This document shows, one piece after another, positions 1 to 64,000 of a DNA stretch of 64,000 nucleotides. Source of the stretch: Gnetum montanum (taxonomy: Eukaryota > Plantae > Gnetophyta). Each line of letters starts with the position of its first letter. Positions within the stretch are counted from its first letter, which is position 1. The stretch is taken from positions 251,066 to 315,065 of the forward strand of contig MNCI01002011.1 in NCBI GenBank assembly GCA_015680685.1, given 5' to 3'. The position numbers were made by a program, and so were the translations under genes. The notes beneath the pieces were generated by a model that made no database searches, had not been told where the DNA came from, and saw only the letters and a list, made by a program, of their open reading frames with translations.

Positions 1-2
1 CA

Positions 3-3000
3 AGAGATATTAACATAAACCTCATCCACTTAAGTTCATCAACGGATGACGCAGTCATCACCTCAACACAACAAACAATAGACAACTACAAAGGCATGAC
101 AAGATCCCTCAACATAGGAGCCGAAAATATCACCAAAGACCCATTGACCGAAACCCCCATAACCATTCCCGATGGGGAAATTAAAATACTAAAATTAAGC
201 ACATTACTAAAACCTCACCTAGCCAAGAACATTGAAGACGTGCTTAGGGAAAATATGAAAGCATTCGCTTGGTCTTATACAGACATGCCCGGACTAGATC
301 CCCGAATTGTCCAGCACAATATTATTCTGGACCCAAAATTAAGACCAGTAACATAGAAGGCACAAAAGGTTAAACCCGAAGTGGCATTAGCAGTTCGTAA
401 TGAGATCACCAAACTTTATCAGGCTGGCTTCATTCAAGCTATTGATTACACCGAGTGGGTATCCAACATGGTCATTGTTCTGAAGAAGAATGGGAGCATT
501 CGCTTAGGTATTGACTTTCAGGATTTAAATATTGCAACCATAAAAGATGATTTTCCTCTACCCAGCATCGATCAACTTGTTGACTCGACTGCTGGGCACG
601 CGCTATTATCTTTTATGGATGGCTTCTCGGGATACAATCAAATATGCATCAACCCGAGGCATTAGCTTCGGACAACCTTTATGACACCATGGGGAATCTT
701 TTGTTACACAATGATGCTATTCAGTCTCAAGAATGCTGGGGCCACGTATCAAAGAGCAATGACATTCATCTTTAGAGATTACATGTTACACTCGCTCAAC
801 GACTATGTAGACGAAATTGTGGTTAAGTCAAAAACATCGGAACAACATATACAAGACCTTGACCTGGTATTAAAACGCTGTTTAAAGTATGAATTGAGAC
901 TCAACCCAACAAAATGTGTCTTCGACGTCAAGACAGGAAAAATGCTTGGATTCATAGCCTCAGAAGTAGGGATACGAGTAGACCCCGATAAGGTTAAGGC
1001 CATAACAAACCTGAAACCACTAGGCAACCTTACCGAACTTCGAGGTCTACAAGGTAGATTACAGTTTATCAGGCGCTTCATAGAAAAATTGACAGACAAA
1101 CTAAAACCAATGAACCACCTGTTACGCAAGAACGTCCATTTCGAATGGACTCCGCAGTGTCAAGAAGCATTCGATAGCATTAAAATGACACTTTCCTGAT
1201 TACCCACGGTTTACCCATCTCAAAACGATAAACCATTTTACATCTACCTCGCTACTTCGGATTTGTCGATTGCGTCTATGCTTTGCCAGAAACAAGATGA
1301 CAGAACCGAAGTCTCTGTGTATTACTGAAGCCATGCATTAGTTACCTACGAGAAAAAGTATAACGACGTGGAGAGGTCTTGTTTAGCTTTGGTCTTTGCT
1401 TTGAGAAGATGGCGAAATTACCTCTTCCGTAACCAAGTTAACATAATTTGTAGAGATAATGTGCTCAGGGCCATCACAGGAAACATTTACGAAATGAGTC
1501 GAATAGCCCGCTGGAAAGCCATGATAGCTGAATTTGACCTGCACTACATAGCGCAATCATTAGTTAAAGGTCAAGCCATAGCAAGTCAAATGGCCATGTC
1601 ACCAATGCATGATCAAGTGACAATAGAACCAGAATTCCCGGATGAGGATATAAGCGCAATAGACATAGTGCCCAACAACTATGATGCCATTCTAAACTTT
1701 GATGGAGCGTCCACCTCTCGAGGGGGAAGTGCAGCCACTGTTATCACCTATCCCTCCTGGGAGATCCGACCCTTTGCTTATCGTTTCAACTTTCATTGTA
1801 CAAACAACATAGCAGAATACGAAGGTCTCCTTAGAGGTCTCGTGGCAGCATTGGCTTTAGACATCACACGGCTTGTGGTCAGAGGAGACTCGCAGCTGGT
1901 CATAAACCAAGTCACAGACGTCTATACATGTAAAGCCCAACATTTACAACCATATTGCAACCTGGCAAAACACCTAACGAGGTGATTCGAAAACATCGAT
2001 GTGCAACACATCTCTAGAAATGACAATACCATCGCAGACGCACTAGCCATCTTGGTATTAAACATATCGCCTAACATGTTCCACACGTTGCCAAGCTCCA
2101 TAACCAGTTGTGCCGAACCAATAACCGATACTCTTGACACACTGCGAATCGCATCTGTTAGTACGACACACGCCATAGAATGGTATGATGACATAAAAGA
2201 ATACCTTCTACGCGGCGAAACACCACGACATCTAACAAATGCACAAAAGGATGCAGTACGAAAATGTTCTAAGCAGTACACCCTAGTAGGGGACATGTTA
2301 TGTCATAGATCCTACGAAGGCATATTGCTAACATGCGTCAATAGTACCGATGCCCAAACCATTGTCGAACAAGTACACAACGGATTATGTGGAGCACACA
2401 TAGCGCCAAAATCCATGATGACAAAGATTAGACGCTTAGGCTATTATTGGCCACACATGGAATACGACTGCCTCTCCAAGGTCAAAACATGTAGTACTTG
2501 TCAAAAACATAGCAATCTAATACATGTCCCACCACATGAATTGCATACAGCCCAAATCACGTGGCCCTTTCAAAAGTGGGGATTGGACCTTATCGGCCCG
2601 ATAACACCCTCATCTTCTGTAGGGCATGGCTTTATCATAACCGCAACTAAATATTTTATGAAGTGGGTAGAAGCTGCTCCCCTTCGAAAAACTACATCTA
2701 AACATGTATGCAATTTCATTCTCGAAAACATTATAACCCGCTTTGGCATTCCCATGACAATCATCACTAACAACGGGCCACAATTTAGTAGCGCCGAGAC
2801 CAAAACCTTTTGTGAAAGTTTAGGGATCAAACACTTGTTTTCATCCCCTTATTATCCTCAGAGCAATGGGCAAGCAGAGGTGACGAACAAAACGATTTTC
2901 ACAATACTCAAAAAGATGCTCATCCAAAGCAAGCGAAGATGGCACGAACAATTGATATACGCATTGTGGGCATACCGTACTATACATCGAATTTCAATAG

Positions 3001-3373
3001 GTAAAACACCATATAGTCTTGTTTATAGTTCAGAAACTATTTTACCTTTGGAATTACAGGTACCATCTTTAAGGATAACACTTTCTGGACTCCTCGACGA
3101 CGGGTAAAACAATGATCTGCACATCAGATCGAATGGTATCAAAAACAACAACGGCAATGACATCGGCACAACACCCATAAGCGCCCTATCAAAGAAGGTG
3201 ACCTTGTACTTAAGGCAGGTTGAGAACACTCAGACAAATTCTCAACCAACCGGGAAGGGCCTTACTTGGTCATTAAAGCATTCGACAACGGAGCATTCAA
3301 GCTCGCTGATATGGAAGGGAATGAGTTTGCCAATCCAACCAATCACTTGTTCCTAAAACCATTCTACATTTGA
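3..3373 (+). pseudogene. pol: Tat pol pseudogene (RT, RNase H, additional archaeal-type RNase H, integrase with GPY/F tail); several in-frame stops
   Basis: RT: FAWSYTDMPGLDP, SFMDGFSGYNQI, YVDE (mutated YVDD). RH: ERSCLALVFAL. aRH: FDGAS, TNNIAEYEGL, GDSQLVINQV, HISRNDNTIADALA. INT: HNGLCGAH..CSTC, WGLDLIGP, YPQSNGQAE. Ends HLFLKPFYI* at 3371-3373. Confidence 0.95.
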
Positions 3374-3395
3374 GTAAAAGCTTAGGTACGTGCAA

Positions 3396-3762
3396 GTCCT
3401 GGAGTCACGACTTTAAACTGATACCACAGAATAGTCTTGGAGTCATGAATTTAAACTGATACCACAGAATAGTCTTGGATCATGACTTAAAATTGGTACC
3501 ACAGCTCGTCCTGGAATCATGACGATAAACTGATACCACACAGTGTCCACAATGACGATAAACTAGCACCCGTCAGGCACGACAGTAAACTACCACCGTC
3601 ACATTTATTAGAGTCCGCTAAGACTATAAACTATTTTGCCTCTTCATGGTCCGCTAAGACTAGAAACTGGCACTGCAGCGTCCACCACGACGCTAAATGG
3701 GCAACGTCCAACGGGTTATGACATAAAACTAACCCATGATAGTCCGCCAAGACCATAAATCG
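3396..3762 (+). repeat. Tandem array of 11 GTC-N6-10-GAC-NNN-AAACT units (Box-1/coremin xrRNA-like)
   Basis: Units start at 3396, 3434, 3472, 3508, 3545, 3572, 3613, 3649, 3680, 3706 and 3742, e.g. GTCCGCTAAGACTATAAACTA and GTCAGGCACGACAGTAAACTAC. The first units are ~36-38-bp tandem duplicates; later ones have unrelated spacers. Confidence 0.85.
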
Positions 3763-4829
3763 GCAAGTTCATCTCTGGTTCATCAACCCGCTACCACATT
3801 CAAACTTCATCAGAACCACTACATCGCTCGCCATCAGACAATCCCACCAATGTCGCTGCCACTCATATACAGTGCTTGAAATCACCTCCAATGTCTTTGT
3901 AATTGTGTAAGTCTAAGCTCGCTTATTCACTCATGGTTTTCTTGTTTCCTTAGAGTGATGTTTGCAGGATGACACCCAGAGGTTTTCGCACAAAAATGCA
4001 TTTCATCATAAGCAGCAAGATGGGACAATGTTCACAGCACGCATGGCAAGACTGAATCAAACCATTTGCTAGTACATCCCCATTTCTCAATACACTCCCT
4101 ATCTATTCCCCGATACACTTTACTCAGTCACACCTTTGATACACCCAGTACATCCAAAACTTTGAGCACGCCGTTGCATACTATAACACTTTGAAGCAGT
4201 TGCAACACATGACATAGCACTTGTACATGAGTATAGAATCAATGTAGAGTTTCTTCCCAAAGAAAAAACTCAAAGACCCTTGGCACTTCCCATACAAGCC
4301 CCAGGCAGGAAGGCAATCGTCTTAAAACCAAGTACTCATGTCAAAAATAATCAAAAAACATCCAGTTGCATAGCTTTGGCCCTCTACCAACAGGCTTCCC
4401 CTAAGAATTAAACAAGGGCCCTGTTCCTCCAAAGAATGTAACACATCCTCCCGTGGCTTTGGTCTTGCCAGCAAGTTCTCTTGAACATTACCCAAGAGGC
4501 TTGTTCCGCCAAAGGACGCACATTACACGTATGGATTCCAAGTTTGCTAAATAATGGCTATTGACAAGGATCAGCATGACACACACACACCAGAGCATCC
4601 CCTTTTCATCAAGCATAATCCCTTGGGCAATTACTAGTCCTCACAATCCTCGTTCTCCTACCAGTTACAAATTTCACTTGCCCAATCCCATGTACTACTA
4701 AACACGGTATGATGATGTCTAGTCAAGTGGCAACGGACAAAGTCTCTATCAAGTTGCTTATGGTGTTTTGCACTTCTTTGTCGACGCTTCTCGGGTCGAT
4801 TCCTCCAAACGTCAACAAAGAGGGGCCAA

Positions 4830-6043
4830 TGAAACACCACAAAATTTTGAGCTTAGTACTTGTCCAACACCAAGCGGGTCCCTGGACCCCCAGACGACCA
4901 CAGCTACATTTGGTGTCAAACACGGCAACTTCGGAGATCAGAGGCTTGATTTTCACTAAGTATGCAGTTCCAGCATATACGCCCAAGTGTGCTTTCCCAG
5001 CGTATACGCCCAGCGTAGACGCCCAGCGTAAACGTCCAGCGTATACGCTCAGCATACACACCTCACATGTACGCCCAGCAGGTACAACAGATACATATGC
5101 CCGACATGAAACCTTCAAAGACGACATGAAAACAGCACTACAGAGCGAGATTTGGCATAAGGCAACAACCTTCAGCGTATATGCCCCAGCGTATACGCCC
5201 AGCATCCATTAGTGTATACGCCTAGCATCCACCAACGTATACGCTCAGTGTATACGCCAGCGTCCACGACATCTACGCCCAAGTGCGCATACACCCAGCA
5301 CCTCCAGCGTATACGCCCACAGTCTATGCTCGCCATAGACAATGTATACGCCCAGCGTATACGCCTGGCAAATGTAACATATTGTACACTTGTAAATTTT
5401 ACACTTTTGCACCCGATCAATGTGCCACGTGTCTTCCAACCCAAGTCTACCATCAAAACCCTGTATAAAAGCTTAATTTTTGACGAAATCCAGGACGATT
5501 GGAAAATTCCCAGAGCACACCAAAGAACAGAGACACTGAGAACCAGAGCACAAAACTTTTTACGCTGGAAAAAACTGTACGCTGAGCATACAACCTCTAC
5601 ACTGTGCTTACAGTGTGAACCAGCTGCAATCATCCCTGCACCCACCAGGGCTTTCGTCTACCTTGTGTTCCACTCACAACTGCGTTTGACCAATGCATTG
5701 TCCTTTCATTTTGTAATGTCATTGTTACATTTTCTTTCCATAATCGTTTACAGTTTGCATTAATTATTGTACGTATTTTGTTTACGCCTGTTTACGTTTA
5801 CGTTCTGTTTGCATTGGTTACACTGTTTACGCCCGCTACGCTGTTTACACATAACCCAGCGTATAGCACTTCGGTATACGTTTGAGGAAATCCTTGTCTG
5901 ATCTGCGTGCGGACCACCCAAGGTACTCTACCTTCGTTCGTTCCAGCTCGCCCTCAGGCGAAGGTAGGATCTTCTGTGCGTGTCCAATGATCCCACGACC
6001 TCTGTTTCCTTCTAGCCGGAGACCGACGATTTCAGACGGTACA
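4830..6043 (+). repeat. 3' LTR of Tat1 (~1.2 kb)
   Basis: Starts TG just after the PPT. The start TGAAACACC is shared with the LTRs at 51624 and 37169 (-). Contains GCGTATACGC repeats and a TATA (TATAAAAG ~5464). Ends ..GGTACA. Confidence 0.85.
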
Positions 6044-7625
6044 AAAATAGATTAGATAGTGGGATTTCTTCCTCTTTGTTGTTCCATCACAACCCAGAAA
6101 AGTGGTTAGCAACCACATTCTCAACTTCCTTTTGATTTACCATTGTAAGATTGAATTCCTGTAAGATCACCAACCATTGTATGACATGAGGGCTCACCAT
6201 TGGCTTGTTCATCAAAAAGCAAATTGCGTTGTGGTCTATGTGTACAAACACCTTGTATCCAAGCACATAATGCCTGAACTTTTAAAGAGTAAATACCACA
6301 ACCATCAGCTCTTTTTCTATGATGGTGTAGTTTAGTTATGCATTCACAATGCTTCAACTAGTGCAATCGATGTAATATGGATGTTTCTTGTCATCCATCT
6401 ACATAAGCACAACTCCTAAAGCATAATTTGATACATTTTTCATAACATGAAATGGTTTGGATTAGCTGAGTGCTTGTAGAATTGGAGTTTCTACAAGTCT
6501 ATCTTTTAGCCATTGGAATGCTTTTTCACATTCATTGGTTTAGACAAATGAAGCATCTTTCTTGGTTAGTTCAACCAATAATTTTTTGATCTTAGAGAAA
6601 TTCTCTATGAATTTTTGATAATAGCCAGTATGTCCAAAGAATGACCAAACATCTTTGATGCTTTTTGGTTGGCAAGTAATTTCTTGGATGTCCCTTATCT
6701 TTTCAACATCTACCTCAATTCCTGCTTATGAGATTTGGTGTTCCAATACAATGCCCTCCTGGACCATCAAATGACTCTTTTTTCAATTGAGTTACAAGTT
6801 GGTTTCAACACATCTTTTTAGTACTTACTCAAGACGGTCTAAGGCTTACTCAAATGTAGCTCCATAGGTGGAGAAATCATCCATGAAGACATTCACATTG
6901 CTACTGATTTTCTATTGAAAAATGCTTAGGACTAGGTGTTGGAAAGTAGTAGGGGCATTACATAGACCAAAAGACATCTTATGACAGGCGAAAGTCCCTC
7001 AAGGACTCATGAACATTGTTTTGGTCTAGTCCTCTAATGTTATTTGGATTTGGTTATAGCCACTATAACCATCCAGAAAACTATAGAAGCAATGCCCAGA
7101 TATTATGTCTAACATCTGATCAATGAATGATAATGGAAAATGGTCCTTGAATGTTGCCATATTTAGTAGCCAAAAATTAATGCAAACCCACCATGTACCT
7201 CCTTTCTTTTGCACAATCACAAGTGGACTAATCGACTCACTATCCATAATGGGATAGATAAACCTGACCTTGAGGAGTTGTTTAATTTCCTCTTTGATGA
7301 TCTACTTCAATTTGTGGCTCAGTCACCTTTGTGGCTACCTCTTTGGCTTCATAATCAAGTTAGTGTAGATACAATGCTTGCATATCCTAGGATCAATCCT
7401 TGTGAGTTCAAGATATGACCAAGCAAAGGTTTCTGACCATTTTTCAACCACTTTTAATAGCATCTACTTTTGTTCTAGAGCAAGATTTTCATTGATTATT
7501 ACTAGCTTTCCATTTTTAAAGAACACATATTCCATGTTGGTAGGTAGAATTTTTAATGCAAGGGGCTCTTGTTTGAAATTTTTAGGAATTTCCAACTCTT
7601 CCCAAAAGGTATCTTCATTTGCATT
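6044..7625 (-). pseudogene. pol: RT/RNase H of element A (decayed)
   Basis: DSESISPLVIVQKKGG, KDHFPLSFIDQML, YSFLDGYSGYNQI, VFMDDFS (~6870-6890), RH end ENVVANHFS. Confidence 0.9.
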
Positions 7626-8491
7626 TGATGAATCATGATTCATTAGGCTCTGATATCGAACCCGCAATATCGGATCCATGATATTAGGTACATGATATCG
7701 CGACCTAGCTAGTGATATCGGATACACGATATTGTAACTCCTATGCGGGCCTATAAATACACATGTACGCGCAAGGAGTTAGGGAGTCAGTTAAGTTAGT
7801 AGTTCAATTAGAAGTTAGTTTTCATTTTTAGTTCTTCTCAACCCTTTTCCCCTAGTGCATGCTCGCAGTGTGATGATTGTAATTGTATGACACCTTTATT
7901 CGAGTGTGACGTACTTGGAAATGCACATGATCAGAAATAAAGATCGAGATTACTTCATCATTATAGCATTCACTTAGTTTAATTATTTAAATGTTATTCA
8001 TTGCTTTCTTACTTAATACTTCTTTACTCTCAACTCCTATCCTTGTTAGTAAAAGCAGAATGAGTATGACTTAATCACGTGCATTTAAGTGTGACTACTT
8101 GGTATCCCAGTAGCGTACCTAGGATCTGCCCTTTGGTAATCCCAGTAGTAGTTGTACATGAGGTCCAAGATGTGTATGGATGATTAAGGATGGATGCTCA
8201 TCGCACTTAGGGTAGCTTAGCCTCTCTTCACCCTTTCCCTCTTAGTTAAAACAAAGTTACTTTCCATTGCCTCTAGGAGTAGCACTAGTCTAGGACCACA
8301 TCATACACCTCACTCTGGACTAAACCATACATGACAAAGTAAATACTAGTCTAGGTGGGAAGACAACAAACTATGATCGATGAGTAACTATCTAGATACC
8401 ACAACTAGCCTGTCTACAAAGTTTGATCAGATCGTGCGTGAAACGCTCGTATTCATATGGTTGAGTGTAGGGGGTACCTCGCCACTCATCA
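7626..8491 (+). repeat. 5' LTR of element B
   Basis: Collinear with 15896-16740; CGATATCG-like repeats followed by TATA (CTATAAATA ~7752). Confidence 0.95.
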
Positions 8492-8492
8492 T

Positions 8493-8510
8493 TGGCACCG
8501 TTGCTAGGGA
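8493..8510 (+). other. Primer-binding site, tRNA-Asp type (Athila)
   Basis: TGGCACCGTTGCTAGGGA resembles the Athila PBS TGGCGCCGTTGCCGGGGA and lies 1 nt after the LTR end. Confidence 0.85.
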
Positions 8511-8628
8511 TGGTGTTAGTTATTTAGACTAGTTATATCATACAAGATTATTGTAATGAGCATTAATGAAATATCCTTTATAAAAGAAATTAAATCAAAT
8601 TCAATTAAGTCACACACCACCCATAACA

Positions 8629-10963
8629 ATGTCTCTCTCACAAGACTATGCTAACACCAGAACTAGTGAGGCAATTCATTGGAGAACCAATGAATTATAT
8701 GATGAAGACAAAGTTTGGAGTACTCAACCTTATGTAGGAATTCCATATGTTCATGAGTATCCTAGGGATCCTCAAGGATTCTTGTCAACCAACTCTGACA
8801 CCTCTAGTAAGGATGGGATAGACCATAGAATGAGGAGACTCGAAAGGCCTAGGACCTTCTCAATAACTAACCAGAATCTATTAGGGGATGATTGGAAAAC
8901 TTACAAAAGTTAGGACAAGTTTTTCAGTTCTTTCTCTTCCTCTACTCCTTCAACATCAGATCATGACACAGATGACTATCTTTCAAGGGATCGACATAGA
9001 ACTAAAAATTGAGCTCACAAAGAAAATTGAGAATGCCATCATGAACAAGGACAACATCATCTCAACTCGCAAACGCACAACCTACTTAGTGATGATCAAC
9101 CCCTGTTAGTCACTAAGAGCCTAATGCCTATACAAGAGGTCGTTCGAATATCTTGTAGGCATCGCAAAGAAAGCCGTCTACCCAAGCTTGATTTAAACAA
9201 CTTTTCCAAGTTTGCAGGAGGCTATGATTTAGATCTACAATAGCATATACAAGACTTCTATGATGCCTATGTATGGAATAATATCAATAATGGGTGGCAA
9301 AAACTTAAGCTATTTTCTATGACACTCGTTGGCCAAGAAAAAGTTTGGTATAGATCCTTAAAACCAAAATCAATCCGTAGTTGGTCAACAATGGTAGAAC
9401 TCTTTTTCGAATGATATCAAACCTATGCCAAAGTGTTGGCCTTGAGGAGACAAACCCAAGAATGGAAACAAGGGCAACATGAAACCTTGGACATGGCCTT
9501 AGAAAGATACTATTCTTTGTGAAACAAATGCCCAAGCCATGGATTATCTAGGGAAAGACTAATGAATCACATCATGGATGGGCTCTGTAATGAAACTAGG
9601 GAAACCCTAGGGATGTATGCTCGAGGTCAACTATACGAGCTACAAACCCATTAAGTCCAAGAGCTTATTAAGTGGGAAGCAAAAGAAGAAGGAGAAATGG
9701 CTAAATGGGATAATGTTGAAAACTCTCAATGGGACCAAAATCTTGAATTAGCAAAGGTCCATAACCATAAAGAGAAGAAATCAACTCACCTTGAGGAAGT
9801 GCAATCATTTCTACCTTTTCCAATGCAACAATCACTAGATGAAATCAAGGAAAAGATTAATAAAATGACAAAATGTGTGCATGGAAAATATGGAGAATAT
9901 GCTAACAATAGTAGAGGTAAAATTATGCCAAATCAAGAAACAGGACAGGACACCACGCAACAATTAGAACAAAGGGTAGAAGATAATAAGAATAAGAACT
10001 CAACTACCAACTTCACATATCAATGCAACATCTGTCTGTATGATCACCCCAAAGGCCAATGCCCAGTTTTATCACATTTACATGAGCATTGGGGAGAAAT
10101 GTTACATCCATATTTTGTACAGAAATATTGGGTTCAACCACAGTGGCAAAAGCCCTAGTCGTGGGGGAGGCCATCGCCAACTTGACCATATCCTTTGTAT
10201 GTCCCAACACCAAATGGTTACTATGTTCAACACCCTATTTCTCCAACCGGATCATCATCCTCTACTTCACCTCATTGTTATCATTCTCTGAAATACTATC
10301 CACTCACATCCTCTCCAATAAGGTTGCCACCTTATGTAACTTACACTTTTTCTCAACAACAATATTCTCATCCTTCACCTCCTTCTACATTGCCACCAAT
10401 TGTACCAGAAGGTTTTGCACCACAACACCAACCTATGAATGCTACTTGTGCTACTATTGTCAACAATAATGGAAGTACTCAAAAGTGCCCTTTCTTTAGG
10501 CATTGCTATAGGAAGAAGTAGCACAATGTTGAACCCACTGCATCTTCCAACCCAATACAAGTTCCACACCATGATGCATCCTTTCCCTCAAACTCAACCA
10601 CATGTTACTTTATTAGGGCCACCAATCAATACTCCAAAAACTATGCAGCCCAATAAATATAACCACAAAGGGGAACACATTGATCCTTACATGCCATCTT
10701 ATGGTCAAGGGTGCCATAGTGGGGTAGCTCCTTATCCCATGACCCCATCATATAACCTACCCCACTATGTCTATTATGGTCAAGTGTGTGAACCCCAATA
10801 TAGGTACATTCCAACCACCACATCAAAAGACACCCAGTGGTTGGGATATGATCGATCCCCAACATTTCCAACATGCATGATCCACACTTTCCATTTATTA
10901 ATTCTCGTCATGATCAAAGGTTTAGTTAAGGGGGATATCCCCCATTCTAACAAGCAGAATTAA
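8629..10963 (+). pseudogene. gag: gag of element B (decayed; Retrotrans_gag-like core, Cx2Cx3Hx4C knuckle, Pro/Gln/Tyr-rich tail)
   Basis: HIQDFYDAY..KLKLFSMTLVGQEKVWYRSLKPKSI (~9240-9380) and CNICLYDHPKGQCP (~10024-10065). Homologous to the gags of A and E. Confidence 0.8.
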
Positions 10964-12907
10964 TAAATATTTTTCCTTTTCTTTAATTTTACAATTTTTT
11001 GTTTTCTACTTTTTCATTTTTCAACTTGTTGTTTTATCTTTTTGAGGGTAATCTCATCGGTAAATAAAATACTCATGTGACCCGTTGGTGGAGGTGTTGT
11101 TCTATGCTATCAAGTCTCAAGTAACTAATTATTTGGACAGTGAGTCCATCACATCCACCCAACCATTCTATTAATAATAGGTTCTACTCTGGGTACAATG
11201 ATATTCTTGACATCATTAAAACTTAAAGTAATTTTGTTATACCCAAAGCAAAGAAGGATGGACCAAGAGGGAATGACAAGGGTGTGACATCAATGGGACT
11301 TGTGGATTCTCTTTGGTGACATTTGTAGGAGTTATCATGCAACATGGTTATACCAAGATCCTTGTAGATCTAAGAAAAAATGGAAGTAAGAATAATAAAG
11401 ACACTCAATCACAAAAACCAATTTTATTCTAGGGGGTCCCATTGGAAAGACATGCACCCATGCTTGAAGGTAGGTAGCTTCTCTAGATTTCGCATCTCAA
11501 AAAAAAAATAGGAGGGAGTGTGCCAAAGAGACCACACAAAAAGAACAAAGAAAAAAAAAGAGAGATCAAGATCAAAATGCTACAAAATAATCACTCCTCG
11601 CTTGAACAGAATGCCAAGTGATCATATGCCTTGTTGTCATGGTACTCTTATGAGTGTCCATCATGGGATAAAATAATGCAATGTCACTAATCAGAGAAAT
11701 GGAATTTATCTTGATTTTGAAGCAACAGGTTAATGACACATTAATCATGCCCTACACTGAAGCTTCATTGTGCCCTGGGTCAGTTACCTCATGTTCCAAT
11801 CTCTGCAATCACTTCTACAATTTGCAGCATCTCGTTGTCCATGTATTTGTGACTTGTGTCTTATGTAGCATTGAATGCATACCTCATCACAGTGGTATTT
11901 ACATGTGTGAGTTTTGTTGCATCAGTATAGATTACATTTAATCCTTCTAATGCCTACGGATATTTTTAGGTGTGGTTACGCAAGAGAATTATAGGTTGGA
12001 ACCTACTTTGGGGAGGACCCACTTGCGTGACTTTTGTAATTTGAATTATTACACATCATCACATCATTTTATATCCTCTGAGTACTACATTACCAATAGT
12101 ATTCTTCCCCTTATCATCCTTCCAGTTTAACCATTCCTATGTACCAAAACATGTCCTTTTTCCTCATCTGATTTATGAATTTCATTGTCGGATCCTACCC
12201 CATTATACTTTTTATGCCTTTTGGTCTATTAAAAAATACCTTGAAGCCTTCATTTCTAGCCTTGAAATTTTAGAAATTCATCAATTTTTCTAAGTACCCT
12301 ATTTTATATAGGTCGCAATATCAGGTACGCGATATTGGGTCTGACGCGATATCGGGGCTGTGCTATCGGATATGCGATATCGCATCAACAAAAACTATAT
12401 ATATGGACCCCCCCTGGTGCACACCAACATCATTCTCAACTGTTCACACGGGGGAATTTTTCAAATTTTCTTCCATGAATTGCAACTTGTGCACCTCTTG
12501 GTCAACCAACCATAACTCGCTCGCTAGTGCTTTAATTCTCATTCCAATCAAACGTACCTGAACCCGAAGTGTTTAGCTTAGTCGTGGGGGAAGGGTACAC
12601 TCTAAATCATGCATAAATTTTTCGAAATTGATCATCGCCTGAAGGATAATATAAAGGATAATTGATTATAAAAATGATAAACATATTACCAAAACCAATC
12701 TTATCTCCTTATCGACATCGGGAAATTAAATATTAAAGTCACCTAATCAAATTGAGCCCAATATTAAAACTTTTAGGGAACATTTTCACAAAATTTCTTA
12801 ACTCTAAATCACACGAAATAAGAAAACGAACTCATTAAGGCAAGAAGTAAAGTATAACTCAAGTTTTATAAACAACCTTACTAATGATTGGTCCCATGTG
12901 ATTGCAG

Positions 12908-15580
12908 ATGGCCCCTAAACATGGACAACAAGAAGGAGCCTCTCAAGGTGTGTCCAAGTGACCAAGGAGAGGTAGAGGCCAAGCATCTCTTGAGCAACAT
13001 GCAGAGCATGAGGCGCAATCGTTTAGCATCCATCAAGAGCCTCCTACTATTGTGTAATTGGGACAGGCGAAAGTAGGATCTACTGAAGTGCTTGAATAGG
13101 AAAAACATCTCATGTTGTCCTCGGAATGCATGCAGGAAATCCATGAAAGGTCCACATCAATAACTATGATCATGGAGCTAAAATTTGGACCTTTTATGGA
13201 GTTTGCTCCTAAGGCCGTTAGGGACCAACTCAAAGGATCCCCATTATGGCCCATCCTCTCTGAAAGTCGTGCCTGGTACCTAAGAGAAATGTACCAATTT
13301 TGGCATAATAAAGAAGAAGGCATCACAATTGATATTTGTGGTGTGTCTGTAGATTTTTCCACCAAGGCCATTTCGAAAGTGTTGAACCTTTCGAATACAA
13401 GGCCAAAAGTTGCTCACTTGTCCACTCATTCTGATGCTGATGGGTGAAGAATTTGGTTGGATAAGGCGTACGGTAAAGATGATAAGACATATGGGGAGTT
13501 GACACTAAAAGAAAGAATATATTTCAAAATTGGCACTTATCACATCTTCCCCACAAAAGGATTAAACAGAATCTCAACATATGTGGCAAGATGAAGTGCG
13601 ATATTGATGGGCAAGGTTAATGCTAACCTTCCCCATCTATATCTCATGGAGATCTTGAGGCGATTTGAAGAATGCAAGATAGGGAAGTTCATGTTGCCCT
13701 TTGCTTGTCTCATCAAGAAGTTGTGTAGGCATGCTAGAATTCTAGGGGTACACCAATGATGTTCCCAAAAGAGCCCAAAATGCTTCATTCATCGAATTAC
13801 TAAAGCCACCAGCCCAAAGGAAGAGTGCTAGTGAGACACTAGAGCGAGAACAAGAATAGAAGGTGGGGCCCACTGCAACTCAAACTACATGGCCTAGCCA
13901 ACTCCTAAGTATAGGGCCCAGTCAACAGCAAGGAGCAGGGCCTAGCACGAGCCAGCAAGACCAACCACCATCATTACCATAAGATTATTGACTATTGATG
14001 AGCTGTCTCAGGGCCATCACTGAGACGATCAGTTGGGGAATTCATGATGATGCCAATGTCTTTCACATTATCGATGACACCGTACAGCCCACAGTTTCTA
14101 TAGATTATACATGGGGCAAAGTGTCCATTCAGATAGGAGGAGGGGAGACACATTGGTTAGAACAAATTTCAGGGAACGCTGCATCATTTCTGGTGCAACT
14201 AGAGACTGGTGAAGGAGACACAGTAATGATCATGCAGCACCAAGATGCAGTAGGAGCCATAGAAGTGGTCACAGACCACATCAAGGAATCCTTCAATGTC
14301 TTTGTTGTGCCACTGACAGATTTCACAGGAGCATGCAATGCTCAAACTCTAGCCAGTCCCTTAATGACTCCTTCGGAGCATGAGGATGTTCTTGATCGGT
14401 TATTGCAAATAGTACAAGTGATGATGTCCTTGTTCAACATTCTACAAGATGTCATAGCAATGCAATCAGACCTCATCTCCATCAAAGGAAAGTTGGTCAT
14501 GGCAGAGATTAGGGTCGATCATGCAGAGGCAGAGTTGGCAAGACTCCAAAAAAGGCTTGTTACCCTACAAACTGCATAGCGAGACCCATCTCAATTCATT
14601 CCTGCAGACCAACTGGACACTTTCAAGATAGAGAAGCTCAATAAACTATTGGTAGATAATAAAAAAGTGGTGGAGGAGAAGGGGAAGGCTAATTGGGATG
14701 CTTCCAAGGCACAAGCACAAGCACACATGCATGCCAAAGCACTCAAGGCCTTGTAGGAAGAAAATAAATAGCTTGCTACAAAAAATATCTGATTGACCAC
14801 TGTGGAAAAATAGAAAAATGTTCTTGAAGAAAATTTCCAACAGTTACAAGAATAGTTGGTCAGGGTCAACCAAGATATGAATCGCTTGGCCAAAGAGAAT
14901 TAAACCCTCTCAATAAAGGAGGTACATGCAATCCATAAGAAGACAACCATTGAAATAAGCATGTGGCAAAATGAGACCAAGCGACATGAAAAATTAAAAG
15001 AGCAAGACCAGGTGGGAATGTATAAGCAAGTCATCGACAAAGAGATCCATATGGCCAAGGCCCACATTAATGCCTTCAGTGCTCAACACACTGATTAGTA
15101 GGCCATATTGAACACATATGCATTCGTCCACTAGGTAGAGCTCAAAAGCCAGGACCTGTAGATCCAAGATCTTACAGAGTACATGGAATTGACAAACTTG
15201 TGATATGCCAACCTAGCCATGTTAACAATAGGATGCTGAAGAATAGAGCTGGAGAAGTAGGTAGCTACCACCTATGCCAAATATGAAACAGAATTTGCAG
15301 AACATAAGAAAACATTACAAAGGCTAGATAGAAGTCACAAATTTTGAGTTGGAGGTGGTTAAGGCTAACTAACAAGGGCAGAAAGATGTCGTGACAAACT
15401 TGGCTCAATGGCTTACAAATTACTAAGACTACAAGGATAAAGCCAGAGCCTACGAGGAGGAATGGAAATTGTTTGTAGCATGGTATGTCAAAGAAAATTA
15501 GATGTTTCCATAACTATCATGTCCATGGGAAGTGCCAACTCCATCAAACATTGGAGCATAAGCATAAATAGCATAGGATC
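12908..15580 (+). pseudogene. env-like/accessory ORF of element B (plant-transposon-protein-like N-terminus, long coiled-coil C-terminus); decayed
   Basis: ATG at 12908 (MAPKHG..) is in frame with ORF 13112 (YLREMYQFW..IDICGVSVDFSTKAISKVLNL). Heptad-rich region ~14450-15500. It sits in the Athila env-like position before the PPT. Confidence 0.7.
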
Positions 15581-15895
15581 CCTGAACTGAAGAGGAAAAA
15601 CTCCAGGCACTTCTTTAGAGCCACCAAATCCCAAAACCTGAAGCACAAGACAAGGGGAAGTGACCCATGGAGGAGCCACCACCACTTGGAACCACATGAG
15701 TTTCAATAAAATTTTGCAATTTTGTAATTTTGTAATTTTGTGTTCATGTCCCAATTTTGTTCTATTCAATTCTCCACTACAACATTAATAATTCCTAGTC
15801 AATCACTAATCCCATACCTATCCACTATGTAATCAATGGGGCTTATTCTCATTTTGTATGACTCGAGGACGAGTTTTCATTCAGTCGTGGGGGTA

Positions 15896-16740
15896 TGATG
15901 AATCATGATTCATTAGGCTCTGACATCGGACCCACGATATCAGGTACGTGATATCGTAGCCTGGCTAGCGATATCAGATACACGGTATCATGACTCTTGT
16001 GCGGGCCTATAAATACACATGTAGGCATAAGGACTCAGGGAGTTAATCAGTCAGTAGTTCAGTTAGAAGTTAGTTTTCATTTTTAGTTCTTCTCAACCCT
16101 TTTTCCCCAGTACATGCTCGGAGTGTGATGATTGTAATTGTACAACACCTTTATTCAAGTGTGATGTACTTGGACATGCACATGATTGAAAATAAAGATC
16201 AAGATTACTTCATCATTGTAGCATTTACTTTAATTATTTAATTGTTATTCATTACTTTCTTACTTAATACTTCTTTACCCTCAACTCCTATCCTTGTTAG
16301 TAAATGTGGAATGAGTACAACTTAATCACGAGCATTTAAGTGTGACTACTTGGTATCCTAGTAGCATACCTAGGATATGTACTTGGTAAACCCAATAGTA
16401 GTCATACATGAGGTCCAAGATGTATACAGATAATTAAGGATGGATGCTCATCGCACTTAGGCTAGCGTAGACTCTCTTCATCCTTTCCCTCTTAGTTAAA
16501 ACAAAGTTACTTTCCATTGCCTCTAGGAGTAGAACTAGTCTAGGGCCACATCATACAACTCACTCTGGACTAAACCATATGTGACAAAGCAAATAGTAGT
16601 CCAGGTGGGAAGACAGTGAACTACGATCAACAAGTAACTATCTAGATACCACAACTAGCTTGTCTACGAAGTTCAACCAGATCGTGCGTGAAACACTCAT
16701 ATTCGTATGGTTGAGTGTAGCGGTATCTCACCACTCATCA
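15896..16740 (+). repeat. 3' LTR of element B
   Basis: Homologous to 7626-8491 and followed by TSD GCATT. Confidence 0.95.
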
Positions 16741-16745
16741 GCATT

Positions 16746-19700
16746 ATTGGAGAGTTGGTGATCAACTTACTCTAGTTCATCCATGCTTACAACATACATG
16801 TATATCAGGCTCTCAGTTGGTTCCATGCAAAGTGTGTAGCTTTCAAGATCAGTAGTTAGCCACTGGGTGTCCTCATGTTTTGTGGCTACTACGTACATAC
16901 ACCTTTGAATTTCTACTTTTGGTGCACATTGATTGCATGTAGAGATGGATGCTTGTTTAATAGACTAGAGTTTCTACATACAATTATGCCTTGTATTATT
17001 GTACGCGATGCATGGAACTCGCTTCTTTTGAATCTTTTCAAATACATTTTCTTTAGATATTTCCAAGGAAAGATTTTTGATGTCCATTCTTACATCAAAA
17101 ATGCTTAGCCATGCCCTTATCATGATGTTTAGAAAGTCCCCTTTAAAGTTTTCCATCTTGATTACTAGGAAACCAGTAGGATAAGACAACCCACAAATAG
17201 TGGTCACAATGTCTTCCACTAGTCCCAATGGAACAGTTGTGGACTGGTCTACCAATTCTAATATGATATTGCTCTTCTTGAGAGGAGGTAGGTTCCATGC
17301 AGTATACATTTCATGAGAAATCATGTTAACACCAGAACCTAAATCAAGGAGAGCTTTACATGGTTTGTTCCTAGCAATCTGCAAATAAATCAAAGGACTT
17401 TGAGGATCAGCTAATTTCCTAGGAAGGTTGTCAGCCTAAATCCAATCAGATATGGTATGAGTTGGCATAATAGTATGGATTCGTGGTGGGATTTAGTTTG
17501 AAGGGGACATGAAGGAATTTAATGCAGAGAGAGATGGAGGAACAAGGTTGCCAATTGCATGTGTATGTGAGGGATTTAGTGGACTATTGGGTTGGAAGAA
17601 AGGTCTTTTCTTTAATTGAGTGTTTGAACCACTTGGTTGATGAACCAGTTGTAGATTAATGGCCTTGCTAGCATTACATTGTTGTAGTTGAGTTGGGAGT
17701 TCACCCCACATAGATGGATCAAGTGGTAGCTATGTTGAGGATGGAGGAAGATGTGTAGGAATAAGAGAAGGATAAGGATAAAAGGTGGGATTCCTCTTTG
17801 CACGTGGAGAATGAATTTGATAATAATTAAGAGGGTAGTAGTGAGATTGAAAAGTAGAAACATGACAGGAAGAGTCACGTGGAGACAGAGGTTATTGAAC
17901 ATAATGCCCATATGGATTAGGTTTTCTGTAAGGGTATTTCTACCTTGATGGTGCCACTACCCATGACTGTGGTTGCTGCCATGGTAAGTATTGTTCATAT
18001 GGTTGCAATGCAGTTCCACTTGGATAATACTATTATTGTTGGTGGAATGGCTTAGAATTTCCTTGAGGATAAGGCAATCTATTAGGTGTTTTCCTTTATG
18101 CTAGTTGTGGATTTAGGGCATACATCCCAGACTCCTGTAAGTGTTACACAATAGGGAAACATCCCTTAGGATGTTCATAATGGTAAATTTCACACCCACT
18201 ATCATCATCTGATTTGATTCCCACAACTTCCTCTATTGCAGCAATCTTGCCCTTACCTCTTTGATTAATTCGTTCAACTTTCATGCACCTCCTACACTCA
18301 TGATCACTACCTTGTTCTCTAGACTCTTTAGTAATTTTTATGATAGCTTGAAATCAGCTATCTATGGAGTTCCATAGCTAATCAACCTTGGCCATAATTT
18401 CAAATTGAAATTTTTGAAGTCATAAGGCTTTCCTATTTACTACCTCATTAAGTGATGACTCTTTCTCACTATCATAGAATCAAACCTCCCTATTTCTAAT
18501 GGAAGGATCACAATTATATTCCTTTGCACTTTCTCTCTTCCTCAACTCTCCTTCTTCTTTCACTACCTACTTAATCAATCTTTGGATCTGACAAGCACTT
18601 AATTCTAATAATTTCCCTTGGGCATAGACACCAAGAGTTTTCCTTGTTTCTGATTGGAGTCCATCTACAATGTGGCAAAGTTGGTCTAGTTGAGAATAAT
18701 CATGGCTAGGACATCTGTGAAATAATGAATAGTATTAGCTAATGTTGGCATTGAAGGGTTTATGTGTCCCTTGTTTCAATCCTTGGATGTACCTCCTCAA
18801 GTTGGACACTCGAGAGTACATTTGATATTTTTCATTAAATAGTTCAAGCATTGTACTCCATCGTCTAATAGATTTTGGTTCTAAGAACCAACACTAGTTC
18901 TCTGCTTCTTTAATGAGTGTCCTAGGGAACAACTTAAGTTTTTGCCACTCATTTTCTATGTTTTTCAAGGCACATGCATCTTGAAAATCTTGGATATGAT
19001 TCTATAGATCTAAGTTATATCCCCCTTTGAATTTAGGGATATTGTTCATGTCTAGTCTCTTGATCGGACAATCCTTTATGTACCTTGTGGGAATCCTCAA
19101 TGCCTTTACAATGTTGAGCATTCTTTGAGTAGCAAGTAAAGGCTCATTGAGGCCCTAATTTTGGTGTTGCCAATGTTCTCTACTATCCCTTCGTTCATGG
19201 TAGTAGGTCTCTCTTGACTACCCATGCCTTGGGTCTTGACTTGCCCAACGGTCTCATTGATTATCTCAGTCTTGTTGATCACCTCCATTATGATCATGCC
19301 CCCTTGATTGCAGTCAAAGACTAGAAAAGGAAGATGGCAACAAAGGTAAAGAGGAAGAGGACTAGCACCATCACGATGCCTACTACACCCTCTTTGATGA
19401 TCACGGCCATGATCATGATCAGGTTTCTTGTTCGCATCCCTACCCTAACTTACCTCCTTGAATTCCCCTTTGTTGTTGGATCTAAAACACAGATTATGAA
19501 TCGTGGATAATAGGTTCTAGTTTTGACCTCCTTCACCAAAGTCAAAAAGAGGAGTTTCACTTAATGGAAAACCCCTAAAGAAGGGTCCTCCACCATCTTT
19601 TTGGTATGGCAGATATGGGGAATCAATGAACCACTTTCCCTTCACAAATTCATAGTGTTACTCTAACGAGCAATTCCTTAGACATTGTGCATTAGTGGGA

Positions 19701-19990
19701 CAATAATCCGTGGCATTAGTATCTTGCACAGCATACTCAACATGAAGTTCTTGGAGATCCAAACATACAAGAGTTTGGTGGAGCATCACAAGAACTTGAT
19801 CTAGTGGCAAGCGGCAACACAATGTTGCCCTTCATGTCACACCATCACAATAGTTCATCTTGGTGTTGGATGAAGGTGAAGTTTAGTACATACCCATCAG
19901 GATGAGCATATACCACTCGATATTGTTGGGGAACCTATTGATTCATTCAATTAGACTTTGCAAAGAATCAATCCTATGAGAAGAAGACAT
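16746..19990 (-). pseudogene. gag: gag and aspartic protease of element A (decayed)
   Basis: Protease ALLDLGSGVNMI..PLGLVEDI..FLVIKM (ORF 16974-17393). Gag core KLKLFPRTL (~18910-18945). Knuckle-like segment ~18150-18200. Confidence 0.8.
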
Positions 19991-20135
19991 AAGAAATGTA
20001 GCATGTTTCATAAAAATTGTTGTAGTAATCTTAAGATGTGATATGACTCTATGGTTCATTCTACTAATCTTGAATGATTTGACCAAGTTCTAGATAGCAC
20101 ATGTAACAACTAAAGGTCCCAGACAATAGTGCCAA

Positions 20136-21032
20136 TGATGAGTGACGAGGTACCCCTATGCCCAACCATATGAATCACAAGCATTCACACATGATCCAAT
20201 CAAATTCCATAGAACTTAAGTTTTCAAGTACACTAGTTCCAAGATGTGGAATCTAATCATGACAATCATTGTATTCTCAACTATACTTGTGGAGCTTAAT
20301 TGTATGATTAAGTATAGTTAAGGCACATGATTTTTATTATTTTATATTCTATTTATCTATGATTAAGAATAGGTTGAAACGTAACTTATAATCAATTTAA
20401 CTTAATCTAATTGTTGATCAATAACTAACTATCCTAACATAAGTATCTAATTCCACTTTCTGGGAACATCCTAACATAACTAACTATCCTAACATAAGTA
20501 TCTGATAATGCTACTTAGTTACCAAACATTAAGTGTTTCTGGTATTACCAAGTGTCATACACATGCTCGAAGCGATTGTACTCATGTGCTTAATTCATTA
20601 GCTGCTATTGAATTTGGTTAGCTTACTTTAGCTTAATTACTTGGAAGCATTAAATGAAATTTCATGAAACATTAAATACATAAATAAAGTATTTAAGCTA
20701 GCCAAGGTGTTGCAAGGTTTGATTAAAAAGTTCATCTTTATTTCTACACATACTGTCGTACTCAAGTACAACAATGCTTAAACAAAGATCTATACACTTA
20801 ATGACTCTTATTACGGGCACTTTGGAAAATATTCAAACTCAGGAGAAAACATATTGCAAGAGCTTTGCTATATTTATAGGTTCGCATATACCCCATAATA
20901 TCATATATTCAACATCGCATCTTGGGGTTCGATATTAGGTATTCGATATCAAGACTTTGATATCGCATATCCAATATTGAGGCTCTAGTATCGTGTATCT
21001 AAGATTGGAGCACAACTAAACATGATTTATCA
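20136..21032 (-). repeat. 5' LTR of element A
   Basis: Terminus reverse-complementary to the B-type LTR end, adjacent PBS, TATA at ~20870, and GATATC repeats at 20895-21000. Confidence 0.8.
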
Positions 21033-22514
21033 ATATCCATTCCTTTTATCAAGAAAAAGGTATCGTTCATCAACACAGTTGTGCTGCTACCCTACAACCA
21101 AATGGTGTAATTAAGAAAAACATCAACTTCTAAATGTTTCCTGAGCTTTTAAGGAGAAATGCATGTTTGTTGCCTCAACAAATCTCTATATAGGCTCAAG
21201 CAAGCTTCGAGATAATGGTTTCAAAAACTATATTCTTCTCTAATTGATGCTAGCTACACTCAATCAAAGGCTAATCATTCTCTCTTCACATGCACAATAG
21301 GGGCTTCCTTTACAATAGTGTTGGTGTACGTAGATGATATCATTGTTGCTAAAAATAATCTTGTCTCCATTGTAACTATCAAAAAGTTCCTTCGTAGTTA
21401 ATTTCAAGTCAAAGATTGGGAGTGACTTAAATGTTTTCTTGGGATTAAAGTTGCTTGCTCTAGTAAGAGTATTCATCTTTCACTAGGTTTTCTTAGTTCA
21501 CGTCCTTCTTCATTTCCAATGGAGCAAAAATTGAAGCTTAACAAAAATGGTAGACCTTTATTGGAAGATCCATTATCATATTGTCATCTTGTGGGACATC
21601 TCATCTATCTCACTATCATTCACCATAACATTACATATTCAGTTTATACCTTAATTCAATTCTTAAATTAGCCTTGGCAACCCCATCTTGATGTAGCTCA
21701 TAGAATTCTTAGATATCTAAAGAAAGCACTAGGTTAGGAAATTTTACTCTCTTCCTCGAGTTATCTTTAATTATGTGCATACTTTGATTCTGATTGGGCT
21801 AGTTACACTAAATCTTATAGATCTATTACTAGGTATTGTACTTTTCTTGGAACTTCTTCACTTTCATGGAAGTGAAAGAAACAATCCACTATCTCCCATT
21901 CCTCTACTGAAGTAGAATACCATGTATGACAAGTGCTTACTATGAACTTACTTGTCTTTTCAATCTATTAAAGGATCTATAAGTATCTCATCCTTAACGA
22001 ACAACTTTATTTTGTGACAACAAGACTACTCTACATATAACTACTAATCTAGTCTTCCATGAATGAAATAAACACATTGAGATTGATTGTCACATTGTTT
22101 ATGAAAAGATTCAATCTAGAATGGTTCGAATAGTTCATGTGCCCACTGTAAATAAAATTGTTGATCTCTTCATAAAACCTCTTGGAGCTCTTCAATTTTA
22201 ATGTTAACTTGAAAAGTTGGGTGTTTTCAAGTATTAGAATGTTTCATGTTCACACTTTTAGAATGTTTCAATTTTCAGCATTATTTCTAAGGGTGTTGTA
22301 CTAAAATGATCTTGCTTTGTAAAATTTCCTTTACTCAGTGTTCCCTCTATGTTAAGTTCCCTATCCTATTTTTTATATTCTTTGGATAGTTTCCATTCAA
22401 CCTCCACTCAAGAATTGTATAAATATGTGCATGTGTAAACCTACAATTGTAGATTTATAGCAATCTTCTTCTACATAATTATATTTTCTTTTCCATTGCT
22501 CTTCATTTCTAACA
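21033..22514 (+). mobile_element. Ty1/Copia (Ale/Retrofit-like) remnant: INT fragment, RT, RH and short 3' LTR (~22232-22514)
   Basis: GIVHQHSC..QPNGV, LNKSLYRLKQASR, LVYVDDI, AYFDSDWA, KHIEIDCH, DLFIKPL. LTR TATTAGAAT...TTCTAACA with a TATA at ~22418. Confidence 0.85.
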
Positions 22515-24499
22515 ATTACATTGAATGGTCTTGATAAAGGCCTTTATAACTTCAAGATTTGAAAAATATAATTAAGAAAAAACTCAACCATAATAGGCAT
22601 CATTCTACTTGACATCAAGACGACATATTTATATCATGGATAAAGCAAGGATATAGATACATAATTGTACAAATCTTTAATGAAAGTGGAACAATTATTG
22701 TAACTACATTGGAACAGCTGTACAAACTCTTTACAAGAAATCATATTATTTTAATGTACGTATAGATGGTTAAGGAATGTGTAGTAAATCATGAGAGAAA
22801 TAAAGCATATTTCAACACTAAACTAAAAATCACGAATGTTTCATAGCTTGATTTGTATTGTAGAATCTAATACTTTTTCTTAAGTTGGAGTGTGAAGGTC
22901 TGTAACACCCAACCTACCAACAAGGAAAAGAAACTAATGAGCCTTAGTGAAGATGGCTACTAGATGCACTTCACTTGGGACATAAACTATAGAAATATCT
23001 ATGAACTATAATTTTTCTTGAACAATATGACAAGCACATTCAATATGTTTAGTACCCCCATGAAAAATTAGATTAGAAAATATGTGAAAGGTTGCTTGAT
23101 TGTCCCAATATAGTTTTATGGATTGGGTACCCACAACACCAAGATCCAATAAGAGTGCCTTAAGCTAAATCAATTTACAAGTATTTGTTGCCATTGAGTG
23201 ATATTCAACCTCAATTTATGAATAAGATACAAATTGTAAAACTACCCACCTAATCAAGGTAAGAGAGTATTACATTGGTTTGAACCCTAAAGAATCACAT
23301 TATCATGGTAAGAAAATTAAGCTAAACCAAATGTACTAATGAAAGGATAAAAAGAAGCATTAAACCATGATCAAGAAATTACTTAGAACATGATCACATA
23401 ATAATATGTCAACCACATACAAAGATAACTACTACATATATTAAGCATTAATAACCCATCATACATAGGTATGATATTCTCATAATGCATCTAGAAAATA
23501 TCTATATTCATTTCTCTCTTTGCATTTGGAAATGTCTCTGATGGCTTGTTCTGTACTCTATATCGAAACTTTGGTGTGCAATTATTTTTTAGTAACAAGA
23601 GTATAACTATGAACTCCTTTCAAGATTTAAATATCATATTATCAAAAATGTCACATTTTAGTTAGAGCTTCAAATAAAAAAGCTTCATTGAAAGCTAAAT
23701 AATTAACTTATTTTCTATAGTATTAGTTTCTTTTTGTTTTGAAGGCTCAAGGATGGAAAGCTTTTAACTCTTGTTGCTATTTGTTCATCATTTTTTATTG
23801 ATGTAATATTTTCTCTTTAGAGAGTATTTTCTCTTTCTCTTTATAAGAAATCCTTTACTAAGAAATGAAAACCTATGCGAGTGCTTCTCAATAAAAGTAA
23901 GCCTTGGTCCTTTTCTTATTCTAAAGGGGAGGGTTTTCAAGATTAGTTATAAGATTGAAAATCTTAAAAGGCATCTTAAAAAATCATTAGGCTTTTTTTT
24001 AGACTCTCTCTTTGATGATCTAATGTACTCTAATTTTTTAAATATTATTATTCATTTTTTCATATCCAATAACCAACAAGAAGAGAAATACATCCTATGT
24101 CTAATACATAAATACCCAAACTACTACCCAACATCATAAATGTATTATGTGTCCACTCCAACAAATAGAAAATATAAAATAGCATATTATTAGTATTAAA
24201 CTAAGCCTGTTGTAACATCAAGATTCTACACACCCCTTTCTAGTTGTTATGTTTTATGACTTGAACCCTCAATATATTATTTTACTAGCCTACGCTTTGT
24301 ATTTATACCTCAAACTTATGCTATATGCTATGCTTGTGATTGGTATCTTTAATTATAATTGGTCCAAAAAACTCCCCACCTAGCTCACAATAATTGGATT
24401 TTATGAAATGAAATGAAGCTTCATTACATCTAAAGACCCATAGGATCTATTAGGCAGATATTACATTTTCATGAAAAATAAAGATAGACTCTACAAATT

Positions 24500-27400
24500 G
24501 ACCAAGCACTAATGAGGGCATCAAAAATAAATCATATAGGCTTTTTACTGAGTAGTCATATGCATATTCTACAAATGCACTCTTCTTAGGGGAGTTGAAT
24601 TTATCTAACACTTTCAATTCTAAGATGATGAGAACTTAAGTGATGCTTGCTAATAGCATTCTGATACTTGATGGGAATAGTAGCTAAGAGATAATAATCT
24701 TTTACATTAGTTTAGTAGATCTAATGTGATGTAAATAAAATTGTCTCTTGCCTTTCACATTAGTCCACATCTATGTTAAAACTTTTTGTTTGACTAGTCG
24801 ATAAATATGCTTAGGATTTTGTTGTATGTCCTCCCAAGAGATTCCATTTTCTCAACCATTGCATCCCTTGAAAATATCAACCATGGTCTCGTGAATCCTC
24901 AAGAATTGCTTTAGAGAATTGTCTTGCCTTAAGATATGCAAGCTATGAGTATATGTAATAAATTAGCACAAGGCTTCTGCTTCTAAAGGTAATAAATCAC
25001 ATTCACATAATAAAATTGAAAAAGGTGTTTTTACCTTCACCTTTAACACATTGAGAAGAAACGTTTTTTTCACTCTTTCAATATCTTTCCAAAGTTTAGC
25101 ACTGAGTCTAGGTTCTTAAACAACAAATCCATACAATATGGTAGAATATATCATAGTTTAAAATTTTGTTTTCTAACCTTCCAAGCCCAAAGGCCTAAAT
25201 CCTTACACTTGTTTTTGAAAGCATACAAAGCTTTGAAGCCTCCTACTATTTTTTTTCTTTGATGCACTTCCCCACATGTAAATGTTTGAATAAATGATAT
25301 TTTATTTGTATGTCAAAGTTATATTCTTCATTGTTGCTTTTCTAAGGTTTTATTTTAAGTATATATGAACTAACCCTTATTAGAGTTTTAAGTAGGAAAA
25401 TATGAGGTACCAGGTGGGTCATTGGTACATGATATGTCATTGGAGTTTAATTTATACATTTGATAAGTTAAGCCTTTACCATCATGATTGAGAATAAAAT
25501 TTGTAACAGAACCTTAGGTGGTATGAGCATCATTTAAGTATAGGTGAAGATCAAAATCATCATGTATTAAAGTTGTAATGAGGCATTGTGCTGGTTCTAG
25601 GATGTCTAATTTCTTAGGACGTGGTTGTATGGGTTTATAATAGGATTCGAATAGAGGTGGTAAAAATAAAATATCCACTATGATTTGATTCTCAATAGAA
25701 TGGTGTGAAAGATATGAAATATCAAACTTAGTAAGAAAGGTTTTCTCTTTGTCCATGCAATTGTTATCGCACAAGTTAGGAACAATTAAGCATAAAACAT
25801 TATCACAAGATATAACATAGACACTCATCCCTAGTAGATAATGTCTTCACTTTCTAAGTGCAAAGATAAGACCAAGGTAAGACTTCTCTCTAACTATCTT
25901 GTTTCATAATATGAGAATGAATAAAAGATGTAGTAGATAGGAAGATGAACTCTATCTTTGCATAATTGGAAAAGCATGATGATGATGGAATCTTCAAATT
26001 TGAATAAAAAAAGATAGAATAAGAGATTGAACTAAGGTAGATCAAATACTAGAAGATGGATTACATCAAAGGCTTTTTACCATTTTGAATCCCACTTGAA
26101 AGTGATGGATTTTTTGAGGAGAGGTAAGAGAGAATGAAAGTAATTAGTGAGATTATAAATAAAATGATAAATGAATTATAGATGACCTTGTAAGATGTGT
26201 ATTTCTTTAACGCATCTAGGTGGAGTAAGGTTTAGAATGACTTTGACTTTACCAAGATTAACTACAATTTCATTGGTTGAGACAAGAAACTCTAGCATCT
26301 TTTCAATTTCTACTCCAAAAATACACTTCTTTGGATTAAGTGATGGCTATATTGATTAAAATGAGTTAGAAAAATGTTCAGATCTCTAGGCTAACCTATT
26401 ACTATTAGATCAAATATGTAATTATTTACCATTTTGAATATCATATCACTAAAGATATATATAATTGCTCATTGATATATACATTCCATATTTTTGAGTC
26501 CAAAAAACATCTTTGTGTAGAAAAATGTTTCCTCAGGGTCATGAAACTAATATAACATTGATGCCTAGGATTGATTTGGATCTAGTTGTAATATGATAAA
26601 TCATCAGTGAAAGATAATAATGCATGTCTAGTGAGGGTATCTATGAGTTGCTCTATGTTACACAATGAAAAATCATCTTTGAGTATTACATTGTTGAGAT
26701 TGCAAAAATATATGCGCATCTTGATATATCTTTTTTTCTTGAAAGCCATGACCATGTTGGAGGCCTAGTTTGAGTAATCTATAAAATGGATTAATCATAC
26801 ATTGTATAGCTTAATAATCTCTTCTTTAATTACAAGAGCTAAATAAATGTTAATTTTTATAGCTTTTTGCTTAATTGATTTAGAGCTTTCCTCAAGGATG
26901 ATATTCTATTGAACCAAGTACATGTCTAATCCTAGCATGTTATCATATTCCTAAGCAAAAGTAATAGAGTTATTTTGTAATGAGTTTAAAATTGAGATTT
27001 TTAGGTTTTCAAGGAGGTTATGAATGATTGGAAGAAAATATAATATTATCATTAGTATCACTATCAAGGAATCCATCTACTTAGATCTCGAAGCATCAAG
27101 GTCTAGGTCATGATTTTAAGTTAAAGTAGTATCCTCCAAGTGGTTGAATTAGCTTTAGAGTTCTCACATGTGAGCACCATTTTTTTGATCTACATGGCTT
27201 AATTTAAAATCTCAACAATGGACTTATTATCTTAGTTTTTTATCCTTGTCATGAATTTGTACATCAAAACTAGGTTTTCTTGGCCTATAATATTGTATTT
27301 GATTAGATGTAAGTTCATTATTCTATTATCTATAATATAGATATATGTAGGATTGTAGGTCATATATTTGTGATGCTTAATTAATGGTAAACTAACAAAG

Positions 27401-28390
27401 GTTCATCAGTAATGGGATTTAAGATGACTTTGAAATTGTTACATACAATGTAAGTTCATTGAATATGATGGCAGTCTGGGGAAGAAAGCTATCCTCATAT
27501 TTACTATTAAAAGGAATATGTTTGTTCAATAAAGTTTAATGTAATTTGGATTTTAACATCAAGCCTTCATTCATCATTATATGAATTTTCAAAGATTTAA
27601 ATTATTAAGTGAACAATTCAATATCGCAACTTAATTTAAAAGAGTTGATTTGAGTAACAAATGAAAGATTATTGCTTAATAGAAGATTGAAAAATTCTCT
27701 TAACACTTTAAGATTTGAGAAATAATTATGACATTCATTTAGGATGTAATGCACTCTATGACCATGTCAAGGTGGTGTGACCTAAATAATGATGTAATTA
27801 ACATATAAGTTAGGCTAATATGTTGAACACCTTAATTTGGGGAATTTATTCCTTATCTTCTTCATCTGGAGTACTTCCCATAAGCCAAGCATTTGTTTTC
27901 ACTAACAAGCATACTTTTTTTATTTTTAACTTTAAAACCAAACCATATTTTAAAGGTCATTTACCTTATAATAATTTTACTTTTATCAACAATATTATCC
28001 AATTTCTAACATACATTGTAGGAACTAAACATTATTGTGATAAAAATACTAGCATCATTGTTAGTAGCACCATCATATATTTCTCACTTCTAAGCCCAAT
28101 GCTCATGAATTCATGTTGTTATTCTCTGTTCACTAATGTAAATATGAGATTTTTCATACTTAATTGATTGAGCCAAACTCTACATATATGAACATTTTGT
28201 TGATGCCTTACTATTATATATTTCCAACATTGTTTACATAACTTACATTTTTTCTAACATTTAAGTCTCTACTCATTTTCATAAGAGTGTCTGGGTATGT
28301 AATTTTTTTAACTCAACATTGAATAAAAAGGATAAAAGCTTTATAACTATCTAGAAATGTTTATAGGATAATGGTAGGTATCTTGGATTA
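24500..28390 (-). mobile_element. Highly decayed LINE (L1-like ORF2/RT) remnant; boundaries approximate
   Basis: Traces on the - strand in LINE RT order: YYRP (~27285), Q-GF..NDNI (~27045-27085), DFAKAYD-like (~26945), LLSFTDDL (26593-26622, cf. FADD). Confidence 0.5.
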
Positions 28391-28397
28391 TTGTTTA

Positions 28398-29990
28398 TGT
28401 GCATCAATTAACTTAGAAGTGGGGAGGAGGGTTGAATGAGTTATAAATTAACAAGTAAATTATAAAAGAAAAAACTAAAAATATAAAACTAACTGTTTAA
28501 ATATAATGGACTATCTTAAGCAATTGTTTAAATATAAAGCAATGTATGTAGTAAAGTTCACCATCTTAAGATCTACTATGAATTAATAGCTATGGTTGAG
28601 ACTACCACTATGATAGATCCTTAAATGTTACATACTTTCTTACATGGTGAACAACAAGATTGGTTTCTCATAAGACTCCCAAGGACCTCACAAGATCAAA
28701 AATGAATTATGATGCTCTCGCAAGATAGACTTACAAACCCCTTAGGGTAGAAGAAAATTGACAAACACTTGAACCCTTCTAGGTTGTGATGTAGATCTTT
28801 CCTTAGTGAGATTCTACATTTTGCAAAGCTTCAAGGATTATATTAAGAATGAGATTATAGGATGGATGATTCTACAAATCATATATACAAAAGATATGTA
28901 AACACTAGGATAATATAATAAATCAAATAGCAATCCCTACATCTAAATCTAAGCATGCATGATACAAAAATAAGAGAGTAATAGATTAGATCAACATGTA
29001 CACATGGATGATTCAAAAAGAGTTGAAAACTTGGAAAATGATGTAACAATGGTGGTGCAGCTTTTAACAATCTTCCAACCCTTTTAAGATCATAGCAAAA
29101 ACAAGATGTTTATTCCAATGAGGTTAAGCTAATGATTATCTTGCATTACTTGAAAGATCAAATTTTGAAACCATTCGTTAATAATTCTCTCCTCCATGAA
29201 AGTTTCGCATGAAGAATTGGAGTTTGGGAAATGGCTATACATAGCATTTTTTATTTCCTTCAGTGGCTACTTAAGACATCAAGACATCTCATTTGAAGCT
29301 TGGATGTTTACACTGAGAAGGTTGAGCCTCAGGTGGAATGTTTAGAACATGCTAGAACATCTAGCTTAACATCTAGGTCAATTCTCATGGAACATCCACA
29401 TTGAGGTTGGGACACCCATCCTCGGTCATGGAACATTCATAATCTAGAACCTTTGTGATGAGGCTTGGAACATCTAGGCTAGGTGAAAGATAAACTATGA
29501 CCTTTGTTTTCTCTTAGCTTGAATGTTCACCATGAAGCCTAGACATATGGGGTTAAGAAAAAATAATGTTGACTTGATCAATCCTTACCTTCATGCATCT
29601 CAAAATCCTTGATTTACATTCCTTAACCTTCACTTTGCTCAAGTGCTTAGCAACTTGGTCAATACTTAAAATACAAGCTCAACCAAACACACTTATTTAT
29701 TGTCTATTTCTTAGACAAAACATGGAATAGATCAATAATCTCTCTCTTTTTGGTAATATCTAAAAACTTGAGAATGAGTGAGTAGTACAAAATCTAAAAA
29801 CATAAAATATAGAACTTGAAAAGATAAAATACATAAATAATATAAAGATAAAACATATGAAAGACATGAGATAAATAAAATATGGAAATTATGACAATGT
29901 ATGAACATTAAGACTAGAGCCCATTGACATAATATCCTCATTCTCTCTTTCTTTCTTTTTCACATCATCTAAAAAGATGGAAAGATTTCC
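28398..29990 (-). mobile_element. Truncated SIRE/Maximus-like Copia 3' end: LTR 28398-29737 plus upstream PPTs
   Basis: On the - strand: U5 motif ATTCAACCCTCC..CTTCTAAGTT at the LTR end, PPT ACCAAAAAAGAGAGAGAT at 29738-29753, and a second PPT-like tract at ~29940-29965. Similar to 35010-35260. Confidence 0.7.
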
Positions 29991-31732
29991 ATATGTACTT
30001 AATTTAAGTCCTTAACCTATTATCTTGAAGGATTATGACCTTCCTCCTCATCATAATAAGTACTATGAGCAAGAGACTTTCCATTTGAATCCATAGGCTC
30101 AAGTATAATTTTCTAGTACCATCATTAATGAAGCTTCTCTTTGAAACCTAACCTCAAAGTCCCAACTAACTAAAAGACATAAGTCTCATTAGAAGAATGA
30201 ATTTGTTAATAAGTATTTGACATTGAAGAATAAAATAAACTATCCATGGCCCCATAGTCAAAGGAATCATTAATTATTCTCTAGCTCTTGGAAGTTAACT
30301 TCCTTTCAACCTATATCTTTTGCTGGTCCTCATGTGGGTAATGAAGCTGATCCTCATGGCCCTACTACTTCCCCTAGCAATATACTTCCCCTACATGCAC
30401 TAACTTCTCATCTAAGTTCTTTTTCATGCCTAAATCATAGCCCTTGGATAGGCCAACATTAGAAGCATGAGCATGAGTAACATGCTTCTTTCACTAAATA
30501 GGGATTCCAATTGGATCCTTCTCTAAAATGAAAGGCGGTGTTGACCTTTTGGTTTGTCAAAAATTTAGAAAATTAAAAATGTGAAAAAATGTATTTGTAT
30601 TACCTTAAAAGTTTAAGGATAGACCAAGAACATGAAGACATTAGGACAATAGCACAATCAAGAGCTTTAATGTATCAAGACAGAGAAAATCCTAAGTTAG
30701 AAAAATAGCTACATCAACATGACAACAAGACCCAAGACTTCAAAATAAGAGGTATGTTGGGATGACAATATAAGAGCTAGGATACAAGATAAGTCTACGA
30801 GCCAAATGAAGATGTTTTGGGAACTACCCAGATGTTGAAATGTCAAAGCAATGATTCAAAGTTCAATGTGCTTGCAAGGTAGACATATCACATTAGTAGT
30901 AGACGTCTAACTCTTGGAAAAGACATCTAAGGGTAGACGTCTAAGGGTATATGTCTTTCCAAAATTGACAGTTTTGATAGAAAGATATCTTCACTTAGAA
31001 TTAAACATCTCAAATAGCCATTATCTAGCTATTGGAGAAATTCTAAGGGTTTTTGGAAGCCTAAAGAGTATAAAACAAAGTGGAATTCATGAGAAAGAAG
31101 AAGAACCATTTATTGAATATCTATCCTTGGCTACTCCAAAAGTAAATTTTCTTGGTTATTCATTGTTTCATCATTGGTAATGTGTTGTATGTGCTGAGAG
31201 TCATATTACAAGAAATTTGTAATTTGAGCTACACTCTCTCCTTAATTCTTTTGTTCTTTCTTATTAGCCCTATGGGGTTAATGTACTTCTTATGGGCAGG
31301 CATCTTCATTGAGCTTGTCAGGACCTTGAGAGGTTGAGTGGGTTTGTAATGATAAAACATTCTAGTGTGAAGCTTATGTTTGTAAAGGTTGTGGAATCCT
31401 TTAAACCAATATTTAAGCTTATTGGGACCTTACGGGGTTGAATGATTTCATGGCAATGAAACACTCCAAAGCGGAGCTCAAATCTTGTAAAGGTTGTGCT
31501 GCCCTTCAAAATACATTTTTGAAGTAATAAAGTCTAGAGGTGTGCATGGATTCTACCCTCCAAGTGTGGATGTACCCAAGTTTGGGAACCACATAAAAAT
31601 TATGTTTGATTTTGGTGGCTACAATGATTTAAATTAGGAAACTTATTCAACCCCCCTTCTAAGTTCTTGATCCACAAGTGGCATCAGAGCCTAGTATTCT
31701 TGGGTTTGAGCATAATAACTCAAGAGTGAGTG

Positions 31733-32760
31733 ATGGAAGGAGGATCATACATGAATTTACCAATGTTCAATGAGGTTACCTTTATGTGCTAGAAGATTCA
31801 AATGTAATAATTCTTTAAGTATATAAGGTTCTTAGTTTAGGAATTTATCTTGGATGGATGCACTCAACTCATCAGTAGCATGTTGGGTAGCAAAGATAAG
31901 ACAAGAGGTAAGCAATATAAACATTTAAATTTTGATACCTCTTCTATGAAATGTTGGATATGTTGTGGAAGAGGCCATATGGCCTTTGAATACCCCAATG
32001 TTTACAGGTTGTAAGAGAAAAGGTATAGTGAAGAATGGAGAAAAAGTAACATCTATATAAGTTGGGATGATGAAGAGGAAATAAGAAATACACCCAAAGA
32101 TTCATATCTTTCATGTATAGCCCTAAAAAATCTAGAATCTATTAATGATTCTATCTCTGATGATGAAGCTAAAGAAGATGAGACTTCTTTGAAAGAAAGG
32201 TATGAGCTACTTTGTAATAAGGTAATTTCCTTTCCAAGATTATGTAGCAAAATGAAAAAGGCCATGTATACTAAAGAACTAGGGATAGCTCAACTTAATA
32301 TAAAGTGCTCAAATCTTAAGAAGGAAAACTCAAACCTAAGGGTTGAGGTAGAAAAGCTAACCATTTCCCATGAGCATATTAACAAGGATCTTGAAAATTT
32401 GAAGCTCATCAATGATAGGTTAACATAGGAGAAGGATACTCTACAAATCATGTTGGGACAAAGTGGAGATCCAAATAATGACATAGAACTAATAAGTCAT
32501 TCCCACTATAAGACATCTACTTGTACTTCATCAAATACAATGTATACACCTAGGCTTGCTCATGTAGCTAAAATGAGAAATAGTATGTGTTTTCATTGTG
32601 GTAATTTTAGGCATAAGCAATCTTATTGCTATTTACAATCAAGCATTATAAATTGACTACATGGTCTTATCAAAAAAAGCCTAGAAAGTATGACTTGTAG
32701 GTTAGAAAGGTTTGGAGGCCCAAGGTAAGAAAGCTAGAGAAAGAATTTAGTGACTCAAAA
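31733..32760 (+). pseudogene. gag: SIRE-type gag remnant with two zinc-knuckle relics and a coiled-coil extension
   Basis: MEGGSYMNLPMFNE.., CWICCGRGHMAFE (~31952), coiled coil LKKENSNLRVEVEKL, CFHCGNFRHKQSYC (~32588). Confidence 0.75.
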
Positions 32761-35491
32761 AAACATCTTCATGTTAAAAAAGGAAAAGATCATATGCATG
32801 CTATGGAGGTACTCTATGATAAAGGACCTCATCCTAAACTCCCTTAATCATGTTCATACCCAAAAGTAACCAAGGTAAGTAATGGTAAGTATAACTATAA
32901 TCAATATTCCTTGACTTGATGAGATTAGACTAGGTTGATTTATTTTTATGCTAGCATTTAGAACAATGGTTGAATGGAAGCTATTTAAAATCATTGAATA
33001 CACAAAGAAATTTCCACTTGGTCTTGCAAATTGTTGAGCTATAATGACCTTCTTCTACTACTTTTAATGTTTTTTGTTGATAAATTATGTTCTTAACTAG
33101 AATGTATTGGTTTCAAGTGGTTTAAAGCACTTGATTGTAATTCATGGACCAAAATCTCTTTGCTGAATGTTCATTGTTATTTAAACATATGTGTCTTATG
33201 TTCCATACTCTTAACTAATTTATGATATGGAATTGTTTCTTCCTTGTGAAATCATAAAGTCTAATTATTTTTACAGGTTTTTGATGTACAGAAATTGAAT
33301 AAAGGCAACATTTTCAAAAGGAATTCCTTAAGTATATGAATTATTTGCTATCTTTATCATAAGGTACTACTAACAGGAGGTCTTATTTTCAAAAGTTTCC
33401 AAACTTGATCTTGATATGACACTGCAAATTTATGGACATTTGATGAGGACATCACCTAACCCTTGTGGTGTTTTTCCATGTTTGGGGATGTTTTGAACTT
33501 ATTTTGATGTGTTTGGAAGGTTTCAAGGGAGATGGGGACTTTTTTGGAGGTGTCTGAAGGTTCCAAACTTTAACATGAGCATCTCTAATTTTTTCCCTAG
33601 TAGGATAGATGTCTACTCTAATAATTAGACATCTCAACTACATTCAAGACATCTACTATTTTTTCAAGATGTCTAGTACAAATTCCAATGAATGAATTAC
33701 AATAGATGGAAATCGTGATGCTTCTATGATCTTTTACTTGTTGACCTTCTTGAAAGAAATTCCTTGCAAACAAATTACTTGAAGATCCTAAAAGGCTAGA
33801 GGGGAGATAACCACTTTCTACAATAGATGGTTCAAAAGATGGGACATATATGCAGGTGGAGCATCAATGTAGGGTAAGTATTGAGTGATTCTCTCAAAGA
33901 TATGATATCTTAATTGCAAGCTTCCAATCTCTAGCACCTATATCAAAAAACAAACAAGGATGAACATATTCATTCGGTAATGTTTTGAAGATCAAAGAAG
34001 AAATTTATTTATTAATTTTTAGAATCTTAACCTAAAGTTTGTCTTTCTTGGTGAAAGCTCTTGAACTCTATATGTTATATTAACTTGTGAGCACTATATT
34101 AAGGATTTAATGGTTCATGTCTGACATTTTATATTCTAAGAATGTATCATTGTAAGTATCTAGGATCCTTATTGCAAGTATAAACTATGTAGTACTCACC
34201 AAAGAGTTCTCAAGAACCTTTAATTATTTTTTGGAACTAGAAAAGGTATTCATGCTATCTTTTGGTAAGGTTTTTAAGGTAATCTTATAAATGATAAGTT
34301 ATATATGTGTTGATATTTTCTCTCAACATGGTTATCATAAGTTAGTTTTTGAACTTCTTGATAAGGAGATGGTGGATTATTTTTTATCTATTTCTTAATA
34401 ATTGATTGTACATATATTTACTCTCCTTGGCATGAAATTGTTATATATTTTGAATTTGAATGATGAGTTTAGAAAGTTTTAATGATCTTTTTCACAATAT
34501 TGGGAATAGATGAAGACCAAATGATGTGTCTTGATTTGTATCATTAACAATCTTCATGCATATTTTTGGTTAGCATGGATTGTTATACAACTCTGATCAC
34601 TTGTGAAGTTTAAGCCCTATGAAAGGAGAAGTATATTGGATGATTATCCCGATATCATGAGATATTTTATTACTAATGACTTATTGGTTCAAAGATAGTA
34701 TACATGATCTTCAATGCTCGGACTTTGAAATTCGACCTTTGGATATCAACTAAAAGGCTTAGGTTCATTGTGCCTCATTATGTCTAACTTTGTTTGTGAT
34801 TAGATAAAGGGGAATTCTTAATGAAATTTGGTTTTTTCTTCATTAGCCTTATGAAATCAATGCTAAAGGATGTGTACTCTTTAACTAATATCCATCATGT
34901 TTTCTTCCTTAGCTAAATGTTTGTATCTCTATGGTATTGTCATATGATGTTATCAAATTTTACCTTATGAAACTTTATTAAGGATGTTTGGATAGGTACT
35001 TTTCATGATCCCATCCTTTTGGGTGTTGTCCAAAATGGAGGAGAATTTTGTGACATTATTCATGCATACTATATGATGTTTCTCTTTTTAAGATGCATAC
35101 TATATGATGTTTCTCTTTTTACTATATATCTTTGATGATAGGTTTGTGATATGTCCAATGCATTGTATTTTGCTATATGAAAATGTTTATGCTTTTATTG
35201 TTATGGTATTAGGCTCACCCAATTTCTCAAGTTTTGGAAATCACCAAAAATGGGTAGATTTTTGACCTTTTGGTATGTCAAAAACCTAGAAAATGCATAA
35301 TGTGGAAAATGTATTTGTATTGCCTTGCAAGTCTAAGGGTAGACTGAGAGCATGATGAGAGAGCGACAATAGCACAATCAAAAGCTTAAATGTATCAAGA
35401 CATTAGATTAGGACAAAGAGAAAATCCTAAGTCAAAATGAGAGTTACATTGAGATGGCAAGAAGATCCAAGACTTTAAAATAAGAGCTACA

Positions 35492-37169
35492 TGTAGCAAC
35501 TAAAAACATCAGTGGCTGGAATGCCAAGGGGTCCACGAGCACATAGTTTGGCCCTGAGTTGACATGAGGGCCTACTGAAGGTGGAGATAAGGTGCCCTAA
35601 ATGGTCTTGTCAACAAATAAGAACTTACCAAATGTGATGCCAAATGATGCTAAGTGTTAAGTAGTGTTCGAGGTGTCAGTGATGTCAATGGGGTGAGCGT
35701 AGTCAAGGGTTTCAATGCAAAACAAAGGTACCAACATGTGAGGACCACTACCCAAGCATGGCTATGGATTAGAACAATGAAAAATGCAAGTAAAACTACT
35801 AGAAATGTAAAGAAAGAGAGCAACAGAGAACTGAACACCACCCCAAGTGGGGTTGAGCGTAGTTAACTTTAGAAGGGATGAGAAGATATGTGGTGTATAA
35901 CAAGTGCAGTGGATAGCATAGTCATAGTCTCGGGGGTGTTTGGCCATGAAGACTGAAGTTCTACCATAGTATCTATGCCTATCGAGTTGGCCGCTGCGAT
36001 GAGCAATGGGCTGCGATCATCCATGGTGTCCTATGGTGAGCTACGATGGTGTGTAACCTCGCCAAATGCTAACCCAAAATTTGCAAATGTCTTGAATTGC
36101 CAAAATGCCAAATGTGCTTCAAATTTTCCAACCCCAAAAACATTGAGAGCTAGAGTATTTATAGGCCTAGGATTAGCGTGAAATGTGAATCAACTACCAC
36201 GTGGTTGTGGGATGGTTGGAACTATGTCACATCCAACTATGCTCTCCACTAAGGCTAGTGATGTTATGCTTTGCTATGCTATAAAAAAATTTATGAGACC
36301 ATGAGACTGTGACTATGATACCAATTGCATGTGCATGTACCGAAAAGATTACAATGTACTTGAAAAAATGCAACTTTGGAGACTATGCTCTCCATTGTCT
36401 TGTGTGGGGTCAAGTGTAGTTACAATTTGGGGCCAAGAAAGGGGTACAAAAAAGATACATTTTTGCTAAGTATGCTTGCCAAGGATGAGTTAGAGCTAAG
36501 GTGAATGTTGGTGCTATGTTATGAAGGCCTTTAGAGGCTATTCTAGCTAACTATGCTTTGGACTAAGGGAGAGCATAGTCCCACACTTGGAAACATTTTG
36601 CAAAAAGTGACTATGTGTTGACTATGCTCTCTTTGGGAGGCTAAATACACTCCCAATTGGGGTCAAGCATAGTCCTAGAACTTTTCAAGACTTGCAGAAA
36701 CTGGCTTCTAGTTGACTATGCTTGACTATGCTCTAGGGTAATGAAGAGCGTAGTCTCAACACTACAAAAATTTCTGCAAAACTAGGTCTTCCATGCTGAC
36801 TACGCTTGGCTATGCTCTAGGGTAGTGGAGAGTGTAGTCATAGCACTTATAAAATTCTACAATGGTTGGCTTAACACTTAGAAAAATTTGCAAAACTCGC
36901 CTTTGCGCTAACTACACTCTAGGGTAGTGGAGAGCATAGTTCCAACACTTGGAAAAAATTTGCAGCTTCTTGCTTCGCAATGACACTTAGGAAAAATTGC
37001 AAAAAATAAATTTTTGGAGCTAATTACACCCTCCACTAGGTTGACTATGCTCTAGGAAAATAGAGAATGTAGTCTAAGCACTTTGACAAATTTGCAAAAA
37101 GTGGCCTCATGTTGACACTTAAGCAAGTTTGCAGTCAAGACATTGTAGCTCGAATTTGGTGGTGTTTCA
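35492..37169 (-). mobile_element. Solo LTR of the Tat2-related family inserted in the SIRE 3' LTR
   Basis: Perfect TSD CTACA (35487-35491 and 37170-37174). - strand start TGAAACACCACC. - strand end CCAGCCACTGATGTTTTTAGTTGCTACA matches 53417-53444. TATA at ~36158. GACTATGCT/AGCATAGTC repeats. Confidence 0.9.
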
Positions 37170-37805
37170 CTACATTGGGATAACAAGATAAGTGCAAGAT
37201 ACAAGAGAATTATACAGGCCAAATGAAGATGTTTTGGGAACTATCAAGATGCTAAAATGTTAGAGCAATGATTCAAAGTTCAATGTCCTTGCAAGGTAGA
37301 CATCTTGCATTGGCAACAAATGTCTAACTCTTGGAAAAGACATCTAAGGGTAGACATATAAGGGTAGATGTCTTTCCAAAATTAGTAGTGTTGATAGAAA
37401 GATGTATTCACTTCAAATTAGACATCTCATATAGCCATTTGATGAATTCCAAGGGATTTTCAAAAGCTCAAAGTGTATAAAACAAAGTGGAATTCATGAG
37501 AAAGGAGAGGAATTATTTATTGAATATCTATCCTTGGCTACTCCAAAAGTGAATTTTCTTTATTCTTCATTGTTTCATCATTTGTAATGTGTTGTATCTA
37601 CTGAGATCCCTCTTGCAAGGAATTTGTAATTTGAGTTACAATCTCTCCTTAATTCCTGACCTGTTTCTTATAAGCCCTACGGAATTCATGTGCTTCTTGT
37701 AGGAAGGCATTTTTGTTGAGCTTGTTGGAACCTTAAGGGGTTGAGTGATTTTACAACAACAAAACACTCTAGTGTGAAGGTCACATCTGTAAAGTTTATG
37801 GGATT

Positions 37806-40800
37806 TTTTGATGCCAACATTGTCAATGCTAGGCATGGAACTATGATTAACAAGTGTAATCCCTTGGCATCAAGCACAAAGAAAGTTAATTTGTACAAGC
37901 ATGTCTTGGGGCCTGATTCATAATGGCAAGCTTGTGGCAATGGTTACATTGCCATGTCATGATGACATGGATGTAATCACCTAGGTGGTGTAGAAAATAG
38001 ATTACATAATAGCTACAAAGGTGGCACAACCAATGGTGGTGGTTTCGGAAGTTACATGTGTTATGCAGAGATGTTGGACATGGTTGTAACCAATGGAGAA
38101 CATGGTGGAGAACATGGTAATAGTGGCAAGAGTTATGAAGGTGGTGGGAAAAGTGGGATGTGATGGATGCTATGCTAGGTGAGTGGCGGTAACTGTTGGT
38201 GTGGAAGTTATGATTGCAGTAACCAATGGCAAGTGGTAACCGAAACTGACATGGGACATGGCCATTTAAAACTACTAGAAAAGTTGCTATAAAAGAAGAA
38301 TAGAGGTGGGTAGCAAAGGAAAAACATTGGGTCTAGCCTCTCTCTCACATTGGAGGCCAACCTCTCTCTCACATTGGGGACCAACCTCTCTCTCATCGAG
38401 GTCCAACTTCTCCTCTCTTTAGCAACATGCGTGATAGATAGAATGGTGTGCACACTAGGAAACAAAGGCTATGAATAACGTGCTTATAGCACACAAAGTG
38501 GACAGTAGTGACATATCTCTCTCTCTCTCTCTCTTCTCCCTTTTCTAGCAGATGGTGGTAGATAGAACTGTGAATTGTAATGGTAGCAGCAACACATAAT
38601 GATAGTAAGCGATGCAATCAATAGCAGAGCAGATCTCTCTACCTCCCCTCACTCCTGTAGGTACATCAGTAGATAGTGCAGGTATGGAGCAACAGTTAGC
38701 AACTACAACAAGGTTCTTTCTTCTTTCTCTCTTCAGCAACAATGACATGCGTGGCATGCGCCAAAAGATTTTGATAGCAATAACATGATAGGCATCAAAA
38801 GTTGTAGGGTGCATGAGGTTCTATTTTTCCTTCCTCCCAAAGATGGTCAATAGGCATGTGACTCATGGTAGTCAACAAGTGATGCAGACAATGCATGGCA
38901 AATGGTGGCATGTGCAGTAGGCTCTTGCGTGGTTAACATCAGCAACTACAGCAGGTGATCTCTCTTCCACCAACAGAGGCCAACGGGTGGCAACATTCCC
39001 ATAGTGAGAATGAGCTATCTCTCCCTCTCAGTGGTTGCAACGTGTGCAAATGATGGAAAATAGCATGATAGTGGTAGACACATCAATTGTTCGGCCAATA
39101 GTGGTGGAACATATCTCTCTCTCTCTCTTCCTCTCTAACGATGATCATGGTCTTCTTGCCCAACAGTGGGCACCACTAGTAGCAACAATAGGAACTAGGA
39201 AAAAGTTTAAATTTTCTAGTTATCTACTATATTTTCATGAAGTCTTGAAGTTTAATACAGTTATCTAATTTAAATTCCCTTAATTTTTTCTAGTTTTCTT
39301 TCCTTTTTAAATGCCACATAGCCCTCTCCAACTAAGACTATTCCCAGGTTTCCATACCTATATGGGAGGTGTCCTAGGTAATAGTCTCCTCAAATGAGTT
39401 TTTTTTTCTTGGTGCTGGTGCATCCAAAATTTATGCATCAATAGCTTTTTGACACTAGAAGGAGGGATATTTTTCAGCCTTTGTTTTCCCAATTTGTGAA
39501 ATATTAATTTTTGTTGTCATTTTTCTTATTCTTAATCCTATTTTGTTCCTATTTCAAAACTATTGTTTCCCCTAAATTTTATTTTCTTGTACTTATTATT
39601 TAAAACACTTGTCTTCAACCCCTTTATTTTTTACCTTTTTTGAAAAATTAATGCTTCCTATTTTTTGAATATTACCATTGTCATTACTAGAATCCTAAAC
39701 CTTCTTTTCCTAGTTCTGATTTTGGCAATCCTTACCTATGTCCTAACTTTTTCCTCTATCTTCTACATCTCCTTTTAAGATTTCTATGGTTGTGCTATTC
39801 CTTACACTTGCATGCAATTTCTAGTTTGGGGGCTAAGTGTTAATACCATCGCCCATGCTAAGCACGGGGCCATGATCAACAAGTGTAATCCCTTAGCACC
39901 AAGCACAAAGAAAGTTAATTTCTACAAGCACATCTTGGGGCTCAATTCATAATGGCAAGCTTATGGTAGCAGTTACGTTGCCACACCATGATGGCATGAA
40001 CGTAATGGTCCGAGTGGTGTAGAACGTGGGTTACGTAATGACCGTAGAGGTGGCATAACCAACGGTGGTGGTGCTGGGAGTTACATGCATTACGCAAAGA
40101 TGTTGGACATGGTTGTAACTGATGGTGAACATGGTAAAGAACATGGTGATAGTGGAAGGAGTTACAAAGGCGGTGGATGAAGTGGGATGTGATGGCGATT
40201 ATGCTAGGTGAGTGGTGGTAACTATCGGTGTGGAAGTTACGCTTGCAATAACCAACAATGGGTTGTAACCGAAACCAACATGGGATGTGGGCATTCAAAA
40301 CCACCAAATGAGTTGCTATAAAAGGAGAATAAAGGTGGGGAGAAAAGGGAAAGCATTAGGGCCAGCCTCTCTTTCACATTGGGGGCCAACCTCTCCTCTC
40401 TTTGGTGGTGTATAACAGTGGCAATCACAACAACAATGGTAATGCATGGTAACTATAGCCAGCAACAGCATGCGACCTCCCTATGTAGCATGTGATAGGA
40501 GGGTGAGCTCTTGACAAACATAGACAAGTAGACAATGGTGCATCAACATTAGTAGGGTGTGTGGTAGGCTACAAGCAATGTTGGCTACAGTGGCATCTAT
40601 GGTGATGAGACAGCACAAACTGGCGGCAACAGTAGGGGCTAGGGAAAAGTATAAATTTTCTAGTTACCTATAGTATTTTCATGAAGTCTTGATGTTTAGG
40701 AAAATTATCCTATTCAAATTCCCTGATTTTCTAGTTTAATTACCTTTTTTTAACGTCACATGGCCCTCTCCAGCTCAAACTATTCTTAGGTTTCCGTATC

Positions 40801-40883
40801 CATACAGGAGGCACCCTAGGCAATAGTCTTCTTAAACAAGTTTTTTTCCCAGTGTTGGTGCATCTAAAATTTATACATCAATA
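37806..40883 (+). mobile_element. Non-coding Tat-type mini LTR element (two LTRs, ~0.4-kb internal region)
   Basis: Direct repeats 37806-39443 and 39838-40883, perfect TSD GGATT, PBS TGACACTAGAAGGAGGG at 39450-39466 (tRNA-Asn type), PPT TTTGGGGGCTAAG before 39838. Confidence 0.88.
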
Positions 40884-41399
40884 GGATTTTTTAAACCATA
40901 CTTTGAGCTTGTTGGGACCTTGTGGAATTGAATGGTTTCATGATGACGAAACACTCCAAAACAAAACTCAAATCTTATTAAGGTTGTAATGCCTTTTGAA
41001 CCATATTTCTGAAGCAACAAAGTCTTGAAGTGTGCATAGATTCTACCCTCTAAGTGTGAACATACCCAAGGTTGAGAATCATGTAAAAATTGTGTTTGAT
41101 TTTGGTGTCTATAGTGATTTCAATTAGCAAACTTATTCAAGCCCCCTTCTTAGTTCTTGATCCATAGGAAGCTCCTCCTACTATGAGGTGTTTGTATATC
41201 TCCTCTCAAGCCTTTCAACTTATCTTTCCAATCTAGATAGGTTGTATTCTATTTTGGTAATGGACTTAACCAAATCTCACAAAGCCTTGTCCAAGGTAAA
41301 ACCAAGTTGATCTTCAATAGATCAGGAATGGGAGAGATGAGACTTGGTACCCTGAGATGTTGATGAGCTACTATTTATTTGATGCGTTCATCCTTCTTC

Positions 41400-43890
41400 T
41401 CTATATACTCAATAATAGTCTTTTTATCATAGATGATATTCATGTCATGGATTTTAATCTTTGTACTTCTGATGATAAGACCAATTAGTAATGGATACTA
41501 AAAGGTTTGAGCTTTGGTATGGTCAGACATTATGTCCCTACTAATGATATATCCAAATTCCAACTTTACTCCAATAAGTAAACCATAAGGAATCAAGGCC
41601 TATTGGAAGAGTAAATGATAATAACTCCCATCTTCTAGTATAAGATTATAATAAATGATGAGAGAATTGATTGATGAACTTACAATCATATTGGTTCTAA
41701 AAAACTTATGCTTCATTACAAAGCTAGGATCACCAAATAACTTGAAACATCCTACTATCAACATGGCCATGATAACATGGTGTAGATTTGCTTAGCCCAT
41801 GTAGTTAATAAAATCTCTTATTTTTATATCTTTATTCTTAAGCTCATCTTAGTGGACCAAGACAATACTATCCAAGATGGGTTGCAAATCAGGTATCTAT
41901 TATGTAATGGAACTAATCTTAGACTTGGCCATCTGGATTTCCTTTTCATTGATCTACTTATACATGTCCATCTGATCTCTAAAGTCTTCCTTGAGCCTTT
42001 TGTGCTTTTTAGTCTTATTTTTCCATGTTCTAATTTCAATAGCTAACTTCTTTCTAACTATGCATACTTCCTCCATTAATAGGATTCTATTTTCGTGGGT
42101 TAATTATCTCATGTCTAGATTGACTCTGGTAAGTTGTTCTTTCAGCTAATGAATTTTTCTTCAAGAATATTCTTCTATTTTCTTATATCTATCAATCTAA
42201 TATTTTCTGTAGTAATTTTCTTATTTTCTTCTTCTAATATAACATTAAATTTAGCATGGTTGTACATCTAAGCTTCTTCAATGGAAGCATTCCAAACTAC
42301 TTTTCATCAATTGATCTACTTGCTCACTTCTAAGTTAAGATAACTAACCTAGTGCCATGTGTCATGAAAGGTCCTACCTTTTAGCTTGTAATGCAACTTA
42401 TTTTTCTTGTAGTCTCTGCATTTTTTTCTCTATGTGTTGCATCCTTGTTTCTACCATGACCAATTTTTCTTTGTGGATATTAATTCTAACTACACTGTAG
42501 TGATATGCCTAAGGATATCAAAAATATTTTAGATGACTTTTCCTATCTACTGTAGTATCTCTAATGCATCTTTGTGCTATGTAGGGGGCATGAATTTCAT
42601 TCTCAATATTCCAACTAATGTTTGTACACCATTGGCAGAAGAAACATTTGCCAATGATAGAATAAGAACATTAAATGACTTCTTGATATGATTAGTAATT
42701 ATTGTTTCTACTCCTATTACATCTTTGTGCTACATTTCCACCACAGTGACTTTTTCTCTAATTTCTAACACCACTTAAAACAATGCATTATCCCTAGAGA
42801 TTTGTTGTGCCCAATCATCATTTCCTTTTTCCTACTACAACCTTGACCTCTAATGGGTCTTGTTGATACTATAAGTCTACTTTGATTATCTCTAACTCTA
42901 TACATACTAGACAATCCTTTACTACCACTAACTAATTCTTTCTACAGTCTATTGCAAATGACTCAGAGAAGGCCTATAATCAAGTTGTTATGCTAGTAGT
43001 GGACTTGGTTCTACTTGTTTTGTAGCTAGGATTGACCCATTGGATCCTACCTATTCTATTCTTATGATTAGAATGTTTGCAACTCATGTTGATCCTACTA
43101 CAACCTTAGTGCTACTTGTTTTCTACTTCATCCTTCTTAGGTGGCACTAGCTTTGAAATCTCTATGTATGATGCATTTTCAGAATTTTAGAGAACATCAT
43201 TTATGTAACCCAAAATTCTTGCTTATCTACATAATTTTTTGATAACACTAGGAAATAGAAGAGTGGGTTTCCCTATCTTCTTTTTCTCAAATCTCCTCTA
43301 AATTTATAGAAATAATAAGCGAGCCATGTTTTCCTAAAACTTTTCCATTAGTATGGCACTTCCTTTGGCAGCATAGGTAGAAATGTTTTTGAGCCTCTTA
43401 GTTGGAAAAATATCATACATCACAATCTTGAAATAAATCTTCTCTACAATAAATAATCCATTGTATTTTTTTTTTCAATAGTCCCATATGTTCTTTGCAA
43501 CCTTACATTCCTTACATTTCTCTTGAATCATGTAAAAATTTAGGCAATGTTGGCTTTGATGTTTAGTAAATTCAATGTCCTAGCAATAGCTTTGATTGAA
43601 TATGGCACCTTCACACCCTTAATCTTAATGATTACATCATCTTGTTTGTTTGTTATGCCAAAATTGATGGACTTTTCCTAAATACCATTCATCATTACTT
43701 GAAATGATGAGCTAGAGAGGTAAAACTTGAAGTTATTTGTGAACCTCTACAAGTGTCTACTCCATGAATGGACTAAAATTCAATTCCACTAGTATCATGG
43801 ACATGATAGACTTCTCTTGAATGACCTATAAGCACTCATTGGAGAGTGTGAGGCATTGTCGTTACTTTAGAGTAGGTGGAACATCAACTT
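41400..43890 (-). pseudogene. env-like/accessory ORF of element D (decayed)
   Basis: IKIKGVKVPYSIKAIARTLNL (~43570-43630) aligns with B IDICGVSVDFSTKAISKVLNL. The coiled-coil part aligns with B ~15190-15400. Confidence 0.65.
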
Positions 43891-46124
43891 CCACTTATGC
43901 AAATTTCCCTATTGATCAAAATCATTATACACAGTCGATCTTATTTAATTTGGATTTTAGAGTTTATAAAATTTGTCAATTCATAAAAAAACTCTAATTC
44001 AAAAAAAACATCAACGAAATAATTTTTTAACAATCAAAAATAATTTTCTCTTGAATTATCTATCACTATCTTTGATTCATTATTAAAAGTGTTAGAATGA
44101 TTAATTAAAAAATGTTAAGTTTAGTGACTTAGGTCTATTTAAAATATCATTATTATTTATAATAGTTACGCTTAACTAAACTTCTAGATGTTAAAAAAAT
44201 TCACATAATTCACAAAATTACATGCAATGTCCTTCCCCATGATTAAGATGCTCACTAAAGGAGCAAAAAGATTCAAGAATGAGTCAAACAAGATAAGTAA
44301 TGAGAAAAATATGGGGCTTAGAAGGTTCTCTAATAGGAAAACGGCTTGAACTTCCCTTGTGTAAAATGTCAAAAAAAAATTCTAACAATCAGTGCAAATA
44401 CATATATCTTTATATGAATGATATTGTAGATGCAACATCATTGATGTAATATTGTAAGAGATGTGATATCGTATCTACAATATTACCTTTGAAATTTTTA
44501 AATGTTTTACTAATTTTCATGAAAAAAATTAATGAAGTAAGTTTCCTAGAAGGTATTTAGATATTCTAAAGGGTTCTTGATCATAGATGATGTCTAGAAT
44601 ATGGAATTTTGATGTCAAAATGTTGTTTAAGGAGTTTGAACAAGGTAAATCAACTAGAGTTTAGAAGATGATGTGATCAAAAATTACTGTGAATGAGTAT
44701 TAGCATGTAGAGAAGTAATGATGCTTCTAAAATATCTAGGAGCTACAAGATGATGTAGAGTTGGTCATCAAATATGAAAAATAAGAGTTATAAAAGTGGA
44801 TCCCAAAGTAGGCTCCTATTCTTAATACCCTTGTATAACCACACCTACAAATATTCATGGACACTCAAGGAGTTGAATGTAAATCATACCTATCTTCTAA
44901 AACACACATGTTAGTATTGTTTCGATAAGAAAATAATACTATGATATACAAAACCATCAGATTCTAATTATATATAATAGTGAAGTGGAGTGATAGTCGC
45001 AGGGATTGCAAAAAATGAAACATGAGGTGTTTTACCATGAGCATAATGAATTATGTCTAATGTATGATTAAAGAAATCATTAGCCTATCCTTCCAAGATC
45101 CAAACTAAGTTCATACCACTTACCAATGACATCACATTATATTATCCCATAACTTAAGACCATAAGACAATCACAACTACAAGAAATATCAGTACTTGAT
45201 AATGAAGAACAAGGAAGCTATTTATTAATTAAGTATTTATTTTAAAGAAGACTTGGCCATTGGACAAAGTAGTGTGTGCACTCATGGGTAACATGAATTT
45301 CCAATGGAACCCCTAAGAATTTTTGCTGCATGTATTCAATTATGTGTTACACCATTAACCTTACTATAGGACTACCTTCAGTCATGGGTAACATCTTTTT
45401 CAAGTGACATAGCAAGGCAATACTTATTTTAGAACATGATTCCATTTTGTGTTAGAACAAAAGTAAATAATACAAGTTCATAGTATAATAAGACTCATGG
45501 TAGTAGCTTTAAAGAATCTACAAATCCCCTTGATGTCACACCCATTTCATTCCCCCTTGGTTCTTCACCTTTCCATCCATGCATAATGATCACAAGTTTA
45601 TTTTAGTTTTATTAACATGAAAATATCATTATGTCCTTGGTAAGAATCTCTTATTATTAGAAATGAGTGGATGGTTGATATGGTTTCACTATATATATAG
45701 TTATTCCTTCAATGATTTGATAACTTAGAGTGAAATTCTTATTATTTCAACTACATATTTCTTATTACTTGATACTTTATTAAGAAAATCAATAAAATTA
45801 TGTATTGTAAAAGAATCAAAGAGTTGTAATAATAAGAAAACATATAAAGAACTTGAAAGAGATTAAAGAATGAAGAAACTGATAAGAAATTGTGAAAAAT
45901 ATTAAAGAATAGAAAATATGTTAAAGAATGAAGGAAATATCAAAAATTCAAAAAAATAGTAAGAACTTTAGAAAAAATGAAAGAAAGAAATATACAAAAA
46001 GATTAATTAGTGCCTAAGAATAAGAGATTACACCATCATTACTACTGTTAAATGTAGAAACTCAAAAGATCGGATAGGAAGTAGTTTAGTTGGAACACAC
46101 AATAGAATTTCCTAATGATGAAAA

Positions 46125-48225
46125 GTCATGAAATAGTTTGACCTATTGAATATTAATAATGATTAATTTTTTTGGATTAGCTAGATGATAGATTTTTATG
46201 ACACCTAATTGGTATGTAACATAAACTATATAGGGTTCTTCCCATTAAGTCTGAAACTTAATCTTTTGACTAACATAATTTGGATTATAGTAAATGATAT
46301 TATCTCTAGACCTAATAGAAACTTCTCTAATGCTAGTGTCATATCAGCATTTAAAGTATTTCTCATGAATCTCGTTACATATTTGGACTACTAATTGATT
46401 CTTGCCTAATAAATTAAGATTTATTAATCATTCTATCTAGGCTAAGTCCATATCAAAGTTAAGTGTACAAGTTTTTATTAGGGTATTCATTTCTACCTAA
46501 ATTGACAAGGTAGGTAATTTTTCATAAACAAGTTCATGTGGAGAATACCCTATAGGAATTTTCCAAGTCGATTGATATGCCCCTAAAGCCTCATTAAACT
46601 TAGTTCTCTAATGCTTCCTATACCTACTAATAATTTTAGTTAATATGTATGTACTCTCTTTATTAGTAACTTTAGATTGTCCATTTTCTTAAGGATGATA
46701 AGGTGTAGTGGGTTTGTAATTCAACCCAAGACATTACATTAACTTCTTAAATGTAACTCTAGTAAAAGGAGTTCCATTATCTAAGATTAACGTTCTTGAT
46801 ACTCCAAACCTATTCACCACATGTTGTTGAAAGAATTTTGTAGCTTTTATGGCTATGTAATCTTTAACTACATCTTTCTCTACTCACTTAGTATAATAAT
46901 TAACCATCACAATAATATAGAACTTTTCATTTGACATTGGTGTAATAGATCCCATAAAATCAATTCCCAAATATCAAATGGCTCTAATGGTTGTATCCAT
47001 TTTTGTGGTTCTTCATTGCAAGCTATTAGCCCTCCATCTTTCTAACATCTTTTATAAGATTATGCAAATCAATGTGCATCCCTAAATATCATAGGCTAGA
47101 ACTAGACAATCATGAGAAGCTTTAGTGTTGTTATGCTTCTTACATAGTCATCACCACATGGTCCTTAATGTGTGTCTTGTAGGACTCTTCATTTATTTTC
47201 CTCTAGAACATACCATCAAATTACACCATCTACATAAATCTTATAAATATTTTCTTGAATTTTTATATATGGTTTTACTTTATGAAGAAAATTTCCTTTT
47301 TATTTATTTTCGATTTAGTAGAAAGTTCTTGTGTAGTTAGATAAGTCATATAATTAGTAATATATGACTTTGTTGCTGAATCTATAACCATTATTGGCTT
47401 TATAAATAAGATTTCATCAAAAAATTAATTTGACAATGGTCCCTCATTCTCTTGAGAATTCCATCTTAGTCTTGACAAGTAATCAGCTATAACATTTTTA
47501 GTTTCTTTTTTATCAATCATTGTGATGTCAAATTCTTGTAATATGAGAAGCCATCTAATCACTCTTGGAATAACTGATGTTTGATTCATTGAGAATCAAA
47601 TTGCACTATGGTTAGTATGAACATAGTTTGGTTACCTAAGCACATAATGTCTGAATTTCTCAAGCATATATACGATGATCATAAGCTCTTTTTTTGTAGT
47701 GGTATAGTTAAGTTATATCCCTATAATGCTTCTACTAGCACAATGTATGCAACATGGTCTCTTTTAATCATCTAATTAGGTTAACACTACTTCTAATGCA
47801 TAGTTTGAAGCATTAGCCATGATGTGGAAAGTTACTTGATTAATTTAGAATTCTAAGGATTTGAATCTCAACTAAATTTTGTTTTAGAAACTCAAATGTT
47901 TTTTCACGTTCTTCTAACCACTAAAATAGTGCATCTTTATTTGTCAATTCTATAAGTGGTTTTGCATTTTTTTAAAAATTCTTAATAAATCTTCAATAAT
48001 ACCCTATGTAATTAAGAAATGATCCAACATCCTTAACTATTTATGACATCTGGTTAATATTCTAGGTTACTCTAATGTTATCCTAGATTTACCTCTATTT
48101 TCTTGTGTGATACCTTCTATCCTAGAACTATGCCATTTTGGATTATTAAATGGCTCTTTTTCTAATTAAGTTTTATATTTATTTTAACACATCATTTTAG
48201 AACCTACTCTAAGAAGTTCAAAGCT
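46125..48225 (-). pseudogene. pol: pol of element D (RT end, RH, INT), decayed
   Basis: FHIMANASNYAL, WLLILQEFDITMIDKK, PFDIWGIDFMG-like (~46950-46980), TPYHP..NGQ (~46680-46710), QWEEPY-like. Confidence 0.85.
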
Positions 48226-51200
48226 TGAATGAGTCAATGTTGTAAAGCTTGTATAGATATCTTTTCATTGTAAATGAAAGAGAAGTTGGAGTCCTTATGT
48301 ATTTTTGATTTACGTTAGAAAGTAATCATGTTCTGTGAATGTGCTAGTGATCAATAGTTTACATATATTGATTGAGGAATAATTTGGGATGTCAAGGGAA
48401 GAAGCAATAAACTCTTAATTTTACCATTTGATTAATCACTCTATGGGCTATGTCGACGAGCATGCGTCAATGCAAATACGTCAACACAGTGTCTATCTTT
48501 GCCTATATAAATGCATGCATCCACTACATTTATGGCATGTTATGTCCATAGCATAGCTGAAGTCTTGCAATTTTGTTAACCTAGAGTTAGAATATTTTCT
48601 GAGCACTTGTAGTAGGATTTTAAGGATTGTATGATTCTTTATTCAAGCATTATGTGCCTGCACACATTGATGTGACTGACAATAAAGATGAGATTCTTGA
48701 CATTCCTTGCAACACTTGGAATAGATTAATATTTTCCTTTATGCACCTTATTACTTATGCATTTTTACATTAATGTCTTTGATTAAATAATTCGTTTAAT
48801 TACAACACATAAGTACGACCACTTAGAACATATCACTTAACACTTGGTAATCCCAGTAGTGGCTATTTGGTACACCCAACAGTAGGTACTTGGTAACCTA
48901 GTAGCATTAGAGAAAGTCTAGAATGTGAAAGGAAAGTGCGCTTGGATGCTTGTGCTAGGATAGCTAGATTAAGGCATTAGATAGTTAAGTAGTTAATCCT
49001 TAATTATTTCTCTTATTTTTCATTTAGATTAAATAAAATGAAATAACAATATAAATAAAAACCATGTGCCTTGGCTTACACTTAACCATACAATTGTGCT
49101 TACACAAGTGAAGCCAAGAAGACAATGATCACGTCTCTAAGTCATTATCTTTGCTCATTTGTGCATTTAGGAACCAAGGTCCATGGAATTTGACCAAATC
49201 ACTAGTGCAACATTTGTGATTCATATGGTTGAACGTAGGAACTACTTGCTGCTCATCATTGGCACTGTTACAAAGGACTTTATTTAGCTAAGTCCACTAC
49301 ATAGCAAAGATAGTAAAAACATTTAATGATGTTGTAAAGGAAAATAATGCTAAACTATTAAGATAAATACTAATAAAAAATGCATATTTTTTCTGAGGAA
49401 TAACTAATATGGCTTCCTCTCGTAGGAAAGATTTTCGACCACCATTCACAAGAGGATCCAATCAAAGGCAAGAAGGCTAAAAGACACAAGTGCCCCAACA
49501 GTTCAAAGTTTTCTATTTTCATCCAAATGCTTACACTCTAGATTTCACCATCCTACATTAGGATGAGCAACTACAATGGAGGGACATGGAGGGTAACATT
49601 GTGCTACCCCTTGACTGATCCATTCCCACAATTCTATTAAACAAGCTCATCAAGTTGGGCATTATCAGTCATAACATAGAGTACAAGGTTCAAGACCATG
49701 CCGATTGGAATTATCATCCCATAGAAGCCAAACAGAAGAAAGATCGACAAATGGAAGCTCGATATGAGGCTTTAAAATGCAAAATATTTCTTAGTCGCTT
49801 GTTTTTGTAGACCCACAAAGAAGGTAAGGACTTCTTTTCAAGTGCCTCTCAATAACCAAATTCTCCCCCTCTCTTTGATGGGGAGATCCTTAACCAACGA
49901 TTGTAGTCAACTATGGACAATTTTGGTGATAGGTGGAATGGGTCTAGAGATCATGAGGTCTTGAAAGATGGTATCCATGACCATTCATCTAGAGGTAGGA
50001 ACAATGACAAGTACCAACAGAAAGATAAACATGGTGATCAAGGTAGGAATTGAAGAAGAGGAGGTAGTAGGCACCATTCAAGTGTTGACTCTTATTTCTC
50101 TTTACCTTCATCATCATCCTCATCATCTTCCTCCTTGAACTTTGATAGGAGAAGCAAAGCTCAAAATCATGGAAGAAGTAGTAGAGACTGTGATGGGGAT
50201 GAATGGTAGGATAGGGACAATCGTAGATCCCACCAAGCCAACGGGGACCAAGGGCATAAGTAATAGTAGGGGATAAGTGTCATAGAGAACGAAGGCACAA
50301 CAGGACTCATCATAGGCATCATAGCCATAATAGGGACCATAGAGACCATTACAACCATAATGAACCTGTGGTAGCTACTAGGAATATGTTGAATATTTCA
50401 AAGATGGTTAGAATTCCCACCAACTTGAAGGATAACTACATTAAATGGCAAGATATCAACAATATCCATAGGTTTGAGGGGGATATAATTTAGATCCACA
50501 GAATCATTTGCAAGCCTTCCATGATGCTTATGCCTTGCAAAATGTGGAGAATGAATGGTAAAAGCTGAAACTATTCCCAAGGACACTCATAAAGGAAGCA
50601 GAAAGTTGGTACCAATCCTTGGAATCAAAATTTATTCAGCAATGGAGTACAATGTTGGAGCTGTTCAACAACAAATACCAAACATACTCAAGAGTGTTCA
50701 TTTTGAGGATGCAAATCTAGGGGTGGAACCAAGGTACTTAAGAGTCCTTGGATGCAACCATGGGCAAGTACTACTTTTTGTTGCACTAATGTCTAGGCCA
50801 TGGATACTCTCAGTGCGATCAACTACACCACACCATAGATGGGCTCAAAACTGAAATGAGAACCCTTGGGGTCTATGCCCAAGGAATACTTCCTAAGCTA
50901 AGGGTTCATTAGATTTAAAGGCTTATTGAGCAAGTGTCCAAAGAGGAAAAAGAACAAAAAAAATGGAAAAGTACAAAGAAATACAATAGAGACCCCTTCA
51001 TTCGTAAGAGGGAGGTCCATTTCTATGAGAATGAGGAGAATGCATCACTTGATGAAATCGTGCAGAGGAAAACCTTGCTAATCCAAAAATCTATTACTAA
51101 AATATTGAATAAGGTTGATAAGATGTGGGACTCCTTAGATAAAAAGTTCCAAACTACTCTAAATATTGTAGAGAAACGTAGAAATCAAGGTTGCAGTGGT

Positions 51201-51623
51201 CATGAATAAAGGAAGAAAAAGAAGATTGAAAGTGAATATTGCAAAGATAAGGATGGTAGTAGAGGAGGTTGCAAATTCAAAATATGATGATGAGGGATGT
51301 GACATCTGACAATATGAACATCCCAAGAGATGTTGCTCTGTATTGTCACACTTACAAGAATCTAGGATGTATGCTTTAAATCCTAGATTGGTAAAATAGC
51401 AAACACCCAAGAGGTTACCTTATCCACAAGGAAACTATCAGTAGCAATTCCACCAACAAGCTTACTATCTGCATGGAGCACCACCTTAACCTCAAGAGCA
51501 GTACCAGTAGTGGCAACATCCATAGTCGTGGGAGATGCCACCTCCTAGGTAGTAGTACCCTTATCACCAACTTGATCGCACAATGAACAATCCCAGAAAG
51601 CTCTCATAAACACTTATGGCTAT
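48226..51623 (+). mobile_element. Athila-like element E, 5' part (LTR ~48226-49258, PBS, gag 49409-51623), inserted in D pol and interrupted by Tat2
   Basis: LTR ends ..GCTCATCA at 49258, PBS TGGCACTGTTACAAAGGA at 49260, TATA at ~48503. gag KLKLFPRTLIKEAESWYQSL and CDI*QYEHPKRCC are collinear with A. Confidence 0.82.
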
Positions 51624-53444
51624 TGAAACACCATAAAATTTCAGCACCCTCATGCTTCAGCAGAGTATTGGAATTTGGCCAAGGACTTCCACAAGTGTAG
51701 CGTCATGATAGTTCAGCAGGAAAGTGTAGGCACTGAGGATAGATTTTCCAGTCTAGTAAGTTTTCTATCTCCAGGGTTGACAGGCCCGTTGGACTCTCTA
51801 GCCTACCCAACTAGACAATTGACCCATCTGACAGTCTACCTAGAGACCATGCTAGGAGTTTTTGAAAGTGTTTGGGATGAGAAAAATAGTTTGGCAAGTT
51901 TTCTAGTGAAGAAGTTTGCTACGCTGTGCAGCATAGCGAGCCTTGAAAGATAACCGCTCAAGCGTCTAAGTGAAAATTGACAAAATGATTGCAAGACAAG
52001 TCAGGATTCAACCAACACAAGGTGCTACGCTATGCAGCATAGCATAGTGTAGCAAAGGCAAAGCAAAAAATCCCATCTTGCGAAGTGATTCCAATAAGAA
52101 GACTACACTTTAGCAAGACTTCGACCTCCAAAACTAGTTACCCCACTTAGCCCTTAGGCCTTGAGCAAAGTTTCTTACTAGAAAATGGTGGATTGAACAA
52201 GGAAGCATGATACACTGGCTGCTATGCTATGCTACGCCACATAGTGTAGCATAGTGTAGCAACAATGCAAAAACAAAAAAAAAAGTGTTTCAAACATGAA
52301 TTCAGAAAGTCCGAAGGCTCGCCGGCATGAAGGATAAAAGTTGCAATTGTTTTCCTGACCAAGCCTCAGACAAATGCTCTTTGGCTCCTATACAAATTTC
52401 TGTCAAGGCCAGTGGCTACGCTATGTAGTGTAACACAATGTAGCAAGTAGCTACTTACGCTACGCTAATGTGCTCAATAGCGTGAGTAGTGCAACACTGC
52501 CACAGAAGCATCAAGATATCTTTGGGTAGCTCTAGAACTTGTTGGCAACAATCTTTCTCACTCTGGCATCTCCTTGGTAAAATTAGCAATTTTACTTCAT
52601 TTTGCACACCGCTGGTCAACTCCCAAAAAATTATTCCTAAGCTTGACCCTGCTTGTAAGAGCAGGGAAGACGTAGTCCTAAAGCATAGGCTCCATTTTGC
52701 TTACATTATTAGCACACTGGATTCTAGCATATGCAGTTTCAACAGTATGGTCACAGCGTAACAAAGTTCACATTCGACATCACACACCTACACAGTATGG
52801 ACATGTTAGCACCTTGTGGGGCCCAGGACACGTGGCATCCAGACCATGTTTCTCTCTTGCTCCTGGCCCTATAAATACCCCCACAAACAATGCTTAGGGT
52901 GTTGTCTTTTTGGTGCAGTTGGCTTTTGAATAGCATAGTTGGCATTTTTGAGCATTCTAGTTACCTTTGAGTTCCCTGGTTGGCTCCAAACATCCCTTTG
53001 TGAGTAGAGCATTTTGGCATCTTAGCAAAAAAAGTAGCAAGTAGAAGGCCTATGACTATACTGTTTGGTATAAGCAATGTCTCTCTAGTATGGCATAACT
53101 TTTTGTACACCTTTCAGCAAGGCAAAGGATCAAATTCACAACCTTTGGGGCGATGCACTCTCTCACCCAAATTTTTTTTGCTATTCACTCACTATCATTG
53201 TGTTTTGCTCTATTTTCAATACCTTTCATTTATTGATCATCGATTTATTTTTCACGCATCGTTTCTAAAACAAACGTTTACAAAAGGTTAAGATACACCT
53301 ATTAAGTCCTTTTTTGATCAACCAGACCGTTTAGGGCGCCCCATTTCCATTTCTCTCCAGCACTACCCTCGCACAGATCTAAGGTTACACTGTTCGCCCG
53401 GCAACCTCTCGGTGTTCCAGCCATAGATGTTTTTAATTGCTATA
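51624..53444 (+). repeat. 5' LTR of second Tat element 'Tat2' (~1.8 kb)
   Basis: Starts TGAAACACC. End matches the solo LTR terminus. GCTACGCT/AGCATAGC repeats, TATA CTATAAATA at ~52870. Followed by degenerate tRNA-Asn-type PBS TAGCATTAGAAGGAGGG at 53450-53466. Confidence 0.85.
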
Positions 53445-53639
53445 GGTTCTAGCATTAGAAGGAGGGCCTTTTTGCTACCATTTCTATGTTTTACGGGTAG
53501 TCCTGCATGCTCTCTATATCCCATCATCCACTAGCATAAACATGACATCCTTTTGTAGTTGTTTACACATTGTGTAATGCAGACTAGTCACTACGATGAT
53601 TCCTTTGGAACCTGGCAGGACGAAAAGCCTCCGATTGCC

Positions 53640-55310
53640 TATTAATATTCGTGTTTCTCGTTTGCGACTTCCTCTTTTATCACGCAAAATGATTCCGCCA
53701 ACAACCACTGTTTCCACCTTGAGCCTTGAGGCTCCTTTCTTGGCTCAAAGCACCATAGGTGCTGAGCAGCCACCTAGCCCAATGCTAGCGCCATGCCAGT
53801 CTCTTAGGATTTAACATCTGTCACTTGAATTCCTGGCATAAGACGCAAATTTTTACAACTTCCTCTACACAAAGATCCAGGCAAATCTGCCCCTGGATCG
53901 CCAAGAACTCGAGGACAAATACAACTTCGAGTTCCTTCATCAGAATGGGAGGGAATTTATCCCTACCCTTGATGTTACCATCCCCCTGACGGAAACGTAT
54001 CAGTGGTTCTTAGACTAGCTAATGCAAGTTAGTAAGTCTAGGGAACGAGATACGGTGTCTCATTATCACGAAGCATTCCAGGATAGACAGGAAGACCTAG
54101 ACTCCCAATTCAAGGGTGATGGCTAGACTTACCCTACGACCATCCCTCCCAGCACGGTCTTTAGGTCAAACCCACTTTTTATGTTAGCCCCCTTTATGAT
54201 TACCATGACACCACCGCAATCTACATTTTCATCAACCATGGGCAGTCATTCTGCACCCTCAGTGTACCAACATGCTCCTCCCTCAGTTTCATTCCCAGGC
54301 ACTCTCCCTCCTCATTCTATCCCATCCTCATACTAAGCGTCGATCATAGCTACATTGCCCTATGTGCACACCCTGTCTACTTCATAGTCGCATGGAGTCT
54401 CTACTCCTATTCCACTATCTACACCTATTCCACCATCAACGATAGGCCCAGCCCCAACCATGTGGTGGGCCCCAGCCACTTCACTCCCTATTTCGCAACC
54501 TTCCCAGATGTCACATTACCCTTACCACCAAGCATACCAGGTCTCGCAGATGTCACAACCAGGTGCGAGATTGTGGCCCATCCCATCACTCACGCAAATG
54601 ACTAACCATACAACACCACCAGCGGCCGCTGCTCCAACAGCACCACCCACTAGGTGGTGGACCTCACAGGTAACACCCTTAGCAAGGGTAGCCCCAATGG
54701 CACCCCCTATGAGCTAGGCTACTGTCTTTACTACACCACCAATGATGGTTGCCCTTACAACCCCACAATCGTCTACGTCGTCTCCGGGTCTGGATCAAGC
54801 GTTCCAACTTATCCAGATCCTCACTGAAGAGATTAAACATCTCAAAGCCGCCGGTTTCGACATAGTGAAGGTCATGGATTTCTACCATGACGACCCCATC
54901 AACCCAGCCATTCCCATGCTCACATTACCCCCTGGGATGCCACTTCCCCACTTCACAAAATACAATGGGGAGGGTGATCCTAACGCCCATTTAGTCATGT
55001 TTAGATCTGAATCTTTGTTGTTGCAGTAGTGGCCGCACACTATTATTCGCATCTTTGCTATGTCTCTAATGAGAAAATCTTTAGACTAGTACCGTGCACT
55101 TCCACATGCCTCCATCTCAACACTGGAGGAGCTGCTGACCCAGTTTGTGAACCGCTTCAAGTATAACTTGAAGCCTGAAGTCATGCTGGATTAGTTGATG
55201 GGCATTAAGCAAGACCTACTAGAGTCAATGCAAAAGTTTATACAATGATGGAGCGCTACCTTGAATGAGATCCGTGAGCCTATCATGGACACTCATTTGC
55301 TGGCTATCTT
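53640..55310 (+). pseudogene. gag: Tat2 gag (Pro-rich N-terminus plus Retrotrans_gag core), decayed
   Basis: LPHFTKYNGEGDPNAHLVMF..IRIFAMSL..SISTLEELLTQFVNRF..GIKQDLLESMQKFIQ. The start position is approximate. Confidence 0.8.
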
Positions 55311-55641
55311 CAAGGGGCCCAAGCTATACTGCCTAGCCCCATGCTTTCTCAGTCAGGCTTTCGCCCAAACGAAGAGCATCCAAGACATAGCCGAAGCCAA
55401 TAAAGACCCAACCTATGTGTTGGCGGTCGTTTGGGACGCGACCGCCAACGAGTGTCCTCGAACAGGATTTAGGTGCCTGCTGGTCTCTGGCAACACCAAG
55501 GCCCAGATACCTCTAAATAAACTCAGTAGTTAATGTGAGTATGTGTGTGTGCTGTTGCGACGTGTGGTTGTGAGAACTGTAATGATTGTGTTGCGTGTAA
55601 ACTACAAATGACTTACTTTAAAGAGATTCAGCCAACTTTGC

Positions 55642-57003
55642 NNNNNNNNNNNNNNNNNNNNNNNNNNNNNNNNNNNNNNNNNNNNNNNNNNNNNNNNNNN
55701 NNNNNNNNNNNNNNNNNNNNNNNNNNNNNNNNNNNNNNNNNNNNNNNNNNNNNNNNNNNNNNNNNNNNNNNNNNNNNNNNNNNNNNNNNNNNNNNNNNNN
55801 NNNNNNNNNNNNNNNNNNNNNNNNNNNNNNNNNNNNNNNNNNNNNNNNNNNNNNNNNNNNNNNNNNNNNNNNNNNNNNNNNNNNNNNNNNNNNNNNNNNN
55901 NNNNNNNNNNNNNNNNNNNNNNNNNNNNNNNNNNNNNNNNNNNNNNNNNNNNNNNNNNNNNNNNNNNNNNNNNNNNNNNNNNNNNNNNNNNNNNNNNNNN
56001 NNNNNNNNNNNNNNNNNNNNNNNNNNNNNNNNNNNNNNNNNNNNNNNNNNNNNNNNNNNNNNNNNNNNNNNNNNNNNNNNNNNNNNNNNNNNNNNNNNNN
56101 NNNNNNNNNNNNNNNNNNNNNNNNNNNNNNNNNNNNNNNNNNNNNNNNNNNNNNNNNNNNNNNNNNNNNNNNNNNNNNNNNNNNNNNNNNNNNNNNNNNN
56201 NNNNNNNNNNNNNNNNNNNNNNNNNAAAACAAAAAATGAAATGCATAACTCACAGGACCATGAAAAAGAGGTTGCAATGTTTATTCTAGCAAGTCATCTT
56301 GCAAGCAATCATTCACAATTTCTTTACAAAGCTCTTNNNNNNNNNNNNNNNNNNNNNNNNNNNNNNNNNNNNNNNNNNNNNNNNNNNNNNNNNNNNNNNN
56401 NNNNNNNNNNNNNNNNNNNNNNNNNNNNNNNNNNNNNNNNNNNNNNNNNNNNNNNNNNNNNNNNNNNNNNNNNNNNNNNNNNNNNNNNNNNNNNNNNNNN
56501 NNNNNNNNNNNNNNNNNNNNNNNNNNNNNNNNNNNNNNNNNNNNNNNNNNNNNNNNNNNNNNNNNNNNNNNNNNNNNNNNNNNNNNNNNNNNNNNNNNNN
56601 NNNNNNNNNNNNNNNNNNNNNNNNNNNNNNNNNNNNNNNNNNNNNNNNNNNNNNNNNNNNNNNNNNNNNNNNNNNNNNNNNNNNNNNNNNNNNNNNNNNN
56701 NNNNNNNNNNNNNNNNNNNNNNNNNNNNNNNNNNNNNNNNNNNNNNNNNNNNNNNNNNNNNNNNNNNNNNNNNNNNNNNNNNNNNNNNNNNNNNNNNNNN
56801 NNNNNNNNNNNNNNNNNNNNNNNNNNNNNNNNNNNNNNNNNNNNNNNNNNNNNNNNNNNNNNNNNNNNNNNNNNNNNNNNNNNNNNNNNNNNNNNNNNNN
56901 NNNNNNNNNNNNNNNNNNNNNNNNNNNNNNNNNNNNNNNNNNNNNNNNNNNNNNNNNNNNNNNNNNNNNNNNNNNNNNNNNNNNNNNNNNNNNNNNNNNN
57001 NNN
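55642..57003. other. Assembly gaps (N runs 55642-56225 and 56336-57003)
   Basis: Runs of n in the sequence. Confidence 1.
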
Positions 57004-57458
57004 ATTTCCTTTTCTCTCCTTGAAGCCCTTTTATAGGGTTCAAAGGTAGGTAGGGAAGTTACAATTTCAAAAAAAATCTCAAAATATCTCACCTAACTTT
57101 TCTCCCAAGTAACTTGACTAACCAATTAGAAGATTACTTGCCCAACAAGCTAGGAGAAAGTTATGTAGTTAGGGAGTTAGGAAGTTATGCATAAAATTAG
57201 GAGAATTTTATGCTAACATTAATGTAATGTGACATTAAATGTAATGGGATAATCAATATTGCAAAAACATTTTTATGGGTAGTAACCAATATTGCAAAAA
57301 CATTAAATGTAATGGGATAATCAATATTGCATATTTCCAATGAAAATTTGAAACTTTGCAACTTAATAAACCATTTTCCTCTTTTCAATCCAATCTCATT
57401 TTAGGATAGGAATTGCTTGATTGCAGGTCAATTAGCATAATATGGACTAATGAACTCT

Positions 57459-58230
57459 TCAAATAATATTTAAATGGTAAAGTGCTTTGATGACTGCGAA
57501 ATCTTGTTTCTCTAAGTCTGAATAATTTAACTCTGAACCTTTCAACTGATTCCCAAAGAATCCAATTGGTTCATCTTGACCTTCATTATCCTTTTGTGTC
57601 AGAACGGTAGCGATAGAATCATTTGAAGCAAAAGAGTATAACCAAAAACCTTTTTTAAGTCTAGGCTTTACCAAATATGGAGCTTCTTGTATAGCCTTTT
57701 TAATTTCTGATAAAGCTCTCTCTGATTCTGGTGTTTTCTTGACTTGGACATCCTTTTTTAGCATATGCATCAAAGGTTTGGTAATTTCAGTAAACCCAGG
57801 GATGAACTTTTTCACAAAGTTTATTTTCCCAAAGAAAGATCTAAGAGATTTCTTACTTGNATCTTCTTTCTTCTTTGAGAATATCGTAATATTGTCCAAA
57901 TAAACCATCACAAATTTTCCTAATAAATCCTTAAATGCTAAATCCATTGCTCTTTGAAAAGTAGCTCCAGCATTTGACAATCCGAATGGCATTCTTTGGT
58001 AGGAAAAAGTTCCCCATTTAGTGATAAATGATGTTTTGTATCTATCATTCTTATCTACGATGATTTGATTATAACCTGAGAAACCGTCTAAGAAAGAATA
58101 TGCTTGACAACCTGAGACTTTAATCAACATCTCATCAATTCTTGGAAGTGGATACTTATCCTTTTTTGAAGCATCATTCAGATTTCTAAAGTCTACACAA
58201 AGTCTTATATCACCATTTTTCTCCTTTTCA
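57459..58230 (-). pseudogene. pol: Isolated Gypsy (Tat-like) RT/RH fragment from a different family; probably gap-fill sequence
   Basis: GDIRLCVDFRNLN..YSFLDGFSGYNQI..MPFGLSNAGATFQRAM..VYLDNI. A single n at 57860 marks a jump within RT. Confidence 0.8.
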
Positions 58231-58234
58231 ACAC

Positions 58235-60849
58235 TTGCTGCAACTTTCTCCTTTTCTATGGATGTCCATCTCGATGGTCCTAGAAAAAAGGTGGCAGTGG
58301 TAGTCTCACCCACGGAAAAGGTCATTTCCCTTTTAGGGGATTCACTGACTATCACCTATTTCATAAACCTGTCGTAAGCCCTAGAAGTGCCAATAATGTC
58401 AAGGAATACCTTGTAAGTATGTAACTTGACAGAGGCATCCTGATATTTTTTATGGTAGGTGGCACGTTCTAGTTTATACATGTGTTTGTGATTTTTCTGT
58501 GCCTGCCCCCACTCGTAAACTTTTGCACTGTAGTCCTTCTAGTCTTAGTTCTTTTGGGCTAGCAGGTCCATTTGCATGCGTTGTTCTATTATTTCATGAG
58601 TCGCCTCATTGTTGCATCGCACGACCATCTAATACCTTGCATAGTCAATGACAGCCGTGCACCAACTACCATCGTTAGTGTCTTGGGCCAACAAGAATTT
58701 GTTCCTAGATTAGAGATCTCCCACCTCGGTGGTCAGATTGGCTTTCTCCCTCTCAAGCCTCTGTACCCCTTTCCAGAGGTCTTCATTCACATTCCTACAT
58801 TCCCATAAGGAGTGTGCCGAGTATAGCGCACATTAACTTGCTTCGTCGTATATGCAACAAGGTACTTCGTCACCTCCGGTGGAAATTCAGGCATGGTGTC
58901 AACCTCAATCACTTGCTTAGGGTCCCACTTAAGGCGAGAGGCTACCAACCGCACATAGAAAGGCATTAGTCACAATGGCATAGTGAAGCAACAACAATTT
59001 AGAGAGTCTAGCATAGCAACTTTAACTTACCCACTTCTGGGTCGATCTGCTTCAGACAATTGATCTTGTCATCGACCACCCCCTGCATGAAAGTAAATTT
59101 GTCAGGGGTCTCGGTCCACGGTTGCAGGTAGATCAAGGAAGGGCCAGAGGTACCAACAGTGGTGTCTACTACATAATAAAACGTGTTAGCCACAGTGGAG
59201 GAGAACCACAATAAAGTTGATGAATAATATAAATGGCAATGTAAAGCTCCCACCTAGCAAACCCTTAGGGGTGATAACAGGGGGGGTCACCCATTGGCAC
59301 ACTGTCAAATATGTGGTCAAACTCACTAGCATCAAAAGGAGCCCCTCTCCTTCCAGCTAACCCAACAACATAGCAGCATCCTCAATACTCATGTGCCCCT
59401 CCAGTACTGAACAACTCTACCCAAAAGGGTCATCAGCAGGGGCCTCTTCTTGATTGCTAGGAGCCTCTTCCTCATTGGCTAGGCCCCTTTCTTCATCGGC
59501 AAGGGCCTCCTCTTCATCAGCAGGGACCTCTTCCTCACCAACTGAGGTCCTTTCTTCTGCAGTAGGGGTCCCTTCTTCTTTGGTCAAGGCCCCCTCCTCT
59601 ATGGCTGGAGCCTCTTCGTTTTCACCAATCGCCCCTATTGTAGGGATCACCACCTCTTCTTCCCCTTCTTCCTCTCCTTCCTCTACTAATAAAACATGGT
59701 TACACTAGGCAAGATATGCTAACTTAGAAAAAAAGCTACTCTATGTAACACCATCTAGCATAGCACAGTGTAGTAAGCATTAGCCAAAAAAAACTTACCA
59801 ATCGAAGGCTGCACTCTGCAAAGTTTGAGCCACAACTTCTTCCCTCTTTCCTCATTTGTGCAGGGAAGTTCCTCAGCCAGAAGAAATCTCTTACGTTGCA
59901 ACTTAGTTGTCACCATCTCTGCAATGAGGCATTCCCCCCTTGTCACACTGCTGGTGCTAATGGGAGGTGCCTCACCCATGCTATCCTGGGCACAAAAGTT
60001 GCATGCCACCTGATCCCTGGTCGTCATTGAAAATGATTCCCCAATAGCTTCTGGGGGGTCCTGAGATTGGGTGGTACAGAAGACTTGGAAGATCCATGGT
60101 TTGGAAATCTAGCTACAATCTTGTAGTACCTAGACCCCATTCTCACGGAGTACCAAGAATTCCACAAAATGCCGCAAGAAGGCTATGAAAAAGGCATGGT
60201 GCATGTTCAAGCGGGACTCAAGCTTCCCGCGGAGCTTGACCATTTCAACCTGCAAGCCTCTGCAAAGGTGTTTGGCCCAATTGTAACAAGTCCCCTCTTT
60301 CATGACATCCTTCATTATCCAAGTCTACTCAATTCCAAGGATTTTTTCTTGGGAGAGTAGCTTGGGGAAAGCACAGGTACGGTAGACAGGTTAAAGCGTT
60401 TTGGCCACCCATAGCCTGACCTTCTCAATATAGATCCCCTTTTAGTCCTTTACCACCCCTAGCCACTCCTCAATGTCCCCTTGATGGTTTGCATCTTTCT
60501 TAGATTTTTTTTCTATGGGGAGACCATCAGAAGGGACACCGAAAAGATCTGCAAATAATTGATTGTTAATTTCAAACACCACTCACACACCGTGAACACG
60601 TGTGTGGAAGCGGTCCACTTTCTCAGAGAAGGAGTCAGCTAGGAAAAGCATTTTGGCAAGTGGGACGTTTGGGTTGATGGCCAAAAATAAGTCCATGAGC
60701 CCAACCTCTTGAAGGTTATGGACAAGTGTGGTTAGGGCCCCATTGCAAAGCCAACACTAGGTCTCCTCCACCTCCCCGTACTTGAAAAAGAGGTTGGTTT
60801 CATTGCGCCCAGAGGTGATCACAGTCACCTCTTGGGATTTCCTCACCAT
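58235..60849 (-). pseudogene. Antisense accessory gene of the Tat element: plant-mobile-domain-like N-terminus, acidic repeats, coiled coil; two spliceosomal introns
   Basis: ATG at 60849, then FEINNQLFADLFGVPSDGLPI and CYNWAKHLCRGL. The track ORFs starting at 60315 and 60027 are in the same frame. GT-AG introns at 59798-59683 and 59030-58942 preserve the frame. EEAPAxEE repeats. Confidence 0.7.
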
Positions 60850-62849
60850 TGAAATAGTTTACAAAATAATAGAAAAAAATTTAGTAAAAAAAATGAACAC
60901 CACTCGAACATGTAATAGTGAATTCACAGTTTAGCGTACCAAGTTTAAATGGCATGGGAAATGGTGGGAGATCCACCAACACATCTTCAACGGTGAGCAG
61001 CCTAAGGGATGCCCACTCCCTATCCAACTAACTAGCTTCTTTACACTTCCCATAAAATTAAGAATACTGGCTCGGATAAATTTTGAACTCATCCCCAAAT
61101 TGTCCTATTATGCCAGCGCACACATTCCCAGTAGAGGAAAACTCTCGTAGGGCCATCTGTGCCAATGCCAAGGCATCTGTATCACCGTGGAGACCACTCC
61201 TGTCAATAAAAAAACCTAGCAACACACAAAATATATATATACACACTATAATAACTGTGTCTAGTGTAGCATGGATTACACAACGTAATAAAATACCTTC
61301 ATAGAACTCATCCGCTAGCATAATAAACGATTCCAGGTGGGTTATGAAAGTAGTTGCCCATATGATGGGCAATGAATAATGTGTTGTATAAGTGATAGCA
61401 CTTATACTCAGGCATCTTCCAGATCCAACTTAAGCATCTCAAGACTTTTGGGCACTGATTGGAATCTTCTACCCAATCACCCCAGATTGACCCATCAGTT
61501 AAAAATTTCAGAATGCCCCGATTTGCCCCGAGCAATAGGGTTTCTATAATTACGGCTACTATCTCCACTAATAAGTGTGACCAAAAAATCACACTAAAAT
61601 GGCAGAGGAGGAACTGTAGGAAGTCCCGTGTGCCCTCCCGGAACCAGACCGCCTACCATCCCACACGTGCATGGGGAGGAGGGACATTGGCCACCAGTTC
61701 CCTAAGGCAACACCTGACTCCCACAATCTCTAGGATAATCAAAATGAGGTTTAACATGACCTTGCACAATGAAGCATCAAGCGTTAGCACTGTGTACGAG
61801 TGAAGTTTACACGTAGCATAGTGTAACCCTCTAATGACATATAGCGTAGCATGACATTTTCTTTGCATATAGCATAGCATGATCTCCCAGTCGTAAATCT
61901 CTCTCTAAAAAATAGAATAAAAATCATAAGTGACATAGTAACATGATACTTGCAGCGTAGCATAATCATCAAGCCTCGTGCAATGCAACAACACTTAGAT
62001 GTAAACGCATGACACGTGACATAGCAAATGAACAAGAACAGATAGATGTACAACAATATAACAATGAAATCAACATATTACTATGACAGGCATGGCAACT
62101 TAGCAAACTTAACATAAACAAATTCAGCAACGTAGCGGTGTTGCAGATTCAACAGCATAGCAATGCGACAAACTTGAAGACGTTACGACATATTGGCATA
62201 GCGTAATAAAATCATCGCAAAGTTTAGACAAAAAAGAATTCACTGTGCTACAGCTGTCTCAACCATACTTCTACCATACAAAATAACTCACGCTACACAT
62301 GTCACGCTCTCAAATCTCGTAGATGGCCAAACCCTCTTGAGGGCAGCACACTACGCTAACCATGCGCTAAGCTATTCAGAATCACCCAAACCCCAGCGAC
62401 AAGGCAATCACAATAATGGTGGTCAAGGTAATACCAGATGTAGCTGTAGTGTAACATCCATACAGCCGTTGTGGCCAACCAATAACAGCGGCAGCGTAGC
62501 AGCCAAAACAACAACCAAAATAATGGCAAAAGACGCAGATTTCATCACAATAATGATTACTGTAGTCTAAAAAATAGGGGCGGTGTAGCAACTTACTGAG
62601 CATACGGAGCCTCCTCCCACACTTCAACATGTGCCTTGGACAAGCACCCCAAAGTGTCCTTTACCTCGTCCACCTTAGCAAGTCCTCGGTGCTTGCTTTG
62701 GCCTTTGGGTGTCATTTTCTCACTCACAAATTCTCTATCAACTGCTATGCTACACTACTTCACTTTCTCTCGGCGCAACCACAGTACGCTCTGGATGTGG
62801 GCTCTACGCTCTGACAATGAAAACGACAAGTTTACTAGGGGTAAACCCC

Positions 62850-62858
62850 TATTTATAG
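62850..62858 (-). promoter_or_regulatory. Candidate TATA box for the antisense gene
   Basis: CTATAAATA on the - strand, with a TGGGCCC site at ~62978 upstream and LTR-type AGC(G/A)TAGC motifs nearby. Confidence 0.45.
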
Positions 62859-63044
62859 CTAACGCGGTGAAAAGAACTTGTCATTTTCACACCCCGAGTA
62901 ATGTGGGATGTATGGTATAGTGTAGCACTATTGTGTCATAATCCTACTATAGCATAGCATCATTGTTTGCAAACAAGTGGGCCCAACTAAAAATTTTGTC
63001 CCACCTTGAATTAGCAACCTACCTTTACAAAGCCTACTGCCATG

Positions 63045-63245
63045 GTCCACAAAGATCTTAAACTAGTGACCTTAGTTCTCGAACTCCACCTGTTAACAAT
63101 CTACTAAGACCTTCAACTAGCAACCTTTATTTACATTCTGATGTACACTGTAGCATGAGTACAGTCCACCACTATCTTAAACTGGCAAAGTTAATGTCCC
63201 TTGCATGTTCCAACCCATTCACGGTCTGCCAAGACCTTAAACTAG
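63045..63245 (+). repeat. Second array of Box-1/coremin-like motifs (4 clear or degenerate copies)
   Basis: GTCCACAAAGATCTTAAACTAG (63045), ATCTACTAAGACCTTCAACTAG (63099), GTCCACCACTATCTTAAACTGG (63164), GTCTGCCAAGACCTTAAACTAG (63224). Confidence 0.7.
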
Positions 63246-63334
63246 TAACTTGCGAACTTGGCCGAATAGTTGACAATTATTTCATGCTTCATTATTACTT
63301 TGCAAATGTTATTACGTGCTATTGCTACAAATAG

Positions 63335-64000
63335 GTATCACTTGACCTAGCTTTTTCTTATTGTGGCAAGTTGAACAAAATGGCCATGCAACGTGATCTA
63401 CATTCACTTTTAACCTTGACAAGTCCTCATGGCAAGCTTGCAAGACATCTAAACTTAGAGTCAATAGACTGGGAATCATCCACTTATAACATTGTAGCGT
63501 CCCTGAAAACATCCCTAGATTGGCCCAAACATTTGATCCAAGCCCTAGACTTAGAGGTTGGGGATGTGACTGAGGACCCCCTCATCGAAGCACCTATAAC
63601 GACATCCAGGGGGAAAATAAGGACACGAAAACTTAGCTCCCTCCTAGATCAACAAATACAAAAGGATGTATCTAAAGTCCTTCAAGACAACGTCAAAGTG
63701 TTCGCGTGGTCCTATAATGACATGCCGGGCTTAGACCCATGGCTAATACAACATAACATTATCTTGGACCCACGTATCAAGGTAGTCAAAAAAAGGCTCA
63801 CCAAAAATCGCACTAGCTGTACATGATGAAATTACCAAGCTATATCAAGAAGGCTTCATCTGCATGATCGATTACTCGAAGTTGGTATCGAACATCGTTG
63901 TAGTCTCTAAGAAAATAGGAAGAATACAAATTTTTATAGACTTTCAGGATCTAAAGAAAGCAACGACTAAAGATGATTTCCCACTACCAAGTATTGATCA
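63335..64000 (+). pseudogene. pol: Start of Tat pol (pre-RT linker plus RT N-terminus), runs off the window end
   Basis: EDPLIEAPI..VFAWSYNDMPGLDPWLIQHNIILDP..IDFQDL..KDDFPLPSID, homologous to positions 3-570. Confidence 0.9.

Follow-up and report, generated by a model that had tools for sequence, protein, structure and literature searches.

The RNA motif variously called coremin, Box-1 or xrRNA-C is known from beny-, cucumo- and other RNA viruses; in the literature surveyed no source other than RNA viruses is given for it, and its structure has yet to be solved. As set out in the available text of two reports (PMC6546385, PMC10520033), it consists of a hairpin of 3–5 bp that is closed by a pyrimidine–purine pair, with a loop of the form YGAD or YGNNAD (loops of 7–8 nt being tolerated), an essential segment A16–A20 (AACUA), and a small second hairpin, which is required for resistance to the exonuclease Xrn1 in vitro (PMC6546385, PMC10321173). 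Six-base loops of the YGNNAD form are published Xrn1-resistant variants, CGCAAT being one that was tested and found resistant, and resistance was lost in one test of a six-base loop ending in C (PMC10520033). At the last position of the essential segment, the substitution A20U abolishes resistance and A20C retains it (PMC6546385, PMC10321173). There is also a Watson–Crick form, xrRNA-WCC, represented by SPlV5, Hit1 and Hit2, which needs a G in loop 1 and the pair G8–C18 (PMC10321173). The same report describes a coremin mutant, PK18, with C in loop 1 and the pairs A7–U19 and G6–C20, that stayed Xrn1-resistant. Since PK17 and the four frameshift pseudoknots of BWYV, MMTV, IBV and SRV-1 were not resistant (PMC10321173), a pseudoknot is by itself insufficient.

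Amongst plant LTR retrotransposons, the ENE triple helix of Arabidopsis Evade (Copia93) comes closest as a precedent, being likewise an RNA-stability structure in a retrotransposon 3′ UTR. As described in the available text of PMC12501189, it differs in acting on the 3′ side, where it prevents deadenylation by binding the poly(A) tail, in its unrelated fold, and in belonging to a Copia rather than a Tat element. The Tat clade is defined by a dual RNase H, has the gene order RT-RH-aRH-INT in a layout of the Ogre/Retand type, and carries a long 3′ non-coding region with tandem repeats, which the text of PMC6317226 available to us describes merely as repeats. Our literature search, within the main texts of openly accessible papers, found no report of coremin or of any xrRNA from a plant retrotransposon; in a 2025 host-factor review, as far as its text was available, Xrn1 is mentioned solely for yeast Ty1 (PMC12786077).

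The window, by which we mean the whole stretch of 64,000 nt of Gnetum montanum DNA that was analysed, opens with the decayed pol of a Tat LTR retrotransposon (3..3373, + strand), in which Pfam recognizes RVT_1, RT_RNaseH, RVT_3, Integrase_H2C2 and rve in that order, corresponding to reverse transcriptase (RT), RNase H, a second RNase H of archaeal type (aRH) and integrase. The position of aRH between RH and integrase is that of Tat. The frame is interrupted by stops and frameshifts, and the terminal TGA (3371–3373) closes an integrase C-terminus that is 48% identical to the end of an intact homologue; the best homologues of the integrase are 40–58% identical to it. Further downstream, a polypurine tract (about 4820–4829) is followed by the 3′ LTR from about 4830 (together 4820..6050, + strand), as indicated by the sequence, a depth peak at 4776–4842 and loose read ends at 4830–4831. 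The right end of the LTR is uncertain and probably lies at about 6043–6089. Inside the LTR, at 4996–5370, there is an unrelated tandem repeat of 13–23 bp, of the CCCAGCGTATACG type.

Between pol and the LTR, at 3396..3764 on the + strand and sense to pol, lie eleven tandem units of the form GTC-loop-GAC-NNN-AAA(C)T, which start at 3396, 3434, 3472, 3508, 3545, 3572, 3613, 3649, 3680, 3706 and 3742. The first begins 22 nt downstream of the pol stop, as a preliminary description of this DNA had stated, and the three units quoted in that description are exact to the letter. The strict pattern GTC-N4-12-GAC-N3-AAAC is matched by seven of the eleven, as against an expectation of 0.009 (at most 2 in 5000 Markov simulations), and a relaxed pattern by all eleven (0.036 expected). 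A fuzzy search of the 64-kb window gave ten matches, all of them on the + strand and all within two arrays, this one and a second described below. The loops are 6–11 nt long, the upper limit being one more than had been given. GAC and AAACT are both present in only seven units. The GTC/GAC stem is found in ten units, often lengthened by 1–3 pairs, unit 2 having GAA for GAC in this copy; the spacer ends in AAACTA in four units, in AAACTG in four, and is damaged in three (AAAT in units 3, 9 and 11). A search of 3300–4000 against Rfam, with E up to 10, gave no matches. A hammerhead ribozyme was considered and rejected, as GAC and AAAC are set apart by three extra bases relative to the consensus.

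Units 1–4 (3396..3540, + strand), with loops of 9–10 nt, are a young 38-bp tandem duplication with 83% matches, so that the array comprises eight distinct units; copy-number variants of this block are present among the family's DNA contigs and RNA reads. Four elements are invariant in all eight distinct units, namely GTC, the A last but one in the loop, GAC and AAA, each identical to its counterpart in published coremin (PMC6546385), and the first loop base (loop 1) is C in seven. The loop ends in A, T or C, never in G, and in the remaining columns of loop, NNN and linkers pairwise identity is 0.18–0.57. An invariant core set amongst diverged columns supports the proposal that selection has acted on an RNA element. 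The alternative is a neutral minisatellite, in which slippage in the hypervariable 3′ UTR of Tat elements multiplied a motif that had been captured or had arisen by chance. It draws on the young duplication, on the frequency of tandem repeats in non-coding parts of Tat elements (PMC6317226, in the text available), and on the nested folding of 3374–3790, which is no better than that of shuffled sequences (z −1.48), although this test is uninformative for pseudoknots. It does not sit well with linkers at chance identity beside invariant core columns or with the restriction of all ten fuzzy matches to the sense strand; nor, as will be seen, with five unlike loops that each match their own tail and the recurrence of the motif, with a changed stem, in a lineage only 46–48% identical in integrase. 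We regard the neutral explanation as very improbable, and as largely refuted already.

Loop and tail sequences change in step between units, with Watson–Crick complementarity retained. With the register fixed by following the loop backward from its last-but-one A and the tail forward from U19, the A–U pair shared by all units omitted and units 1–4 counted once, 25 of 33 positions in the first array are paired, compared with 18.9 for permuted tails (p 0.003); for both arrays the figures are 33 of 45 and 25.7 (p about 0.001), and sliding the register by 1–3 leaves only 4–18 of the 45 paired. In units 1–4 the loop TGGAATCA can pair with the tail TGATACCA, the same pairing having one mismatch in unit 4. 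The six-base loops of units 5–9 (3545..3702, + strand), CACAAT, AGGCAC, CGCTAA, CGCTAA and CACCAC, have tails complementary to them at 2–4 of 4 positions; in unit 8, for example, GCTA pairs with TGGC, including one G–U pair. Unit 10 (3706..3735, + strand) has an 11-nt loop in which GGGTTA can pair with the tail TAACCC at 6/6 positions, and in unit 11 (3742..3764, + strand; loop CGCCAA, tail CGGC in this copy) GCC pairs with GGC. When only the ten six-base-loop units are considered, 72.5% of stem 2 is paired and three of its four pairs vary on both sides; their covariation score was reached by 16 of 500 shuffles and is thus modest, so that the strong signal comes from the unlike long loops. The fold predicted from these pairings is a compact H-type pseudoknot, in which stem 1 (GUC/GAC) would be followed by a one-base loop, C, stem 2 would be formed by the loop with the tail, its first pair joining the last-but-one A of the loop to U19, and AAAC would cross stem 1.

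Several features are shared with coremin, as the latter is described in the sources available. Both have a GUC-loop-GAC stem closed by C–G, three free bases and AAACU; C is the first and A the last but one base of the loop in both, and the units are in tandem, sense, and placed closely behind a stop or between frames. It had been cautioned that the loops are longer than the viral tetraloop; for the six-base loops this caveat falls, because YGNNAD loops of that length are known and Xrn1-resistant (PMC10520033, in the text available). Three of the six six-base loops (CGCTAA twice, CGCCAA) fit that consensus as they stand. Some features count against resistance: the loops of units 1, 6 and 9 have C as their last base, four units have G at position 20 (AAACTG), the published substitutions considered there being A20U and A20C, and only unit 7 of the eleven satisfies both the published loop and the AAACUA spacer consensus in this copy. 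The loop of unit 6 begins with A, and five units have loops of 9–11 nt, outside the published tested range. The 32 nt behind each unit folds mostly as the first stem of the next unit or as a weak hairpin, and the lack of a separate second hairpin behind most units counts against a roadblock; viral arrays with 26–27 nt spacing have the same look behind their units.

Unlike published coremin, the first array lies in a nuclear LTR retrotransposon, has up to eleven copies rather than the 2–5 of the viral contigs examined, and has no separate second hairpin behind most units; unlike the viral six-base-loop form, its loops (6–11 nt) pair in Watson–Crick fashion with the tail. The canonical loop–spacer stem, including A–U19, is shared with xrRNA-WCC and PK18 as these are described in PMC10321173. 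Since loop 1 is C rather than G in seven of the eight distinct units and G8–C18 is lacking, they are not filed as a subtype of xrRNA-WCC, from which they differ also in a stem 2 of 4–8 bp instead of 3. PK18 is the closest tested RNA, with matching geometry, the window units having the longer stem 2. Taken as a coremin-like variant, the array lies in a new class of host element, a nuclear retrotransposon, which would be a new host class for xrRNAs as well.

Some viral material allows a direct comparison. A tandem-pattern search of viral contigs gave 38 contigs with arrays of 2–5 units, the commonest loop being CGCAAT. Of 32 distinct arrays, 22 start no more than 30 nt behind an ORF stop, an ORF being a frame of at least 150 codons and four of the 32 having no such frame upstream. 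Loop–tail pairing is absent from 45 distinct viral six-base-loop units (44 of 135 positions, 44.8 when permuted). The kinship with Box-1 that had been suggested is supported by the core, the tandem form and the stop-proximal place, and does not extend to the Watson–Crick pairing of the window units. The retrotransposon form of the knot also exists in some viruses: in two short viral contigs, L039 (1905, 2144) and L045 (2418, all on the motif strand), which were selected by pattern and so give no independent test, six-base-loop units fully paired to their tails lie 4 and 8 nt behind an ORF stop. The viral contig set contained no relative of the Tat integrase and no match to the pattern of units 1–4 or to that of the Tat locus L196 (see below), and an Rfam search of 20 viral loci gave no match at the motif, only tRNAs and two weak hits. 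Separately, in mostly large viral contigs that are probably from DNA viruses (L047–L166), the long-loop Watson–Crick form of the knot is enriched: at least five consecutive loop–tail pairs occur in 18 of 115 distinct hits, as against 5.4 when permuted. Several of these knots are preceded by a −10-like box, a terminator-like run or a tRNA gene.

The family to which the element belongs is very abundant, with 26,018–45,017 short contigs matching 2900–4900 in each of four DNA runs from four organisms. Its copies were viewed through short contigs and reads, and reads may cross-map among units 1–4. Amongst the 40 best-supported variants in each of the DNA and RNA comparisons (there being 460 and 541 more), 18 distinct variants lie inside the array. 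Fourteen of those listed fall at structural positions (a stem, loop 1 or core base), and all fourteen keep or improve the pair or core base; the other four are in NNN or linker. Such variants include C at 3449, G at 3549, G at 3592, G at 3634, C at 3698, and C and T at 3760–3761, the last two, in unit 11, being present in most family reads. Unit 2 has GAC in about 96% of family contig depth, and the loop at the position of unit 5 is CGCAAT in 21 of 22 oligo-dT reads and in 10 of 20 reads from the RNA run X16. The window copy has decayed from a better-formed family state; the family variants are no independent proof of selection. Such a high-copy family, matched by tens of thousands of contigs in every DNA run, is a natural covariation set for the pairing loop and tail bases, and thereby gives direct access to the question of how coremin folds.

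The second array, at 63045..63250 on the + strand, consists of four decayed six-base-loop units at 63045, 63099, 63164 and 63224, and belongs to a related Tat element, whose RT frame it precedes by about 90–290 nt. The start of the RT region of this element (63335..64000, + strand) is 44% identical over 116 aa to the pol start of the first (E 3e-35). For Tat elements, the available text of PMC6317226 describes no array that lies ahead of RT and follows a minus-strand coding-like stretch. This stretch, within 58350–63330, is decayed and has an acidic repeat; it gave no useful Pfam match, and only unnamed plant clusters, with low recognition, resembled it. Two further features of the second element were noted from sequence: a TATA-like box near 62855 on the minus strand, and a pyrimidine-rich run ending in AG near 63375, a candidate splice acceptor before RT.

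The comparison set for other Tat elements was the best 80 of 427 Tat-integrase loci in metagenome contigs. The strict GTC/GAC pattern gave no array in these 80. A structure-based search was more productive, with three sense matches no more than 600 nt behind the integrase, in two loci, L196 and L217; the controls gave one antisense match in the same zone, one sense match upstream, and 0.03 in shuffles. In 62 of the 64 loci with at least 150 nt downstream, there was no match on the sense strand in the 600 nt behind the integrase, a point against the exonuclease roadblock considered below. L196 has about seven units from 18 nt behind the stop and L217 about five from 11 nt, several of them damaged; the stem is CTC/GAG, and the loop–tail pairing is built around a bulge. 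The integrases of these loci are 48% (L196) and 46% (L217) identical to that of the window element, which was unplaced in a quick tree in which L196 and L217 did not join it. The recurrence may reflect either one old origin with many losses or separate captures. An Rfam search of 11 Tat loci gave no match.

A different tandem structured unit, about 15–30 nt behind the integrase stop, was observed in L174–L178, L181, L183, L224, L226, L237, L239 and L243 (also in L244 and L188). It has nested stems that vary between copies, an AAAA bulge and a GAAA-capped tip, and is present in 2–3 copies, often with a second cluster 550–700 nt further on. These loci form one integrase clade in the quick tree, and the seven that were searched gave no Rfam match.

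What might the array do? During co-translational decay, XRN4 trails the last ribosome up to the pol stop. On balance, we lean towards the reading that the array is a roadblock to 5′–3′ exonucleases. Element RNA that had been decapped or cut would be degraded by XRN4 from 5′ to 3′ until the enzyme stalled at the first intact knot, the further copies serving as backups and each following stem possibly acting as the second hairpin for the preceding unit. Stalling would spare the 3′ UTR together with the R part of the LTR. At the second array, ahead of RT, the RNA spared would be uncapped and have its start shortly before RT; alternatively, this second array would insulate RT from scanning ribosomes. 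The support that is directly seen comprises the position, the strand, the invariant core, the in-step loop–tail complementarity, transcription of the same strand as pol, and the reappearance of the motif both in a second element and in a Tat lineage that is only distantly related. If true, this would be a 5′-side defence against RNA decay to set beside the 3′-side ENE of Evade, and would give the tandem repeats behind Tat pol genes a testable function.

The RNA evidence comes from four runs that carry the species label of one of the DNA runs, are fragmented libraries, and were used mostly to the extent of 2–26% of each run. In run X16, which is stranded, the strand that carries 97% of pol depth also carries 93% of the depth over the array. 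No pile-up of read starts was found inside the array in any of the four, which is a weak test with fragmented, partly read libraries. The ratio of array to pol depth is 1.8, 2.4 and 3.4 in three runs, compared with 2.6 for DNA, where contig depth gives a rough baseline; the fourth run, X18, is too thin. Since there is no pile-up and the RNA ratios bracket the DNA ratio, no abundant RNA starting in the array is seen. Both results count against the roadblock reading, and the predicted accumulation of 3′UTR+LTR RNAs found no backing in these runs, weak as the test is. The further suggestion that the spared RNA accumulates and serves as a silencing decoy, which presupposes the roadblock, has a parallel in ncRNA3 of BNYVV, which is made by coremin and affects silencing suppression and movement (PMC10520033, in the text available); with neither enrichment nor discrete starts in the four runs, and nothing else that supports it, we think it quite improbable.

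The absence of a nuclease product from the four runs is in keeping with another possibility, namely that the pseudoknots act on ribosomes: behind the pol stop they would block read-through, scanning after termination or re-initiation, while in the second element they would precede the RT frame and keep scanning ribosomes off it. The link of arrays to stop codons is tight. In the text available, coremin is described as stalling ribosomes about five-fold during scanning and as stimulating −1 frameshifting (PMC10520033, PMC10321173), and the Watson–Crick type does so without a second hairpin (PMC10321173). Eleven copies would, however, not be needed to stop one ribosome, and there is no reading frame downstream of the array. 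Added to this is that terminating ribosomes seldom get 22 nt beyond a stop. We consider it unlikely that this is what the array is for, and it should be noted that the ribosome and nuclease roles are compatible and not exclusive.

Alternatively, the units might be a structured RNA signal that shares the coremin fold and has some other job, such as packaging, dimerisation, export, protein binding or enhancement of translation from the 3′ UTR. In other Tat lineages this slot holds tandem structured RNAs of a different kind, which suggests that the slot itself has a function, and the same knot is found in probable DNA viruses of prokaryotes, which lack XRN4. The invariant bases are, however, those whose mutation abolishes Xrn1 resistance (PMC6546385, in the text available), and no result here points to another partner, so that this too appears to us an outside prospect, on a par with the action on ribosomes.

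A wider version of the roadblock reading can be offered only tentatively, as something that is possible and that we would not expect to hold in full. It is that Tat elements run a virus-like programme of nuclease-defined subgenomic RNAs, in which coremin-type knots flanking pol would let XRN4 carve out a stable 3′UTR–LTR RNA and an uncapped RNA starting just before RT. The arrays behind Tat/Ogre pol stops would then generally be interchangeable batteries of structured nuclease-blocking RNAs, with coremin as one and the unrelated hairpin unit of L174–L243 as another.

Two further features of the run X16 lie between the array and the 3′ LTR. At 3905–4240 coverage is mainly opposite to the strand of pol and the array (150 as against 41 at 3905–3971); this signal is antisense RNA of family copies, and stops about 140 nt short of the array. 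At 4689, about 140 nt before the 3′ LTR, 25 molecules start, with a depth of 84 beside them, and this is the only pile-up in 2900–4900.

Follow-up and report, generated by a model that had tools for sequence, protein, structure and literature searches.

The window analysed here, a transposon-rich stretch of 64,000 nt from Gnetum montanum, carries parts of two Tat-type LTR retrotransposons, each with an array of short coremin-like motifs beside its pol gene. In the second, probably Ogre-related element this array (array 2) occupies the 90-340 nt ahead of the RT frame, and it is the subject of this study. The features to which we refer, in window coordinates, are the following.

3..3373, plus strand: pol of the first Tat element, in the order RT-RH-aRH-INT
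3396..3764, plus strand: sister array of about ten units, of short- and long-loop types, starting 22 nt downstream of the stop codon of the first element's pol
51627..55320, plus strand: LTR and Tat gag that may share an element with array 2, the link being interrupted by nested pieces and N gaps
58200..60849, minus strand: decayed antisense ORF region with an N-terminal domain, acidic 21-nt repeats and a possible coiled coil
62850..62857, minus strand: TATA-like box pointing away from pol, with a depth peak in 4 of 4 runs (bin 62766-62879)
62998..63019, plus strand: half-unit relic, the 3' half of the motif and its tail without the first hairpin, unscored by the viral-only model
63045..63067, plus strand: unit 1, loop CACAAA, which fails the YG loop rule (17.1 bits, E 0.029)
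63099..63121, plus strand: unit 2, loop UACUAA, decayed in the window copy (6.4 bits)
63164..63186, plus strand: unit 3, first stem broken in the window copy and in most aligned contigs (10.2 bits)
63224..63246, plus strand: unit 4, loop UGCCAA, which fits YGNNAD and has the top contig depth of the array (20.0 bits, E 0.11)
63335..64000, plus strand: start of the second pol (pre-RT region and RT, no protease) with ATGs at 63380 and 63386, its frame broken near 63800 and cut by the window end
63341..63370, plus strand: predicted branch point CTTGAC (63341-63346), U-rich tract and 3' splice acceptor

An earlier note, made from the letters of the window, had described array 2 as four units plus a degenerate fifth, separated by unrelated spacers and placed about 90 nt before the pol frame. 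This anatomy holds. The four units start at 63045, 63099, 63164 and 63224, at distances of 54, 65 and 60 nt, all on the plus strand, and the stop-to-stop pol frame opens 90 nt past the last of them. The fifth, 47 nt ahead of 63045, is present as a 3' half and not as a whole unit. The cores are 65-83% alike and are followed by shared 6-nt tails that show duplication, and beyond these 6 nt the spacers are at background (0.47 vs 0.44, p=0.11). A plain tandem repeat was rejected on this ground and because TRF reported none at array 2; a frameshift signal was rejected because no reading frame enters the units. The pattern GTC..GAC..AAAC, by which the motif had been defined, is complete in the window copy in one unit of four, 63224. 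Unit 63045 reads GAT, unit 63099 departs as ATC..CAAC, and unit 63164 has TAT for GAC.

The clustering of the units exceeds chance. A pattern derived from the window, and thus circular, matched 10 times, always within the two arrays, compared with 0.34 matches in each shuffle, and clusters of four occurred in none of 100 shuffles. A weight-matrix model was trained exclusively on 38 tandem viral motifs, with zero window sequence; these were kept from 150 loose matches, one overlapping match being removed. Since both the window and the published motif had shaped the loose pattern used to collect the viral set, its core letters are not independent, while its loop letters are. This matrix gave 63045, 63164 and 63224 the bit scores listed above, and 63099 its 6.4 bits once the 5' floor was removed; no cluster of three in 250 nt arose in 40 shuffles. 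A covariance model built from 14 viral hexaloop motifs recovered two of the four units (63045 and 63224, at the E values listed) and missed 63099 and 63164. Single matches of the viral model at 8349 and 16599 are unclustered and were taken as chance. Elsewhere in the window, a dispersed array of about five units at 36538-37122, with GACTATGC...GCATAGTC hairpins and TTGCAAAAA linkers, is unrelated to the coremin motif.

By its sequence the motif matches coremin (xrRNA_C), and the xrRNA-like character that the earlier note had assigned to it is borne out by its rediscovery with virus-only models. Coremin is described (PMC6546385, PMC10520033) as a three-pair stem with a YGAD or YGNNAD loop, an AAACUA spacer and a required second hairpin, found in BNYVV RNA3, cucumoviruses and other RNA viruses. 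The array shares with it the GUC/GAC three-pair stem, the pyrimidine at the first loop position, the A at the penultimate one, the three-base linker, AAACU, the tandem copies and the six-base-loop variant. The penultimate A lay outside the search pattern, and it is present in 38 of 38 tandem viral motifs and in 10 of 10 six-base-loop units of the window. Unit 63224 shares 18 of 21 nt with an intergenic element of dicistronic picorna-like contigs (L123-L128), which lies 11-12 nt past the ORF1 stop in six contigs; these make up 6 of 13 matches and belong to one virus group. A protein scan of the viral contigs returned no relative, and Rfam has no family for the motif (one chance match; only tRNAs at 13 viral loci).

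The differences from coremin are equally clear. The host is an LTR retrotransposon, the position is likely intronic, the tail of the array units pairs with the loop by standard pairs, and both the second hairpin and, in three of the four units, the loop G are absent. Hairpin 1 (at least 3 bp, closed by Y-R) is present in 63224, in most family contigs for 63045 and 63099, and not in 63164. The YGAD/YGNNAD loop occurs in 63224 only; 63045 and 63099 have the Y, A and D with A in place of G, and the loop of 63164 ends in C. No convincing second hairpin was found in the tails of array 2, whose folding energies of 0 to -2.1 kcal/mol do not surpass those of shuffled sequences, whereas the viral twin in L123 has one of 7 bp. 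According to PMC10520033, hexaloops without G at loop position 2 were not resistant when tested in the BNYVV context; as that test used the BNYVV tail, the rule may not apply to the array units. In viral genomes we saw no enrichment of the A-loop form: in IMG/VR it gave 4 matches as compared to 7 for a broken-stem control, and with a compensating tail 3 as compared to 11 for a non-pairing control. The array-2 units are thus coremin-like in core and in probable fold, and depart from the type in hairpin 2 and, for three of four, in the loop G.

A specific pairing register is suggested by natural variation among the motifs. It joins the bases that immediately precede the invariant A in the loop to those right after AAACU, and was first spotted by eye in the same data, so that its statistics, which leave kinship among sequences uncorrected, should be read with this in mind. 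In viral tandems with loops of at least 8 bases, 67 of 76 positions pair, as opposed to 28-35 when the register is slid, and none of 5000 tail permutations reaches the Watson-Crick count. Single viral matches with the invariant A are paired at 85 of 100 positions, and probable chance matches at 62 of 190. The window units pair at 37 of 56 positions versus 11-13 slid (p=0.0008), a result that stems from the sister array with its related long-loop units; for array 2 by itself the figure is 11 of 16 versus 2-5. The signal is absent from six-base-loop viral tandems (11/32), and the units of array 2 do not covary among themselves (p=0.51). For the ten hexaloop units of the window, a two-stem structure is paired at 78.8% (stem 2 at 72.5%) versus 12.5-38.8% slid, a paired fraction that 17 of 500 shuffles also attain. 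Individual units agree in part: the predicted knot of 63045 consists of A-U, C-G and A-U pairs plus one mismatch; in unit 63224 the inner pair is made complete by the base that 46% of contig depth has at 63244, and in unit 63045 an outer pair is broken by the base that 53% has at 63068.

Taken as a whole, the covariation points to an H-type pseudoknot in which the loop pairs with the bases after AAACU. Its register is identical to the 6-20 and 7-19 pairs tested for the Watson-Crick coremin type xrRNA_WCC, likewise an H-type pseudoknot (PMC10321173). That type has features of its own, namely a four-base loop beginning with G (G5), a G8-C18 pair and a needed hairpin 2. The array units instead have six-base loops that begin with C or U and end in A or C, keep AAACU, and have stem 2 lengthened outward.

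Several observations concern the motif outside the retroelements. In a giant-virus-like contig (L046:488-900, minus strand) it stands ahead of four tRNA genes, once before each, and it occurs three times upstream of tRNA-Tyr in another DNA virus contig (L097:185-360, minus strand), and long-loop forms in DNA virus contigs show strong pseudoknot covariation. At L129:3001, L130:900, L132:3001 and L135:3001, in three unrelated phages, the A-loop form immediately precedes a Shine-Dalgarno-like run with an acidic ORF that resembles a phage head scaffold; its counts do not exceed those of a control pattern.

The genomic copy in the window is dead. Sequencing runs of five related organisms contain the stretch, and the state of the family was read from contigs of four DNA runs aligned to the window, variant percentages being shares of contig depth. 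These contigs cover all 30 bins of 60600-64000. The earlier note had named two outcomes as fatal to its claim: that the array was a rearranged 3'UTR misjoined to pol, and that the family consensus lacked GTC..GAC..AAAC at the pre-pol site. A misjoin was rejected, since contigs of other copies bridge array and pol and the adjacency is family-wide; among the records listed for run X2, for example, one spans 63192-63442 with 32 differences. The strongest loose contig ends listed look window-related at indels rather than like a foreign junction, and no listed piece covers the whole stretch. The consensus keeps the pattern, most contigs being motif-conforming: 85% of depth at 63056 (unit 63045), and 71% at 63099 and 96% at 63114 (both unit 63099), which identifies the departures at these positions as decay of the window copy. 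AAACU, present in three of four units in the window, is present in all four by contig majority; the next base is A or G, followed by G rather than C. The loop A is another matter. Position 2 is A in three of four units both in the window copy and in most aligned contigs, and as none of the 11 A-to-G rows falls on this position in 63045 or 63099, the A is kept in most copies. Joints skipping 97-188 nt within the array indicate a variable number of units, though some may represent units aligned onto each other. Depth is maximal on unit 63224 (11166, versus 1250-2303 in bins 63030-63191), in part through cross-mapping. Unit 63224 is likely the main working copy, with the others as backup or decaying duplicates.

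Between the array and pol lies a candidate splice acceptor. A canonical YAG|G ending at 63369 is carried by 73% of contig depth and not by the window copy, and a competing AG at 63349 is missing in 88%. The predicted exon begins one base before a pol codon, in frame, 10 nt ahead of AUG 63380. The presence in most copies of a branch point, a U tract and an in-frame YAG|G at this place makes it likely that array 2, 125-325 nt ahead of the predicted acceptor, lies within an Ogre-type intron. Neither a donor site nor a protease was found in the window, and the three RNA runs, with 8, 0 and 0 reads on the stretch, contained no spliced reads. The N-terminus of pol had no close protein relative in the searches.

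Upstream of array 2 the DNA is AT-rich and either non-coding or antisense over at least 5 kb. The antisense ORF has its acidic 21-nt repeat at 59430-59618, and neither a Pfam match nor a database relative was found for it. At about 58223 the region abuts an unrelated piece of RT, namely an RT-RH with an internal deletion that derives from another family (57459-58223, minus strand); the junction falls at a short GAAAAGGAGAAA repeat, which suggests a template switch. Repeats of the TAGCATAG type occur at 52013-52470, in the LTR at 51627, and again at 61800-62960, around the antisense promoter, with a marginal blastn match (E 0.03), and a nested minus-strand piece at 55320-55520 interrupts gag.

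The second element belongs to a diverged Tat family, as the earlier note had stated: its RT is 67.5% identical in nucleotides, and its pre-RT N-terminus 45% in amino acids, to that of the first element, and the non-coding DNA of the two is otherwise unalignable. The motif is nevertheless common to both families, in two positions, before RT in one and after pol in the other, and in both arrays the units are on the sense strand only. Units of the sister array score 11-25 bits by the viral-only weight matrix, and their setting 22 nt past the pol stop parallels that of viral tandems behind ORF ends. The sister array mixes short-loop units of RNA-virus type with long-loop units resembling those of DNA viruses; stem 2 of its units 3396, 3508 and 3706 has 5-7 pairs. 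In the 3' LTR of the same element there are 13-nt CCAGCGTATACGC repeats (4984-5377). A third, very decayed Tat fragment (25400-27016) has no units by pattern or by the viral-only model.

The affinity of these elements is probably with Ogre. In the first, RVT_3 follows RT_RNaseH, representing the additional archaeal-type RNase H; the second is cut by the window end. In a tree of 50 hand-picked rows, none of them reference-labelled and the Ogre and Retand labels being our reading, the RT of the first element groups as sister to one from Cryptomeria (99/94), in the neighbourhood of legume Ogre-like RTs and away from two Retand-like rows, with deep forks open, a placement that makes a gymnosperm host probable; the RT of the second was too short and was left out. 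Ogre elements have an intron between gag-PR and RT that is spliced in part of the transcripts, a gap averaging 274 bp, and an additional ORF, either ahead of gag or in the 3' portion (PMC6317226, PMC4408406). The order RT-RH-aRH-INT of the sister element, the pol frame without protease, the candidate acceptor before RT and the related RT agree with this. In contrast, the RT of the second element has no less than 5 kb ahead of it, in which an antisense ORF and a promoter lie. The Ogre-type extra ORF is sense when upstream of gag or antisense when 3', often with a plant mobile domain, whereas the ORF here is antisense, upstream of RT and without a Pfam match. None of 34 angiosperm Ogre-like loci carried an array (four single 12-bit matches; a redundant metagenomic set of 377 kb from few host species), and the module thus looks lineage-restricted. 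Arrays between pol and the 3' LTR of Retand/Tat elements are described as family-specific and given no function (PMC11963269), and tandem arrays without an assigned function are common in Tat (PMC11963269, PMC6317226). The former resemble ours in adjacency to pol, variation in copy number and an antisense extra ORF, yet are head-to-tail, family-specific and after pol, whereas the array-2 units have conserved cores with background-level spacers, are common to two families and lie before RT. An antisense gene, an array and an acceptor between gag and RT are absent from the Tat layouts described in the portions of these texts surveyed.

What might such an array do? We see about an even chance that the coremin-like units stall a plant 5'-to-3' exonuclease on unspliced RNA and lie at the 3' end of an intron that is spliced off the Pol message. 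An alternative is that they are no RNA elements at all, and represent hypervariable Tat/Ogre repeats, or repeats that belong at the DNA level to the antisense promoter, at a distance of 190-390 nt, and that look like coremin through one ancestral unit. Tandem arrays are indeed frequent in Tat elements, of the four units only 63224 conforms to the loop rule as tested, duplication is evident from the 6-nt tails, and some compensations can be mimicked by C-to-T and G-to-A decay. The same core nevertheless recurs in two families whose non-coding DNA has otherwise diverged beyond alignment, cores persist among background-level spacers, orientation is constant in both arrays, and the sister array is far from a promoter and varies by several pairs in its knots; we therefore hold this alternative unlikely. 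A block that acts in the nucleus, either by leaving a stable fragment of the excised, debranched intron or by keeping XRN3 off the polymerase after cryptic poly(A) cleavage in a long intron, would suit the closeness of the array to the acceptor, the long AT-rich and antisense tract upstream, and the nuclear location of XRN2/3 (PMC8892269). Because the viral precedent is cytoplasmic and the sister array exonic, we regard it as very improbable.

The knots may instead face mainly ribosomes rather than nucleases, as roadblocks that keep them from scanning into pol, or from reinitiating there, on unspliced RNA or on divergent sense transcripts of the antisense promoter, with nuclease resistance incidental. 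Coremin cuts scanning about five-fold, in wheat germ extract as well (PMC10520033), and hairpin 2, absent from array 2, is not required by the Watson-Crick type for its ribosome-facing activity (PMC10321173); the array and short upstream ORFs stand directly ahead of the pol AUG. The larger sister array, however, lies behind a pol stop with no downstream ORF to guard, which leaves this explanation decidedly unlikely. The earlier note had proposed, among other ideas, an uncapped pol-only subgenomic RNA, protected by the block and translated from AUG 63380, as intergenic xrRNAs may allow in plant and picorna-like viruses. The context of this AUG is good (AAAATGG), the viral near twin of unit 63224 stands at the head of a dicistronic intergenic region, and pol begins without a protease. 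This part of the note is not supported: the predicted in-frame acceptor in most copies, together with six stop-closed AUGs that ribosomes would meet from an RNA start at 63045 (two from 63224), argues against a translated pol-only RNA. No IRES-like fold was seen in the AT-rich 63250-63290, and Pol of LTR elements is normally delivered as a Gag fusion. Moreover, coremin itself impedes scanning ribosomes (PMC10520033). We consider a translated pol-only RNA improbable. The note's second idea, that the array shields pol-containing RNA from decay begun in the upstream antisense and stop-rich region, fits the anatomy and is the best reading, the function being one that we infer.

According to this reading of an exonuclease block on unspliced RNA, each unit would fold with the GUC/GAC helix as stem 1, a one-base first loop, and a stem 2 in which the loop pairs with the U of AAACU and the next three bases. 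Unspliced RNA would be decapped after the stop that lies upstream, or cleaved within its overlap with the antisense transcript, and XRN4 (or nuclear XRN2/3) would degrade it up to the array. The block would leave a stable, mostly untranslated 3'-coterminal RNA, and on unspliced RNA these knots would also impede ribosomes that scan toward pol; splicing would take the array out of the Pol-coding message. The benefit of such a block is questionable, since stable uncapped RNA can feed RDR6 silencing (PMC8892269). More tentatively, and as a possibility that we think doubtful in its full form, a gymnosperm-type Ogre-related lineage may have adopted the viral coremin knot, as a pseudoknot lacking hairpin 2, for a mobile module in a giant gag-PR/RT intron with an antisense gene, such that splicing frees the Pol mRNA of a nuclease and ribosome block and unspliced RNA attacked at the antisense overlap is trimmed to a stable pol-to-LTR RNA.

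The xrRNAs have been described from RNA viruses. In the main texts searched, for the most part openly available ones, we found no xrRNA or coremin in any retrotransposon; the accessible portions of a 2025 review of host factors of plant LTR elements (PMC12786077) and of a 2025 xrRNA paper (PMC12397905) make no mention of such cases. For the coremin fold, as yet unsolved, the natural variants of the units supply a definite register of pairing, and with it the prediction that a longer pseudoknot stem can take the place of hairpin 2. If the proposed model is true, this would be the first xrRNA in a retroelement of a cellular genome, and an exonuclease block switched by an intron. If the units resist XRN, a viral block to RNA decay would be in use by plant LTR elements, and the non-coding arrays of Tat elements, long unexplained, would acquire a function open to test, at least in one lineage.
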